Position numbers and translations under genes: made by a program | Source of the DNA: Gonapodya sp. JEL0774 | Lineage: Eukaryota | Direction: 5' to 3' | DNA: 64,000 nucleotides | NCBI GenBank assembly: GCA_027604505.1 | Contig: JADIIX010000028.1 | Span: 62,001 to 126,000 of the forward strand | Shown here: piece by piece, positions 1-64,000 of the stretch | Numbering within the stretch: the first letter of the stretch is position 1 | Layout: every line of letters starts with the position of its first letter | Notes under the pieces: generated by a model | Seen by the model: only the letters and a program-made list of their open reading frames with translations | Told to the model about the DNA's origin: nothing | Databases searched by the model: none

Positions 1-1613
1 CACGAAGCAGGGCACTCCATTGCAGCAGCATGGTGAGCTCAAAAAGCTCTCAGCTATGTGCTTAACTTTCCCACTGCGTCTGATCTCGCATTGTCCGTTG
101 ACACAGCGAATCGATTCACACTCATGTTCTATCTATCCACTTTTACGTTCTTTATCCCGCTGCTTCCGTGCGTTTGGATGATGCAGCTCTCTCCTTGCTC
201 AACCCATTGCGCCGCCTCCGAATTCTCACGGCTGGAAGCTGGAATAATACGCTTCTTGCGGTATTGGGATACATTTCAGCATCCATTCTGGGGTTAGTCG
301 CTGCAACGATCAGCGGAACTGTAAGAGGCAGTGAAGTGACCTCTGTGGTGGGTGTGGAGGTTCTCTCTGTTACACGAGGCACGGTGCTGGATGGGTACGT
401 TCGGCCAGGCGACCTGCTAGTCAAGGTGGACGGCCACGATCTTGTAGGTGGAGCTCGCGGTTGGGAGGACGCTGTGAGATTGAGCCTTAAGAGTGAAGAT
501 CGTGGTGTTCTGGGAAAAGGGTGGTGCGTTGATTCAGGTACTGGCCTCAACGGTGAGCACCATAATACTGGCCGATTGCACCTACTGCCTTAAAATGTCA
601 TCCGACCCACCAGACGTCTCCTGTTGTAAGGTTTCGGCCATTCATCCGCTTTCTCCTAACTCTCTCCAGTGCTTTGCGCCGCGCGTTGATGTGCAGGATC
701 TCATAAATCGTATGGTGAACTTTACGTCCTCCCCGGAGCTCACACCGCATGAGCGTGCCGAGAGGCTGGAGGATATTTTACGATTTGAGTCGGTTGGAAA
801 GCATGGACGATGTTTGGATTTCGGGGGTGTAGCGGGCGGAGTGGAGTGCACCGCAGATTTGGAGTGTGGAACAACCGTCGGTGGAAGAGCAAATGCGGAC
901 ACGAGATTAGTCAAGCGCAACAAGGACGAAGCAGTCATGGACATCTCTCAATCTATTGAAGTCTCAAAGACGTCGCCTCTTGTCGATGGGCGAGTAGAAG
1001 ACTACATTCTGGAAGCTGACAAGGACTCTCCCGAATCACAAACCGTGGACGTCCCTTCAACAAATCAACCTCTCCGGCCTCGTGTCTGCCTCTCTGCGTA
1101 TATACCCCATCCTCATGTACGCCTTTTGAGACTTGGTGTCCGACCTCTGTCGAAGGCGAATGATGCCCCGGTACGAGAATTGGCTGTGTTGGGAGACCCG
1201 AGAGAGGCGTGGGAAAGCGTCGTGGTCGATGTGGTGGGCGCAAGCAGGAATTGGGGGCTTCAGAAAGTTACCGAGTGGTTAATGGGGCTGTTGCGGTGAG
1301 CCATTTGCTCCTCAAATCGCGAGTCAAGCAAGGAAATAATGAGTTTAGTGTCCCTGGCTCTCTTTTTTAAAGGGATCTCTCTTCCATTTCTCTCGCTCTT
1401 GCACTTTTCAACCTTGTTCCCGCGCGCCATCTCGATGGTGAGCACGTATTACGTGCTTACGCGGAATACCTGTGGCCCCCCTCGGCGTCCACTCGCACAG
1501 GGGCAAGTAGTGATGTGCCAGCAGCAGTGGTGACGGTAGCGGTGGCTGTTTGCTCCGGAGTCATGGGTGCTGCTGTGGTAGGAGGATTTGTTGTTGCAGT
1601 GCTCGGCAATTAG
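1..1613 (+). CDS. MBTPS2: Site-2 protease (peptidase M50, MBTPS2/Stp1-like), 5'-truncated by the window edge, multi-exon
   Basis: Bases 1-30 encode HEAGHSIAAA (HExxH zinc motif). Later exons encode RLRILTAGSWNN, a PDZ-like segment (VRPGDLLVKVDG) and a Cys-rich insert. The last exon encodes SISLALALFNLVPARHLDGEH (NxxPxxxLDG motif) and a TM helix, ending at TAG 1611-1613. Confidence 0.9.
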
Positions 1614-2194
1614 CTGGTTATGGTGTTGGGTGACCTCTGGCGATCCAGCCGGTAAACCCAGTTGAGAAGTCACCTGTAGTGTTTGGTCTGCACTGGATCG
1701 CCCGAATCGACAAAGCGATGCAAATTTGGGCTAAATCATTAACATCTATCAATTCCTGCAATCTTATTACATAGTGAAACACCAAGTGGAACAAGGAACT
1801 CGAGCTCCTGGCATACAGAATGCAGAAACTTACCTTTCGCAGCACACTTTCGGAATATGGACACCGAGGATTGTGGGAACTATCAACCAGATCATGGCAC
1901 CGTTACAGTACAGCGAGGGTTCTCAAACACATAATTGTCTAGAATGAGTATCTCATAGAGCCAATACTTATCGCATATGTGCGCAAAATACTGCATACAA
2001 CGATTCTTAACTACCTGTAAACACATGATCTTTAGAACGTTTAACAACAGTATATATCTGGGTAATGATGCGTCGATGTGTGACAATCCTGGGGTGCCAA
2101 ATGTCTGTAAAGTACGCGGAGGTGTGGACGCTGAATGTGGAGATCCTCGCCGCGCTGTACACCTCTATGCACGTAACTGTCACACGGAGCCTTT

Positions 2195-3346
2195 TCAATT
2201 GTCTGTTCCCAGCCTTAGACGAAGCTTAAGTAGGAACCGAATCTCAGGCGCACCGAATCTGTATTCTCGGAGCATAGCCTCGACGTCTGATCTGCGCACG
2301 CCTGCGCGCAGCAGAACAGCAACGACAAGTGGGCGATGGTACACAATGGCGAAACGGAGAGCTTCACAGTCGTCAGCGCGGACATCTGCGCCGTAGGCAA
2401 GGAGGGTGCGGACAAGTCTGACGTGACCGATGCGGGAGGCGGAGGCGAGAGGGCGATTGAAGAGGTGTTTTCCAGATGTCATCGCATCGCCGTATCCCTG
2501 AACGTCAGCCCCCCACTCCAAAAGAAACTTTGCCAGGTCAAGGGAGCCTGTACGGCACGCCTTGTTCAAGCCGAATCCGTTGTAAGCGTCCACATTTGCG
2601 CCTCGCGTCAGCAACAACTGCAGGACAGGGAGGGATATGGTTTCAATGTCGCCCACCATACCCAGGAACAGCGCGTGATCAGGTTGCTGGATATCTAGCG
2701 CTTTGTTTGTGTCCGATGCGTGAACATCAGCACCCGCTGCTAATAGTTGTTGTACCATCATCAGATCTCTACGACGGCAGGCCGAAAAAAGTGCACGATT
2801 TCGAGACTGGCTGTCCTGACCTCGTGCTAGAAGCAATCCGACGAGGTGGTGGTGTCCGCTCTCCGATGCGAGTTCCAGCAAGTTTCTCTGTCCCTGCTCA
2901 TCAACAAACACGACGCCACAGTCCAGGAGAAGGCCGAGGACAACGCTCTGTCCCCGAAAAACGAGATTCTGCAATATCACGGGAAACTGCAACCACGTGG
3001 GAGCACTCGCAATCTCGGATTCCAGACCGGGGCACCGACGAAGGAGAGCTTTGAGGACGTGAACCGATGGTTGAACTCTCCGACACTCATTGTGGAAGGC
3101 GAGAAGAGGGAAATGAAATTTGACGAGAGCACGGGACGCAATTGTGTCTGGATCGCGAAGGGCGGGGAGGAGAGCTCTACAAATGGAATAGGTAGGAAGT
3201 CCGAGCCGATGCTCCACAGAACAGAAGGAGCTCAAACGCGTCACCAATTTCGGTGGGAGCGAGAGGATCGGGAAGATCCCCGGAGCTGGAATGCGGCGTC
3301 TCCAGAATGTCCAGGGGAAGACGCGCATTCGCTCTCTGTTTTGCAC
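2195..3346 (-). CDS. Ankyrin-repeat protein, single exon, with a degenerate F-box-like N-terminal segment
   Basis: 383-aa ORF with about 6 ankyrin repeats (ASESGHHHLVGLLLARG, LLAAGADVHA, LLEWGADVQ, LLAYGADVRADDCEALRFA). N-terminal segment ILSLPPKLVTRLSSF. Confidence 0.85.
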   Translation of the reverse strand: MQNRERMRVFPWTFWRRRIPAPGIFPILSLPPKLVTRLSSFCSVEHRLGLPTYSICRALLPALRDPDTIASRALVKFHFPLLAFHNECRRVQPSVHVLKALLRRCPGLESEIASAPTWLQFPVILQNLVFRGQSVVLGLLLDCGVVFVDEQGQRNLLELASESGHHHLVGLLLARGQDSQSRNRALFSACRRRDLMMVQQLLAAGADVHASDTNKALDIQQPDHALFLGMVGDIETISLPVLQLLLTRGANVDAYNGFGLNKACRTGSLDLAKFLLEWGADVQGYGDAMTSGKHLFNRPLASASRIGHVRLVRTLLAYGADVRADDCEALRFAIVYHRPLVVAVLLRAGVRRSDVEAMLREYRFGAPEIRFLLKLRLRLGTDN

Positions 3347-3997
3347 TTGAGACGGTCGGCGACGTGTTTTGGGGATGAAGCACCAACACCGTCACTGCCA
3401 CGCCACTAAAGTCCCCCACCAACACTATTCCCTCGCTTTTCTACGACTTCCTCTCGAATTCTGGTTCTACTTTGCTATTGCGCCCACCGTCAGCATTGGC
3501 ACTGAATTTGTGGCTTTTCCTATGTGGGACGTGAAAAGAATGCAACCACTTGTTGGCATGCAAGTCTGTCCCGTTCGACCGGAACAGGCAATCGTAGAGG
3601 CAACACCTGAGTAATGAATCGAATTGAACGCACTCATTGAAGGTAGGGCGGTGCCAGTAGACTAGCTTTGGGTCCGTACCCCGGGAGCGAAGAGGCTTGA
3701 GATGACCGCATAGACAATAATGTGTGGGCGCACGTCTCAGTTGTATTATGTATCATGGAACTCTTCGCTTGCTCCGTATCCCATGTGTTTACGTTTTGAA
3801 TTGTTGGTGGAACTGTGATTGATCAATCGTGGCCGCCCCGCTCCTCCTTCCGCCAAACCCACAACATAAACTGCCTTCGCGAAGTTGCTGCATTCGCTGG
3901 CCCTCCCCTCATCGCAGGCTCTTCGGTCATCGTATCTGTAAAATTGGCAAACAATTTGCTCCACACGTAGTCTCCGTACTCGCCTCTTTCCATTGAA

Positions 3998-6900
3998 ATG
4001 GACGGTTCCTACCTCACAGACGAGACGCAGCTGATGGGACTTGTCCACCAACTGGTAGAGATTAACGCGGCTGCTGCAGCCCTCTCCGCTGCGGAAAGTG
4101 CCCGCCGAGGAAACACCTCTTTCGATCTTCCAAGTGAAATGGACGAGGCGAACCTCAATGGGGAAAATGGAGAAGCTGAGAACGGCATCACGTTGGGAAA
4201 CGGCGAACCATATGATGAAACAGGAGCAGATGCAGTGGATAGCTTGGCTGTGGCGGTTTCAGAGGACTTTCAAATGTCGCAGATCATCAAAACTGTGTTC
4301 CGCAACGGGCGACAGGAAGCATTTCTGGGTCAGTTGGAACTTTTCATCGCGAGAAAAGAGTCAGAAATAGAGCGAGTGTGCAATTTTCACTTTGAGGTAA
4401 GTGTCTATGACGCAGATTTGGTGTCTCGTGGATAGGTGCCACACTCTGAGCCACGCCAAACATTGTTCTCGGGTACCATCCCGTTCCGCACTCGGATGAT
4501 GTACGTCCGAAAGCTTGGACAATTTTGGAATATCTTCTCCGCTGCCCCAATAGCGTGGTATTCTGCAAAACGATGATCAACTGACCATGAATCCCGCCTC
4601 GTCCTCGGACATAGGAATTCGCCCAAGCCGTTGAGCAACTTCTCAAAATTCGCTTTGACGCTTCACGACTGAAGTCCACCATAGCCGAACTCAACAGCCA
4701 GCTACAAGAGTCCGGTGCGAAGCTTCTCGAGACTGTGAGATTCTTTCGCTCAAGATGATTTCTTCAGTCAGTCAGATCTGAAAGCTAACACTGTGCTTGT
4801 CTGGCTTTTCCACCTTCTTTTGTCACTGTTCCGTCACAAAAACGCGCTCGACCACCGTTGTATCCCCGTTGCCCAGACCAAACTCCTCTCCTCCCAACAT
4901 CGTACCCTTCTCAACATCGATTCGGCATCTGAAGCTCTCCGCTCCTGCCTGCGGCTTCTCGAACGGGCCAACAAGGTTTTCATCCAGATCGACAACCGCC
5001 GCTTCTACGCCGCTCTCAAGGGGCTCGAGGAGCTCGAACAGGGTGTGGCCATCTCATCGTCATCTGGAGGCTCGGGTGGAGATAAAGGGGCGAATAAGCT
5101 GGCGAATTTGAGCTTTGTGAAGTACTTGGGTGAGTTTCAGCAAGTTGCAGAGGGAGTCAATCATGGAGTACGTGGTACCTTCCAGTTCTCGTGCTGATAC
5201 TTGAGAGGGCATCCTTCCATCTTCAGAGGAATCCATACCCATTTTACGCGAGCGAATACGTGAGGCTGTCACAAAAGAAACCAAAGACTGGTTGGTTCAG
5301 TGAGTTCACACCTTCTTGCCCGTGTTGTCCTTCGCATGCGACATCTTGTATTCCTCCAAATGCTCGCGGCTTAGTGTGCGAGAACTTTCAAGGAAGGTCG
5401 GCCGTCTCGCAATGGAGCAGACTGCTTACCGTCAAGCCCGTGTCCACGCTGCGATGACCGGCGGTGCTGCTGCTCAACAAGGTGCAGATGGAGAGAACCA
5501 GCCCCCGCAGAGGAGGAAAGTGAGCTTGAGTGTGGAACTTGTGTTGAATGAGGCGAATGAAGGTTGGTATTCGAAGTTTGTGGTCTGTCAGTGAGGATGA
5601 GATTTTGAATCACAGTCCTTGCAAATAACACCCAGAAAACCTCGTGGACAACACTACCGTTCGGATCGATTTCCGACCTCTGTACCAAGGCTTGCACATT
5701 CATACCACGCTTGGCCTCCGGGACCAGTTCAAAGTACAATACGAGTCTGATCGGCGCGCCCAGCTGGATCTGGTGCTCACCAGTCACTTCAATTTGCGAG
5801 GTGTTGAAGACATGGTTGGATTTGAGGGATTCTTGTGGGATGTGGTGGGATTCTTTGTGGTGGAGAGTGTCGTCGGAGAGACAGGTGGAGGGCTACGAAC
5901 CCGGGCTGCGGTGCGTTTCTTGCTGATATTTCAAAGCGGCTACGTATAGTTTCGATTCATGCATGATAAAACGCTCCTAGATTGAGAAGCTGTGGGAGTC
6001 AGCTGTTACGTCAATCCTCTCCATTACTTCGTCCAATCTGCAGGATTGCGGGTCCCCTGATTTGTTCTTGGAGATCAAACTCCTTCTCATCACGTTTATT
6101 CAGACCCTCGAGGGCTATGACTACAACGTTGAGCGCTTGTACGAGCTGATGGGCGGTTTGTTTGCACGCTACGCAGAGCTGATGAAGGTTGGGGCGAGCG
6201 AGCGCATTCGACTGGTGAGTGTCCTCAGTTAAACTCACGAAGCACAAAAACCTTGTCACCTAGTATTCGCTTAGATTGTTGAAATGGACGACTTCAGTCC
6301 AATGATCATAGACAATCCAACACAATACGAACAGTTGCCACGGTCCCTCCGGCTATCCCCCATCGCAAAATCTGGGCCTGGTGGCGCCTCTGCGGCTCTA
6401 CGGAATGTTTTCCCACGTACTTTACCGTTCTCCAAAGGAGTTTTCCAAGTCTGCGACATTGTACGAAAGTTCATCAATGGTTACTACCGGTTCGCGGAAG
6501 GATTTATGCACCAGTATGGCGCGATGGATGATCTACTGAAAGATGTGAGATTTCACGTTGTAATTGAATGCGAAGCACCGGTGGTGGTACATTTCCTCAT
6601 GCAATCCGCCAATCAACGCTCCTCCTTCTAGTCCTTGGAAATTCTCCTCTCTACTCACGTCTCCCAAGCAATTCTCACAAAAGTAGCAGACTCGCAGAAT
6701 CTCACGTTGGTCGTCCAAACACTCACAAATCTCGATTTTCTTGAGTCTGCGACAACGGACTTTGAAGATTTCCTGATGGAAAAGCGCATTTCGCATAACA
6801 AAGGTGGCCGTGTTTCCTTGCAAAGCAAGAAGGTCTTCCAAGATACCCACAAACAGGTCGAGAAGAGAGTATTTGAGCTTATGAATGAAAAGATCGACGA

Positions 6901-7948
6901 TTTCTTGGAAGTCGCAGAATACGACTGGTATGACAACTGCAATTCACGACATGGTGCTTTGGAAGCCATGTGATGATGGACCCGTTTTTACAGGCTGACG
7001 TCGAGTGTTGCCACAAAACCGTCCCCTTACCTATACGATCTTGTAAATTACCTCACTACCATCAACAGTTCAGTGTTGTCGAGCTGCCCTCCACAAATCA
7101 AAAGCTTCATCTACTTCGACGCCTTCGATCACCTTTCTCGGAACCTTGAGGTGTGTTTTCCGTTGGTGATCGCAAAATCAAGATGGATCTCATCTCCTGG
7201 AAAACGTCCGCGGCCGTCGCATTCATAACTTCAGAACATGTTACTCAAACCAGAAGTTCGAAAAATATCGCCCCAAGCTATCGAGAACTTTCATCAAGAT
7301 ATTATGTTTCTTGAAAGCTTTGTGGAGAAACTTGCTGACCCCAAGTGAGTCTCTCGTAGCGTTCGGGTCAGAACTATAAACCGATTGGTACACCACACAG
7401 CGTCCTCGATACTTTTCAGGAAGTCCGGCAGGTGAGAATCTCAAGGAAAATGGAGAAATCCTCGCTCTAATCACGGAATCCTCAAATCTTTCACCAGGAA
7501 ATCAATTTCTTGAGAAGTGATGCCCTGGAAGAGTATCTGAACCCATCCATCCGAAATAGAAAATACGGGCGTATAAAGGAGCAGAAAATTTTTGTTCTTC
7601 TGGAAAAGTGAGTTGAAGTGATGATTACAACATTATGTTCACCTCCCTGCCTCAACCAATGAATGTTCTTTAAGAATCCGGCCAGATTCGAGCATGTTCA
7701 GTTCCTTGATGTCCAAGAAAAAAGAGACTCCTGCCGAGACAGCACGCCGCACGGCGGTCGACAATGTGCTGAAAGCTATGCGATCTGCACCGCGGGACTC
7801 CAGAGAATCAGGCGGCAGCATGGACATTCCGAGATCATCCACGCCGCTTAGTACAAAGCCCCCCACCTCGGTGGTAAGCACTTCTTCTGTGTCTCTTGGG
7901 GGCGCTGTTCTTGGTAAAGCTCGGCGAACCGGTGGAGGAGGCTCTTAA
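3998..7948 (+). CDS. SEC15: Exocyst complex subunit Sec15 (EXOC6), multi-exon
   Basis: Exons encode FIARKESEIERVCNFHFE, RFYAALKGLEELE, IDFRPLYQGLHIHTTLGLRDQFKVQYESDRRAQLDLVL, FPRTLPFSK and MNEKIDDFLEVAEYDW, all Sec15 motifs, joined by GT-AG introns. Confidence 0.92.
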
Positions 7949-8775
7949 CATTGTGGACCTTGAGCCGTCGTCTCGAAAGCACTTATACCCGTTGAGCTGT
8001 CCATATTCTTAGACCATACATGTTTTGCAAGTCATGCAACTAGTGAGCGCAAGTTTGGGAGGCGATGTGACGGGAGCCTTCTACAATTGTGCGCGGTCAA
8101 CACGCTTGTAACATGATGTCCTATATTCAGGTAGCGTAGCATGAGATGAGCTCAATCGGCATCCGTTTTTGCGGCCGTGCTGTCGATTTATGTACTGGAG
8201 ACCTGCACGGAAAATCGTCCGGGCTTCCAAAACGGGAACACGCAAAACGCACAAAAGGCCTCCACCACCGAGCGCATGAACACCAGAAGAAGAAGCATTC
8301 GTCTGATAGAGAATGATAGATTTCTTTTACGTTCGGTTTTCATGATCAACAAAATTTACGCCACATAGCTCAGACATTGAACTGTTTTTCGATCTAGAGA
8401 ACAAGCCGAATAGAACAAATGAATTGCAAAAGAAATGCTCTGTCCACACGGGGAAACGAGAACAAACGCGCATTGGTGATATTCCTTCGGTTTTGGGAGA
8501 CGTGTGTTGTTCCTTCAGGGAGACACTTTGGGTCATTTCTTGCCGCACAAACCGCACTCCAAATCTTTCAAGTGCGCAACCCCCTCGTAGTGTTAAAAGA
8601 TCTAAACCATCAGTCGAGCTCTTCACTGGACTGAGGAAACCGGATCACCGCGGGTTTTTTTTTGGATACCTTCTGTCTGCTCGTGTATCCCCGGCATCCC
8701 TTCGAACCTCCTCAATTGGTCGGACCGGTTCCCCCGACCATCAATTCAAAGTCTCCCGATCAATCCCTCTGTCTG

Positions 8776-10706
8776 ATGGGTCTCAAGAAGATTCGCTTGG
8801 AGTACTGGGAAGGTGCTGCGTGCCTGATTGATCCATGATTTGTTGATCAAACTGACTTTTGCTCTCATCCATGCTCCAGGGATCAAAATTCTCGTTCTTC
8901 GTAGCGAGAACTATCCCCAAACGTATGAAGAATTCACGTTTACTCTGTGCAGTAAGATTCCGGCCGTCCGAATGGCGGCCGAGAAGTTCGTTATTCGCTG
9001 CAAGTGGAAGGACGAGGGCTCCCACCTGGTTCATCTGGACGATGACGACGACCTAGAGCTTTTATTTGAAACATTGGAAACAGCAGTTGTGATCATTGAA
9101 CTAGAAGAGGTGGGATTGCGGTGGGAGATTAACGTCCTTGTGATTCAACCTGAATGGGTGTTCGGATGTGGCAGGTCAGCGACGACACTCGAGGTCTTCT
9201 TTGGAGTAAAAGTCGATTCGAGAACTTCAAGGATACCAATGCTCAAAATCGCAGAGAAAGGGAAAGGTCTAGACACAGCTCAACTCCCGAGAGTGCACAC
9301 TCTCGTGATGTTGCTCCACCTGCGCCACCTCGGGGGACTAACAGTTTTCCCAACGGGTGAGACTCCTTGTAAGAGAATTGTTTCGCGATTCAATCGCTAA
9401 TATCCTGCAACATGTCCAATCCAAAAGGTTGAGCTCCTTTACATCGAATGTTGTTCGTGCTCCGGAGCCTTATCTGCACTCTCCAAAGCGTACCGTCGAA
9501 GCCGGAAATCATTCACCATTACGCACACCAGAAACCATGTATTCGCCTATCCGTAGTCTGGAATCAAACCACTCGCGAACATATTCGTCGTTTTCAGACG
9601 CCACACTTGCTGAACGGCGAGGGTCTTCGAGTATCGACCGAAATCCACATTCAAACTCATCGAGTATCGACCGGTATCAACATTCAAATTCGAAAGAGGA
9701 CGGCCGTTATCCAGCACCTTTGAAGGACAGACTCGCTACCATTATATCGGACCACCCTGCTTTCGAAGCCCGTCCTCAGCCCCAAGCGCCCCGCAGTATC
9801 ATCGATTCAAACCAGTACCTCAGCATCAAAATCGGAAGTCGCGAGTTCAGTTTTCCTCTGGAGTGGCAGAACTCAAAGACCTCATCAAGATCAGATCTAA
9901 TGGGTATCCTGGGAAAACCACAGTGGATTGGGCAACGGTCTTGGGGATACAAGAAGGTGAGCTTGAACTTCACAGTTCGTTATCGTTTCTGTGGGCTATT
10001 CACATCCGATGTGATCATGTAATCGCTTGGAACGACAGGTTGGTTGTGATGAAGACAACATGACGATGACTTACGGAGCTAGAGCAAGCAGCATCCGGGA
10101 TAAGTTCAGGAAGGACACCGAGTACAATTTTGTGAGTACCGTCACGGTTGCAGATCCGCTCAGAAGCGCTAAGTGTTTGAATTTGTGCTTACAATTTGGA
10201 TATCCTTCTCTTTCGCCGTTAACTTGCAGACTATAATGTTTGACGGCCGTCCCATGTACCGAGCTGCGGAAGAAAACTACCCAGCAAAACTTGAAACCCT
10301 GACGCCTGATGATTTCTTTGAGGGTTTCATCAAAACGATCTCTGAAGTTCGTGACATTGGTAACGATCACCTTTCGATTGCAACGGAATGGGCGTGCATT
10401 ACTCCTCCGTTCGAGGCTTTTGCGGAGAACGCAAAAGTTGGAGGAAAGTACCATTGTCTGTATCTCGTGAGAGACGCGCGTTCCGCGGTGTTAACTGAAG
10501 GTGGGAACACGCGGTTGCAGAATTGGATAAAAACGCAAATGAGCTCTGGAGTGTGGGGTGAGTGAGATTGGTTATAGTTGAATCGGACGCGTGCTTTTGT
10601 CTCACGGACATCGCGCCCAGCCAGTTCGTCGCTAAAGACGGGAGATATTTTGGGGGTGGGCATTTCGGACAACGGTCCTTCCAACTACGTTCCCACTGTA
10701 GCTTAA
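8776..10706 (+). CDS. PB1-domain protein with uncharacterised conserved C-terminal domain, tandem paralogue 1
   Basis: Exon 1 (8776-8812) MGLKKIRLEYWE. Exon 2 (8880-9109) GIKILVLR...CKWKDEGSHLVHLDDDDDLELLFE (PB1 with OPCA motif). Ser-rich linker, then REFSFPLEW...QRSWGYKK...TEWACITPP...RLQNWIKTQMSSGVW. Last exon ends at TAA 10704-10706. Confidence 0.8.
9627..9692 (+). repeat. 33-bp tandem duplication (2 copies) in the linker of paralogue 1
   Basis: tcgagtatcgaccgaaatccacattcaaactca / tcgagtatcgaccggtatcaacattcaaattcg, encoding SSIDRNPHSNS / SSIDRYQHSNS. Confidence 0.8.
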
Positions 10707-11649
10707 GTTGCATCATGCACTTTTGCCCAATTTTTAATCCGATTTGTTTTTTTTGTTTGTCTATCAAAGAGAATTACAGTAATTTTGAGTGGGGGGGGGA
10801 GGGGGGGGAAAATTCGAATTCATAAGACGAAAACCCCAATTTCACGAATTTATACGAGTCCAAGTGATAGTGACGGTGTCAGCCACCTGCCAGCGGCTTG
10901 ACAATAATGTGTTTGAGCCGCTGCCAGGTACTAGCTAAGTAGCTGTCTCCCAGAGAGCTCAGAGAGGACGATCCAGCTTTCCATTTTGCATCTTTTACCA
11001 TTATCGTCGATATTTTGATACATCCATTTGGGTCGCAATTACCGACGACAGAAAATAGGGCCGGGGCGTTTGCAGAAGCCGATCATCAAACATGCCGAAT
11101 CGGGGAACTTGCTCGTTTGCCCCGAGAATATAGAATACTCAGTCGACGCTTCTCTAATGTATTGGAGGTACGAGATCAAGCTGCTCACTCGAAATGGTGT
11201 CAAAATGGGGTCATCATGGCTTGTCATGCATAAATTCTCCTTCCTACATTGAAATCTGTTGGAAAGACTTTGCTTGAATATGTCTGCAAGTGATGGAGTG
11301 ATTGCATCATGAAAGCTCCTTTGAGATTGCTTCTTTAATTTGGAGATGACCTTGTCCTGGTGTATAGTAAAACGTGTCTAAAAGTAACGAAATGATAACG
11401 ACTAAACTTGCATCACCAATTAATTTGGTAAAGGCTTACGAACGTGAAAACAATCGCAGGATTGGATGGGAACCTGAGCCGCTGTGGTGGTGTTTGCATC
11501 TGTTTACATACAACAACTGGAAAGGGTCCTCCCGCGCTGCAAGCCAAGCGTGCCGCTGCAACTGCCCCGAAAAAAATCCACTGCCTTCTCCTCGCCATAA
11601 TACAAAGTCATTCGCACAATCATTCCGTCGAATCGGACCTGTGTGGAGA

Positions 11650-13528
11650 ATGTCGAAGAAACTGCGACTCCACTACTGGGACGGTCAGTATTTGAAACAT
11701 CTTGATTTTCCTGTCGAATCTCTTCCCACACTTCCCTTATCACACCATGGCAGGTCTCAAGGTTGTGAATCTTCGAGATGGCCTTCCAGCAACGATTGAC
11801 TCTCTGATTCACATCATTCTTCAACGAGTTCCTCCAATTGCTCGTGCTGCTGGATCTTATGTCATCTGTCTCCATTACAAAGACCGAAACTCCCAAAGCT
11901 GTTTCCTGGAATATGACAGGGATCTGGTTGCTATGTGGGCGGAAACAGGAGACATCATCGACCTTGTTTTGGAGCTCACAGAGGTGACTAGACAGTCTTG
12001 ACTGCATTTATCAAAGGAACACGTCCCAGGAACTAACTCTGACATTCCTTGCGCACAGGTGACACCGTCAACGCAACATTTTCTGTGGTCCGAAGAACGG
12101 ATTGACCGATTCCAGCCCACTTGTCTTGCTGTCGATCACGACGACAAAACAACGCCATCACCACCCTCACCCGGTCTGTCTCAGAACTTTGTCCCCCCTG
12201 AGAAACGTGACAATCCATCGGTTACGGGGGGAATGTGGTCCTCGGATGTGTTGATCAACCTGGCGTCCAAACTTTCATCCATTGATGTGGATGAACACGG
12301 CCTCTATGCCCCGTTTCACATAACTGACTCCTCTTGGACCTCCAAAGAGTCTCCTAACACGCAGTCTCAGAACCAGTATGCAGGGGGTGCGTTTCAACAG
12401 CCTAGCCTCACAATCACTCCCCCTCCCTCGGCATCCCCATCGGGTCTGCACTCGCGTGTTCCCAGTGGCTCCGCGTCACCTCCACGCACCGTCTTCTCAG
12501 ACAATGTCGAATCTCCATCATCCGAAGCGCGTTCTGGAAGTTCATGGCAACCCAGTGTTGACAGCACACCGCACCTCAATTCTGACTCTCCTGGCCACTC
12601 ACGCCAATCCAGCTTTCAATCGAACTTTGCACCGTCGAATTATTCAGACTCCCAACGTCAGTCATCTCGATCACAGCAATCCGGATACGGATCTTCCGTC
12701 CAATCGGATACACCCAGTGAGTATCTTGCGATTCAAGTTTCAAATTCGCACAACAATTTGAAAGTTCGATGGTATCGGTAACGCCTTTAGCTGACGCGTT
12801 TACCAGCATATCTGTTCGAGTTTTTGAAATTGAGTATCCATTCAAACTTTGTTGGATGAACTCCACGTCCTCCCCGGCGCAGGACTTGATTGGTACTCTT
12901 GCGAAACAAGAGTGGGCAGCGCAGCGGTTTCAAGGCTATAAACTAGTACGTTGCGCTTAAAGTTGGAGATAATAGTCGTGACTGACAGCACGATGTTCTT
13001 CAGATGAAATCCGATCAGACCCGACTCTCTATTTCCTACGGTCCGCGGAAGTCGAGCGTTCGAGCCGCGTTCAAAGCCGATAGCTTGTATTCCTTTGTGA
13101 GCTTATACTGCGCTTGCTGTGTTTATCGTAATACTCGTTGACCGTCAACCCTGTGGTGGGTTGTGTTTTACAACTGTCAGACCATTTTATTCGAACGGCC
13201 GCACCTCTTCCAAGCCGCCACAAGAAGGTACCCTGCGAAACTCGACAGCATGAGTTTCGCGGAGTTTCACCGCCTACTTGTCGCTTCTCTGTCCCAGCCG
13301 GGCGGTTCAGCTTCCGGCGACGACAAACTTCGGGCGCTGTCCACTGATTGGGCGTTCATAACCCCTCCCTCGCAAATGGTTCCGGACAATCCAAGGGGTG
13401 GCGGAGTATTTCACTGTGTATATGTTGTCAAGGACTCCAGGTCCAAGGTGCTGAGCACTGAGTGCACCCTGCGACTCCAATCGTATCTGAAAGCACTCAT
13501 GATTGATGGAGAGTGGGCCAGTGAGTAA
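11650..13528 (+). CDS. PB1-domain protein with uncharacterised conserved C-terminal domain, tandem paralogue 2 (3' end approximate)
   Basis: MSKKLRLHYWD|GLKVVNLRDG...LHYKDRNSQSCFLEYDRDL, then an S/P-rich linker, then EYPFKLCW...QRFQGYKL...YGPRKSSVR...STDWAFITPP...RLQSYLKALMIDGEW. Confidence 0.78.
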
Positions 13529-14344
13529 GGTTGCGATTTGCATGGGAGCGTTCATGTTTCGATTTATCTCAAGTGATCCATGGTCCCTCTCCCAGTCAAT
13601 CGACGACGATATTAATCCCTCACTGACCACTGTCATTTGCAGGACGGCCCTTGCACGCCCTAAATTTTGTAGACTCGTATGGCTGTAATTGCTCTGCTCC
13701 GGCCGCTAATTTTGACTACTTTGTAAGGTTATATATGTATTTTTTCCCTTGTCTGCTATTGCGTGGCCATGGACGCGTATCCGCATGCTCTTGCAGATGC
13801 AATATTTGTCTCTTTTCGTATTTCGTTCATGGACGCACACGAATGAACAAATCCGTCTTGTATACACCCGGCGCAACGTCGCATGCGCTTGAAGGAAATA
13901 GTTGATTTCTAAGTAGGCTGCGACCAGTAGATGTTATTGCCTGCCGTTCTGTTCAGACAGCATGCGGGTTCCTTCCGTTTCGGGAGACGTGATGAAAGTA
14001 ATGCCGAAGCTCCTCTTTTCTTGGGACAGCCGTCTCCCATTTCTTCGGTTCCCATAATATTGGCTGGATGGAAAGTTATTGGAAAGAACGGCTTCCAAGC
14101 GCTCGTTATTCTCAATGTATGCTTATTCAGATCGGAATGTGGAATCAGTTTTGGTTCTTTGTGGTATTTTTAGAGAGCCGCCACACAAGGCTTCCCAGTT
14201 TGGCCGTCCCCTTCCCTGAAGCCGCAGAACCTTCCAACCATAATCATCTGTTGGCGCGGGTCCACCTACCGACATTTGCAACCAAAGTGGAAAGCTTTTG
14301 AGTTCGGGAGGCCCGTTTCTTCACAAGATCGTTGCAAAGTCGTC

Positions 14345-16182
14345 ATGGCACTGAAAAAGCTTCGAATCGAGTATTGGGGAGGTGGGTCACCCGCTCCATG
14401 TTTGGTTCGCTGGTCATTGCTCAATCTCATAGGTATGCTACTGGCGGTGATTGAAAGGTGTTAAAATAGTGGTTCTTCGCTCGGAGGCGCTTCCCGAAAC
14501 GTTTGACGAGTTCTTCTACCTGCTGTCATCCAAAATGCCCCCCATCGCATCGGCTGCGGAGAAATATGTCGTCAGGCTCAAGTACAAAGATCAAGAAGGG
14601 TCTGTAGCCGTGCACCTGGATGATGATGATGACCTCTTGGTGATGTATGAGTCCTCAGAAACAACAGTGATCAACGTGGAGTTGGAGGAGGTGAGTTTAC
14701 GGAGCAGGGCTCTAAAGTGGAGCTGTTGCTTGTTTCTCGACTTTCGAAATGGACTCTGACATATTTGTTACACTTCTGCTTCTCAACTTGGTCATTCGTC
14801 TTTGCCAACGAACACCCACGATATCCCATGGATGTAGGTCACTGAAGTTACACGCGACCGCTTATGGACCAAGCAGCGGTTCGATGAAGCACGTGAACTG
14901 GCCGCCTCAAGCGCCCGAGCCTTGCCAGCCCGACGGAGCCCTTCGATTTCTTCTGGGATTGCCTCGGCGGCACCAGTACCCGACCAGTGGCCTCAGAACG
15001 TGCGACAAGCTCCCCCAATATCGAGGTCGAACTCATCCACCTATTCTGACGGGTACCCTGTGAATGCGCAACCTATCGCGGCAGCAGCGATACCGCCCAC
15101 TCACCAACATTATGCCGCCCCTCATGACATGGGCAGTCTCCATTCCCGAGGACAGATACCGCAGATGCCTCCGCCTTACCTCTCTCATTCATCTCCGCTT
15201 CTCAAAGATGTTGGAGTGGTCGGTTCCATTCCTTCCTCGAAGCAGATCATACTTGATGGCAAGGGGTATAATGCCTTTCCTGTGACAGACCAAGCACAAG
15301 CAATCAAATCGGAAACCTTAGTTGTAGTGGCGGCTGCACGGGAGTACAGATTCCCGATCGTATGGAAGAGCGCTGACACCACCACGACCGAAGAACTGAT
15401 GGGTCCTTTGGGGCGACCGGACTGGAGTATTCAGAGGTCTTGGGGTTACAAAAAGGTCAGTTTCGTATTGGAACCTTCAAAATGAGAAGAGAAGCCCCCG
15501 CACTGTTCACAAGTGTCTCGGTGTCCCCAGGCCAAACATGATGAATCCACGATGACTATTCAGTTCTCACCGCGCAAGTTCAGCCTGCGATCCAAGACTG
15601 GTGGTGACACGCACTATGTCTTTGTAAGTTCATTTTTAAGACCTGAAACTGCAGATCAGGTGTGATGCGGTGCCGTTACTCATTGGTAACTTCACGTACA
15701 AATCTTCTTCCACGCCCGTCTTTCACCCTAGACTATCATGTTTGACAGTCATCCTCTGTTCACAGCCGCTGTTAGCCGCTACCTCCCCAAGTTCGACGCA
15801 CTGACTGCAGCACAATTCCGCATGCAACTTATGGACCCGATATCAACTTCTGTCGTCACCGAATGGGCATGCATCCAACCCCCACTGGCGTTTGTGACCG
15901 ACAATTCGAAGATGGGCGGAGAGTATCATGTTCTCTATGTAGTGAAGGATGCGAGCAGGGACATGAGCGAATCTACGCGGACCCGGATGCAGAGCTGGTT
16001 GAAAGGACAAATGATTGCAGGAAGCTGGGGTGGGTTCGATAATGCCCTCTGTGTATCGTCTCATTTGTTGGTCTGATTACTTTTCTCTTCGGGTTTATAT
16101 AGCTACTCAAATGCTGCAACGGGGACGTAGTGGTGTTGGGGGAGCACAGGATGCAATGAACCACGGGTTGATTGGACTTTGA
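14345..16182 (+). CDS. PB1-domain protein with uncharacterised conserved C-terminal domain, tandem paralogue 3
   Basis: MALKKLRIEYWG|GVKIVVLRSE...LKYKDQEGSVAVHLDDDDDLLVMY, then REYRFPIVW...QRSWGYKK...TEWACIQPP...RMQSWLKGQMIAGSW. Last exon ends at TGA 16180-16182. Confidence 0.8.
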
Positions 16183-16780
16183 GACATGTCTCTGCAATCG
16201 TGGAGAAACCGTGAAGCACCAAAATAATTGGCACTAGATTTGCTTTAATTTTTCTCAGTGTGTTTTTGAATTTGGATAATAAACGGAAATAAATTGTATT
16301 GATCAACCATCTGGAACGCCTCGCATGTATAGTTATGTGTTATTTATTGACCACTTTGTGACAGGTCTTTGTGTGGGATCCATCATCTGTGGGATTGTCA
16401 GAGGAGCAAGCGGCAAGGTCCGAAAACGGATTGGCCCCCAAATGGAGATGACACCAAATTGCGGGACGCACACAACAGAGTCTATTCTTCTCTCTTTCAT
16501 AAATGTGGTGTTATAATCTTACTGGGGATGTGTAATCATGGGAGGGTCCGAGAATAGTTTGTTGCATCATCAATCATCTTCGAAGGCATGATCACACCCG
16601 ATGAATGCTGAATCAAATATGTACGTGCCACATTTCGGGTCCAGAAGATAAAAAGCTTTTGGGGAATGGCCCAAATAGATGATGACTCGTATTGGTTATT
16701 TTTGTTGGAGGCGCGGATGGAAGTGCACATGTTGTTTCACTTGTTTAGCCAAATTCGGACAAACGCGACAACCTCAAACC

Positions 16781-19707
16781 ATGTCGATCGGCCCCAAGCG
16801 CCTTCGCGTGGAGTACTGGGACCGTGTGAAGCATATTTTGCTCAAGGAGGGCGCCTATCCGGGCACCCTTGAAGAGTTTGTTGTGCTCTTGTGCTCAAAA
16901 GTGGAAGTCATCGAGAACGCCGCTCTGCAATTCGTGTTGGTTCTCAAGTACCTTGATGGAGATGGTCGGACGATTGTAGAGATGACAGATGACCGGCATT
17001 TGAGGGCCATGTACCGTTCGAGTGCGGAGACATGCGTGGTGTTTGTGGACCTTGCCGAGGCAAGTATATTGCTCCTTTTTGGGATCTGTTTGACGATCCT
17101 CGTTCAGATAACCGTTCTCTATATTTGAATGCATCGTTTCATCTCATTTTCATTCATTTTTGGTGCTGGTTGGTACGGGTGGCCCACTTGTGTAGGCAAC
17201 ACCGGAAAATCGGCACCTATTATGGACACACGAGAAGCTAAATCGCGTCAGGGCAGCCGCAGTTGCAAGTTTAACGCCTCAACCGAACTTTCCTGTGTTA
17301 GCGGAATGGGACGCACCTCCGAATCATGTACCCCCCGCAGTGGAGCATGCTGGTATCTTGTGGTGCCATCACTGTACTCCTTGCCATTCCAATTTAATAG
17401 CCCGCCTCTTCCCCCCCTACACCCCACTCTCTAGGCACGGCCGTATCAAAGGAACTATCTTCCGATCATATAAGCTCAAATGAGCACACTCGAACCTTGT
17501 CAGGCAGTTCTGGGCCTTCTGTGCACAATTCGTCCAGACCTCGTAATTTGGGAGGTCAAGCCTCGACTATGGAGTCGTGCGATACGAGCACCACCCTTCA
17601 ACAGCTTAGCACTCCTCCAGGCACCCCTGTAACAGGCCAGCCTCCTCGATCGCACTCCCGCTCGGCCGTTCCACCAAAAGAGCAGTGGAGAAACTCGGGC
17701 GCACAGCTGTTCAGCGATATGAACTTGTATGGAGCCGGCACCGATACTGAAACTGATGCGGAGAAAGCACCACCTCCAGTCGCAAGCCATCAGCCTAGGG
17801 GTGTGCTCAAAAAGACAGGCTCCAATTCGCTTTTCCCCCGGTCTGTGACAGGCTCAAACACAATGAGCTCCGCATCGACACTTTCAGTTTCTACCACTGT
17901 GAGGTCCTTGTGCTTGATGGTTGCCGTTGCATGTGTCAGCTGTTCTTGAACCTTCTATGTGGTTTTTTCGACCATAGCAACAAGGAATGACGGACGACAC
18001 CTCATCAACTTCCTCTGGTTCATTATCTCGCTCCGCTTCCGCCCCGTCTGGTCGAAATTATGCATCCAGCAATGCCACTCCTCCCTCCACAGCAAACCGC
18101 ACCATGCCATCCAGCGATTGGGATCGCCCGCTACCTTCCACCCCTCTCTCTCCCTTCCCAAGCCCTGATCTCAGTACCCGCTCACTCTCAGGCTCACTGC
18201 CGCGCTCGTCAGGTGAAGCTGTGACGCTGGTTGAAATGAGAGACTTATCAGTGGGTGCGAGAAACTTTGCCCTCCCATGGCGAGTATCCGCAGCGAGTCC
18301 GACTGCAGAACTAATGGGTGTTCTCGGAGAAGAAGGGTGGGGTAATCAAAGAACGTGGGGTTACAAACAAGTATGTGCTTTGTGCGTATGAGCTATCGAG
18401 ATGACCTGTTATACTGAGTGTCATGACCGGTGATGATGCAACGCATAGCTGAAACCTGATAACACCGAGTTGTCGGTGACTTACGTCCCCCGATACAGCA
18501 GTGTGCGTCAGAAAGCCCAGACTGCGTACACGCTGTACACTTTCGTGAGTTAATTGAAGGGACAGGTGTCTGTTTACTTAATTATCCGACCTAAACCATG
18601 GCACAAACTTTCAAAAACCTGTTTTTCCAACCTGATGTATCCTCATTTTACTTGTGCACTCATTCCGTATCCAGACAATTCTCTTCGCGAACCACAACCT
18701 CTATCACGCGGCACTCCCCCGCCTCCCCTTAAAACTTGATCGCCTGCTTTCTCCCGACTTCCGAAGTTATCTTCTGGATCCTATCTCTAATTCTATCCCA
18801 GAGGGTACGGAGTGGGCCTATATTGCTCCACCAGGGGATTTGGTCGCGAAATCCGCGAGTGCGCAAGGAGGGCTGGTGGAGTACGCTGCGTTGCACGTGG
18901 TGAAACCGAGGGGCACATCCGTGAACGAGAGTTGCCTTGTGAGGGTGAGAACTTGGCTGGCTGGGAGAATGGTGGTTGGTGGAGAATGGGGACGTGAGTT
19001 CCTGTTCTCAATGATTATGCGACAATATTCTACATCAAAGTTGGTCTGCATTTCCGGCAGCACCTGATGCAAGCAGTGCCCGCATCACGCGTCACAATTC
19101 TCCCTCTCGACCCGGCTCGCGCTCCCGTTCCAGATCTCGTGCCCCAACTCCCGGTCATCGGTCCCCTCGACCCAGTGGAGCGGCCACCCCTCCTCCGAGT
19201 GCCAGCTCACCCGTTTACTCAACATCAGAAGATCGCGAAAGAGACCGAGACAGGGATAGTGGACGGCTTAGCGACCGAGAGACGAACGTACGGTTGCAGC
19301 GTGCACCAACCCCGAGGGAGAGGGAGAGGGACGCTTATTCACGAGGAGGACGACGGGACTCGAGCGGAGGGTCGAGACAGGCTGGAAGTCCTGTGGGCTC
19401 CAATAGGAGGAAGAGCTTGACTGAGTTGGTTTTCGCTGTAGATGGGGGTGGCACGGGGGGTGGGACCAGTGGAGCGATGGAAGGCTCTGCCGGCGCAACT
19501 GCCACAAGCAACTCCGCCGGAGCGTCTCCATCTCTTGGCCCCCTTCGATCGGACTCTCGTTCCAGCGGCTATTATGAGAGCGGAGCGGATGGTTCCAGAT
19601 TGGGCGACTCAGGAAGGGGACGGGGAAGGACCGATCACCGGGCCGAGAGGGCCGAGTGGGTCGGGAGGGTGGAGAGGGGGGATCGGGATCGTGCACAGAG
19701 GGAGTGA
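16781..19707 (+). CDS. PB1-domain protein with uncharacterised conserved C-terminal domain and RS/RD-rich tail, tandem paralogue 4
   Basis: MSIGPKRLRVEYWDRVKHILLKE...LKYLDGDGRTIVEMTDDRHL, a long S/P/T linker, then RNFALPW...QRTWGYKQ...TEWAYIAPP...RVRTWLAGRMVVGGEW. The final exon from 19061 is in frame with ORF 19294-19707. Confidence 0.78.
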
Positions 19708-20414
19708 CGGTGCGAGGCAAGTGTCGATCAGAAAATAGGCTTTGATCTGCGCCTTTGAGAAACATAAATTGCGCTATCATGGAGGTGTTGGCAAGCTACA
19801 CCGTGTGTATGTGGTGACTTTAGTGGCTTTTGGTTGAACCGAGATGGTGTTGACAGGTTACTGCCGTTTGCGAACATCAGTACCGATTTGCAAAGGGTGC
19901 AAAAGAGGGCGTGAGCAGTACTTGAGGACAGCGTGCGTCTCTGAATGTTGTTGTCTGTTTTGTTGTGCTCGTAGTTGCAGTTCCTTGTCCTGGTTGCTTA
20001 CATGATTGCCGTAGTACTCTGATGATCAAAGAACGTAGAACTAGCTTGACACCATGAAAGTAAAGCGTGTGAATAACAATATATCGTACAGTGTTGTAAT
20101 CTTATTGAAATTGCCGTACTAGTGAGACTTGAGATTGAATATGGTGGGAGCACCGGCGTCCCCTTCAAGCTGCTACATTTATTCGCAGCGTGTTTTTGTA
20201 CATTGATGAAAGTAAGAGTATATTCCATCTTCACTCTAAATAAATTGCGCCAGTCCTTCAGTGGCTGGAACACAGCATGAGTCGGTCCCCCAAAGATCAA
20301 GTGGCATTCGCAATCACCGCACGGTTCCATTTTCTCACGGGCGCTCACGTTGTATCCAATATCCAATGGGTAGTCAGAGTAATCCGCCCAACCAGTTGTC
20401 GAGATCCCTACAAT

Positions 20415-21971
20415 CTACTCCAACCTCCCGTACCCGAATGTCGCCGGATCCTCGCTCGCGCCGAATTCCGTGTCCTCATCTTCTCCCGGAGCCCACTTTC
20501 CGTACTCCTCGAACGAGGTCGCGGACGCGTAGAGGGCGTCGGCGGTGGTGAGGAGGGACGTTGGGTGGTGGTGGTGAGCTCCGTTGGTTGCGTGTGGAGC
20601 GTCAACGAGACCACTGGGGGAGGATGTATGTCCGTTGGAGGGAAGGGAGGGAAGGTCTGCGGAGGGGAATACGGGATCGATGTCCAACCAGGCGAGACGG
20701 TCACCAATGGCAGCGGCCGACGCGATGGGATCAGTATCTTCGGTGTCGACCGTTTCGTCGGCGTCGTGGAGAGCCGGATGGCCTGATTCGTCTAGCGATT
20801 GGGCATCGTCGAGGGTGATGGGGAGTGTGGGTGTAGATTCGATTGCAGATCCGTCGTGGGCGGATGAATCAGGGAAAGAGACGGGGAAAGCGAGGGTGGA
20901 GGAAGTAATGGTGGACGAAGAGGATGGGAAGGAGGGCATATGGAAAGCGTCAGATGCAGAAATGGAGTCAAAGGCAGTTGGGAATGCGGAAGCTTCGACA
21001 TTTGTAGTCGGAGCAGCAGTGATTGCGCTCTGAATATCGGGCGCAGAAAATTCAGTGGAGGTCGGTGCTGGAAAGCCGAAAGCGTCGTCAAATCCAGAGG
21101 ATACCAGAGTGACGGGGGCGGGTACGGGTGAACCAACAAATGCGTCGTCGAAAGAGGCGGACACACTGGACGTGGTAGTCGGAAGCGGGGCGAGGGAGGA
21201 CCAGGGATCGTCGGAAGGTGCTTGGGTGGTGGAGATCGAAGAGGCGGTCGGTGCAGGAACAACACGGGCGAGGAGGTTGAGTGGTGCCAGCTTAGCACCG
21301 GTGCTGGGGCGTTTGGAGTGAGTTTTGGGTCCTCCAGCCCCGCCAAATATACCGCCAGAACCACCAAACAAGTCCATTTTGAGGAGGGTTTCTCGAGTTT
21401 GGGCGAAAGCCTTCAAATCTTCCTCCACCGAGCCGGAACCCGAACCACGCTCCGCATCAGAAGAAGCAGGCCGCATTACGACCTTGAACGGTTGAAGCTT
21501 CTGTGGAGCAGGGAGCGGGGTTGGCAGTGGAGCGAGCGAAGGGTCTTTGACAGTTGAGAGCAGTTCTGCCTTGGAGAAGGAAATGGGGCCTGCCGCGGTA
21601 CTGGTCTTCTCAAAGAGTACCTCTTTCCCCTTTCCAGAGAAATCAGCTCCAATTGCCGTTTTTGTTTTCATGGGATCTTCGTCCTCGTCGTCTTCGTCGG
21701 TGTTCGCACCGTCAGCGTCATCTCCATCGTCGAGAAGGCCCTTTGCGTCCGCCCCACCTGCCGCTTTCGCAGAGGCAAGATCACGTTCTGCAGCTTGCGC
21801 TGCGACTGAAGACAAAGACGATGCTGCCTTTAGGTTTCTGTCATTGTCAACGTTCGCCTCCCTTTCTTGAGTGTCTGTCTCTCCGTCAACGGAAGATGCC
21901 ACCGACTCTGCGTCCGAGTCGTCGATTTCCAGAGTAGAGTCAAAGGGAGAAGTGGACGTGGGGAAAGACAT
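20415..21971 (-). CDS. Intrinsically disordered acidic/Pro-Ser-rich protein with DPW and FxDxF motifs (putative endocytic accessory protein)
   Basis: Long open frame; likely start MSFPTST at 21971. Contains DDPW, two FDDAF motifs and a PFKVVMRP segment. No globular domain recognised. Confidence 0.6.
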   Translation of the reverse strand: MSFPTSTSPFDSTLEIDDSDAESVASSVDGETDTQEREANVDNDRNLKAASSLSSVAAQAAERDLASAKAAGGADAKGLLDDGDDADGANTDEDDEDEDPMKTKTAIGADFSGKGKEVLFEKTSTAAGPISFSKAELLSTVKDPSLAPLPTPLPAPQKLQPFKVVMRPASSDAERGSGSGSVEEDLKAFAQTRETLLKMDLFGGSGGIFGGAGGPKTHSKRPSTGAKLAPLNLLARVVPAPTASSISTTQAPSDDPWSSLAPLPTTTSSVSASFDDAFVGSPVPAPVTLVSSGFDDAFGFPAPTSTEFSAPDIQSAITAAPTTNVEASAFPTAFDSISASDAFHMPSFPSSSSTITSSTLAFPVSFPDSSAHDGSAIESTPTLPITLDDAQSLDESGHPALHDADETVDTEDTDPIASAAAIGDRLAWLDIDPVFPSADLPSLPSNGHTSSPSGLVDAPHATNGAHHHHPTSLLTTADALYASATSFEEYGKWAPGEDEDTEFGASEDPATFGYGRLE

Positions 21972-22533
21972 CGTGTGGGATGCAACGAGTGGTCTTCTGA
22001 TGTATTGTCGTATGAGTGGACACTCAAAACACATGACCTCCCCCAACATCTCCAAACTGACAACAGAATAATCGCTTGGATGCAAACCTACTCCATGTAT
22101 AAATGGAGTAGCAAAAGTAAATCCAACGTCTGTATTTATGCATGGAGTCACGGAGTTTTTGTGAGGAAGCAGGCAGAGCAAGTGTCCGGGTCCGGAACCA
22201 AGCAGCTCTCTGCAGAATGTCCACCCATTTCTTCTGCGAACTCACCTTCTAACTGTTCTCGAGAAACGTCAAAAACCATCGGTTCATCGTACTGCCTCCC
22301 TCTCTTATCGCCTTTCTCTTGGTGTCCGAGAAGCAGTCCTATCTGTCCCAGTACGCCACCATCGCTTCCCTCCCCTCCCCCGCAACCTGCACAGATCTGG
22401 GCCCGCATATATCTACTTATCTACTTCGTACTCTAAGGTGCGCAGAACGTTTTCAGAACGTGTTGTTTGTCTTGTTAACCTGTTTGTTCTGTGGAACAAT
22501 GTTGCTGATTCCGGAAATCTTGATTCGCAGTCC

Positions 22534-25500
22534 ATGTCCCGCTCCAGTCCTACATCGTCGGCAGCCAAACTGATTGAAGCTGTCGAGCGAGGAGATATTC
22601 TTGAGGTTGAGAATCTGCTCACCAATGGAGCGGACCCGAATGCTGTCAAGACGGTGACTCTCTTACTGTTGAACAAGACCGACACAGTAAACGGCGAGAG
22701 CGCGTTGGCACTCGCAATATTGCATGGACACGATCAGATTGTCGAAGTACTCCTGAAACACGGAGCGGACCCGATGCAAAAAATTAGCTGGATTATCAGT
22801 GAATATCCCGAACATGGCGAAAGCTGGACGATCCAGAAATGGGATAATCGTTGGAGATACAAGTTTTCTTGTACTGATGCACTGTCACTGGCGTGGGTAG
22901 GAACGTGCAGACGGGCAGAGTTTCACGAAAATGGCGACGAGTCAGTTGCAGTGGAAGTCAGCGAAAAGGTGTTGATCAACATGCCTGGAGGCGATGTTGT
23001 GCACATACTGGACAGCGTTTGGGGCCACACACCGAATGAACGCTCTGTTCTCTACAGAGAGCACAACCTGCACCTCCAACCCGCTGTTCTTATCGCACTT
23101 CGTAAATGCAGCAGCGCATACATTCGCGTGGTTTATACTCTGAATATTCCTGCTTTGAGTCCTCATGCTTTGCGAAACTACTTGGAGGCGATGTTTAAGT
23201 ATTTGGAAGACCTTCAGCGTGAACTACAAGTGGAGAGGGCTGAGCACAAGGAGTGTCAGCAGCTCCTTGAGAGAGCTCAAGTGGCAAATTTACAAAAGCG
23301 CAAAGAGCTCACTGGAACAACTGTGGCTCCGGAATTAGGTCATCCAATACTGTCCACTGAAATCAACCAGATTCGGGCGCGGGATCCAGGGACTGAAGTG
23401 GCGAGACAGCACGTCCTTGATTGCCGTCTCCAAAAGTTAGAAGCACAGGTGGACCATGTCAGATCCGCTTTGAGCTCCCCGATGACGCCTGAAGGCGACT
23501 TGCGGAGCCATTTAGTGATGGTTTTGATCAAGTTAGAAGAACTCCGATGTGATCTCAGTTCGGAGAGGAAGGAGCATGCAGAATGTCAACGGATGCTCCG
23601 AAGAGTGGAGGGGGACACTGCAGATTGGAGTGCGAGACACGATCGGATACCCGGAGACTCTGCGGGGGCAGCTCCTATGGTCACTTCAGGAGAAGCCGTC
23701 CAAAGAGATCAGGAAAGGGTGAATGTTATGGATAATGAGACGGTGGACAGTCACGCAGCCCCGAATATACCCGCAATCGTCAGCCAACTCAATGTTGTCC
23801 AACTCGAATCAAGGATGAATCCACGGCCGAATGGTTCATCCACCAGCGCACGAAATTCTCAGCAGACGAGGCCTTCTGCGGTAGCATCAGATTCTGGGGG
23901 GAGCAAGTTGGAAATGGAAATTTCCAGGTTGCAGCGCGGCCTTGAAGCGAAAACAAACTCGTGTATAGATCTCAAAGCGGAACTCGTGCAGTTCAAAGGC
24001 AAGTTACAACAACTTGAAATCGACAACGTACAGCTGCGAAAAGATCTCAAGCGAGCAAGGCGCGGTGCACGCTCGGTTGTTTTGAAAGCTAGAACTCATG
24101 CAGCTCGGCATCAGGAAGAACTCGATCATATACGATCGAAACTGAACGAGGGGATTGTTTCGTTTGAGCGTGCTCTTATGATCTCGGAAACAGAGGGATC
24201 GTCAAAAGAGCAAGGCAAACGGCGAATGGAGACAATTCGAAGTCTTGAAACAGATGCGGAGGTCCTCCAAGATCGACATGGTTCTGATTCTGCGGACCAG
24301 CACGCGAAACAAAACGAGCTTGACGAGAAAGTGCGTAGTCTGGAAGAGGAGAAAGCGAACCTTGAAATTGAGCTTAGGAAGATGAAATCTAAGGCAGATG
24401 AGGCGTCGAAGCGAGCCAACGCAGTGGAGACCAGTCGAAGTGAGCAAGAAATTGAACTTGGGACTTTGAGAATTGAGCTTTCGGCTGCGGAGACCAAGAT
24501 AAAATCACTCGAATATAGAATTGGTGAAATGACCACAGAAGCGAGAGACAGCGTGACGGCAAGGGCGGTCCTATACCAAAATTTAAGCACATGGGAGTCA
24601 AGAGCAAGACGAGCGGAAGAGGAGCAAGCGAGTTCGCAGATCACAAAAAAAGAACTAGATGCTCAGCTTACTACTATGAGAGGTACAAATGAGGAGGCGT
24701 CAAAGCGAGCCAAAGAAGCGGAAATGGTCCGCGATGAGCGAGAAGCGGAACTTGTGGATTTGAGAGAACAAGTCTCGGTTGCGAAGAGCACGATAACAAG
24801 GCTGGAGTCTGAGGTCGCTGTCATCAAGAAAAACTCTGCAACGAGGATCGAGGAGCTCGAGACTCGAGCACAAGAAGCGAAATCGCAGACAGCGGTGCTT
24901 CAACGCAAAATTGCGGAGCTCCAAATCGAAAGAGGCCGAATCTCCGCATCCAAAAATACAATGGAGTGCCAGCTTACAGCCTCTAACCGTCAGTTGGAGA
25001 CTGTTCGACTCGACTTAGAGGCGGCAAATGGACAGCGTGATACTGCTGTGCGCACCAAAGTAGACTTGGAAACGAAACTCGAGGCTAGCAAGCAGGAGTC
25101 GGAGCGTCTTAACGGGGTAATCCGAGCTCATGCACTCCAAGTCGAATGTTTACGATCTACAAATGCCTCCTTAGAAACGGAGTCGAGGAAAAAGATAGAG
25201 GCGCTCACTTCCCAAGTCGCCAAGCTGACCAGTACTAACGCAGAACTCCAATCACGTCTCAGAGGGAATCTTGAAGAGCGGTCTGCTGAGCTTTCTGCAG
25301 CGACCGAGAACTTGAAAAACATCACCTCACAACAGACCTCGACATTCGAACGCATGATCGATACTATTAGGCGTGAAGCAAGCGATGCCAGGCGCGGGGA
25401 GATGGACTCGAAACTCGATTTGATCACCGAGAAAGTTGAGGTCCTGCGTACAGAGTCTCGAGCATCTCTTGAAGACGTACGGCAACTCATGATTCGAGGC

Positions 25501-26036
25501 AAGCGAGCTCGAAGTCCTGAGGTGTCGGATGGCTATGGGGATTACATGTCACCAAGCGAAGGCTCTTCTAGAGGAAGGACGGTTGGAATGCATGAGGTGA
25601 GTCAAAGGATCTGAAATCGCATTCTCACTTTGAAAGTACGCACGTGATGGCGGAAAGACTCTCCTCATGTCCATTTTTGATAGCCTGATCTTCAACGTGG
25701 TTCGGATAGACGAGGTGCCAAACGTCCCAAACTCCTCAGTGGTCCGTCGCCGGTGAGGATGCTTGCGTGCTTCCAGATTTGTGCACCCCGCGGGTTACAT
25801 TAGTCACTGCTTTCTCATCACAGCCTATTGGTGAAGGAAACGACGATCCTGACATCTCTCAAAATAGTTATTCCGATATATCCACTCTCATGAAATGGCA
25901 CGAACAGATATCTCAAAGGGAGCGGGATCTCGCTCGGCGAGAGTGGAAGTTAGCAGAGGATGAGAAAAAATTGAAGGACATTGAAGCTTTTGCGATAACG
26001 CGAATTTTTTCTTCGAGCCAGCGTGGGAACAACTGA
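22534..26036 (+). CDS. N-terminal ankyrin repeats plus long coiled-coil protein
   Basis: Exon of >1000 codons encoding LIEAVERGDILEVENLLTNGADPN and GESALALAILHGHDQIVEVLLKHGADP, followed by about 550 aa of heptad coiled coil. Two short 3' exons end at 26036. Confidence 0.8.
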
Positions 26037-28014
26037 ATCTGAGCGATCGCTAGAGAGACACGTCTGGCGTTCTGCCCACTCAAAATTCATGAGGAGTGAC
26101 CCTTTGATAGCACTAGTGAATAATTGATTCGTTTAGGACATTGTTGTTATATATTACAAAAGAAACTACGGTGCTTCTGTCTTGTTCATCTTCAATTCAT
26201 TCGAATTCTCCTGGCGGGCCTTGGCATAAAAAGGTCATTTGCGAAAAGTCTTCAGTTGAGCTAATCAACGACTGACAATCCACTGATCCTACCAAAGTGA
26301 TTTGTTGATTTAGCGCTGAGAATGACCTCATCTGCTGCTTACGGCGTGACCCGAGTCATCGGGTTGGGTGATCATGGTGCATGGGCACAGATTCCACCTG
26401 ACCCGCGCTATATAGGAGAGTTCTGGGTCAGGTGCATGGGCAGCTGGGCACGCTTTTCTCGAGCGGTCTGGTTCTCAGACCACCATCACAAAGGACAGCG
26501 GGTTTCATACATTATTGGCGAGCGTCCAGCCTGATCCTGCGGTCGTGCACGGTGGAAGGGACACTGGTATCCTGGCCCAACGAAAACCATTGAAGGCCAA
26601 CATATTCATTCCCCAAACTTTCTACCCTGTTCTCGTGTTCTTTCACCTTTCACCCTCAGATTTGGACACCAAAATCTTCCATATCCATCTCACTGGAACT
26701 TCAAAGCATCTTTCAACCGCGAATTCGGGCTCAACGTCCCGTAGCTCGAGGGGCAACTCAGGAGAGTGGTTGGGACAAGCACGACTCTAATACTATATGT
26801 GCATATGTCCACACCAGTTACGGGAGCGAAGCGGTATTCAAATTGCGGGAACACCAAACCAACCACCATCGTCGCCGATGTTACCCCTGCAATGAAGACC
26901 CCGACCCCCAGTATCAACAGGAGTTCATTGATAATGCCCCGGAGTCGTATACATCAGCGGTGCGTCCGAGCCCGAAGGCCGTCGACCTGCGGAAGTGGTC
27001 AACTGACAGCAACTGTTATGGACGCACACGAAAGAATGTATTCGATGCTATGATCATGATGAAAACAAGCAAGCTATTTAATGATTTCGTGCACCATGTG
27101 CTCTTCCGCTCCTTGAATTCTCCCCTAGTTTCAGGAATGACATCCGCCTACTATTTGGCGGTCGCATTCTTTAGCACCATCGCCGCCCATTCATAAATCT
27201 CGCCCACCGCGTCTTTGTTGGTCCTGCAGAGCTCTTTTGAATCGCTGGAGACCTTGAGCAGGGACGGCTGCTTCGTGTATGCGAGTTCGTACACGGCTGG
27301 AGCTCCATTGGCATTGACTACAGGCGGAGAAATCGATCAGATGCGGAGTTCTTTGACAACGAAATGAATCGATACCCTTACAAGACCAAATATCTTTGTC
27401 AACGGTAGCCAGGTTGGAAGGTCCGTTTGGATCAGTCCGACACTTGAACAAAACCAACAGATTCTTCCCACCACCTGCTCCATCCAATCCCAAACGCTTC
27501 ATCAATGACTCTCAGCATTAATGTGAAGTGTCCAAGAAAACCTACTTTTTAAGTTCATCTCGTGCATGAACTTACTTTCCTTCGACTGAATCCTGTTCGT
27601 AATTGACTGACCACACACAAGAAGTCCATCAAATGCATGCCTGAACTTTTCGGTCTCAGCAAGCGTCTTGCAGAGTACAAATTTGAACCCCACAACGTCC
27701 TCAGCTTGATTATCCGTGTTCGAGAGGTACGAGCACGCGATTTCAACGATCGGGCCGATATCGCCGAAACGACCTTAAAAATGGAGCACACTGAGATTTG
27801 AGCCACGATATGCCAACAAGTGACTGAATTTCCTCCCTCCTCACCGTCAACGACAACAACTGGTATCGCAACCATGATGGGCGGTAACTTCATTTTGCTA
27901 GACTGTTTGTCCGCTGCACTTGTTATGCTCGGTGACGTCTTGATTGCATTCGATGGCTCTGCTTGATTGGCTTTCGCTTTTCCGGCCTGAGTGGCAGGCT
28001 CCTAAGTTCGCGAT

Positions 28015-28602
28015 TCAGCAGTTCACAGTTGTCTCACTTCGCCACCGCGCACTCACCTCCTGCCCGCCAAAAATCCAGGTCATCGCCTTATGTACCAGCG
28101 ATGTTGGAGTCCTCGTGCTGGATGTGAATTCACGAGCACGCTCCTCGATCATCTCGAGTTTCTGGCGTAAACAACGGATCTCCGAGTCCTGAGAACTTAT
28201 TCGCCTCTCATTGGAATCCACGAGCGATCGAACTTTGTGGATCTCGCCCCGACTCTCCTGTATCTGCCTGGCTTGGTTCTCCATCACCTGTTTCGAACGA
28301 GCGAGATCTTCCTGAGCTGACCGCAGCGCAGTCTCGAATGCTTTGATTGTGTCTTTCGCGCGATCAAGATCCTGCAAGACGACGCGAAGATTTTTCTCGA
28401 GATGATTGTCCTGCGTGCCGACAATCGGAGTCTCTTCGGAGTCCAGCTGCATCAGATCTTTTGGTAGTTCCTTCTCCGTGACTACTTCCGTGTTTGCATC
28501 TTTGGATGTTATATTGATGGGTTTCTCTTGGCCTTTTGAGTGGTCCAAGACCGATTTGGTGGCTGACTCGTTCGGAGGTGCCTCTGCTTGGTTCCCCGTC
28601 AT
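28015..28602 (-). CDS. Hypothetical coiled-coil protein (195 aa, single exon)
   Basis: ATG-initiated ORF with clear heptads (LRVVLQDLDRAKDTIKAFETALRSAQEDLARSKQ...). Confidence 0.6.
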   Translation of the reverse strand: MTGNQAEAPPNESATKSVLDHSKGQEKPINITSKDANTEVVTEKELPKDLMQLDSEETPIVGTQDNHLEKNLRVVLQDLDRAKDTIKAFETALRSAQEDLARSKQVMENQARQIQESRGEIHKVRSLVDSNERRISSQDSEIRCLRQKLEMIEERAREFTSSTRTPTSLVHKAMTWIFGGQEVSARWRSETTVNC

Positions 28603-28832
28603 TGTAGTACTTGTAGTGCCTGGTAACAGGAGTACGTTAACGGCAATTACCGTCCCATATGACTACTCAGAGTTACAACGTCAAGAATTGAACAGCTCCT
28701 ACCGATAGCGGAAGCGTCGGTCGGTCCAAACGTGTGTCCGACCTTTGAGGTAATTGTACGTGCTGTCAAAAGTAATAATCCCAAATTTTAGAGAATGCAA
28801 GTGGAGGACCTAGGATGAGGAACAGAGATTCT

Positions 28833-29399
28833 CTACGAACGGGTACAGGGTGGAAATGAAGGCGGCAATACCAGAACTTGAGAGTATGACTTTTTTGCCG
28901 AAGGGTCTTTTTCTGAAGTATTGTTTCCGGTCAGCCCTGCTGACTGTAACTGTACTTTTACCTCGGCGGGACTGGAGATGATCTTCCAAACGGTGGACCA
29001 GTGATTTTCCACCAGGGAGTATAAAATCATTGCGACATGTTCTTTGGTTGTAAGGTGCCGCTCCGCCAAGCGCGTTATTATGTCCAGAAATCCCTGGTTG
29101 CAAGAATGGGCGAACTTGCGGTACGTGTCTGAAGGCGCATGGCAGTTGGGAAAGCTTCGTATAAAGTCGCAAATGTACCAGCAGGTCTCTACAAGCTCGC
29201 TTTGCGAGACTGATGAAAAAACTGCCACTGTTTGATTTCGATTTGGGGTAACTCCACGTTTCGTGTGGAAGATCTCCTGCGAGCGCATGCTGAGGTCGAC
29301 GATTTTATCCAGCTTACGTTGATCGACATGGTTGGACATGTTTGATTGATTTAACATGTTTTGCACTAGATAGTGTGGTGTTTGAACGGACGGAGGCAT
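28833..29399 (-). CDS. Hypothetical protein (188 aa)
   Basis: ATG-initiated ORF with helical, protein-like composition. No family recognised. Confidence 0.45.
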   Translation of the reverse strand: MPPSVQTPHYLVQNMLNQSNMSNHVDQRKLDKIVDLSMRSQEIFHTKRGVTPNRNQTVAVFSSVSQSELVETCWYICDFIRSFPNCHAPSDTYRKFAHSCNQGFLDIITRLAERHLTTKEHVAMILYSLVENHWSTVWKIISSPAEVKVQLQSAGLTGNNTSEKDPSAKKSYSQVLVLPPSFPPCTRS

Positions 29400-29753
29400 C
29401 TAGTGCGTCATCGCAAAAGGTGTAAGGTGTCCACAAGTATCAGGAACGCTGTTCCATCCCACAAAATGTTCTAGGAATGAAAAGGAAACTTCCGACATAT
29501 CAATCGATGTTCCAGTTATATGTGGGAATTCTTTGGTAATTTTCCCTGCATCTCCTTCTCCATTACATTTAAAATAGCAAATGTACGGATTACGTGCGAA
29601 ACTCTCGCCGCTCGAGGCCCGCCGCAAACGAAGCATGACACCAAAGGCGGTTCCACCTGTCCAACAGGTGTCTTTCTTGCCACTTGAATCACTGTGGTTT
29701 AAACCCCAGAATCGCACTTACGGAACGCTTGCTTTCGTCCATATTCTCCCACA

Positions 29754-32700
29754 ATGACCGAGATGCGAGCACTCCGTATGAAAACCAGCGAGCACAAGGA
29801 CAACAACAAGAAGCAAGACGTTATTGTTGTGAGAACGAGACAGCTGGTAATCCACATCATTTCCAGTTCTGTTGCTCATCCTGACAAGAATTAGGTTGTG
29901 GACGGGTCCGGTTCCATCAACCGAGCGACATTTGAAAACGAGGTCAAGCAGTGCGTTCTCGCACTTGCTGCACGCTTTGATCCGTCGTGTCAGATGGCAT
30001 GCATCCAGGTGCGGTATGAGCCGCTATCCCTGTTCCCGGTTTCATTTGCTATGTCAATAACACCCACTTCTGCCTGCCAGTTTGGAAGTTCAGCCACTGT
30101 TGAGAGCGAGTTGACGTCAGACAGAACAGTGTTCGAAACGCGTGTATTCGGTCAGTATAGTGCACATTTCAATTGTGATCCAACCATGTGAATGACTAGT
30201 CCTATCTTCCATCGATTCGCTCAATCTCCAGGAATGCGCCAAAACTCTGGAGGAACAAACGCAGAGGCAGCGCTTGAAAAGGCTATCGAAGTATTCAGTC
30301 GCACCACACGTCCCGAAAATGCCCGACAGGTCTGGTTCATCACGGACGGAGACTACGACAGCGATCCGACTTTGATCGCTCAAAAACTCAAACGCCAGGT
30401 GAACTTTCACATAAATCAAATTCACTTGTACGAATTTCCTCATTCTCTAGCGTGAACTCTTAGAATGTTGCGTTGTGCACAGCAATTGGAGTTGGCCCCC
30501 AAGTTACGATTGGGAAGCTTCAAAAGATTTCGAGTTTTGGTCGGACGTTCAAGGTCCAAGACTTTGCGAAAGCGTATGATTTTGTGACCAATGAAGTTGC
30601 AGGTGAGTGGTAGGCGTTGATCAGGTACCGAACTAATCCTGTTCCGCACTAACGCAAATCGATTTGCATCCGACAGTGGAGCTGCCCCGTGAGCAATATG
30701 CTTCCATCTCGGTGCAAACTTTGGTTGGAATGAGCAAACTTGGGACGGAAATTCCCTTGCAAATCTGCGTAAGTACAGATAATTGATCTGTGCATCTTGA
30801 TCTTCATGAACTCCCGATTCGATGCATTTTGAATTGCCAGATCTCCAACATCGGCACGCATTCGATTTGCAAAGACAGCCAGCTTCTCATTTCGGGCAAG
30901 CCTTATTTCTTGCAGGAGACCATCCCCATTACCGATGTTCTCAACACGCACGATTCGGTGACCACAGTCACCGTTCTCAAGCCCCGCAATCCTTCCAAGG
31001 AGAATTCACACTCCCGCATCGGCGGAACGACAATCCCAGTTCTCCCGGCACATTTTGTGACCCTCATTGATGACCTGCCGGGGCTCCTTCAGCTACAACT
31101 CCTGGATCCCTCTGGGAAAACGATTGAACTTCGAGAGGATGCCGCGATTATGGAATGCGGTAAGCACCTTCATTCAATTGCTTCACGTCCCTTTCTCTTG
31201 ACAATGTTATCCTTAAATCAGAGCTTTTCGCTGGAGATGCGCGGCATTTTCGAATCCCAGCACAGTCCGTGAACCTTCTGCTGTTCGGACCAACTGGTTA
31301 GTACTCTTCGATGACAGGAGTTTTCGCATTGGCATGAGAAGAACTGAGCGATCCTTTGTGCTTCTCACCAGGTGCTGGCAAGAGTTGCCTCGTGAACGGA
31401 ATCCTCACAACGATCTCTGATCGCGTCCAATCCATCGATATATCTGGCGGGGACCACAAAGGGATCACCTCCGACTACCTTGAGTTCCATTGCGGAATGG
31501 TGTCCGGCTTTGACGGCTTTGACATCACGTTTTACGATTCTCCGGGTCTGGAGATTGACGACGACTATGGAGCCGCTTACAAGGGTGACGAGGTCGGGTT
31601 GATGCTCGACGGTATCCTCAAACCGAACACTCAAGTGGTGGGCAAGGTTATCAAGTACGATGATCTGCAATTGCAGAGGGACGCTGCCGACATTGAAAGG
31701 AGTCGTATGATTCATGTAATGGTTCTTGCAATTCCACAAGCTACGGTGGAGAGTTCTGAGGTATGAATTTTTCTGATTCTCAATATTGCCGCATATTAAG
31801 TACCTGGGATGTTTCAGGAAATGCGAGCGTTTATCGACATTTACAAGAAGGTTGCGCACGTCTTCAGTGAGTCCTTTTACAAGTTGCTCTTGTTGGGACA
31901 TCCATTAATATGAGCATGCCATGTCCAGAGCGTCCCGTTGTCATTGCAGTCACATACATGGATGAAGGTGCGTTATCTCTGCTATGTTGATGTGATTGGC
32001 AAAGTAGGTCCACCTATTTCCTTCAAACAGTTGCGTCGTTGGATGAGTCCGAAAATGTTTTGAAGAGAGTCGCGAAGGAATTTGGAATCGGCCGTCGGTT
32101 GATTTGTCCGATACGGAACTACTTCTCTGAGAAGGTTTGTGTGGAAACATCCCTCTTTTGAGTAACCCACAACAGAGCCAGTATCGGTCCTCAATGAATT
32201 CGTTTTGTCACGCAGGAGAAGGACTTCGAGATGGACCGCAGGTTGATGAGGTTACTTTATACGTGTTTGAACGAAGCATCGACGTTCTTGACGAGGGAGC
32301 ACTTTACGCCAGGTAGTGTCTTTGTGGAGCTTCCTCTCCGCTGAACTTACGCTCATCAGTTCGTTTTCTTGACAGCCAAGTCTCAATTTCCAGTAAACCA
32401 TCTAGCCGTACACACTCGTGGGACAAACTCGACTCCCTCTGCACAGGGTTTCTTTCATGCGGGGTCTCTTCAATCGATAACAAACTCCAACGCCCCTCCC
32501 AGCTCCGCCACTTTATTGCCTGTCCTGACCTCTAGACAATCGCCGCTGAGGATTGTGGGAAGCTCAGGTGCGACACATTTGACACCACAGGCTGAACGTT
32601 CGATTAGGTTTGACACCAGCGTACAATGAACTTCAAATCGTTTCAGAAGAAAAGCTTGTTGCTTTCATCAAAGCGATGCTTCCGCCGCCAACCACCGACG

Positions 32701-33267
32701 ACACGGGGGTGATCATCACTGCCATCGAGAAGGCTTTCCGCGAGACGCATTCCACCAAGTTTAAGGATGCAAATTCTCGCAAGGAGTCTCTTTTCGATTT
32801 TGTGAGCCGCTATCCTGAAGTGTTTGCAGTTCGCCTGCCACTTGGCCCTTCGAAACGTGGCATTGCCATGATCAGCCTCGTTCCACCGCCACCACCAGTC
32901 GTCCTTCCTCCGTCCGAAGAGAACATGGATGATGATGATGACGACTTTCTGGACTTGGAGACTGACGAAGGTGAGCAGCCTTGCTGTAATCCGGGTCCTT
33001 TGTGGTGGACAATTCAATAAAGTCTGTTCTTTTCCTTCAGATGGAGTCCCCACCAAATTCAAATGTCCCATTAGTGGAGTGCTAATGGAGGATCCCGTGA
33101 CAATCGACGATGGAACCGGAGTCTCGTACGAGCGTTCTGCGATTACTGCGTGGATTGATTCCAAGGGGACTTCACCTCTCACGCGCAAGTCAGTCACACG
33201 CTCAAGCGTGCAACCGGATGCCGTGTTATTAACAGCAATCGAGAGATTTGGAAGGGAAGAGTTGTGA
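29754..33267 (+). CDS. Multidomain VWA + IFI44-like P-loop GTPase + OST-HTH/LOTUS + U-box protein, multi-exon
   Basis: VWA MIDAS: VVDGSGS...GGTN...FITDG. GTPase: LLLFGPTG|AGKS, FYDSPGLE, IHVMVLAI, IAVTYMD, IRNYFSEK|EKDFEMD. LOTUS-like: GVIITAIEKAFRE...SLFDFVSRYPEVFAV. U-box: PTKFKCPISGVLMEDPV...YERSAITAWI...SPLTR. The splice junctions checked from the GTPase C-terminus to the U-box keep the frame. Confidence 0.85.
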
Positions 33268-33489
33268 AGGAAGTGCCAACAAACATGTGCGGGTCTAATC
33301 AATTTCGGATTGTCATGGCCAGTGGCGAGGTTTGAGAGTAATCCAGTGTTTTCATTTCAGTGTTATCAGTTTGCCATGAAATACAAATCATCATCATGAT
33401 TTTTTTTGTACACTGAATTTCACACTGTTCACACCACACCAATGCACTTCAATAGAAATGTACATATTGCATTCACACTGATCTGGAGC

Positions 33490-35616
33490 TCAAAAGATGT
33501 TTGCTCTGACGTTGTCGACAATGGCCTTCAATCCCGCCCAGTTCTCTTCTCCGGTTACCACGATCTGAGCTGGAGGAAGAACAAAACCCTGTCCAGATGA
33601 GGTCAGAAAGCAGCAATCAATCTAAAATCATGAACAAGAAAGCGCGTGAAGTACTTCATTTGCTCACCGTTGCTGTATCTGAAGAAGACGGGCGTAACTC
33701 GATAGTGTAAGAGAAGACACGACCCAGACCGTTCCGATCCTGTGTAACTTGAGCGTTTACAGCTTCGTCCCACGCGTAATCTACCGCTGTACCAGTGGCC
33801 GCGTACACTATGGGTGGGATTGATTGTACCAAGCATTACAGAGAGGGAAGTATTAGTTACGGATATTTGAATGTTCATAGTTTCTGACTCACGTTGTAAA
33901 GCGGCTTGACACGCATAATAAGTCATTGCGATATGTCAATTTGCAAACGAAAGAAATATACATAGTGAGTCAGCGATACTTACTCTGACTAACATAAGTT
34001 CGACCAGATTGGGCCCGTATCGCAGCAGCCGCGGCATCACCAGCTGCCCGCAACCTCGTAGCTTGTGCGGTAGGAACCGAGTAGCTATATCCCGGCGGCC
34101 TCAGAATGAGCTGGGAGTACGAATGGTAGTCGATGGAAAGGATGGCCCGTTGGAGAGAGTTCAAAAAGTTTGATGTGATGACCTTGGTCTCAGGTTCGGA
34201 GAGGGGGGACGGGCCTTGGTATGTTTCCGCACTTGGATTGGTAGAAGCACCTGCGGGATCCTGGAATAAAGTATAATACATGATGATTTGGTGAGAACGC
34301 ATTTGGGATGGATCTGACTCCAACAATCACTTACCACACCCCAGCCTTTTGGATAATTCCTAACAATTGCAAAAAAACATTGAGCCGAGCGGTAAATGGA
34401 TCACAGTAAACATATCAATTGAACGCTAGTTTGTCGTTCACCGGTTCAGATCAACTCCAACAGCTGTGGATGTGGTCGTTGCACGCCGGCGATTCTTCCT
34501 CCATAGCCTATTGGTTGTCCACGTGTACTCGTAACCATCGGGGTTGACAACAGGGACGATCAAGAATTCAGTCGCCCGGAGTGTGCGGACCGCCCAAGCG
34601 TTGTCGGGGCTGGAAGCGTTCGAGTACGAAGAGGCCAGCTTGTACGCCAAATACTGAACAGTCGACCCTGCCACCCATTCGCGAGCGTGGATGAGACCTT
34701 GAATGTAGATTTGTTTCGCTGTTGCGTTTCCGGTGCCGATTCGAACCATGAAGAGGTTGCGCCCCTCGAAGGACGACCCGATGGAAGCATTCACAGAGAC
34801 AATTGTGGGGTACTGCGCTGCCATGGAGTTGAAGAATGCGCGAATGTCGTTGAAACGATCTACATGTATATATTAGGTGTGAACTTGCAGTGCCGCCGAT
34901 TGATTGATAAGATTCAAACATGTACTCACGGTAGGCAGTGAACCACGTTGCAGGCGAATAGACTCCGGTTTGTCTCTTCATCAAAGCCTGCATTCGGGTA
35001 AAAGGTGTGTGCTCGGTGAGCTCAGACCCAAACGGCTTTCATTCGCTGTCCGAAAGTAGAACAACGCACGGCAGAAGATTCGATCTCTTTGGTCTCCTCA
35101 TCGATGGCCGCCTGGATGTTATCGTTGACAATCTCCACTGTTGCAGCGGAGCTGGCTTCCAGTGCTGCGTCAGTGATAGCTTGCAGATCATCCGGGGTAG
35201 GGGCGAGAACATCGATCTGCGAGGGGAAAAGGGAGCACACGTCTTAATCGTACGCACAGCAGTCAATCCACCGGTCAAAGTGATATACGCACCGCGCGTC
35301 CCCCATCGTCCAAGTCCAAAACACCCCACACATCGAGCGAAAACAGGTTCCGAAATTTTGCCACGAGTTCCGAGCGGATAGCATCACTGTCCCCTAGTTC
35401 CGTGGATGGTACAGTAACACGGACAAGCATTTGGTTGTCATAACGAACGGTCGGGGCTTTGTGGTAAATGCAAATGTAATGTGGTTTCCGTGCTGATCGC
35501 AATGATGATCAGCTCTAATCACGATTGTAAAACTGACCACGAATCGGGGCCGCCACTGCAAATGCGCAAAACGCAAAGCTAGCGATAATCCCGCTCAGAA
35601 ACCGTGAGGTCTTCAT
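33490..35616 (-). CDS. Secreted zinc carboxypeptidase, M14A family, with propeptide
   Basis: Signal peptide MKTSRFLSGIIASFAFCAFAVA. Motifs IHAREW, NPDGYEY, WRKNRR, GVDLNR, IDYHSYSQ, YTIELRP, GFVLPPAQI. Stop at 33490-33492. Confidence 0.92.
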
Positions 35617-36562
35617 GCTTTTCGCTCAGCCGTCGTCAGAGCGAACAGGAAATATGCTGCGATCGGGGGAGATGGCATCACTTTTATAGCGAGGTAATGG
35701 AAGGAAAAAGGATCACGCCTGAAATATCGTGACATTTCGCTGCGACGCAAAACGCGAGGTGGGGTGAGTGAATTAGTGGTAATTCGAGGGATTGGGGAAA
35801 CTGATCTCAAATTTTTCTTTATAGGATCCGTCCCCCACCTAAGGTTCACTCATACGAAAGGTTTCAGAAGCATACGAAAACACTATTACACGTATAGCCG
35901 AATAACTTTTCACGGCAATTGTACTGCTATTTGTGCGCTCAGACGTTATGTCACAATAATGAAAGCCATTGTAGATAGGCTTCGCTCGTTCCTCACGGGG
36001 GAGCAAAACAAACTATTGTCCATAGAAACTCGATATAACATCAGTTCCATCACTTGTTGTTGCGTGAGGTTCGGTCCCTGATTTATTTCTGAGCGTCCGG
36101 CGGGAGACGTGAGACGCGAAACCCACTGAGCGGCTGTACTTCAACCATGACAATTGAAAGACTATGCTCAACTATTTGAGAAAAATCCGATGTGGTGTCA
36201 GATTCCATTGGGTATTGTGACCTCCGAACCGATGATTCATTATCCCATGCAAGTTAAAGGAAAAAGTGATAGACTATGATAAAATGGAAAACTTAGGCGG
36301 AAATTAGCTCTATCAGCATTTTGTAGAACGGGATTTTGTGTCACGCGAGATGGTACCTTTGATCTATCATCGGAATTGTGTGGATTGAGCACGAACTACA
36401 CAGACGAGACAGAGTGACAAGTCCATCGATAAAAAAAACCCTGGAATAGTCATTTTAAAATGAAGGAGTTTGTGTTTCTTGGGGCATGAAGAGTGAGACA
36501 AGCACGGGTCACGACCATTCTAGCTTATAGTGCACATGTTACGAGTTACAGCTCAAACAAGA

Positions 36563-36658
36563 GATCAGCAATCACTACTTGGGCTCAAAAACATCAGCTT
36601 TCGTGATTTCCGTAGATTCCGGATTGTTTCTCGAAGGCGTCATCATCCATTGTTGATC
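36563..36658 (-). promoter_or_regulatory. Type II eukaryotic SECIS element in the 3' UTR of the SelenoU gene
   Basis: Minus strand reads ATGAC-GCCTTCGAGA-AACAA-TCCG-GAATCTA-CGGA-AA-TCACGAAAGC-TGAT. This gives the AUGA/GA quartet (36643-36639 and 36596-36593), a 10-bp helix II with 2 mismatches, unpaired AA and an apical mini-stem. Flanking GATCAACAAT/ATTGCTGATC can form a lower helix. Confidence 0.85.
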
Positions 36659-36711
36659 ACTTGGTGCTTTGTTTTGATCCGAAGCTGCTCCATTGTTCAT
36701 CAAGATTCCAT

Positions 36712-37540
36712 TTATGTCGCGACAGAGTCCCTTCTCTCAGCTTTCGCTTTTTCTTGTTCCGTCATTTCATCCCAAAACCGGAACGCGCCAGCTTCCTTCC
36801 AGTCTGCGATGCCTGCCGCCTCCAACAGGGTGGGCACTGTCGCGTGATCCGCATTAAATCTGTCGAAGTGGACAAAAGAACACTCCCGCAAGCCCGGTCC
36901 CAGCACAAACGCACCGCCTTGCTGGCGCGGGTCACCTTGGGTTCCGCCGCCCGCTACACCCATGGCGAAACCCTTGATCCACGCGGCCGGAACAGTGGTG
37001 CGCACGTGGGGACTGGCGACGCGATATTCCAGTTTGGAGTCGAAGCGGAAATTCATGTTGAGTGCGGTGTAGAGGGAGCGTGTAGGGTTGGAATACATTG
37101 GTAAGGAGAGGCGGGTTTCTTTGATGAAGCGTCGCACAGCCCATGCTGGTGCAGGGGTAATGAGAACGATTCGGACCTTGCGTTCAGCGAGGACTAACTT
37201 GTCGACACGATTGAGGTCGACGAAGTAGTCTCTGTTTTCGAAGTATTGCCCGTCGCGATTCAGTTCAGCGAAACCACGACGGTGATGAGCCACAACCGGC
37301 ACTGGCGATGTCGATACGATACATAGACGGGATGCAAGCTACTTACCGGCAAATGTATCACAGCAGATTTCTTCCAAACACCACGATCGTCCGTGTCCCA
37401 TCATCACGGACGTAAAGTTGGTGAAAAGCAACGGAGGTGTCGGTGTCTGCGGTGGTATCGACGACGGAGAGATTCGCGACGTTTTCAAATGGAAAAAGCG
37501 ACGGATCCGAGAACTGTTTTTCGTTGTGTTGATGCGACAT
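36712..37540 (-). CDS. SELENOU: Selenoprotein U / PRXL2C (AAED1, AhpC-TSA_2) homologue with Sec at codon 61; exons 37540-37347 and 37231-36712, 237 aa
   Basis: Spliced frame RTIVVFGRNLL-[TGA 37360-37358]-YICR|DYFVDL aligns with PRXL2C VVVFVRHFLCYICKEYVEDL. C-terminal GDPRQQGGAFVLGPG...H. SECIS lies about 70 nt after the TAA. Confidence 0.9.
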
Positions 37541-37662
37541 GTATTATTCAGGCGGCAGAGGAAGGGGAAGAGAAGAGACAAGACTGAGTGCAAGCAGGGT
37601 TTCAGACCACAGTCATGACGTTCAGCCGGTCCTTTCGACACCGCAGTTGCCAACCAACAATT

Positions 37663-39215
37663 ATGAACTTGTCCGACTTGCCAGATGAGCTGCTCTCGTA
37701 TCTTTGCAGGTAGTTAGGCACGTCGGTGATTCTTCTTGAAGTCACTAACTAGCTTACGACTCCGTAAATCGTTCAGTGCTGCGGTCCCTGTCGATTCACT
37801 TCGACCTCTATCTTGCACTTCCCGCCGGTTTCGAGACCTCCTTTCGAATCCTGAATCAGCTTTGTGGTCAGCTGTATGCAGGCGACTTGGTCGATCGGTG
37901 TGGAAAACTCCTTCGATGAACTGGCGAGGCATTGCTTTATCACGCATGGATCAAACATGTCCCCACCTTCCTCGCGTCCTCGATGATGAATCCGTGCAAT
38001 TTATGAAACAAACAATTCAAACTCTATACTCTGACCCTCAACTCGCGATGGATTCCTGGGCATGTATGGAGGGGGGCTGCAGTTGGAAGTACCCTGACCT
38101 GTGGGTCTGTTTAGATTGTGGGAGTGTCGGATGCGGAAGAAACAAAGCCAAACATGCCCTCAAGCATGCGAGAGATCATAGACATCCACTAGCTATGAAG
38201 CTGTCGAGCTGGGAGGTAGGAGGTTCACACTTTGTGTAGGACTTTCTCGACATTCCAAGAATACTGACATGATCCCTCCCGCCCGCTGTCCAGCTGTGGT
38301 GTTACGCTTGTGACCCTCGATCTACGGAAGGGAAAGATAGGTTCTTCGAAGTGTCGCCTGAAACCCCTCTCCGCTCCATGACAAAGGGAAAGGTGAACTG
38401 CTGACGAATCTGTGTTTCAGCAAGAGAAGCTAACACCACACCATTACCTCACTTTGTCTACAGTGGCTTGCATATCCATGTGGTGATCTCGTCGAACGTT
38501 TTGCCGTTGAATGGCTCATCAAAAGATTCTCGGACGTTGTAGCGGCATCAGTTGTAAGTGTTCGGATCGCACCTGCTCCCCTGTGTCACCCTGTTCACAT
38601 ACTACATTCGAAGCCCCCCATAAATATCAATCCCCGCCGTTCCATCGAGCGCCCCCTCTCGGAGCTCAAGCGAAATCAGGAGCTTTGGCTCGTTAGCCCA
38701 CAGTGGTATGAACGATGGACGAGGTTCGTCGTCGGAGATACGTCAGAACCTCCTGGTGGTATCAGATTGGACGGGCTCTATGTCAGGAGCGATGGGGGTG
38801 GAGGGTGGATATTGGACCCCAACGCTACCGAATGGGATGTGTGAGTGGTTCATCCAGCGTACCGTGCGATTCCCTCCATATCTCATACTTGTGCTGGCTC
38901 TGCTGACCTGCTGGCCACATAAGCTGGTTCTTGCCTGCCTCTTCAATGCCTTACATCCTCGAGCACTATCCACCGGCAGATCCCGAACGTCCACCCATCC
39001 CCGAGCGCGACATCCCCACAACCCCGACTTTTGCATGGCTCCGGTCTATGATTTTTAGTGTGAGGAGGCAACTTAGCTTACAGGATAACGACGCGGTGGG
39101 GGCAGATCTCGGGCAGCAGGCGGGCCAACAAGAGCCGAATGATGATGATGAAGAGGACGAAGATGAAGATGAAGACGCAGAAGATTCAGGGAGCGAATCA
39201 GATCTCAGTGATTGA
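37663..39215 (+). CDS. F-box + ZnF-UBP + DUSP-like domain protein with acidic tail, multi-exon
   Basis: F-box: MNLSDLPDELLSYLC|...LSCTSRRFRDLL...LW. ZnF-UBP: CPHL...LWVCLDCGSVGCGRNKAKHALKHARDHRHPL...LWCYAC. DUSP-like: LWLVSPQWYERWTRFVVGDTSEPPGGI. Confidence 0.78.
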
Positions 39216-39448
39216 TTCACGGGCGAGAATTCCACATGTTTGGAACTGTTTGGTGTTAGGAGGGTGTTGGATGTGGTATTCACGGAGTGGTCATCCCATT
39301 AATATCGGATAATTGACGCGTCTTGATGCAAGTTTGCATTATTATTGTGAACCGACCTTTCTCGACCGTGGTGAATAAAGTTCGGCTTGACCGGTTCCGA
39401 AAGCCCAGTCTCCCAGCACACCAGATTCCGGTAACGACAGAAGCTACC

Positions 39449-42400
39449 ATGAAGGTTCACTTCGTCGGAAAACGTCCGCCTACTGAGTCAGGCGCGCCCA
39501 ATCCTCCAACGGCCGCTTCGTCTGCGCGGTACCGGATGTCTGTCTTCGCGTCGCATTTGTCTCCGGTATCGGCATCAAAAGAGGACGCGAGAGCCGCACA
39601 AACGGAAGCTGAGGACAAAAGGCCAGGCATTCTTATTGCAAATCGAGGGGAGATTGCGATCAGGTGAGTTGCAGAGGACGCTGGATGCTGGGAGGTGATA
39701 ATTCTGGGTGTGGAAATCGGAGTGAAAGCACTGTCATTCATGATTGACCTTACACATTCCCAGAATCGCGGACGCCGCTTCCTCGCTAGGTTTTCGCACA
39801 ATTTCGATCTTCTCCAAAGACGACGATCGTTCCCTCCACACCAAAAAGACGGACGTCTCCGTTGCCCTACCGGCCTCCGGACCTGCCGCATACCTCGATG
39901 TAGACTCGCTCATTCGCGTTGCCAAAGAGTCCAACGCGGTTGCAATCCACCCGGGGTACGGATTTGTCGCCGAAAGTGAGGACTTTGCGCGTCGGTGCGC
40001 AGAAAGTGGGTTGGTGTTTGTGGGTCCCGCACCTGAAGTGCTCGAGGTGTTTGGAGACAAAGCAAAGGCGCGTACCGTTGCTCAGAAGAGGTGAGCTGTG
40101 TACCATACTCTGCGCTAGGTGCTAATCATTTAGTTGACCTGACCGTCCACCGTTCAGTAAAACCCCAACTGTCCCAGGGACACTCCGCGCAACTTCGCTT
40201 GCGGAAGCGGAAAGCTTTGCGAGAACAATATTTGTGTCTCCAGAATTCAAGTCGGGAGTGTTTGGTGGAGTGATAGTGAAGGCATTGTTCGGTGGAGGGG
40301 TGAGTGGCGCAGGGTACCCGGTAACCCATGGTCTAAACACACTTCGGTTTGCGCGTAATTATGTAATCACTACTCTGATATCGTTATAGGGACGTGGTAT
40401 GAGGGTTGTTTCGTCACTGGACCAACTTCCCGACGCTTTTGCGAGGTGCAAGGGCGAAGCCAAGTCAGCTTTCGGACGTGACGAAGTCTAGTGAGTTTCG
40501 TGTTTCCATCCATTTGAGAAAAGCTGAATTTTACATTGTATGATTGACAGCGTTGAAGCACTACTGGCGAAAGCCCGACAGTGAGTCGTTGGTGTTCGTT
40601 TTTTGGTGAAGAATAAGATGTATTTTATACCGCTCCCTCATTATAGCATCGAAGTTCAAATCGTCTCGCCGCGCAACCCCACTCCAGAAAATCCTCCATT
40701 GTATCTTCATACGCGTGATTGTACGCTCCAACGGCGCCACCAGAAAGTGGTGGAGATCGCCCCAGCCCCCAAGCTCCACCCAGAGATCACTCGAAAGCTT
40801 GGAGAAGCGAGCGTGCGGATGGCACTGGAAGTGGGATATTCGGGACTCGGCACGTGGGAGTTCCTCGTCGTTGGTGGAGAAAAGGCGGACGCAGCATGGT
40901 TTTTCATCGAAGCGAATCCGAGAGTGCAAGTCGGTGGGTTTTGGAGAGCAAATCATCTCATAGGCGTATTGCAACACAACCTTAAACCTTGGTCTAGAGC
41001 ACACTGTCACTGAGGAGATCCTTGGGGTTGACCTCGTTGCTGCGCAAATTGAGATTGCCCTCCACAATAAAAGATTGGCAGATACTGTACTTGGGTTCGG
41101 ATTGCAGCAACACGTACCACAACCACAAGGATGGGCCGTGCAGCTCAGGGTGAACGTGAGTTCCAAGCCCCAATCTTTTGAATTAATTTTCATTTAATCA
41201 TAGTGTGGCTACATTGGTGTCCATAGATGGAAAAGGTTGAAGAGATTCAAGGTTCTCAAACTTGGGTGTCGACTTCAGGAGGTAGGATGTCTTAGCCCTG
41301 CATCACGGTAATCTCGCGTCTTTCATACATCAGGGCCTGCATGCAGGGGTCGTGTCCGCATTCGAACCCCCATCTGGACGTGGAATTCGCGTTGACCACT
41401 GCGGCTACCCAGGATATCAAACGAATGCGAACTTCGACCCTCTACTCGCAAAAGTCATCGTGTCCTCCCCTCGTGGCACCCTCTTTGACGTCTTCCGCCG
41501 ATGTGGCCGTGCCCTTGATGAGTTCAAGATCACTGGTGTTGAAACCACAATCTCGTTTTTGCAGGCAGTGCTTGTGGAGACCGACGTTGTGCAGATGGGT
41601 GATTCCAAGTCGGGCAAAGTGGAGGTCTACACTCGATGGATTGACGATCGGCTGAACACTCTCTCTGCAAAAGCTGGTTGGGGAGAAAGTTCTGCAACAT
41701 CTTCAGGAAGCAGTCGCAAAGCTCTCTTCTTCGCTGCAGATCAAGCTGTCTCTTCACTTGCACCCACAGCCCAGGCGGTGCATATTCAAGGACCACCGGG
41801 GACGGTCCCCGTTGTCGCTCCGATGCAATCCACCATTGTCTCTGTTGATGTAAAGGTCGGGGACTACGTCAAGAAGGGCCAACAAGTAGCCGTTCTGAAC
41901 GCGATGAAGATGGAGCACGTGGCGTTTGCTGATAGTGCCGGTATTGTGAGGTGCGAACTCAAACTTTGTGCGTCAAAGCTTTCGGGGCCTTTCTCAAATG
42001 ACATCATTCTGTGCAATTGCTGTATTGACAATATAGGCTCATTGTTGGTGAACCAAACGTTACCCTTCCAAAGTCCGCACCAATTCTTTTCATAGAACCG
42101 GCCAGCACCAGCACAACGGATGAAACTTCAATTTCGGATGCTTCCACCGTGGATGTAGATCGTATTCGACCGGATCTAGCGGAAGCTATGCGACGTCATT
42201 TCTTGACTTCCGACGAGAGTAGACCAGAGGCAGTAGCCCGGCGGAGAAAATTGAACAAGAGGACAGCTCGCGAAAATGTTGGGGACTTGTGCGATGAAGG
42301 CACATTTTTCGAGTGGGGAGGCTTGGTTATAGCCGCGCAAAAAGCTCGGAGATCCATGGACGAACTAATAAAGCAGACGCCTGCGGACGGCATGATCGTG

Positions 42401-44816
42401 TGAGTACTGCTGATGTGTCGCGAACAATGCGCAGCTCACTTGTCAATTGCTGACTAGGGGAATCGGGCATGTGAATGGAAATTTATTCGATGAGTTGCGC
42501 TCGAGAGTTATGGTGTTCGCGTACGACTACACCGTGCTTGCTGGCACACAAGGAGTATTCAACCACAAGAGTAAGACAGTATAAGCCTGAATGCCTGATT
42601 ATTTAGAATATTCGTAATTCCGTGGTTGATCCTTTAGAGAAAGACCGCATGTTCCAACTGGCCTTTGAACATCGCTTACCCGTCGTATTTTACTGCGAAG
42701 GAGGTGGTGGGCGACCTGGCGACACAGAGGGCTTATCGAACAGTGGTGGACTTGATATTATGACGTTCAGACATGTAAGTGACTGCTGTTTCTGCCATAT
42801 ATCCCCGATCAAACTGATCTTGCTTTATAATTGCAGTTCGGGAAACTCTCAGGCCTCGTCCCCATGATTGGGATCACCACTGGATACTGCTTCGCCGGAA
42901 ATGCTGCATTGCTGGGCACTGTAAGTGTCCATTTTCGAATTGCCTATTCGAGAATTTTGCAAAACACAACCTTCCACAAACGTCAAATTCATCAGTGTGA
43001 CGTAATAATTGCGACGGAAGACTCGAACATCGGATTGGGAGGCCCCGCAATGATCGAAGGTGGTGGTCTGGGGGTTTTCAAACCAAAAGAAGTTGGCCCA
43101 GTTCAGGTTCAAAATTATAATGGGTGAGCAAAGTGTTCACAGTTATCATTGTGTAGTCACTTCGAGTAAACTGGAGTATTTTTCTTTTCGTGTTCTTTTC
43201 ATTTCGTACATTCCTTCCTTTGAAAGTGTCATCGGTGAGTTGTCAATGCAGTTATGCTTGAGCGAATACCCTTAATAAAACCGCTTGCGATTCTTTCAGA
43301 TGTCCTTGTTAAGGATGAGGTGGAAGCCACACGGGTCGCAAAGAAGTACTTGAGGTAGTTATTGTCCACGTTTATGCGCTGATCGGAGGGAATCTGTCCA
43401 TTTACGCAGTTTTCCTTCCTGTGTAGCTATTTCCAAGGCCCTATTCGAGAATGGCGATGCGCAGACCAGCGATTGCTCCGAGCCTCTATTCCCGAGAATC
43501 GTCTTCGGTCCTACGATGTTCGCCAAGTAATGCAACTGTTGTTCGACCAAGACAGCATTCTGGAGTTGAGAGCCCAGTGGGCGATTGGCATTATCACAGC
43601 TTTTGCTCGTGTGGAAGGTCGCGCAGTCGGTGTTATCGCTAACAATTGCACGCACCTGGGTGGGGCAATTGATGCGGAGGCTGGTGAGTTTTACCTTTCC
43701 TATTTGCTTTCGAATGTAGAAGATTGTGACTACAACTACGGGGTTATGCTCATGCAGGCGACAAGGCCGCTCGCTTCATGCAATTGTGCGACGCTTATGA
43801 CATCCCTATCGTCTCTCTCTGCGACACCCCAGGTTTTATGGTGGGGCCCGATCACGGTACGTGCCCAACAGATACTGCTCAATCTCTTACGAACGGTTCT
43901 TACGTTCCACTCCCTCAGAAAAAACTGCTATTGTTCGCCACGTTGCTCGGATGTTCGTGGTAGCCGGCTCTCTCACAATACCATTTTTCACAATTGTTCT
44001 GAGGAAAGGCTATGGTCTCGGAGCACAGGCTAGTGAGTATGTCTATCAGAGAGTAGCGAATACACAACACTTCGTCTTTGGTCAAAGCTATTGAATACCT
44101 CATCTCCCTTATTAGTGTGTGGTGGGAGCTTCCACGGTCCCATGTTCACCGTCTCTTGGCAAGTTTTGTGCGAGGTCTGTTGACCCATTACAGGTGAACT
44201 AACAAGAACACTTCCTTATTTCATCACGCTATACAGGCCGACAGGGTGAGTTGATTACCGTTCCCCTCCGCATGTAATATCACTTTTATCTAACGTAAAC
44301 TGTATCTGCTACACCTTTCGTTACTTAGAGAGTTCGGGTACGTCGGTCATTTCATTGCGTGAAGCCACCTAACTGACAAGATATCTCTGCCGGGTCAGTG
44401 GGATGGGTCTTGAAGGCGCTGTACGACTCGCATACCGAAATGAGCTCGCGGCTATCAAAGATCCGAAAGAACGCCTGGCGGCGGAGAACGCGGTGTGTTG
44501 CCGGTGTTACAAGGGACGGGTTTGGGGGCGTCCTTGTTGAATGTATTTCGACTCCATTACAGGCAATTGCGCAGTTGTACGAATCCGGCAAGGCGCTGAA
44601 AGCTGCAGAGTCACTTGATATCGACAATGTGATTGACCCAGCAGCGTCAAGGCGGTGGATCATGGCAGGTCTAAAAGCCAGCGTGGGCGGCAAAGTGAGG
44701 AAGCAGCCGTGTATCCACTTCGCGAATACCCAATTTGTTTGTTAAATTGAAATTTTTTTGTCTAGGGGTATGTTCCTGGTCAGTCAAAACGGAGACCGTG
44801 TGTTGATACATGGTAG
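39449..44816 (+). CDS. Single-chain biotin-dependent acyl-CoA carboxylase (BC-BCCP-CT; long-chain acyl-CoA carboxylase type), many introns
   Basis: BC: ILIANRGEIAIR, AIHPGYGF, RDCTLQRRHQK, FIEANPRVQ. Biotinyl lysine: NAMKMEH. CT: RTARENVGDLCD, DYTVLAGTQG, EGGGGRPGD, DTPGFMVG, WPTGEFGGMGLEG. Ends RRPCVDTW at TAG 44814-44816. Confidence 0.92.
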
Positions 44817-45397
44817 AATAGAAACTTAGAGACAGCTCCCGTTTAGTCAGCACAGCCTACGGCAGTTGTACCACAAAGTCCGTTGAGGATAAGACAAATA
44901 CATACATTAAAATTTTTGAGTTACTGCAGACCCGTAGTGTCCAAGTGCGGCCACTAGAAAGAGATTCATTACGGTACGATGATCTGTCACAGTTATTGTA
45001 CTTTATGTTATGGGCGCAAACCACTGGCGACCTTATGTAACATCTCTTGGACGTCATGATAAGCAACGCCACAATGAAACGACTCTTCTCAATATGAGGA
45101 ACTGCAAGGAGAGTCGATATCAGAGTGTCCGATGGCACATCACACGGCGCAAGCACCCACCTCACCAATCTCTTCAGAACTTCATCACAGCAAACAACCT
45201 TTCCGTAGTATGGAGCTCCATACGCTACTTCGGTGATTGTCGAATTCGTAATGGGCCAAACTATAGTAAGAGGATGCTTGAACCGTGCACCACCGCAGTT
45301 TCACTACCCTCCCAACTTGCCGAGAAGCGTGACTTTGCTTTCAACCACTGGCAACATATTAAACAAAGTCTCAAATTAATTGATCGCCATTCATTTG

Positions 45398-47768
45398 ATG
45401 AACTCACCCTCACGCTGCCAACGCGGTGTTCGTTCGGCCTCCCGATCGCAATCCCGAAATCATTCCCGGTGGGGCTCCTCCAACTCGGGCATCTCAGGAC
45501 CATTCAGACAGCAATGGTCCGCAGATACTCTCTCAGGGAGCGTTCCACCTAGTCGGGGAACAGTTGCGAGCTCGCTAGCCGGAAGGACATCAATGGACTC
45601 TAGTTTGGACGACTTCCATGGCGAGACTTACTCTCCAAACGGGAGTGGTTCTGGTGGAAGATCGGACAATGTTAGAGTGGTTGTACGGTAAGCGGATGCA
45701 TAGATTGGATGACCAATATCCCAGAAGCCTTGACTATTCTTTCATGTCGGAATTCAACGGACGGACAGCATACGACCACTTAACACAGTGGAGCAGGAGC
45801 GAGGTGACGCACTATCACTGAATGTCCTACCGGATCGACAAACACTTCAATTCACCGCTACTGGAGAACAAGCCGGGAGGTCCAAACCGCTTACATTCAA
45901 CGCCGTTTTCGACGATTCTTTACCACAAGAAGCCTTCTTTAGCAGTTCGGGTATCATGGATCTTGTTGACCGAGCGCTTGAAGGGTGAGTCTTCTTCCGC
46001 ACGGCGGCCAACCTGTCCTGAGACTCCGGGTCCTTCTACCACTACACAGATACTACACGACCGTCTTTGCCTACGGACAGACAGGTTCCGGGAAAACCTA
46101 CACAATGACAGGACCCGAAGGAAGTACCAAGGGCACAGCCAATCGGCAGGGCATTGTGCCTCGTGCACTATCGTACCTGTTCTCTCAAATAGCCTCCAGG
46201 CTACCTCCAGAAACGAACGGAATGGACGGAGCATCGAGTAGCTACGACGCAATCAGAATGAGCCAGCCAGCGACTTACACCGTTCGGGCTTCCTACTTGG
46301 AGATCTACAACGAAGTCGCTCACGATCTGCTCACTTCCTCCCTACAAACCCTACCGGTTCGATACAAACCAAACTTGGGGTTCTATGTGGAGAATCTTTT
46401 TATCGTGGAATGTGAAGTCCTTGATGATGCCATCGCGGTATTGGAAGAGGGATTGCGAAATCGAACGGTGGGCTCGCACAAAATGAACGAACGGTCGTCA
46501 AGATCGCATGCAGTTATGACGGTGCACGTGGACTCATACGACCCGACATTCGGCGTGACGAGGTCGGGGAAGATATCTTTTGTAGACTTAGCAGGTTCGG
46601 AGCGAGTCAGCGATACCGATTCCACAGGAACTACCTTCAATGAGGCCCTCAGTATCAACAAGAGTTTGTTGACACTTGGGAACTGCATAAGTGCTCTATC
46701 TGATCCCAAACGCAGAAAGAACGGGCATGTACCTTATCGTGATTCTAAACTGACGAAACTGCTCATGGACAGTTTGGGTGGAAATGGATTCGCTCTCATG
46801 GTGAGATGTAACCGACAACACAGACTGCACCTTGAGCAGCTATCAACGGTTCGCACTCTCGAATTTCCTAATACAGATAGCCTGCGTTTCTCCATCCTCG
46901 CAACAACTCACCGAAACGATAAAAACGCTGCGCTATGCTTCGCGGGCGAAACGAATTCGCAACCGCCCAGTCATTGTCATGGACCCTCGAGAAGAGCTGA
47001 TCCTCTGCCTTCGGAAACGCGTAGGAGAACTGGAAGAGGAGAACCGACACCTGAGAAACGCGGCGGGCTTCACAGAGGAGTCGGGTGGAGTCCGAGATGG
47101 TGGATTCTTGCCGCCATTACCCGGTCAAGCCACATCAAACCATGCGGACATTGAACAAGTGAGGGGTCTGCTGCAGCAATACATGGCGGAAAACGATAAC
47201 CTCAAGTGTGAGAATGTGGGTGGCGGTGCCGATGAGCTCATTTCATTTGCAACGAATTAAATTGATTCTTTCGAAACGTCTCAAGAATGAGCTTGTTACG
47301 TCTCGCATGCGCTCCGAATATTCTTTTGCCTCGCTCGCGAAAGATCACGATCGTTTAGGAACCCTTGTTGGAGAGTACGAGCGAATACTGAGTGCAAATG
47401 GACTCGGGCGCTTAGTCGTAAAACATGAAGGGGCTCATGTGAGAGCTTTGCTTGACGGGGGTGTAGGTGATTTTTCGGGGTTGGGGAGAGCGGAGGATCG
47501 TCGTTCGCAACTCAGCGCTGAACAGACTCCAAATGCCGCGAATGCGAGTCAGAGCCGAAATCTGCCATCAGGCAATCCCGTGACACCACAGACTCAACGG
47601 CTGGGTGCTCCGCGACCGGCGACCCAAGAGTCGGTGCTGAATGACAAACTGAAGCAGGAACTCATAGATCTTGACAGGAAGATCTCTACCGAAGCACAGG
47701 GTGTGAGCAAGTTGGGCTCTGGGGGACCCGCCGCGGGCAAAGCTAAGAAAGCCAAGGGAAAGTATTGA
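45398..47768 (+). CDS. Kinesin motor protein, KIF12/kinesin-16-like (start approximate)
   Basis: NVRVVVR, FAYGQTGSGKTYTM, SYLEIYNE, GFYVENL, SSRSH, FVDLAGSER, HVPYRDSKLTKLL, TLRYASRAKRIRNRP, followed by coiled coil. Confidence 0.92.
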
Positions 47769-48159
47769 ATTGTGACGTTGAAGCCGACTACTTTTTAGTG
47801 ATTTTACCTGCTGTTTGTCGCCTTTGAATATGTCGTTGAGTCATTGCATAGCCCCGAGCGGATGACATCGTGAAACTGGTTGTAATGAGGGCTGTCGGTT
47901 TTTAGCAGAAATATGATTAACGGCTCTTTATGTAAATCAGGCGATTTATTGGTGTGTTTGTATAATTAGAATAGTACGATACGAATCCTTCCAAATGTAT
48001 TATGACGAAAGCGATCCCACGCACTATATCGTACTTTGTATTCCGTTTTAGATAGAATGACAACGTACACGATACGATAGACAATCACAGTGCACCCAAC
48101 AAGGTTCTGTACGTTTCTACGTCCAATGTCAAACGTCGCTACACAATTACGACGAATTC

Positions 48160-49805
48160 TCACAAGTCCCGCCAGCCATTACCCCCGCTGTTAACTCCAG
48201 CGATCCTTTCCCTCTCATCGACAAGGTTCTCGTTCGCTCTGGCGATGTCCAGAGGCTTTGTAGGATCCTCTGGCGGCGGAATTGCCACAACTAACGGGAA
48301 CATGGGGGGCGCCACCGGAACTCCAGCGCCCGGTTGACTGTAAAAAGGATACATCGGGGCTGTACTAGGGGGATATGGAGGGTTGACGGACATGGGAGAA
48401 GGCGTGAGTGGGAGACCGGGGCCGGCAAGCCCGCCGGAGTTGAGGGCATTGTGCGCGCGTCCCCAAGATAGGCGGACGCGTGAACCCCCTGAATAAGCAT
48501 AAAGTATGACAGACACGTCACGTAACTATCGCGTGTACCAAGAAGAATGAGTACAGCTTACCAAGTAGGTATCCATTCATCGCGGTGATAGCTTGTTCTG
48601 CAGCTTGACGGTCAGCATATTGGACAAAGCCGCAGCCTTTACCAGGTGGAATTTTGGTATATGTGATGATGCCGTAAGGTCCGAAATGTCTGAGAAGGAT
48701 ATGAGAGTTAAAGTGAGTGTCGAGAGATCTGTTAGCCCCTTCATAGCAATCTACATTCTGCCAACTCACTGTCGAAGCTCTTCCTCCGTGACAGTCCCGC
48801 TCAGGCCTCCGACAAAAACAGTGGTATTATTTGGATCCGTGAACGGGTTATAGATTGAACTCTGCCCATACGAAGAATACTGCGGAGCAGGAACAGGTGG
48901 AGGGGCATAACTTCCTGACGGAGGGCCCCCAAACGAAGTGCCGGATGGTGTAGTCCCCGTACGCATCAAGTCCTTATTCTTGGGTGTGGCCATAGATATT
49001 CGCATGGCCCGTGACCCACAAAAAACGCCCTGCATCTCATTCAGTGCTCGCACTTGTTCGTTTTCGTCACGAAAGCGGACGAAGCCGTATCCACGGGATG
49101 CGTTGGTCATAGGATCCGTCACAACCTTAGCAGATTTTACGGATTCATAATGGGAGGAGAAGAGATTCTGTGGATGGTTTGAAGAAGGGCGAGGGATCAC
49201 CATGTGAATTGTTACGACAAACAGCACGTACAGGAGAGCTTACCATAAGCATATAATCGGTTACTTCTGGTGCCAAATCTCCAACAAATATGGAGTACTC
49301 AGGGCCCTGGTCCATCATCCTTGGTACGTTGTTCAGCCCGCTGCGGATGAAGCCGTAAATTCAACGGAAGAACATCACCGGGTGAGTCCGAGGTTGATGC
49401 TGTCAATACTAACCTTCTGTCCATTGCACCACCTCCAGAACCCCCTCCACTAGCCCAATTGAGTCTAAAGATTTTGTTGGCACCGGGTATCATTTGGTTT
49501 TGATATTTCACGAGTGCGGTCGCGGCTGATAAGTTATTGGAGAACTCAACAAAACAGTAGTTCGCAAAGCCGCTGGAAAAATGCCAGGAGTGCTGTGAAT
49601 GCACAATCAAGACACGATGCGCGAGACGACGACAGTTCAGTTGCACTCACCCGTTGAACTTGTCACGAATCATTTTGATTTGAACATTCTCACCCAAGCT
49701 ATACCACGCATTCCGAAGAAAGTTTTCGTCCATCCACGGTTCCAGCTCTCCCATCCACACTGACGTCCGCGTATCAGCTTGGCTTCCATAAGCATCCCAC
49801 GACAT
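48160..49805 (-). CDS. Triple-RRM RNA-binding protein, Nam8/Ngr1/Csx1 family
   Basis: SVWMGELEPWMDENFL, NYCFVEF, FRLNWASG, EYSIFVGDLAPEV, RGYGFVRF, TDPNNTTVFVGGL, KGCGFVQY, RVRLSWGR. Confidence 0.9.
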
Positions 49806-50929
49806 TGGATTGAGCGTTTGATTAAAATGTCAAGTCTGGATTGAGGATGGTGGGAAGCACGATTCTGAAAGGGAGGTCTGTTCACCGCTCTGTCAGCAGA
49901 GAAAGCAATCAAAAACTATTCTGTTTCATGTCAGGGGCGAGGTGGTTTCCACGCAATCACGAACAGGATTGTACGACATCACAATCACACTAGACGCAAA
50001 AAATAGCGACCCACATCAGACAATCCACAGATATGAGTGCCGTTGAGCTCTTTCACACTCCAAAGCCTTTTGTAATCAGTTCTAAAGCCCCGTATGGACC
50101 ACGTCTGCTGACCTTGCTCCTCTCAAAGCGCCAATGCCAAGGGCGGATTAGGTCGAGGCAGTACACGCACGGTGCAAGAGCGAAATTTAATGAAATTGCC
50201 ACGTCGATTCCGAAGCAGGAAGGTCTGATCGCGACGAGACAAGTGCTGGAAACCGATAAATGTGCTCCGCCACCCCAGTTCTTGCAACATGAGGTAAAGA
50301 TGTATTTGAAACGCCTGTGATAGATTATGTAACAAGGGCAAATCGATTCCATTTGCAAAAAGGATATCGTACTTTGTCTTCCCCTCACTCTAGCTTATTC
50401 CGCATGTGCGGGTCTTTCAAGAAGAAGCTCATAAATGCTTCACAACTCTGCGTGTCCAGTGATTTATTTCCTGAACTATGAAGCTCGTATCTACAGAGCA
50501 GGACCAAATTATTGGAAGGGCTGAGAGGTTCGAGACATCGAGTGACAACGAACTGAAACTCCAGCACCTGAACCTACACTTCAAGCTTTGCAATCGATTT
50601 TCTCCGAAAGGACTTTACCTCACAACCACTCTGACAATCAACGACAAATATTGGGTAACGGAGTAACATTTGCGTCTTTTGTAGGTCGTCGTTCTCTCTT
50701 CTTCCACGCAACATACTGAGTTCGAACCTCCACCAATAGGTTCAATCCAGCGATCCGGCTGTTCTGAGCCCGACATCACTGATTTTCTCCCCGTTTGGAA
50801 GGTTGTTGTCCGAGCTGTAAGGTGAGCCGCTTGAGTCGAGTTGTCCGATCTGAGTTGAAGAAACGTCACATCAACAATCTGAACGTTTTTGAGAACAGTA
50901 GGGTCAAATCAAGCCCATTACTTTCAAAA

Positions 50930-52680
50930 ATGCTGGAAGCTTCAGTGACTGCTGCACAAGGGGAGAAAACGGCTGTGGACTCCCAACCCGGGACCGAATC
51001 GTAGGTGTTGTTGGATATCCGAGTCAGCTGTCAGTGATTCAAGATTCTGTTTGCGGAACAAGATCGCCATTGCCAAGGAAGATAAACGCGCGTGTTGAGG
51101 AGCAGAAGCTCAGAAGGAAGGAACAGAACCGGGGTAAGTTCCTTGCGGGGTGCAGATGGTTCAAATACCGTAAAACAATTATGGTCTCTACGCTATTAGA
51201 AGCCCAGCGGCACCACAGAGGTATGTATTTTTGCTGATCATGGAAAGAATTTCGATAAACGAACTTTCAACGACGTACGTACTTATCTTCAGAGCGGAAA
51301 GAACGCTACACCATTGCTCTCGAACGCCGTGTGGCCGACCTTGTGTCTCAGCTCTGCTCTCATGGCCTTGAGCCCGTACCTGAACGCCGAGAACTCAGTG
51401 ATTCTCGGCCGCCTCCGCCCAAAAAGTCAATGAGCCACGCGAAAGGTACACGGCGGCACAACGACTCCGGGGAAGAAAGAGATGCAGATTCCTTTGCCTA
51501 CCCACCGCCTGCAGGCCAAGCTCGGTCGGAAGATGTGCTGGGGTATGGGAGCCAGGACCTACCCACTTTCTCAGGAGGCATCTCACAAAATCCAAATCAA
51601 ATTATGTGGTCCAATGACCGGAATGGACTCTATTCCAACGGTATCAGCGATTCAAAGCAACCAAGAGATGTAACTTCGCTTGAACCTCTCAATCTCAGCA
51701 GTCAAGGGGTATCTTTACCCTATTCCCTTGACTCAGTGAACTCAACTCCAGGGAACTTCTCAGCCATGGCTTCATCTGCAGAGAACAACCTTTTATCGTC
51801 TCTATTATCCGTTGTCAACTCGAGGGACCTTCTTGAAACGTCATCCTTGCAGACGGGACCAACACTCAGTCCATTCTCCTCTCCTGACCTTCTGTCGACA
51901 GAACCCTTAGGATCGGCGGCATATCCTGACTTCGGGACTATAGCATCTACAATTCTGCCCTCTGTCGCAGGTACCACACTTTGCTCACAGGGTTCAACGA
52001 GCACCCCGGACGGCAGCCCCCCACAAGTTGCAGACCCCTTAATTGATAGCTTTTTGCTTGAAAACCCAACGCCGTTCCCTCTATTCATGCACTTTTCCGA
52101 ACAAATCCTTCGCAACAATGGATATCCGAATATTCCACAAGTCTCCCAGAACATGGATTTCCTTGAAGCCAATACCCGCCAAATTTTCGCGAATTACATG
52201 TCCAGATACAATATGCCACTTCCTGCACCCGAGCAAGTACACTCAGCGCGCCTCCCTGACGCTTATTGTGGCATTCCACAACCTCCAACCGCTGACGGCA
52301 AGGCAGTCAGATTCAGCAGGTGTTTGGATTCGCTACCCAGCCCACAGGTGAAGGAACATTTGGTGGCACTGAAAATGGTGGGGTTGGTGGACATTGATGA
52401 CTTGTGTGAAGAGTAAGTGATTTACCTGGTCGGATTGTGGAAATTTTCTGTTGACTTAGTGTTTTGATGTGCTCTACTCATCAAGTCTTCAACACATGGC
52501 CCGCTACCGTGGAGTAAGTATGCAACGTGTCACGTCAGATTGCCCTGGTTTCCAACTATCTATTGGTTATCTCTGTGATAGAATCCTCTCGATTGGAGGA
52601 ACTGGCGCGTCCCGAAGGGTTTCTACGACAAATGGACCATCTTGAAAAATGTCAATAGCATTCCTGAGGACGATTTTTGA
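50930..52680 (+). CDS. bZIP transcription factor with DUF3425-like C-terminus
   Basis: Basic region and zipper split over short exons: RRKEQNR|EAQRHHR|ERKERYTIALERRVADL. C-terminus DIDDLCEE...NPLDWRNWRVPKGFYDKW. Confidence 0.75.
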
Positions 52681-52937
52681 ACGAACGAACTCTATGTGTT
52701 CTCGCCGTTTTCCGATTCGGCGTCACCATGAGTTTCCATTGTAGACTGTCTTTCCCTCGCTGGAGGGCATCGTGATTTGCTCTCGGGGTGAGCACCATAT
52801 AAGTAGTTGCACTTTGATAAGATCGTTTTGCGGATCCACATTCAGTTTTCGAATTCAATATTATTTTTTGAACCTTCTGGTCACGTCCTAGTTGAACACG
52901 CGTCCTTCCAAGCATCCTACTGTGCAATCGCCGTCTA

Positions 52938-54161
52938 TCATACTTGTGCTGTATTATCTGCAATCCACAGTGTGGCTTTAGTGCTTAGAGACAAATATGG
53001 GGTACTTCGCAAAGATCGCAAAACCTACCGGCAAAATAGACACCTTCCTCAGCGCGCCAAGTGGTCTTTAGGGAGATGTACGACGACAGAAACGCGCAAT
53101 TAGTGCAGCCGTTCACCTCTAAAACGATCAAAGGTAACGCCATCCCGGAACGTCCGGGGCAACGGAACCAGCGGGCGACCCACTCACCTGCCCAGTTGAG
53201 CCACCCGCGTATCCTGCCACTTCGAGCTGACCCGCGATAGGGTTTCCATACTTGTAGTTTGCCGCAGCGCCGAGGTACTTTCCCGACTCAACGTGCACCA
53301 ACCGTACTGGCTCCTCCCGGATCCAAACTTTTGCACCACGTGTGGCGCACGAGAGCTTCCAATTGTCGCCTACGAGGTGGAAGCAATCACATGAACGGTC
53401 ACAGTCTGCGTTGTGAGGCGAAGGGACAACATACCCGTGTCACCAGGAGCAGGATATGCGGAGACTTCCATGTTGTTGCTCAGCGGGGACCGGTGGTTGT
53501 GAGAGTGAAGGAACTTGTGCGTATTAGAGTGCTCCAAGCGAATAATGGACTCGCACGGAATACTGTAGTTGTTGTAATGGTGGTCCGTTCGTTGCATTTA
53601 GAGGCTCGAATATGTCTGCATTCTCCGGTTGCCGATGGGCTGGGCGACTCACGGATCCCTTTTCATGATCCGACCATTATTGTTATAAGCGAGCCGTTCT
53701 ACGAAAAGCGAAGTGTTCGCAACCTGCTCACCCTCGAGTACACTCCTTTCCGTATGCAGCCCGAACAATGAAGAAGCTGAAACAGACAGAGTCGACGGTT
53801 CGGCACGATGTCGATCATCCCAAATCTGCAATTTCATAGCCTCGCAAATCTCACCTGTTCGTATCATCTGGATTAGCGAATCCTGTGATACTGTGAGTTG
53901 GTGAAGCTTCACTTCTTGCAATCTATGCTGGCAATCTCAAAACTCCACTCACCTTTGCTGTCCAGAGCCAGTCCCATAATTGACACCATGTGAGTGAAGT
54001 TTATGCCCCGTTGAAACATGTGTGAGTTTCACGAGAGAGGCACAAGTCACAGGTTGAAATTCCGGGTCGATGGGTTCGTCGGGAGCACCAGATATTGACG
54101 AGGCGAGGACGAGAAGCATAACGAAGAAATGTAAATGCGATAAGATTGCGACTGGTTTCAT
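52938..54161 (-). CDS. SDF2: Stromal cell-derived factor 2-like ER protein (3 MIR domains)
   Basis: Signal peptide, then VTCASLVKLTHVSTGHKLHSHGVNYGTGSGQQS, IRLEHSNTHKFLHSHNHRSPLSNNMEVSAY, GDNW, PIAGQLEV and WRAEEGVYF. Confidence 0.9.
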
Positions 54162-54363
54162 TGTGATAGACGTTTGAAGTCGCGGCGAGAAATGGGGTTG
54201 GGGATCAGACGGTCAATCACTGCATTACGCACTTTTCAGGATATACTATTTGGTCATGCCAACAGCCCCTCTGGAACAATAAAATGCATCACGTATGTTC
54301 AGAACACGCTCATGGCACTGATTGTCTGAGAAATGCAAAAGGAGCGTGGGGCTATATTTGATA

Positions 54364-55178
54364 TCATGATTTACCGCTTCCCGCCGCCTTTCTCTCCGCA
54401 ACTTTCTTTTCGTTGGTCTTGACATACAGTTTCTCATACATTTCATCCACGCCAACGCGATAGCCGAATGCGAGACGGTTGGTTTCGTTGGCCTATTCAC
54501 GGGAACGTGGTACGAATTACCTCACGTTTCCCCTAAAGGGAAGCAAAAACGACTGCAATCTCACCATTGCTACAACTGCTTGAAGTTCACCCATCATGTC
54601 ATCTGTCATCCCGAGCTTTCGAGCGCTCGCTGTATGAGATGCGACGCAGTAATCGCAGCCGTTGGAGGTGGAAACGGCCACATCTTCACAGAAACCGGGG
54701 TTTGAAGTTCGCAGATTAGAAAGAGAAACTATCCTGTTCCGCAAGAGCGTAAACACACAAATCATCTCTTTCACGAGAGGGTCCAACGCTCCGGGCGCCA
54801 TAACGACCTTCATACGATCCCAGGTGCCCTTTTCGGGTGAGTAATGGCATTATGATCATATTGGCGGTGAACCTTGGTATTCTAAACTGCACATACCTTG
54901 AATGATGGATAGTGATTCGCGAGCACCTTCCAAAAATCATTGATTTGATGTGGGCCTTTCAGCTCAAAGGCTTTGATCATTTCATCATAGACCTCGCGGA
55001 CCTGTGTGTCAGCGTCTTCATAAGCAATTGGAGGAACGACAGGATTTTTTCGGGGTGTTGGGGTGGTTGAAAACTGGAGCTGAGTGAGTGTCGAACTTGG
55101 AGCCAGTCGCAAGGCAGAGGTCGGTTTAGCAATGGACTGAATCGCGCTTTGTTTTCTGAGGAATCGATTTGCGATCAT
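54364..55178 (-). CDS. AhpD/carboxymuconolactone decarboxylase family alkylhydroperoxidase with predicted mitochondrial presequence
   Basis: GALDPLVKEMI|YVAVSTSNGCDYCVASHTASARKLGM (CxxC...H motif) and ANETNRLA. The N-terminal ~45 aa is R/K/S/T-rich with no acidic residues. Confidence 0.87.
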
Positions 55179-55581
55179 TGTGTTCGTGGTTGAATTTATG
55201 GACTTGAAAGTTGATCTGGTTGATGGCTGCACCACCATCATGACTACCGTCAACACACTATCATGCTAGCAAAACATGCCATCCATCCTTTTCAAGACTT
55301 CATCCCCTGTTCTTGACTCGTCAAGTTTGAGCTGAATGCCGAAAAATTACTACCTGCCAGGACACATTGAATCAAAATCCTTTGCTTGGTAGATCAAATT
55401 GGAGAAGACCATTCTAAATTGTACTATTTAGTTCACAGATATTCAGGTGCACGAGTGAATAGTAACTTTGAAAGGGGATACATAAATTTGGGGTCCTGCC
55501 GAAAACACGCGCAGCCTTCGGCTGCCGGTCAAACCTTCCCGCAACAAGAGCAGGACGAACAAAAAGTCTCTGGTGCACATC

Positions 55582-57089
55582 ATGAGCGCTCCAGCACCTC
55601 CAGCGCCAGCCAAAGCGGGCTATGATGTCACAAAGGTCCGGCCTAAGGTGAGCTCATACGTGTACTCGTTGCTCATAAGAAGATTTCCCTTTCTGAAAGA
55701 AAACTGGATACCTGAATTAGTTGGATGACCATTACGAGTCCTCGAAGCTCCACCAATACATGAATTATAGCCCATCTGAGATTCCGGAGCCACCACCACT
55801 CCTTCCGTACACAGCTCCATCGGGTTATGCTGCTGGTTCGGAAGAATTCAAGTTTGAATTGGATCCAAATTTGGAGAAGGAAGATCCGGAAGTGTATCAA
55901 CTTCTTAAAGATGGCTATGGTGAGAGGACGGTAGCTCTCTGATGACAGCAGAAATCTCAGAACGAACGGCCATCATATGAATGCAACCCGGAAGTCATTC
56001 TCCACGACGTTCTGCCACCGAAGTACATCAAGGAACTGCGAAATACTCTCGATCCGATGTTGGCGGAAATGCCCTTTGGACGCAATGATTTCGAGGGGCT
56101 TCGCACCAGGCGCATTTACGCACTCATGTCACGGAGCTTGGCCTTCTATCACCTGCCAATGCATTCCAGAGTCACGAGAATCTTAGATAAAGTACTACTC
56201 CCAAAGTGAGCTGAAGTCTCACTGGCGCGTGAATGGATCGAAGTTTAACATGGTGCAACTTTGAACCGATCAGCTATCTCTTGTCTGTGTACCAAGCTAT
56301 CCAGATCCACTCTGGTGAACGTTCGCAATCAATGCACTCAGATGACTCGGTCATTCGCATTCCACGCCCAAGGCGCCACCAGATGGTCTCTACGATTTGG
56401 GTCAGTGTAACTGACGCATCTCCTTGTGCCAACGTTGTTGTCATTTCTCCCCGATGTGGAATGTAGGCTCTGGACGACTTCACCTCCACCAATGGCGCGA
56501 CAGTTGTTGTTCCCGGAAGTCACAAATGGGGCCCAGACCGTCGTCCCGTTGAAGGCCAGGACGAAATCGTGCAAGTTCAGATGAGGAAGGGAAGTGTGGT
56601 GTTGTTTCTAGGCACAACGATGTAAGTTGATGTTATTTGAACGAGGTTCCGAGATTGGTAGAGGACCTTTTCCGCGATGATAACCTGCCTCGGACTCGCA
56701 GTCACGGTGGGGGTGCAAACGTCTCACAGGACCCTCGTCTGGCACTGACGGTTCAATGTACGTAGTATAACCCTATTTGCTTGTCCCACCATCGTTTCTG
56801 ATGTTTGTACTACGTTCTAGATTGTGAACCCTACCTCCGGACTTACGAAAACCACCTCCTCATTACTCCTCCAAGGCTCGTCCCGTCACTCCCCAAAAAG
56901 CTTCAATCGTTGCTCGGCTACAGCGTGCATCGCCCGTTCATGGGCATGGTGGCCGGCGAGCATCCACTAAAGAGATTGGATCCTGAAGGTGCCGGGGGGG
57001 TTAGGTGGTACGAGCCAAGGAATGGTGCTGGTGGAATGCTTGATGAGAATGGGGAGGTTGTGGATCTCAACGAAAGGTCGCGAATTTGA
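55582..57089 (+). CDS. Phytanoyl-CoA dioxygenase (PhyH) family 2OG-Fe(II) oxygenase
   Basis: GRNDFEGLRTRRIYAL, QSMHSDD (HxD), ALDDFTSTNGATVVVPGSHKW, HGGGAN, RLALTVQY. Confidence 0.9.
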
Positions 57090-57348
57090 TGTGTTCCCCT
57101 CAAGTGTAATTTAGTGGATGCGTGCAATTTGGATTTCTATTCTTTCACAGTGATGTTCTATGAAAAGTCAGGTTGCCTCAGGCAATGAAACAAAAACTGC
57201 GCTGGCCGTACATTCGTGATTGAATTGTACTTTGCCCCTCTGTCCACGTTGGAGGTTCACGCAGGACCGGAACAAGTTTTATCCACCCAACCCTCAACTT
57301 GATCAGAGCTGGATCAACCTGATCCCCACCCAACACACCGCTTTGGCG

Positions 57349-58895
57349 ATGCCTCTCGGATCACCGCAGATGACCTTTCCAGCAGGGACACAATTCTTCA
57401 ACTCTGCAGAGAACGCATTCCGCGCTTCACACGAGGAACGATCCGCGTCATTCTCGGCATATGACCCTTTGGAATGCCCAACTATCGAGGGCGTTACAAC
57501 GTCCCCCAGTTCTTCGACGTTCTCTGGAGTTGGTGTCAGAGCAGCAGTCATGGATGATCCTACAAATGGAGAGATAGAGCAGCGGATATCATTAACATCC
57601 ACCTCTGATGTGCCAGTGGAGCCCTCCAAGATCCCGGCTAAGACCACTCTATCCACAATATCAGCATCGAGCAAGTTCCGTCTGAATGCAATCGCCAACA
57701 GCGTCGGGCAAATCGCCCGGGCCCCTGGGTCACCGAACAATCTCTCACACCTCCTCGAGGAAAACCGAAAATGGGCAGCCCGAATGGAGACTGAGAAACC
57801 GGGATGGTTCAAATCGCTCGCTCAGCAACAGGCTCCCGAGATTTTGTGGATTGGTGAGTATCAACAAGGGGATCGGAAAACAGTCCCAAGTTCCTTACAC
57901 GCGAGAAAAAATGGCAGATTCTGACACCAAAACCGACTGAAATTAACTATAATTCAAGGTTGCTCGGACTCTCGCGTACCTGCCAATACCATAACCAACC
58001 TGGCTCCCGGCGAAGTCTTTGTTCACCGGAATATCGCCAACGTCTTTCCCCACACGGACTTCAACGCTCTCAGTGTGTTGCAATACGCAGTGGATTATTT
58101 GAAAGTTAAACATATCATTGTATGTGGCCACTATGGCTGTGGAGGCGTGAAGGCAGCATATGAGTGAGTTCACACGTATATATCGCATCCAAGACAAATG
58201 TCCACAGCCTTAATCGTTTCAACCATGCTCTCCATCAAAAGGAATAAACAGCTTGGAACAATTGATAACTGGCTACGGCATATAAAGGTGATTCACTAAC
58301 ATATTGCCCTGGTCAGCTGGGAACTGTAAACGGTTTATCTCGACCTCCATACGGGTTCGTAGGACATCTACGAATCTCATTACGCCGAAATCATGTCTCT
58401 CGAAGATAAGGAATCGCGGATTGACTTTTTGGTAGAACTCAATGTCGCGAAGGTTGGTATTTTGCCTGAATATGTTGTCCCGTTACAAAGTCTTTTCACA
58501 CGAGCCGCACCTCTACCACCGACTTTCCCAGAGTGTTCTCAATGTCATCAACACACCTATCGTTCAGAATGCGTGGGCAAGAGGACAAGAACTTTGTGTC
58601 CATGGATGGTGCTACACGTTGAATGTGAGCTGACATGTCGCCACACTCCCCGCTCCATCGGTATTTGTAAACATTCACTACCATCGCTCCACAAATCCAG
58701 GATGGTCATATTCATGACCTTGGTCTTCACATTGATTCGCCGAAAACGCTCTCCCCAGTATTTGTTGCTTTCGAGAAGAGCGTTCAGCGTAAAGCGACCC
58801 GCAAGTTTTCCGGGACCCTCGCGAAGATCAGTGTTGATGATCACGGGAGGGTGCCCCCGCCTTTACCGCCGGTGGTGGGTTTGGGAGAGCATTAG
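57349..58895 (+). CDS. Beta-class carbonic anhydrase with a disordered N-terminal extension
   Basis: [66 protein letters not shown]. Confidence 0.93.
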
Positions 58896-59104
58896 TGTAC
58901 AGTCTGCCGGCTTCCGATGGAGAGCCGAGGCCAGACGCCGAAGGCACATTTACTGCAATTGGGACACCGAGAGCAAAATAATATAATGTACTGCGAATAA
59001 CTAATAGACATTGCATTTCTCGTCCCCAAGTTTAAGCATGACACATCTCTCCTGTGCTTTTACCCTGAAACCGCGGCGCCTCAGTACAACTTCGATTTTC
59101 GAAT

Positions 59105-62100
59105 ATGACCATGCAAGAGGACTTCCCTGATACGTGTCTGAATATGAAAGCTAGAAATGATGCACTACTAGACGTGAGGAGTACGCGTTGCGATCGTTCT
59201 GTGTCGAATCACGCAGACTTATTCGGACACATCGCGGTTCAGGAGCTCGATGCGATTACAGCATTGGTGAAGCGCCATCAAAATTACTCGGCAGACACTC
59301 GCGGAATCCAAGAATCCTCTCTTGATACCGCGATCGCGGAATCGAAGGTGAGTTCGCGTGGATTCCGCCCCCTTTACTGAGACTTCCTGGCTTGCGTATA
59401 CTCGTATATCTTTAGAAAGCTTTTCAAAAGGCATGTGAGAAGCTAGAAGCGTCAGACCGTGCCCAATTAGTGCACGATGGCGATCAAGGTGCTCGGCAAA
59501 TCACAAAACGAGAGAGAGGTGAGACACAGTGTTCCCGGTATTCTCGGGCGCCTGCAATTCTCAAGCTGTGGACTCCCTGTTATTAAGAGGAAATCCGGGA
59601 CACTCTCAGACGGGTGGACCAATTCCTTGATCATCAGAATCCACCAAAATCCAACGGATTACCGGTTCTAGTGGCCACTGTTTTCTCGAAAGAAGAAGCA
59701 GAACCCCGAGAATGCTTCATTGACCGCTCAAACCTCAGACGCCTCCTGAGAGATGTCGCGCCACCAGGGACAGATTTCAGCGATGACGACTTAGAACTCG
59801 GGAACGCGTGCGACCAGGAGGGAGTAGGAGCTCTTAGCGAGGAACTCGGCTATGGTGGTGCGATCTCTTCTGCTGGTGTGTCAGAACGCCTTCCGAAAAG
59901 TCGAAAGAATAGAAAACACCTGCGCATACCCGGCGTCAACGAATTCTACGAGAAATTTGGACGCCAAGAGGCCATAGAAACAGCTAAAGCGAACTTCAAG
60001 TTTCGAGAGGAGTTTGAGCGGAGCTTATTACCCGTCGAAACCGCCCCTTCTCCGCTGGATAGCAGTCACTGCTCTGACATCAATTGGGATCCCATCCGGG
60101 AGTGCTCGTGTATCTTACCCGAGTCCCACAACGAGACAACTGGAAGTCTTGTTGACCACACATCGGTCTTCAGATTTCTTCGAAGTGTCGCGAAGAAGGT
60201 CACATCCGTAGGCATTAGTTTCATCAAGGATCACAAGCAGCCGCCCACCACCTCCAATTATCTATGGCATGGATACTTCAATAAACCCCTTCCGTTGTTG
60301 CCCGAAGAAAATCCAAGCACAGACACTGCACGCTTCTGCATTGACAAGAAGTCCATGGCAAAAGATCCTTGCGTGTTCGTGTCAGACACGAATAAAGATG
60401 TAGATGAGCCACTTCCGCTACACCATCGAGTTCTCGTTTTGAGACCCATGATTGCGCATTGTGTCGCAAGGATTGCAGAGATAGCCAGTACTGATTCCGC
60501 TTTCAACATTGCATGCAGTGGTCAACTTCAAAGGAACATCGTAGAGACGGCGTGGAGAGGGGCAACTCTGAAGCTTTTTAATGTTGGTGACATGTAAGTG
60601 TCATTTTCCCGTTTTATCGACAGACGAATGTTTTCACCTGCTTTGGATCGCAGAGGCATGGCGATTCTGTCGGTCGTCCATCACGCCGAACCAAGCTTAA
60701 TCCCTAAACAATTCGCATCCAGCATTCTCGAAACTTGTGGGCCGATCCCAGGCGAAGAAGCTCTGAAGTCTGTGGTTTTCGGTCCCGCACACGACTTGTG
60801 GGAACTCGTGGTAGGGTTCATCGTGGACCTCGAGAAAGCCGGAGTGATATCCCTGGCTGATGGTGTAGAAGTATTGTGTAAGACATTTGGTCGAAGTATG
60901 GTGAAGCCGGTGAAGGTGCGCGCCACCCGTTTACTCAGCAGTGACCAGCATCGGAATATACTGATTCCGTAGCTTTTTTAGATGTCCTACGAACGGCTCC
61001 TAAAGAATCTAATTGATTTGCGGAGAGAACCGCGCACAAATGTCAAACTTATGCGGAAGGTATGAACAAGTGACCTGCTTGTCTTGCTCAGGAGTGCATA
61101 CTGACCCATTTCAATCCCACCGCTGAAGATCATCCAGTCGGACACACTTTATGTGCCATCTATTCTTATGAGAACTCAAGCTTCGGTCTCAGATCGAGCC
61201 GGTATAGCTCAACTTCTTCGCAGCGTTGCCACTTCCTCTGGAGATTTTGCATGGGTTATCGGCGCCATTGAAGAAGCTGTGGCCGTCGAAATCGAACAGA
61301 GTGAGTGGAGAAGAATGATTATGAACCGTCTCTCGCGACTGAACATTCCGATTCTTAGGGGAATTTGCATTGGAACACTCTCAGTGTTTCAACTCCACCG
61401 ATACGTCAATCGTCACTAAATTCTTGGCGGCACTTGCCTGTCATTTCGGAGCCAACTTTGTTGATGATGCTTGCAAGTCGGTTGAAACCGTCGTCGGTGA
61501 GCTTCACACGTGGGATTGGTTCACCGTGAGTTCAGCTTCGTTTAATGGAACAGATTATCATGACTGTTTAAGCCGAACCACGCTCAATACTAATCAGGAA
61601 ACAAAATCTAAGAAACTACACCGACAAACGATGGACCGCACGCGGACGAACCCTGCAATCACTGTATTGAAGAGTGGTCTGGAAGATTTGCTCAGAGTCC
61701 TTATGTTAGCGGAAAAGATGCCACCGTGAGTTGAGCCAGTTTGATACCTGTCAATAGCGCTTCATGCAATATTGCCATGAACACTTTGTCTCTCACCCGA
61801 ATAGTCCACTCTCATATCTTCTCTGCACTATCCGCGACGCTTCTTCGTCCGCCACTGCAGTCCGCTTCCTGCTCTCACTCGTCATAGTACCTCATCTTCG
61901 AGATCTCTCCCAAAGTACGAACTCGTCGATCGTATCCGCATCCCTCCGCGACTTTGCCGACGTTCTAAGTTTGATCTCTTTGGAAGGTGAAGTTAGGGAT
62001 GAAGACATTCGAATTGTCGCGGAAGGGTATAAGGAAGAAGCAAAGCGCTCAATGGCAGCTGCCGGTGTGAAGGCGCAGGTCCGGCGGTTAATCAAAGGAA

Positions 62101-62486
62101 TGGGAAAACACGTCCATAGGCTCGAGGGAGAACTCATGGTAGGGGAATCGTGTGGGAAGAAGCATTTCAGATACTCAGAAAACGCATCCTCCAACGTACC
62201 ATGCATTTTACCTTAGTCCATGGGAGGTCACCGCGCCTTTGCCGATACCCTCCAGTCCATTAGGACGGGTGATGGGATGAATGCTGACATCTGCGGGCCT
62301 CAATCCGGAAAGACACGCTCCGCCGCACTGATTGAAACCAAGCGCTTTGTCATTGACAATATGGATGAAATGCTCGCCATGGTGGATACAGATATGCGGA
62401 GGGGACGGGTGACGAGTGGAGTGAAGGGAAGGGTGAGTTTCGATAAACACCAAATTCCTCACGAGACCCTGAAAGTTGGTCTTTGA
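59105..62486 (+). CDS. Hypothetical multi-exon helical protein (ends approximate)
   Basis: A chain of + strand ORFs (including 327 aa at 59614-60597) separated by GT-AG introns. No family recognised. Confidence 0.6.
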
Positions 62487-63049
62487 AACCAGATGGAACT
62501 GTTCTTTGCGTGTGTTCTGATTCGACGAATTTGCTCCTGAGTCCTGAGCTCAATGCGCGGCCGGCAATGAATCTTGGTTGCCGCAATTCGGCAAATTCGT
62601 GAATGAAAGAATTAGTGTATCAAATTGCATTCGTCCGCACAAAATGTCCCAAGACCGGAGACAGATTTGAGCGAACGGGCCAAAGTTTGAAGAACATTTC
62701 CCACTGACGACCCGTCGGGTCGACGAGAACTTCCTCCACCAGCGCACTCTAAGCCAATCAACATTCCAATTCGCTTTGGTAGAAGTATGCAGTCATATTT
62801 TGCATTGATACATTATGCGTTTTGAAGCGTAATTACATAATATTTTCTTGATGTCCATTGGCCAACGAGAAGTTCATGGACGAATATATTAGTGTCAGCA
62901 AGATGCTTTTCCACAACCCTTACAGCTGCCCATATGTCAAGAGTGTGTCTATTCAAGCTAATATTGCCATCACTCCGGCCTGTTCGTTTCCACAAGGTTT
63001 CGAACTTGTTACGTTCACCAAAACTGTGGGTCCAAGATTCGCTGGATGT

Positions 63050-64000
63050 CTTCATGCTTATGTTTAGGTGCAACCCAAAAGCTACCCGATTTGGCGATTA
63101 AACTTTTCACCAGTTTCAAAGCATCAATTCTGAGATACTCAGGAATTCCGGCCACCCATGGAACTTTCACTACGTCGACTCGCCCTTTCTCCACAGGAAT
63201 ATGGATCTCTCAATGCTCGCACCTGCTGCAAGTAACCAGTGTACCAGCACGAGATCATCACGTGCTCATGCTCATCTCAAGGCGTCCTCGTTCTCAGCAT
63301 GCACATCAGCTCCCCCTGCGAGCAGCTGATCGACAACTTCGAGGTTCTGACTGGCGCATGCCTTCTTGAATGCTTTGGCACAGTGCACTCTGGCATGTTC
63401 ATTCGATTTCAACAGCATTCGTGCCAAACGGGATCACCCTCTCTTGGATGCTTTCATAAACTCCTCTTCAACGAGTTTCGGAGATTCCAAACCTCTACTC
63501 AGGAGCACTCTCGCGACTTCCACGTGACCATTGGAACAAGCCAAACGAAACGCCATGTCCTCTCCAGCCTGAGGGTTTGCGTTGTGTGCAAGAAGAGTTT
63601 CCACCAAGGAGGCATGTCCACGCTCGGCCGCGAATCTGAGAGCGCGATCCTCAAAGGCATGTACGTCTGCACCCTTGTTCAGAAGAAGCTCCACAATTTC
63701 TTGATGCCCGATCCCACACGCTCTCCACAAGGTGGCTTCCGCTTGTGGTGGATGTCTGCCCCTCGGTCAAGGAGCAGCTATACAACCGAAGTGAGACCGA
63801 ATGCCTGATAAAAATTGGTATGTGCATCATAAGTTTTAAGTAATTGTCGCCCCTGCGTTACAAAATCGTCAAGAGAATGCGTGGTTCGGAACTTCGTACT
63901 CACCGCCGCTTCCACGAGAGCATCATGTATACCCTCCTCATTACGCTCTAGGAAAAGTCCTACAATCTCTGTGTTTCCGATCCGAGCCGCCAACTTGAGT
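63050..64000 (-). pseudogene. Ankyrin-repeat pseudogene (5' part outside the window)
   Basis: Ankyrin repeats interrupted by TAG 63778-63780 (TSVV*LLLDRGADIH), a frameshift near 63740, and TGA at 63434, 63272 and 63266 (ENEDALR*A*ARDD). Confidence 0.75.

What the first reader, a model, noticed from the sequence alone, without database searches (positions are those of the whole stretch)
8776..19707. Tandem array of four genes: PB1 polymerisation domain + disordered linker + unassigned conserved C-terminal domain
Seen: four co-oriented paralogues start at 8776, 11650, 14345 and 16781. Each has a PB1-like N-terminus (KK[IL]R[LI]EYW...[YW]KD.EG...DDDDDL) and an unrelated S/P-rich linker. Each ends in a ~170-aa domain with the consensus W, [DE]L[MI]G.L....W..QR.[WQ]GYK, Y.[PA]R.SS.R, TI.F...PL[YF].AA..RYP.KLD.L, T[ED]WA.I.PP, GG.[YF]H.[LV]YVVKD and R[LMV]Q.WLK..M..G.W. 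Intron positions after GYKx and YxF are shared, while the DNA is strongly diverged, so this is an old expansion that has been retained. Known: PB1 domains build front-to-back oligomers and signalling scaffolds (p62, Bem1/Cdc24, NoxR). I cannot assign the C-terminal domain to any family. Inference: this is a possibly undescribed PB1-assembled signalling or effector family.
Basis: partly seen in the sequence, partly recalled or inferred. Interest (0 to 1): 0.8.

Follow-up and report, generated by a model that had tools for sequence, protein, structure and literature searches.

The report
Gonapodya PB1 scaffolds with unassigned domain
Four neighbouring genes of the water fungus Gonapodya belong to a large protein family that joins a known protein-stacking (PB1) domain, through a floppy linker, to a conserved domain that no library could name and that is predicted to fold, and they likely work as signalling scaffolds.

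The parts
8776..10706 (+). Gene 1 (494 aa). Exons 8776-8812, 8880-9109, 9175-9356, 9428-9956, 10039-10131, 10230-10557, 10621-10706
   Evidence: The linker intron 9357-9427 and the tail exon are inferred; without the last intron the frame stops at 10565.
8776..9109 (+). g1 PB1 domain (basic beta1 Arg; five-Asp acidic cluster)
   Evidence: Pfam PB1 E 6.5e-5, 23.2 bits against a cut-off of 23.6
9804..10557 (+). g1 C-terminal unassigned domain (aa 276-467, three exons)
11650..13626 (+). Gene 2 (520 aa). Exons 11650-11683, 11754-11983, 12059-12716, 12791-12945, 13004-13096, 13181-13520, 13574-13626
   Evidence: G. prolifera orthologue P0009, 61% in the C-domain. Tail exon inferred; without it the frame stops at 13528.
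11650..11983 (+). g2 PB1-like domain with reduced acidic face
   Evidence: Aligns to g1/g3 at 34-42%; no Pfam PB1 hit for exon 2; orthologue P0009 hits PB1 at E 1.5e-4
12793..13520 (+). g2 C-terminal unassigned domain (aa 309-503)
14345..16182 (+). Gene 3 (452 aa). Exons 14345-14381, 14458-14690, 14838-15455, 15531-15623, 15732-16029, 16103-16182
   Evidence: The whole model, first and tail exons included, is mirrored by the single-gene protein P0002 (78% overall); tail also in G. prolifera P0015.
14345..14690 (+). g3 PB1 domain (basic beta1 Arg; D-x-E-G plus five-Asp cluster)
   Evidence: Pfam PB1 E 0.006
15303..16029 (+). g3 C-terminal unassigned domain (aa 246-427)
   Evidence: its paralogue P0002 (86%) was the protein folded, pLDDT 89.5
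16781..19707 (+). Gene 4 (784 aa). Exons 16781-17059, 17196-17352, 17435-17898, 17978-18370, 18449-18544, 18675-18993, 19061-19707; first intron has a GC donor
   Evidence: paralogue P0021 55% overall
16781..17059 (+). g4 PB1-like domain, one exon, reduced acidic face
   Evidence: Aligns to g1-g3 at 30-42%; no Pfam hit alone
18218..18993 (+). g4 C-terminal unassigned domain (aa 381-569)
19061..19707 (+). g4 tail exon: 215-aa Arg/Ser-rich disordered tail with an RS repeat and an RRKS site
   Evidence: Frame supported by P0021, which keeps the RS repeat and the RRKS motif (51 of 134 identical); RD/RE alternation 22, reached by 0 of 2000 shuffles but not kept in P0021

Best explanation
These are four intact paralogues of an expanded protein family, so far named only in Gonapodya, that joins a divergent PB1 domain through a disordered linker to an unassigned, predicted-folded 185-aa domain, and they likely act as signalling scaffolds. 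Shown: gene structure, age, family size, PB1 identity by profile, and SH3 domains in some relatives. Inferred: the PB1 basic face (beta1 Arg, beta2 Lys) docks on the acidic cluster of the next PB1, giving homo- and hetero-oligomers or docking on Cdc24/Bem1/NoxR-type PB1 domains. Inferred: this makes the C-domain multivalent, and its conserved basic and aromatic residues (QRxWGYK, Y-x-P-R, VVK) bind a phosphate-bearing ligand at a membrane (phosphoinositide or phosphoprotein), so the scaffold gathers at a cortical site. Inferred: the fast-evolving linkers carry kinase sites and short docking motifs that give each paralogue its own partners.
For: PB1: the 17-sequence N-domain profile hits 7 PDB sequences at E<=10 and all 7 are PB1 domains (NBR1, Cdc24, p40phox; best E 0.006); Pfam PB1 matches 7 of 17 members, best 4.7e-6. 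Beta1 Arg in 24 of 28 and beta2 Lys in 22 of 28 aligned PB1-like domains; g1 and g3 have a five-Asp cluster. Head-to-tail PB1 binding by basic and acidic faces is described in PMC7051960 (passages). Signalling partners: SH3 in 5 of 37 relatives (3 above Pfam's cut-off), in two of them between PB1 and C-domain, spread over several deep branches of a quick tree; known fungal and animal PB1 proteins pair PB1 with SH3 (Bem1; PMC7051960 section 9). Ligand surface: across 41 C-domains K286 is basic in 39 of 39, K390 in 40 of 40, R281 in 38 of 39, K338 in 37 of 41, R302 in 33 of 39, with W/Y/F at 257, 285, 299, 347, 363, 417 (P0002 numbering); 28 of 41 have pI>=8. R[RK]x[ST] sites in 31 family linkers: 35 observed against 15-16 in local shuffles, 0 of 300 reach it; four control ORFs show no excess. 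C-domain model: pLDDT 89.5, pTM 0.88, five models 84-90.
Confidence: 0.45

Rival explanations
1. PB1-polymerised nucleic-acid-binding regulators. The C-domain is a heavily elaborated OB-like fold that binds RNA or ssDNA, and PB1 plus the disordered linker form condensates, in the way plant ARF and NLP factors couple a DNA-binding domain to PB1.
Confidence: 0.25
2. The C-domain is an enzyme of unknown type (for example acting on a nucleotide or phospho-substrate), switched on by PB1-driven clustering.
For: An acidic residue in T[ED]W is kept in 37 of 40 domains and lies among invariant Thr, Trp, Arg and Lys residues; a second acid at 267 is kept in 32 of 39. The domain size (185 aa) would suit a small enzyme.
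Against: His384 (26 of 41) and Asp391 (20 of 41) looked conserved in 11 sequences but are not in 41; no Cys or His column reaches 75%; position 362 alternates Glu/Asp. Dozens of retained paralogues with variable linkers suit adaptors better (inference).
Confidence: 0.1
3. Protein-protein adaptor with no phosphate ligand: the C-domain binds a small GTPase or a structural partner (for example p62/NBR1-like cargo capture), and the conserved basic and aromatic residues are structural.
For: Closest PB1 profile hits are NBR1 and Cdc24. Many invariant residues (W, F, A, L, P, G) could be core packing.
Against: Six basic columns conserved at 77-100% across domains as distant as about 21% identity are more than core packing usually needs (inference). 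No CRIB motif in the five proteins scanned; no ZZ or UBA among the Pfam hits.
Confidence: 0.18
4. One long repeat protein, as in NCBI's fused 1438-aa model, rather than four genes.
For: NCBI's model KAJ3341440.1 (P0001) joins all four.
Against: Each unit has its own ATG exon with the conserved beta1 strand, and gaps of 598-943 bp separate the models. The fused model drops the first exons of g1-g3 and the C-domain of g2. P0002 and the G. prolifera relatives are separate single-unit models.
Confidence: 0.02

Closest known systems
Bem1 / Cdc24 / NoxR / Mug70 (the four fungal PB1 families of PMC7051960, section 9)
   Same: PB1 domain; SH3 in some relatives, as in Bem1; Cdc24 PB1 is among the closest PDB profile hits
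   Different: PB1 is N-terminal; no PX, DH/PH, TPR or CBS among the Pfam hits of the 37 relatives; an unassigned C-domain instead; dozens of paralogues. That survey used 12 fungal proteomes, and 'Gonapodya' does not occur in its four supplement files.
p62/SQSTM1, NBR1, TFG, Par6 (N-terminal PB1 plus disordered region plus C-terminal binding module)
   Same: Same layout; NBR1 PB1 is the best PDB profile hit (E 0.006)
   Different: No ZZ, UBA or PDZ among the Pfam hits; Arg in place of the beta1 Lys; non-canonical acidic motif; the C-domain is unrelated to PB1 by profile comparison (probability 0.08%)
Plant ARF / NLP factors (nucleic-acid-binding domain plus disordered region plus PB1)
   Same: PB1 linked by a long disordered region to a basic folded domain (analogy; ARF roles read in PMC7051960 passages, NLP recalled)
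   Different: Reverse order; nucleic-acid binding by the C-domain is untested
OB-fold domains (RPA70 DBD-A, SSB, editosome OB)
   Different: Extra N-terminal hairpin, four inserted helices and a C-terminal helix; score in the range of a common arrangement

Membership tests
PB1 domain (PF00564) | Sequence match to the PB1 profile | tested here: met
   g1 23.2 bits (E 6.5e-5) and g3 17 bits, both under the 23.6 cut-off; g2 and g4 no hit alone; fused P0001 32.8 bits; 7 of 17 family members hit, best 4.7e-6; family profile: 7 of 7 PDB hits are PB1. Met at family level, marginal per gene.
PB1 domain (PF00564) | Ubiquitin-like beta-grasp fold of 80-100 aa | not tested
Length (about 90 aa) and hydrophobic pattern fit; no N-domain model was searched.
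PB1 type II / AB | Conserved Lys in beta1 | tested here: not met
   The position holds Arg in 24 of 28 domains, including all four genes. Mapping rests on the Pfam alignment range of P0002 and my recall of where the Lys sits in the profile; the face remains basic (5-6 K/R).
PB1 type I / AB | OPCA acidic motif with D-x-[DE]-x-[DE] core after beta3 (PMC7051960) | tested here: not met
   0 of 4 have [YW]-x-D-x-[DE]-G-[DE]; g1 and g3 keep D-(x)-E-G and a five-Asp second cluster (7-8 acids in the region); g2 and g4 have 4-5 acids and 3 basic residues.
PB1 type AB | Head-to-tail oligomerisation | not testable with these tools
   Needs purified protein; the one prediction job is told under Tried and rejected.
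Bem1 / Cdc24 / NoxR / Mug70 | SH3+PX, DH+PH, TPR or CBS domains with PB1 | tested here: not met
   Pfam scans of P0001, P0002 and all 37 relatives show no PX, DH, PH, TPR or CBS; SH3 only in 5.
p62 / NBR1 autophagy receptors | ZZ zinc finger and UBA domain with PB1 | tested here: not met
   Neither family appears; no conserved Cys/His columns in the C-domain.
OB fold | Five-stranded closed beta-barrel superposable on known OB domains | tested here: inconclusive
OB fold | Oligonucleotide or oligosaccharide binding | not testable with these tools
   Needs a binding assay.
PH domain (considered from seven strands plus a C-terminal Trp helix; recalled pattern) | PH beta-sandwich fold | tested here: inconclusive
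   Fold searches of the confident model; see Tried and rejected.

The most novel reading that the evidence does not exclude
The C-domain is a new fold, a new phosphoinositide- or phosphoprotein-reading module, and the family is a fifth fungal PB1 system of dozens of combinatorial scaffolds that Monoblepharidomycetes invented to run polar growth in their independently evolved hyphae, which lack a Spitzenkorper.
Probability: 0.15. Interest if true: 0.85.

Novelty: new variant of a known kind. Interest (0 to 1): 0.6.

Why it matters
The published survey lists four fungal PB1 families (PMC7051960, section 9); this is a further one with a different layout, expanded to at least 37 clusters at 50% identity and largely invisible to Pfam. 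It supplies a small, confidently modelled domain that is a candidate new fold and easy to express and solve. Gonapodya belongs to the only chytrid-like group with true hyphae, evolved independently and without a Spitzenkorper (PMC6899921, passages), so a lineage-specific PB1/SH3 scaffold family is a concrete candidate for how it builds polarity. That link is a hypothesis. Practically, public gene models fuse these genes to each other and to presenilin or an ABC transporter, which hides the family. Limits: seen so far in two genomes of one little-studied genus, and no function is shown.

Full report
Verdict. Four intact paralogues encode PB1 + disordered linker + a conserved 182-195-aa domain + a tail. 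The C-domain is confidently modelled but unassigned. Function is inferred, not shown.

1. What is in the sequence. Spliced models from the four stated ATGs translate without internal stops to 494, 520, 452 and 784 aa. Of 23 modelled introns (53-147 bp), 22 are GT-AG and one, the first of g4, is GC-AG. Four intron positions are shared by all four genes: after PB1, after GYKx, after YxF and after the last GxW[AG]. A fifth is in three genes. Profiles of both domains find only these four copies in the window. Identity between window paralogues is 36-45% in the C-domain and 30-56% in the N-domain. Synonymous sites are saturated (pS 0.70-0.85) while pN is 0.29-0.48, so the copies are old and kept under selection, though dN/dS cannot be given. 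Linker introns and the g1 and g2 tail exons are my inference. The g3 model is mirrored end to end by P0002, and the g4 tail frame by P0021.

2. Source and annotation. The last C-domain exon of g3 matches P0001 at 99%, a 1438-aa NCBI model from Gonapodya sp. JEL0774 (Monoblepharomycota) that contains stretches of all four genes. I read that model as a fusion error: it drops three first exons and one C-domain, and relatives are single-unit models. The upstream neighbour is Sec15 (Pfam Sec15_C, E 9e-24).

3. The family. A profile of the C-domain against 1.84 billion cluster representatives gave 39 hits at E<=0.001. Two were false, leaving 37 at E from 4e-163 to 2e-9. In G. prolifera, P0004 (g1 clade), P0009 (g2 orthologue, 61%) and P0015 (g3 orthologue, 82%) have consecutive accessions KXS13161-13163 on one 308,911-bp contig. 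The array therefore predates the split of the two species (order inferred from accession numbers). JEL0774 has a second cluster on a 184,477-bp contig with two g1-like, one g3-like and one g4-like copy. Trees put proteins of both species in the same supported clades. 22 of 37 relatives have the PB1-like N-domain by my own profile, and two have it twice. 5 of 37 have an SH3 domain, in two cases between PB1 and C-domain.

4. The N-domain. Single genes sit at or under Pfam's cut-off, but the family profile retrieves 7 PDB sequences, all PB1 domains, and 7 of 17 members match Pfam PB1. The type-defining motifs, as described in PMC7051960 (abstract, passages, section 9 and a term search of its supplements read), are altered. 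Beta1 has Arg (24 of 28), and none of the four genes has the full acidic core, although g1 and g3 carry a five-Asp cluster. Both a basic and an acidic face are present in g1 and g3, which is compatible with head-to-tail assembly. I did not predict the N-domain fold.

6. Linkers. They are Ser/Pro-rich and unalignable between window paralogues, with short motifs kept within clades. Family-wide, R[RK]x[ST] sites are twice as common as in local shuffles (35 against 15-16; 0 of 300), PxxP only weakly so. The window's four linkers show neither excess.

7. Mechanism. Best (0.45): PB1-assembled signalling scaffolds. PB1 faces stack or dock on polarity or Nox PB1 proteins, the C-domain reads a phosphoinositide or phosphoprotein, and linkers and optional SH3 domains recruit partners under kinase control. 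Shown: architecture, age, size, PB1 identity by profile, SH3 in relatives. Inferred: every binding step. Rivals: nucleic-acid-binding regulators (0.25), plain protein adaptors (0.18), enzyme (0.10), one fused protein (0.02).

8. Against what is known. It works like p62/NBR1/Par6/Bem1-type PB1 scaffolds by layout, but fails membership of each named family, because their partner domains are absent from the Pfam scans. PMC7051960 lists four fungal PB1 families from 12 proteomes; 'Gonapodya' does not occur in its supplements. No held paper contains both 'Gonapodya' and 'PB1 domain'. UniRef labels single members only as 'PB1 domain-containing' or 'SH3 domain-containing'. PMC6899921 (passages) states that Monoblepharidomycetes evolved true hyphae independently and lack a Spitzenkorper. 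Other papers were seen as search listings only.

9. Scores. Novelty: new variant of a known kind (PB1 scaffold with an unassigned domain). Interest 0.6: a solid, large, apparently undescribed family with a candidate new fold and cheap decisive tests, held back by narrow known range, unsearched AlphaFold DB and no functional data. Most novel reading (new fold, lineage-specific polarity system): probability 0.15, interest 0.85.

Noticed in passing
window 3998-7948 (+): Exocyst Sec15 gene ends about 830 bp upstream of g1 (Pfam Sec15_C on two exons). Yeast Sec15 binds the PB1 protein Bem1 (recalled), but adjacency in a eukaryote is weak evidence.
   Followed up: partly
P0001, P0003, P0006, P0008, P0010: Public models fuse family members to each other (P0001, P0003), to presenilin (P0006), to an ABCB transporter (P0010) or to an unrelated long C-terminal part (P0008); probably annotation errors that hide the family.
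   Followed up: partly
JEL0774 contig of 184,477 bp (P0002, P0003, P0021, P0006): A second array with g3-like (86%), g4-like (64%) and two g1-like (48-52%) C-domains in the same assembly; suggests a segmental or larger duplication, or mixed haplotypes.
   Followed up: partly
window 17060-17195: First intron of g4 uses a GC donor at the position where g1-g3 use GT.
   Followed up: yes
g1 aa 248-258; P0003, P0004: A short helix-like motif ([LV]K[DE]RLxxxI) is kept in the otherwise unalignable linker of the g1 clade in both species; candidate docking site.
   Followed up: partly
P0025, P0026: Two very long relatives (1379 and 1543 aa) carry two PB1-like domains each.
   Followed up: no
P0007, P0005 (G. 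prolifera): Two near-identical copies (97% in the C-domain) on different contigs, a recent duplication; both models start inside the PB1 domain, probably missing exons.
   Followed up: no
window 20418-21971 (-): Convergent neighbour: intronless, acidic, disordered ORF of about 517 aa with DPW- and FDDAF-like motifs resembling endocytic adaptor motifs (recalled); no Pfam hit on the 428 aa scanned.
   Followed up: partly
window 2195-3328 (-) and 22534-25614 (+): Two ankyrin-repeat genes in long single ORFs lie on either side of the region; the second continues into a long stretch that looks like coiled coil by eye.
   Followed up: partly

Follow-up and report, generated by a model that had tools for sequence, protein, structure and literature searches.

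Gene structure and domain organization

The gene described here occupies positions 29754-33267 (+) of a window comprising the whole 64,000-nucleotide stretch of DNA analysed from Gonapodya sp. JEL0774, an early-diverging fungus. It runs from an ATG at 29754 to a TGA at 33267 as one open frame of 16 exons, and its 15 introns, spliced by coordinates, are all GT-AG and 52-81 nt long. From its second methionine (29763) the product is identical letter for letter to the NCBI protein KAJ3341444.1 (HDU93_004845, 829 aa), in agreement with the fungal origin proposed in the initial annotation. An alternative intron 14 of 40 nt (acceptor 32607) gave way to the NCBI model's intron of 52 nt. The predicted domain order is VWA, Ig-like β-sandwich, IFI44-like P-loop GTPase, a weakly supported LOTUS-like winged helix and U-box, and these identities are nearly certain as assigned. 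All pieces named in the initial annotation were recovered in place on the + strand.

29754-29828, 29895-30008, 30081-30150, 30232-30398, 30464-30602, 30677-30768, 30841-31159, 31222-31296, + strand: exons 1-8, by in-frame splicing
31372-31760, 31818-31866, 31929-31967, 32031-32134, 32216-32312, 32376-32567, 32620-32970, 33041-33267, + strand: exons 9-16, by in-frame splicing
29817-30583, + strand: VWA domain, aa 19-179 (Pfam VWA E 3.8e-24; pLDDT >90; Foldseek VWA matches)
30688-31158, + strand: Ig-like β-sandwich, weakly CARDB-like, between VWA and GTPase, aa 190-322 (all-β; pLDDT mostly >90)
31263-32296, + strand: IFI44-like P-loop GTPase, aa 337-568 (profile, HHalign, ESM Atlas)
31287-31385, + strand: G1 motif GPTGAGKS, aa 345-352, split by an intron (sequence)
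31467, + strand: G2 threonine T380 in GITSD, aa 378 (sequence)
31536-31547, + strand: G3 motif DSPG, in DSPGL, aa 403 (sequence)
aa 461, + strand: IH motif, IHV (sequence)
31952-31963, + strand: G4 motif TYMD, aa 502 (sequence)
32117-32122, + strand: NY motif, RNY, aa 535 (sequence)
32376-32567, + strand: exon 14, an S/T/P-rich disordered linker (pLDDT <50; codon score -0.088, the lowest of the 16 exons)
32646-32840, + strand: weak LOTUS/OST-HTH-like winged helix, aa about 647-711 (Cyanophora profile, Atlas)
32880-33042, + strand: proline run and acidic, Asp-rich spacer upstream of the U-box (sequence; pLDDT <50)
33046-33255, + strand: U-box E3 ligase domain, aa 757-826 (Pfam U-box E 1.5e-13)

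The VWA-Ig-GTPase core and the LOTUS-like/U-box tail very probably form a single predicted polypeptide, as had been proposed. In-frame splicing yields this as the best model, it equals the NCBI model, and Cyanophora homologues combine core and U-box in one chain. Gene prediction could instead have fused two neighbours, a VWA-Ig-GTPase gene ending at the TGA at 32343-32345 and a separate winged helix/U-box gene; the low codon score of exon 14, the stop met after 11 codons when intron 13 is read through, and the many relatives that terminate shortly past the GTPase fit such a fusion. This is nonetheless improbable, as the sole in-frame ATG within 32313-32700 encodes Met657 (32676), where a start would remove helix 1 of the winged-helix domain. 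In addition, introns 13 and 14 are canonical and share phase 1, and each of the Cyanophora proteins P0008 and P0012 is a single predicted chain that carries this core together with this U-box variant. Because both of its flanking introns are in phase 1, skipping of exon 14 would preserve the frame.

In the predicted structure, the VWA, Ig-like and GTPase domains reach a pTM of 0.71; a single-sequence AlphaFold model gave a pLDDT of 35. The MIDAS of the VWA domain is intact, as the initial annotation had it, with DxSxS at 29901-29915 (D25, S27, S29), T92 at 30255 and D122 at 30345, and is complete in 11 of the 17 VWA rows examined. The β-sandwich that follows was absent from that annotation. 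It scores 33 bits (E 4.6e-8) against a leave-one-out family profile, and its naming as Ig-like or CARDB-like is weakly based on a Pfam CARDB match (E 3.8e-4, under the cut-off) in one of five homologue domains scanned. Foldseek with the whole model placed VWA domains top in PDB and BFVD and named neither the β-sandwich nor the GTPase, and with PADLOC and NCBIfam the matches were all generic (P-loop or VWA) and below cut-off. The protein is predicted to be cytosolic, since no signal peptide or transmembrane segment is apparent (hydropathy maximum 1.3).

The GTPase domain

The motifs GPTGAGKS, GITSD, DSPGL, IHV, TYMD and RNY are all present, in the order previously noted for the GTPase. The domain scores 102 bits against a profile of seven TLDc+GTPase proteins, covering positions 10-246 of 253, and HHalign gives 99.9% (E 3e-35, 244 columns). 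ESM Atlas scores are 0.96-0.97, an 'interferon-induced protein 44-like' cluster scoring 0.96. It is very improbable that the domain is instead a generic AIG1/GIMAP, septin or MMR_HSR1 GTPase with a superficial likeness to IFI44. The best Pfam GTPase match is indeed MMR_HSR1 (20.7 bits, E 4.8e-4, under cut-off), and septins are the top PDB matches of the family profile (E 3e-9). However, the IFI44-type profile scores five-fold higher and aligns near full length, and neither AIG1 (PF04548) nor septin (PF00735) matches the protein at Pfam E<=1. AIG1/GIMAP proteins have their own hallmarks, namely the AIG1 domain, the conserved box and the IAN motif (PMC7053062). The AIG1/IIGP/MMR_HSR1-type proteins among the matches (P0050, P0093, P0147, P0148) score no higher than 29 bits per domain against the IFI44-type profile, and those bearing AIG1 align only to its start. 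Among solved structures, the closest relatives of the family profile are AIG1/GIMAP, septin, IRG and Toc34 GTPases (E 3e-9 to 1e-4), which have a TxxD-type G4; the matches to septin and other solved structures are partial and weak. The assignment as IFI44-like thus holds.

Family-specific motifs common to IFI44-like proteins argue further against a generic GTPase: among 136 domains, LxG is found in 136, IH in 121 and NY in 123-124, and the nucleotide-binding residues are kept in most (G345 133, K351 133, T380 124, D403 135, G406 134, D505 125), the family profiles being partly built from the proteins that they count. TYMD at G4 keeps the Thr and Asp and carries Tyr at the usual Lys position, which is occupied by Tyr in 6 of 136 domains, Lys in 59, His in 26 and Arg in 25; guanine specificity may therefore be altered. 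A pair of GTPase domains modelled with GTP and Mg, no alignment being used, scored 0.01, which gives no verdict on such a complex.

The GTPase is homologous over almost its full length to that of animal IFI44/IFI44L, at about 25-29% identity. The two have in common G1 to G3, including the DxxG plus hydrophobic residue, the Thr and Asp of G4, and the family motifs LxG, IH and NY. The G1 GxxxxGKS, the G2 Thr and the G3 DxxG with its hydrophobic residue are described features of IFI44/IFI44L, in which G4 is incomplete in IFI44 and complete (T-K-x-D) in IFI44L (10.1101/2020.02.24.963900). Whereas the animal proteins carry TLDc, the Gonapodya protein has no TLD match at Pfam E<=1, its N-terminus being filled by the VWA and β-sandwich, and it adds the LOTUS-like and U-box tail. 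In an unrooted FastTree phylogeny it falls within a group of 78 rows that includes every one of the 24 VWA rows (SH-like 97), and a separate 58-row group holds all 8 TLDc rows and the named animal IFI44s. Lacking TLDc and lying outside the named animal group, the Gonapodya protein is a sister variant and not IFI44 itself, and by architecture it is no IFI44 orthologue.

The C-terminal tail

The U-box is complete, in line with the earlier reading, scoring 51.1 bits against a cut-off of 21.4 and covering profile positions 1-69 of 73. It carries a two-residue insertion (DGTG..SYER) that appears as a two-residue gap in all five PDB alignments listed, and the same stretch occurs in Cyanophora P0008 and P0012. 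A degenerate pattern of this variant matched two metagenome sequences, both chance hits to unrelated prokaryote/phage ORFs, and no viral ones.

For the winged helix, residues 673-709 score 13.6 bits (E 0.062 at Pfam scale) against a profile of 16 Cyanophora LOTUS repeats, with a best score of 8.6 bits in 2000 shuffles, and the Atlas leads are OST-HTH (0.86) and WHD_Egal (0.83), both under 0.9. Its helices are predicted at a pLDDT of about 40-60. The LOTUS-like identity claimed earlier has weak backing from the profile and Atlas scores and none from Pfam, in which LOTUS/OST-HTH (PF12872) gives no match at E<=1; the domain is a weakly supported LOTUS-like fold and a candidate RNA-binding module.

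Relatives, phylogeny and neighbourhood

Relatives were gathered by HMMER library search, of which 150 are listed; word-seeded protein searches returned only the Gonapodya protein itself or six proteins. VWA and β-sandwich lie upstream of the GTPase in 21 of the 150, and carriers of this core include Synchytrium endobioticum, S. microbalum, Pharyngomonas kirbyi and Cyanophora paradoxa. The nearest relatives are about 25-30% identical and their tails are highly variable: many core members have tails of <45 residues, and others repeatedly bear modules of the ubiquitin system or related to RNA, namely a U-box (P0008, P0012), RING (P0049), ubiquitin-like domain (P0022), zinc ribbons (P0024, P0031, P0033, P0042, P0055), OST-HTH (P0013) or CCCH (P0008). 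P0014 has a signal-like N-terminus and a transmembrane segment. As most core relatives have neither LOTUS nor U-box (the latter in 3 of 158 collected proteins), ligase activity is not the core function of the family. With P0007 as query, a search for related loci among viral, metagenome and prokaryote genome contigs turned up none, nor did tblastn of P0007 match any phage; the alignment contained no segment of sufficient conservation to search with.

Synchytrium A0A507CAQ1 and A0A507BKD6 ('VWFA domain-containing protein') and Pharyngomonas kirbyi P011926 have the VWA-Ig-IFI44-like GTPase core, but with other tails in which no LOTUS or U-box is detected, and databases name their VWA only. The closest architectures are uncharacterised Cyanophora paradoxa gene models. 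EP00741 P006380 (P0008) is VWA-Ig-GTPase-CCCH-U-box with the same U-box insertion, and among P012802/3/5 (P0013, P0012 and P0011), P0012 is a degenerate VWA-Ig-GTPase with three LOTUS repeats and a U-box, again with the insertion. These proteins differ in their degenerate MIDAS, several LOTUS repeats and CCCH fingers, and are not sister to the Gonapodya protein in the core tree. The adjoining Cyanophora loci g12366, g12367 and g12369, each with three to eight LOTUS repeats, resemble the product of a variable tandem expansion.

A Gonapodya+Cyanophora clade is rejected in the core tree (p-AU 0.0375; LG+G4, biased compositions), whereas a fungal clade of Synchytrium and Gonapodya is compatible with it (p-AU 0.445). 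U-box identity between Gonapodya and Cyanophora (30/67 and 26/49) is about equal to that with a plant PUB, and this, together with the core-tree rejection, suggests that their common tail may be convergent. Recent transfer between the two is disfavoured by the same p-AU and a core identity of about 23-27%.

The initial annotation treated the architecture as apparently undescribed. A literature search found no paper describing a VWA-Ig-GTPase subfamily, and passages of 10.1101/2024.09.18.613514 and PMC11291939 make no mention of it, but the fusion is not unique, since GTPase, LOTUS and U-box recur together in Cyanophora and the core spans several supergroups. Fusions that join OST-HTH with U-box, RING or CCCH are also known and have been read as ubiquitylation of ribonucleoproteins (RNPs); as predicted for Gonapodya, Aureococcus Aano1000008826 has LOTUS and U-box in one chain, and one supplementary file of the same survey contains no occurrence of vWA, GTPase or IFI44 (PMC2848206). 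Recurrence of the layout in a distant alga makes an old, overlooked eukaryotic family likely, and the comparisons point to a patchy subfamily with swappable ubiquitin- and RNA-related tails. PANTHER PTHR14241 (the IFI44 family) has a subfamily labelled 'VWFA domain-containing', and automated classification may already link both.

The proposal that the gene sits in a lineage-specific block fits one flank only. In a Pfam scan of 144 of the 148 stop-to-stop frames of at least 105 aa, the gene's own four left out, the upstream region at about 10-29 kb of the window had no match except ankyrin, but the genes that follow downstream belong to recognisable families (M14 carboxypeptidase, AhpC-TSA protein, zf-UBP protein, biotin carboxylase and kinesin). 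No second copy of the gene is present within the 64-kb window, unlike many immune genes.

Proposed function

A putative active GTPase combined with an active E3 is fairly likely. The whole explanation offered here, a GTP-gated ubiquitin ligase in cell-autonomous defence, stands at about an even chance, and defence itself is the likeliest function, if a little short of even. In such a mechanism, the core VWA, Ig-like and GTPase domains would pack as one unit, in which the MIDAS-bearing VWA and the β-sandwich would grip a protein surface and the binding and hydrolysis of GTP would act as a switch for the core or drive its clustering. The LOTUS-like domain, on its floppy tail, may tether the protein to RNA or an RNA helicase. 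With an E2 brought in, the U-box would then ubiquitylate the target in its grip, be it an RNP of viral or parasite origin or, to serve as a signal, the protein itself. Immunity offers other NTPase-E3 fusions, including TRIM23 (RING and ARF GTPase), RNF112 (RING and GBP-like GTPase) and RNF213 (AAA+ and E3). They likewise combine a nucleotide-driven switch with a ubiquitin ligase on a single chain, but the analogy is of working principle only, as their NTPase families and ligase types are unrelated. Fungi are not known to have an interferon system.

IFI44/IFI44L are reported to restrict RSV (10.1101/2020.02.24.963900), IFI44 is upregulated in a Nematostella antiviral programme (PMC13319465), and Mx proteins provide a precedent for interferon-induced GTPases of pre-animal origin (PMC11326297). 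However, the G1 region of human IFI44 is reported to be dispensable for RSV restriction (10.1101/2020.02.24.963900), so the GTPase domain in common need not carry the antiviral function. The same biochemistry could also serve a housekeeping RNP-granule or protein-quality-control ligase, acting in nuage-like granule assembly or the turnover of mRNA or transposon transcripts, with no role against invaders. Fusions of OST-HTH, U-box and CCCH have been interpreted as RNP-assembly E3s (PMC2848206), LOTUS and CCCH modules dominate the Cyanophora versions, and the single copy within the window would suit such a role. This is unlikely, because the patchy spread, low identity and variable tails better fit conflict-driven evolution and the nearest studied relatives are antiviral.

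Rather less likely still is that the core acts at membranes or organelles, in autophagy or phagosome/vacuole traffic, with the U-box and winged helix as lineage-specific add-ons. The core is the conserved part of the family, with many short-tailed members, and the nearest solved relatives of the GTPase profile, septins, IRG/Irga6 and Toc34, act on membranes. P0014 has its transmembrane segment, and the TLDc of animal IFI44 has been linked to V-ATPase (PMC12139955). Against this, no transmembrane, lipid-binding or amphipathic module is seen in the Gonapodya protein, and its tail modules indicate RNA and ubiquitin.

Building on the defence reading, a broader and doubtful scheme would trace IFI44 back to an ancient defence GTPase of eukaryotes. 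Outside animals this would take the form of a VWA-Ig-GTPase sensor whose RNA-binding and E3 tails are interchangeable. The Gonapodya and Cyanophora proteins would retain a complete version, with sensor, GTPase, LOTUS and U-box, and would ubiquitylate viral or parasite RNPs, and the fusion would reveal the trans partners of IFI44, an E3 and an RNA-binding factor.

Significance

IFI44 and IFI44L rank among the interferon markers in widest use. A eukaryote-wide sister group, present in fungi, glaucophytes and Discoba, in which the GTPase is repeatedly fused to E3s and RNA-binding domains, provides a Rosetta-stone hypothesis for the function of the domain, and single-chain proteins of this kind would allow joint assay of the GTP, RNA and ubiquitin steps. 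The candidate cell-autonomous immunity of early-diverging fungi would be extended past NLRs and Mx; if the role is housekeeping, the proteins would still constitute an undescribed GTPase subfamily spanning multiple supergroups.

Gene model and neighbourhood

The locus at 29754-33267 on the forward strand is a real, intron-rich eukaryotic gene. Its 16 exons, separated by 15 GT-AG introns that measure 52-81 nt, splice by coordinates into a single open frame. Its largest GTPase exon is a 100% match to one database protein, KAJ3341444.1 (HDU93_004845, 829 aa) of the monoblepharid fungus Gonapodya sp. JEL0774, and the model with the intron 14 acceptor at 32619 equals this protein exactly when counted from the second Met. 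The initial annotation placed its domains on one polypeptide, and the rival is that two genes were wrongly joined: codon scoring ranks exon 14 last in the model, and intron 13, if left unspliced, runs into a stop. Against such a mis-joined pair, introns 13 and 14 share phase 1, so that exon 14 can be skipped with the frame kept, a separate downstream gene would have only one in-frame ATG to start from (Met657), which falls within the winged helix's first helix, and gene models of the glaucophyte Cyanophora paradoxa unite the same parts in one chain. The predicted product is thus very probably a single polypeptide. The features around the gene are as follows.

2198-6970: Sec15 and ankyrin genes
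8828-9397: weak PB1 match, near the two frames on the next line
9342-10019 (+) and 14838-15482 (+): frames with a similar unannotated C-terminal motif (…LG.P.W..QRSWGYKKVS…), which points either to a small repeated domain or to paralogy between the genes
22165-25611 (+): 1149-codon stop-free frame, apparently intronless in an intron-rich genome, with an ankyrin region (Pfam Ank, E 1e-7) and then a long coiled-coil-like stretch
28018-29399 (-): divergent upstream gene with two frames, one of 188 codons and one of 215 (the latter coiled-coil-like), and without a Pfam match; about 400 bp from the studied gene, possibly with a shared promoter
29754-33267 (+): the studied gene
33500-47300: conserved downstream neighbours, namely M14 zinc carboxypeptidase (-), AhpC-TSA_2 (-), zf-UBP (+), biotin carboxylase with carboxyltransferase (+) and kinesin (+)

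Domain architecture

Pfam bears out the two domains proposed for the ends of the protein, a VWA domain (aa 19-179, E 3.8e-24) in which all MIDAS residues are intact (D25, S27, S29, T92, D122) and a U-box (aa 757-826, E 1.5e-13); AIG1, Septin, TLD and OST-HTH are not among the Pfam matches at E<=1. An AlphaFold2 prediction from a 73-sequence alignment (mean pLDDT 78.5, pTM 0.71) begins with three well-folded domains in series: the VWA, one built entirely of beta strands (about 190-322) and the GTPase (up to about 575). Beyond them come a linker without order, a bundle of helices modelled with low confidence (647-706), a Pro/Asp spacer and, last, the U-box. The all-beta, Ig-like domain, absent from the initial annotation, is kept in relatives (33 bits with a leave-one-out profile); one of five homologue beta domains scanned gave a CARDB match below threshold, with other Ig-like families ranked behind. 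By hydropathy the protein has no signal or transmembrane segment.

The winged helix proposed as LOTUS-like is plausibly but weakly assigned. A profile seeded with an OST-HTH repeat that Pfam confirms (E 2.6e-8) and iterated within Cyanophora-type proteins only (16 repeats) gives aa 673-709 a score of 13.6 bits (E 0.062 on the Pfam scale). The top score among 2000 shuffles of that region was 8.6 bits, and the profile matches no other protein of the 158-protein set. The position fits, and the named ESM Atlas leads for the region are OST-HTH (0.86) and the Egalitarian winged helix (0.83). The best Atlas look-alikes of aa 640-724 of the query protein, P0001 (0.90), are proteins of 89-110 aa, and two such clusters are recorded as viral (Nucleocytoviricota, Uroviricota), which is no more than a lead.

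An IFI44-like GTPase

All GTPase motifs listed in the initial annotation are found in the spliced protein, where the best Pfam match of the NTPase is MMR_HSR1 (20.7 bits, below threshold). A phmmer search of 1.84 billion representatives with aa 323-571 as query found 156 matches at E<=0.001; TLDc is present in 5 of the best 150 of 156 (thresholds 1e-4 and 1e-6), and two of four TLDc matches looked up, one fish and one clam, are named 'interferon-induced protein 44-like' by NCBI. On a profile of seven TLDc+GTPase proteins, which excludes the query and was drawn from its own match list, a selection favouring similarity, the query scores 102 bits (positions 10-246 of 253), against at most 29 bits per domain for AIG1/IIGP/MMR_HSR1-type matches, which contradicts a generic GTPase; 134 of the best 150 of 156 matches reach at least 40 bits. 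Two independent routes agree with this score: HHalign of the VWA family alignment against the TLDc family alignment (99.9%, E 3e-35, 244 columns), and the ESM Atlas, where chordate clusters rank top, one named IFI44-like at 0.96. The closest solved structures are septins, IRG proteins and Toc34, all partial matches.

The protein is IFI44-like but not IFI44 itself: it is without TLDc and lies away from the TLDc rows in an unrooted FastTree of 136 domains (32 of 158 proteins omitted as partial or unrelated), where the 8 TLDc rows all belong to a group of 58 and the 24 VWA rows all to the other group, of 78 rows. Automated family databases may already assign VWA proteins to the IFI44 family. Across the 136 near-complete domains the G1 Gly and Lys (133 each), G2 Thr (124), G3 Asp (135) and Gly (134), G4 Asp (125), an invariant Gly (136), the IH motif (121) and the NY motif (123 and 124) are kept, which argues for a nucleotide site predicted to be working. 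The second G4 position varies; here it is Tyr, the residue in 6/136.

Two proteins from JGI contigs with TLDc and an IFI44-like GTPase, P0069 and P0080, are placed by the tree outside the rows from fish and molluscs, a hint that the TLDc fusion may predate animals. Streptophyta is the commonest phylum in two Atlas clusters of IFI44-like GTPases (0.93 and 0.91), and land plants therefore likely hold more non-animal relatives.

A family with variable tails

Profiles from 14 members place a VWA upstream of the GTPase in 23, the beta-sandwich in 29 and both in 21 of the best 150 of 156 matches; the VWA-Ig-GTPase fusion is a family rather than a one-off. Named members among 20 proteins looked up come from Synchytrium endobioticum and S. 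microbalum (Chytridiomycota), Pharyngomonas kirbyi (Discoba) and Cyanophora paradoxa (Glaucophyta). The full MIDAS is present in 11 of 17 VWA rows examined, and tails range from none to zinc ribbons, RING, ubiquitin-like, coiled coil, CCCH, LOTUS and U-box. Cyanophora P0008 reads VWA-Ig-GTPase-CCCH-U-box, and P0012 has the domain order of the Gonapodya protein (degenerate VWA-Ig-GTPase-LOTUS x3-U-box). All three share a two-residue U-box insertion missing from the five PDB alignments printed. The modest U-box identity between Gonapodya and Cyanophora (30/67 and 26/49) and the rejection of a Gonapodya+Cyanophora clade on the core tree (25 rows, LG+G4; p-AU 0.0375, compositional bias flagged) count against a special link between the two; a fungal clade is not rejected (p-AU 0.445). 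Either the full layout is ancient and was retained in two lineages, or like tails were added twice.

P0012 lies on Cyanophora tig00020629 (g12367) in a tandem cluster with P0011 (g12369) and P0013 (g12366), all with a degenerate VWA and an IFI44-like GTPase; P0011, P0012 and P0013 carry 8, 3 and 5 LOTUS repeats, C/H-rich fingers also occur, and the cluster is a strong candidate for a glaucophyte expansion of RNA-sensing GTPases. The VWA-Ig-GTPase member P0014/P0158, from Logan contigs, has a signal-peptide-like N-terminus and a transmembrane segment C-terminal to the GTPase, which would then face the luminal or outer side. P0007, on a JGI contig of up to 372 kb, and P0004 are complete VWA-Ig-GTPase proteins, each predicted as one uninterrupted frame and labelled as the prokaryotic GTPase EngB. 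Their source could be a eukaryote with few introns or a giant virus; neither turned up in scans of viral, metagenome and prokaryote contigs.

Proposed function

Fusions of NTPases with E3 domains are of a known kind, and the studied protein is best read as a putative cytosolic GTP-gated E3. A rigid VWA-Ig-GTPase unit would grip a target surface and be switched or clustered by its nucleotide cycle, the LOTUS-like domain would anchor RNA or a helicase, and ubiquitylation of the complex so held would fall to the U-box. By analogy a defence role is favoured, because of the antiviral record of IFI44/IFI44L in the available text of 10.1101/2020.02.24.963900 and PMC13319465, the patchy spread, deep divergence and swappable tails of the family, the Cyanophora tandem cluster and the Mx precedent (PMC11326297, available part). 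It is weakened by the single copy in the 64-kb window and by human IFI44, whose restriction of RSV did not need the G1 region according to the available text of 10.1101/2020.02.24.963900; the competing readings are an E3 with a housekeeping role in RNPs or quality control (PMC2848206, available part) and a core working in membrane traffic.

IFI44-like GTPases and LOTUS+U-box fusions (PMC2848206) are each known already; the supplementary file of the latter source, as far as available, lists OST-HTH+UBOX in Aureococcus and holds no vWA, GTPase or IFI44 entries. No description of VWA-Ig-IFI44-like GTPases or of their LOTUS/U-box forms was found in the full-text literature searched, outside which most subscription journals lie. 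The protein is a new architectural variant within a known GTPase family, and the gene appears to mark an undescribed subfamily that spans several supergroups and whose function is a prediction.

What the first reader, a model, noticed from the sequence alone, without database searches (positions are those of the whole stretch)
36712..37540. Fungal selenoprotein: in-frame UGA at the first position of a UxxC redox motif (SelenoU/PRXL2C)
Seen: the ORF track stops a 60-aa ORF at TGA 37360-37358, but the frame continues TAC ATT TGC CG into a GTAAGT donor. After a 115-nt intron it resumes as RDYFVDL and runs to TAA, giving 237 aa. Known: human PRXL2C/AAED1 has FLCYICKEYVEDL here, so the TGA sits exactly on the first Cys. 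SelU-family proteins carry UxxC in several lineages. Most fungi lack Sec, but it has been reported in some early-branching fungi, including Gonapodya. Inference: this TGA is decoded as selenocysteine, and standard gene finders would truncate or mis-splice the gene.
Basis: partly seen in the sequence, partly recalled or inferred. Interest (0 to 1): 0.85.

Follow-up and report, generated by a model that had tools for sequence, protein, structure and literature searches.

The report
Hidden selenoprotein gene in aquatic fungus
A two-exon gene of an early-branching water fungus has a UGA "stop" codon exactly where its relatives carry the catalytic cysteine, so it likely encodes a selenium-containing redox enzyme of a family already reported in a sister species, and the public database model of this gene leaves that codon out.

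Summary
Observation confirmed. Exon 1 (37540-37347, minus strand) reads through TGA 37360-37358 into a GTAAGT donor; a 115-nt intron joins exon 2 (37231-36712), giving 237 aa. The TGA aligns with the first Cys of PRXL2C/AAED1. All 4 related metagenome loci (3 independent, intronless, 29-71% GC) have TGA at the same codon. A SECIS-like element lies 69 nt after the stop; alone it is only modest evidence (116 of 1000 shuffles match). Exon 2 is identical to a protein named Gonapodya sp. JEL0774, whose public model splices round the TGA. The Sec reading is very likely (about 0.9), but Sec machinery and transcripts could not be checked here. It is not a surprise: this family ('AhpC' of Mariotti, SelU2/PRXL2C of others) was already reported as a selenoprotein in Gonapodya prolifera. 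What is added: another species, a mis-annotated record, probable hidden orthologues in Hyaloraphidium and Synchytrium microbalum, and an unnamed sister clade with UxC instead of UxxC.

The parts
37347..37540 (-). Exon 1: ATG, 64 codons plus 2 nt; ends with the strand VVFGRNLL and the motif U-Y-I-C
   Evidence: N-terminus matches the Hyaloraphidium orthologue P0005; in-frame TAA two codons upstream
37358..37360 (-). In-frame TGA, codon 61, likely selenocysteine; first position of UxxC
   Evidence: aligned to first Cys of PRXL2C; TGA in 4 of 4 related loci
37349..37351 (-). TGC, Cys64, second position of UxxC (predicted resolving cysteine)
   Evidence: role inferred from the thioredoxin-fold CxxC mechanism
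37232..37346 (-). 115-nt intron, GTAAGT...AAACAG, splitting the Arg65 codon
   Evidence: best of 28 splice forms; orthologue models P0005 and P0007 also join at the matching DY position; not confirmed by RNA
36712..37231 (-). Exon 2: rest of the peroxiredoxin-like (AhpC-TSA_2, PF13911) domain, to TAA
   Evidence: E 1.1e-12, 48.7 bits, cut-off 27; identical to P0003
36593..36643 (-). Candidate type-2 SECIS: AUGAC core, 10-bp helix II with 2 mismatches, apical AA, 4-bp mini-helix, UGAU core; lower helix weak
   Evidence: fits the SECISearch1 Loose pattern only; no Rfam match
37356..37361 (-). Weak alternative donor (GTGATA) overlapping the TGA; its use would delete U-Y-I-C-R and give a 232-aa protein without a redox motif
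   Evidence: the same five residues are missing from the Hyaloraphidium model P0005

Best explanation
The gene has two exons and an in-frame UGA at the first position of the redox motif of a PRXL2C/AAED1-type thioredoxin-fold protein; the UGA is likely read as selenocysteine with the help of a predicted SECIS hairpin 69 nt after the stop, giving a 237-residue enzyme predicted to work through a Sec61-Cys64 pair. Shown: gene anatomy, family, position of the UGA, its conservation in relatives. Inferred: the 115-nt intron is the one removed in vivo; SBP2/eEFSec/tRNA-Sec recode the UGA as in G. prolifera; the selenolate attacks a peroxide or disulfide, Cys64 resolves it to a selenenylsulfide, and a thioredoxin or glutathione system re-reduces it. 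The substrate is not known; a peroxide- or disulfide-reducing antioxidant role is the most likely.
For: TGA sits on the first Cys of fish and other animal PRXL2C; the Trichoplax Sec member printed in the PMC3753652 supplement has the same UYIC motif. 4 of 4 related loci (3 independent; L001 and L004 are near-identical) are intronless and have TGA there, at 29, 65 and 71% GC, so the codon is neither an assembly error nor spliced out in them. Of 76 database hits, 5 end exactly at RNLL, 2 skip the motif, 68 lack the strand, and only 1 (fish PRXL2C) has an intact Cys motif. The Sec splice form scores 281 bits against 269 and 254 for the main rivals. In the AF2 model of relative P0027 (pLDDT 87.8) the residue lies between strand 53-58 and the start of helix 65-77, and the best PDB fold match is human PRXL2B. 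One SECIS-like element in the 500 nt after the stop; relative L002 has a strong one 28 nt after its stop (z -4.22, 0 of 200 shuffles). G. prolifera has the eukaryotic Sec machinery and Sec-AhpC genes, and its protein KXS13176.1 groups with this one.
Against: No direct evidence of Sec incorporation. tRNA-Sec, SecS, PSTK, eEFSec, SBP2 and SPS of this genome could not be searched (no genome held). The SECIS candidate fails the Strict and Default patterns, has no Rfam match, the Loose pattern hits 24 sites in the window's 128 kb and 116 of 1000 shuffles, and the whole hairpin is no more stable than shuffles (z 0.17 and 0.25). The L002 hairpin matches none of the four published patterns or Rfam either. 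The DNA of the fungal orthologues was not seen, so TGA in them is inferred from broken annotations. Many of the 68 short hits are fragments from small contigs and say little singly. The public model (P0003) splices differently.
Confidence: 0.9

Rival explanations
1. The UGA is spliced out: a donor overlapping it (37361) joins the same acceptor and gives a 232-aa protein without U-Y-I-C-R, either as the main product or as a selenium-independent, redox-dead side form.
For: The form is open and scores second best, 269 bits; the Hyaloraphidium model P0005 lacks exactly these five residues.
Against: GTGATA fits the U1 donor consensus (established knowledge) far worse than GTAAGT 15 nt away; it removes the catalytic motif; the intronless relatives keep the TGA and cannot splice it out; gene finders that treat TGA as stop are forced to such a model.
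Confidence: 0.04
2. The public model is right: a 46-nt intron (37384-37339) removes the UGA and the 115-nt stretch is mostly coding, giving a 260-aa protein with no redox motif.
For: It is the NCBI record KAJ3341446.1; the frame 37338-36712 is open; AF2 still folds it (pLDDT 81.3) by using another segment as the strand.
Against: Weak donor GTGGTG; deletes the conserved FGRNLL strand and motif and inserts 37 residues found in no relative; 27 bits worse than the Sec form; residues 60-80 have pLDDT under 50.
Confidence: 0.02
3. The gene is a relic of a selenoprotein in a lineage that has lost Sec decoding, so the UGA now stops translation (60-aa product or decay).
For: Sec was lost many times in fungi; the machinery of this genome is untested; the SECIS is only a modest match.
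Against: Exon 2 is intact and 66-72% identical to fungal orthologues with a short tree branch (0.22); splice sites and a SECIS-like element remain; the sister species has the machinery.
Confidence: 0.03
4. Assembly error, or UGA read as Cys/Trp by a changed genetic code.
For: No reads could be laid on the locus.
Against: Same TGA in 3 independent relatives; it is the only internal TGA in 237 codons and falls on the catalytic site; L002 uses TGA both here and as its stop.
Confidence: 0.01

Closest known systems
Sec-containing 'AhpC' genes of Gonapodya prolifera (Mariotti et al., bioRxiv 10.1101/314781; whole text read, figures and supplements not seen)
   Same: Same genus by the database name, same family (their AhpC profile is built on C9orf21/AAED1); SECIS distance of 69 nt is inside their 40-420 nt range; G. 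prolifera KXS13176.1 is 66% identical and its model also starts at the intron boundary.
   Different: Another species, not among the five Sec-using species named in that text; its SECIS candidate has apical adenines, which the two G. prolifera AhpC SECIS elements were said to lack. I could not check that KXS13176.1 is one of their AhpC genes.
Eukaryotic AhpC / SelU2 selenoproteins of Monosiga, Salpingoeca and Trichoplax (PMC3753652 passages and supplement parts; PMC3473315 passages)
   Same: UxxC after the same strand; Trichoplax has the identical UYIC motif; shared SPH, QGD-QQGG and H-D..DH motifs.
   Different: FGRNLL rather than FVRHFL before the Sec, and an N-terminal FPFE segment and DSK/DTR insert shared only with the fungal and environmental clades.
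Vertebrate PRXL2C (AAED1, C9orf21, SELENOU2)
   Same: 37% identity over 143 aa of exon 2 to pike PRXL2C, E 8e-26 pairwise; Pfam PF13911.
   Different: Vertebrate members have CxxC; all vertebrate Sec members of the SELENOU family are in the SELENOU1 branch (PMC13134290 passage).
PRXL2B (prostamide/prostaglandin F synthase, SELENOU3), PDB 9us9/9usa
   Same: Best solved relative by profile (E 5.8e-08) and by fold (E 1e-07): thioredoxin-like fold with C44/C47.
   Different: About 20% identity; a paralogue, so its prostaglandin substrate cannot be transferred.

Membership tests
Eukaryotic selenoprotein gene | In-frame UGA aligned to a catalytic Cys of homologues | tested here: met
Eukaryotic selenoprotein gene | UGA conserved in homologues, with coding conservation on both sides | tested here: met
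   4 of 4 loci, 3 independent; fungal orthologues only indirectly
Eukaryotic selenoprotein gene | SECIS element in the 3' UTR | tested here: inconclusive
   Loose pattern met at 36643-36593, Strict/Default and Rfam not; 116 of 1000 shuffles match; SECISearch3 itself not available
Eukaryotic selenoprotein gene | Sec machinery (tRNA-Sec, SPS, PSTK, SecS, eEFSec, SBP2) in the same genome | not testable with these tools
   no genome held; present in G. prolifera by literature
Eukaryotic selenoprotein gene | UGA kept in the spliced mRNA and selenium in the protein | not testable with these tools
   no sequencing run was listed; needs RNA-seq and 75Se or MS
PRXL2C/AAED1 (SelU2; 'AhpC' of Selenoprofiles) | AhpC-TSA_2 domain (PF13911) above cut-off | tested here: met
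   48.7 bits, cut-off 27
PRXL2C/AAED1 (SelU2; 'AhpC' of Selenoprofiles) | Closest named homologues are PRXL2C/C9orf21 | tested here: met
   the only named animal hits are PRXL2C/C9orf21-like (P0082, P0098, P0099); PRXL2B far weaker
PRXL2C/AAED1 (SelU2; 'AhpC' of Selenoprofiles) | Groups with PRXL2C to the exclusion of PRXL2A and PRXL2B in a tree | not tested
   no PRXL2A or PRXL2B sequences were held; the tree has only one named PRXL2C on a long branch
PRXL2C/AAED1 (SelU2; 'AhpC' of Selenoprofiles) | Thioredoxin-like fold with C/UxxC at the start of the helix after the first core strand | tested here: met
   model of relative P0027, not of the spliced window protein
SelenoU in the strict sense (SELENOU1/PRXL2A) | Closest to C10orf58/PRXL2A | tested here: not met
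   no PRXL2A-named hit in three searches (word-seeded, limited sensitivity)
Bacterial SelL-related redox protein (NF040769) | Score above the family cut-off of 120 bits | tested here: not met
   24-43 bits

The most novel reading that the evidence does not exclude
The gene marks an uncatalogued, Sec-only subfamily of PRXL2C (signature FGRNLL-U) that runs from Monoblepharidomycetes to the chytrid Synchytrium microbalum and a large clade of unnamed environmental eukaryotes in which the motif has become UxC; every fungal database record found is mis-annotated, so it would be a marker for further selenocysteine-using fungi and a natural test of UxxC against UxC chemistry.
Probability: 0.45. Interest if true: 0.5.

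Novelty: new member of a known kind. Interest (0 to 1): 0.3.

Why it matters
Fungal selenoproteins are rare and, in the papers I could read, rest on genome prediction. This adds a clean case in a second Gonapodya species, shows that its public record lacks the active site, and offers a short gene with a nearby canonical-looking SECIS, useful for defining fungal SECIS elements, which Mariotti et al. left open. It does not change the known picture that early-branching fungi use Sec.

Tried and rejected
No whole genome is held, so Sec machinery could not be searched; ARAGORN found 0 tRNA genes in the window, which says nothing about the genome. No sequencing run was listed: no RNA holder listed. 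An attempt to reach an archaeal SepSecS as a query for fungal machinery genes led nowhere (0 of 3 genomes). No relative in viral contigs (0 of 110 stretches) or prokaryotic genome contigs (0 of 417). The search of protein representatives never ran and the protein atlas gave no result, so 'Sec-only subfamily' rests on word-seeded searches. Rfam gave no SECIS match for the window or the loci; its fluoride-riboswitch hit at 36627-36700 is 11.8 bits against a cut-off of 34 and is taken as chance. My stricter SECIS filter (4 sites in 128 kb, 17 of 2000 shuffles) and the pattern (1 match, 0.57 expected) were written after seeing the element and are not fair tests. Donor hexamer counts in the window were uninformative. 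A single-sequence PDB search with P0027 found nothing. The Nature Microbiology 2019 version of the fungal paper is not held and the supplement of PMC9457484 could not be read; both may already list this species or gene. Earlier scan notes held nothing on this gene.

Full report
Observation. On the minus strand an ATG at 37540, with an in-frame TAA two codons before it, opens 60 codons to TGA 37360-37358. The frame goes on with TAC ATT TGC CG into a CCG|GTAAGT donor at 37346. Of 8 AG acceptors between 45 and 228 nt downstream, only 37232 (115-nt intron) gives a long frame, 237 aa to TAA 36714-36712. The gene lies among intron-bearing eukaryotic genes (Sec15, U-box, M14 carboxypeptidase, zf-UBP, biotin carboxylase, kinesin; Pfam matches for 14 of 45 ORFs scanned).

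Family and source. Exon 2 matches Pfam AhpC-TSA_2 above cut-off and is 100% identical to P0003, named by NCBI 'Thioredoxin-like protein aaed1 [Gonapodya sp. JEL0774]', KAJ3341446.1; I take the window to come from that organism or a near-identical one. Close relatives are from Hyaloraphidium curvatum (72%), Gonapodya prolifera (66%) and, further off, Synchytrium microbalum. The named animal hits are all PRXL2C/C9orf21-like. Pairwise alignment puts the TGA on the first Cys of their CxxC. Jiang et al. call the same branch SelU2 (PMC3473315, passages), and a 2026 paper equates SELENOU2 with PRXL2C (PMC13134290, passages).

Is the TGA real and conserved? A scan of metagenome contigs gave 4 loci from 372 pattern matches. 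All 4 are intronless at this site and read GRNLL-TGA-[FW]CIRD; L001 and L004 are near-identical, so 3 are independent, at 29, 71 and 65% GC. In the protein database, of 76 hits to the family profile 5 end exactly at RNLL, 2 skip the motif, 68 lack the strand (many are fragments from short contigs) and 1, pike PRXL2C, has an intact Cys motif. A search centred on the fungal sequences gave 49 hits and added three animal-type PRXL2C proteins (two with CxxC) but no intact fungal member. The Hyaloraphidium model jumps from GRNLL to DYF, the G. prolifera model starts three residues before DY, and the Synchytrium model skips the strand and motif: the pattern expected if each has a TGA there, but their DNA was not seen. 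In a tree of 29 rows the window protein falls in a 7-row group with these fungi (93/86, not starred), sister to a 20-row unnamed environmental clade (100/99); the two outer rows are on long branches.

Splicing rivals. The public model uses a 46-nt intron 37384-37339 with a GTGGTG donor and reads most of the true intron as protein. A second option is a GTGATA donor at 37361 that overlaps the TGA and deletes U-Y-I-C-R, the same five residues missing from the Hyaloraphidium model. Against a profile built from 20 relatives, none from the window, 28 single-intron forms were scored with X at the TGA: the Sec form got 281 bits, the overlapping donor 269, the public model 254. AF2 still folds the public model (pLDDT 81.3) by borrowing another strand, but leaves residues 60-80 below 50, a modest mark against it. 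The read-through relative P0027 folds at pLDDT 87.8 with the Sec position between strand 53-58 and helix 65-77; its best PDB match is human PRXL2B, followed by TlpA and PrxQ-type proteins.

SECIS. At 36643-36593, 69 nt after the stop, lies AUGAC, a 10-pair helix with two mismatches, apical AA, a 4-pair mini-helix and UGAU. It is the only match to the published SECISearch1 Loose pattern in the 500 nt after the stop, but that pattern hits 24 sites in the window's 128 kb and 116 of 1000 shuffles; Strict and Default patterns are not met (my own re-implementation, without SECISearch's energy filters). Rfam gives no SECIS match, the upper hairpin alone has z -1.63 and the whole element about 0.2. 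Relative L002 has a much stronger hairpin with the same core 28 nt after its stop (z -4.22, 0 of 200 shuffles), though it fits none of the four patterns or Rfam. The window's SECIS is therefore plausible, supportive and unproven.

Mechanism. Shown: anatomy, family, UGA position and conservation. Inferred from the established eukaryotic pathway: the SECIS binds SBP2, which lets eEFSec deliver Sec-tRNA-Sec at codon 61. Inferred from thioredoxin-fold CxxC chemistry: the selenolate reduces a peroxide or disulfide, Cys64 resolves it, and a cellular reductant recycles it. The substrate is unknown. Not testable here: Sec machinery in this genome, transcripts, selenium in the protein.

What is known. 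Mariotti et al. (bioRxiv 10.1101/314781, whole text read; figures and supplements not seen) report eukaryotic Sec machinery in five early-branching fungi including G. prolifera, whose selenoproteins include AhpC, with two AhpC SECIS elements lacking apical adenines; they list SelenoU separately and as missing from G. prolifera. The final paper counts nine species (passage in PMC11378755; the paper itself is not held). Amses et al. (PMC9457484, passages and section 7) find Sec in 11 early-diverging fungal genomes across most phyla; which ones is in a figure and supplement I could not see. Passages of PMC7539508 and bioRxiv 10.1101/2021.02.26.433065 added only background. Seven literature searches listed no paper that describes this gene in this isolate; the library lacks most subscription papers, so that is weak.

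Verdict. A real and very probably Sec-encoding gene (0.9), a new member of a family already known as a selenoprotein in the same genus. Interest 0.3. The more novel lead is the wider FGRNLL-U clade: all fungal records found are broken at the site, and the environmental branch has UxC (3 independent loci, and 7 fragments that begin with Met-Cys in the same register), a spacing I did not find among four motif strings searched in the AhpC supplement (a narrow check).

Noticed in passing
L001 ~566-580, L002 ~835-849, L003 ~676-690, L004 ~278-292: The environmental sister clade has U-[FW]-C-I-R-D (UxC) where the window has U-Y-I-C-R-D (UxxC), in the same register; 7 database fragments start with Met-Cys at the matching place.
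   Followed up: partly
P0069 (TPX32630.1, Synchytrium microbalum): Its model skips the core strand and redox motif like the Gonapodya and Hyaloraphidium models, hinting at a hidden Sec gene in a true chytrid; DNA not seen.
   Followed up: partly
L001 1194-1321 and L004 904-1031: A SECIS-type core with a perfect 6-pair helix encloses about 119 nt, far longer than usual; possibly an extended SECIS or one interrupted by an intron.
   Followed up: partly
L002 1401-1505: Strong SECIS-like hairpin (11-pair lower helix) 28 nt after the stop that no published pattern or Rfam model detects.
   Followed up: partly
L004 ~578: One-base frameshift relative to the near-identical L001; assembly slip or broken allele.
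   Followed up: no
window 33600-35620 (-): Multi-exon M14 zinc carboxypeptidase gene with a hydrophobic N-terminus, directly downstream on the same strand.
   Followed up: no
window 37730-38239 (+): zf-UBP ORF transcribed divergently, starting within a few hundred bases of the selenoprotein start.
   Followed up: no
window ~39400-44030 (+): Intron-bearing fused biotin carboxylase / biotin carrier / carboxyltransferase gene; its N-terminal exon is up to 59% identical to prokaryotic proteins, perhaps a bacterial-type carboxylase; no tree made.
   Followed up: no
window 2198-3391 (-) and 22165-25611 (+): Two long intron-free ankyrin-repeat ORFs, the second 1149 aa and mostly without Pfam match.
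   Followed up: no
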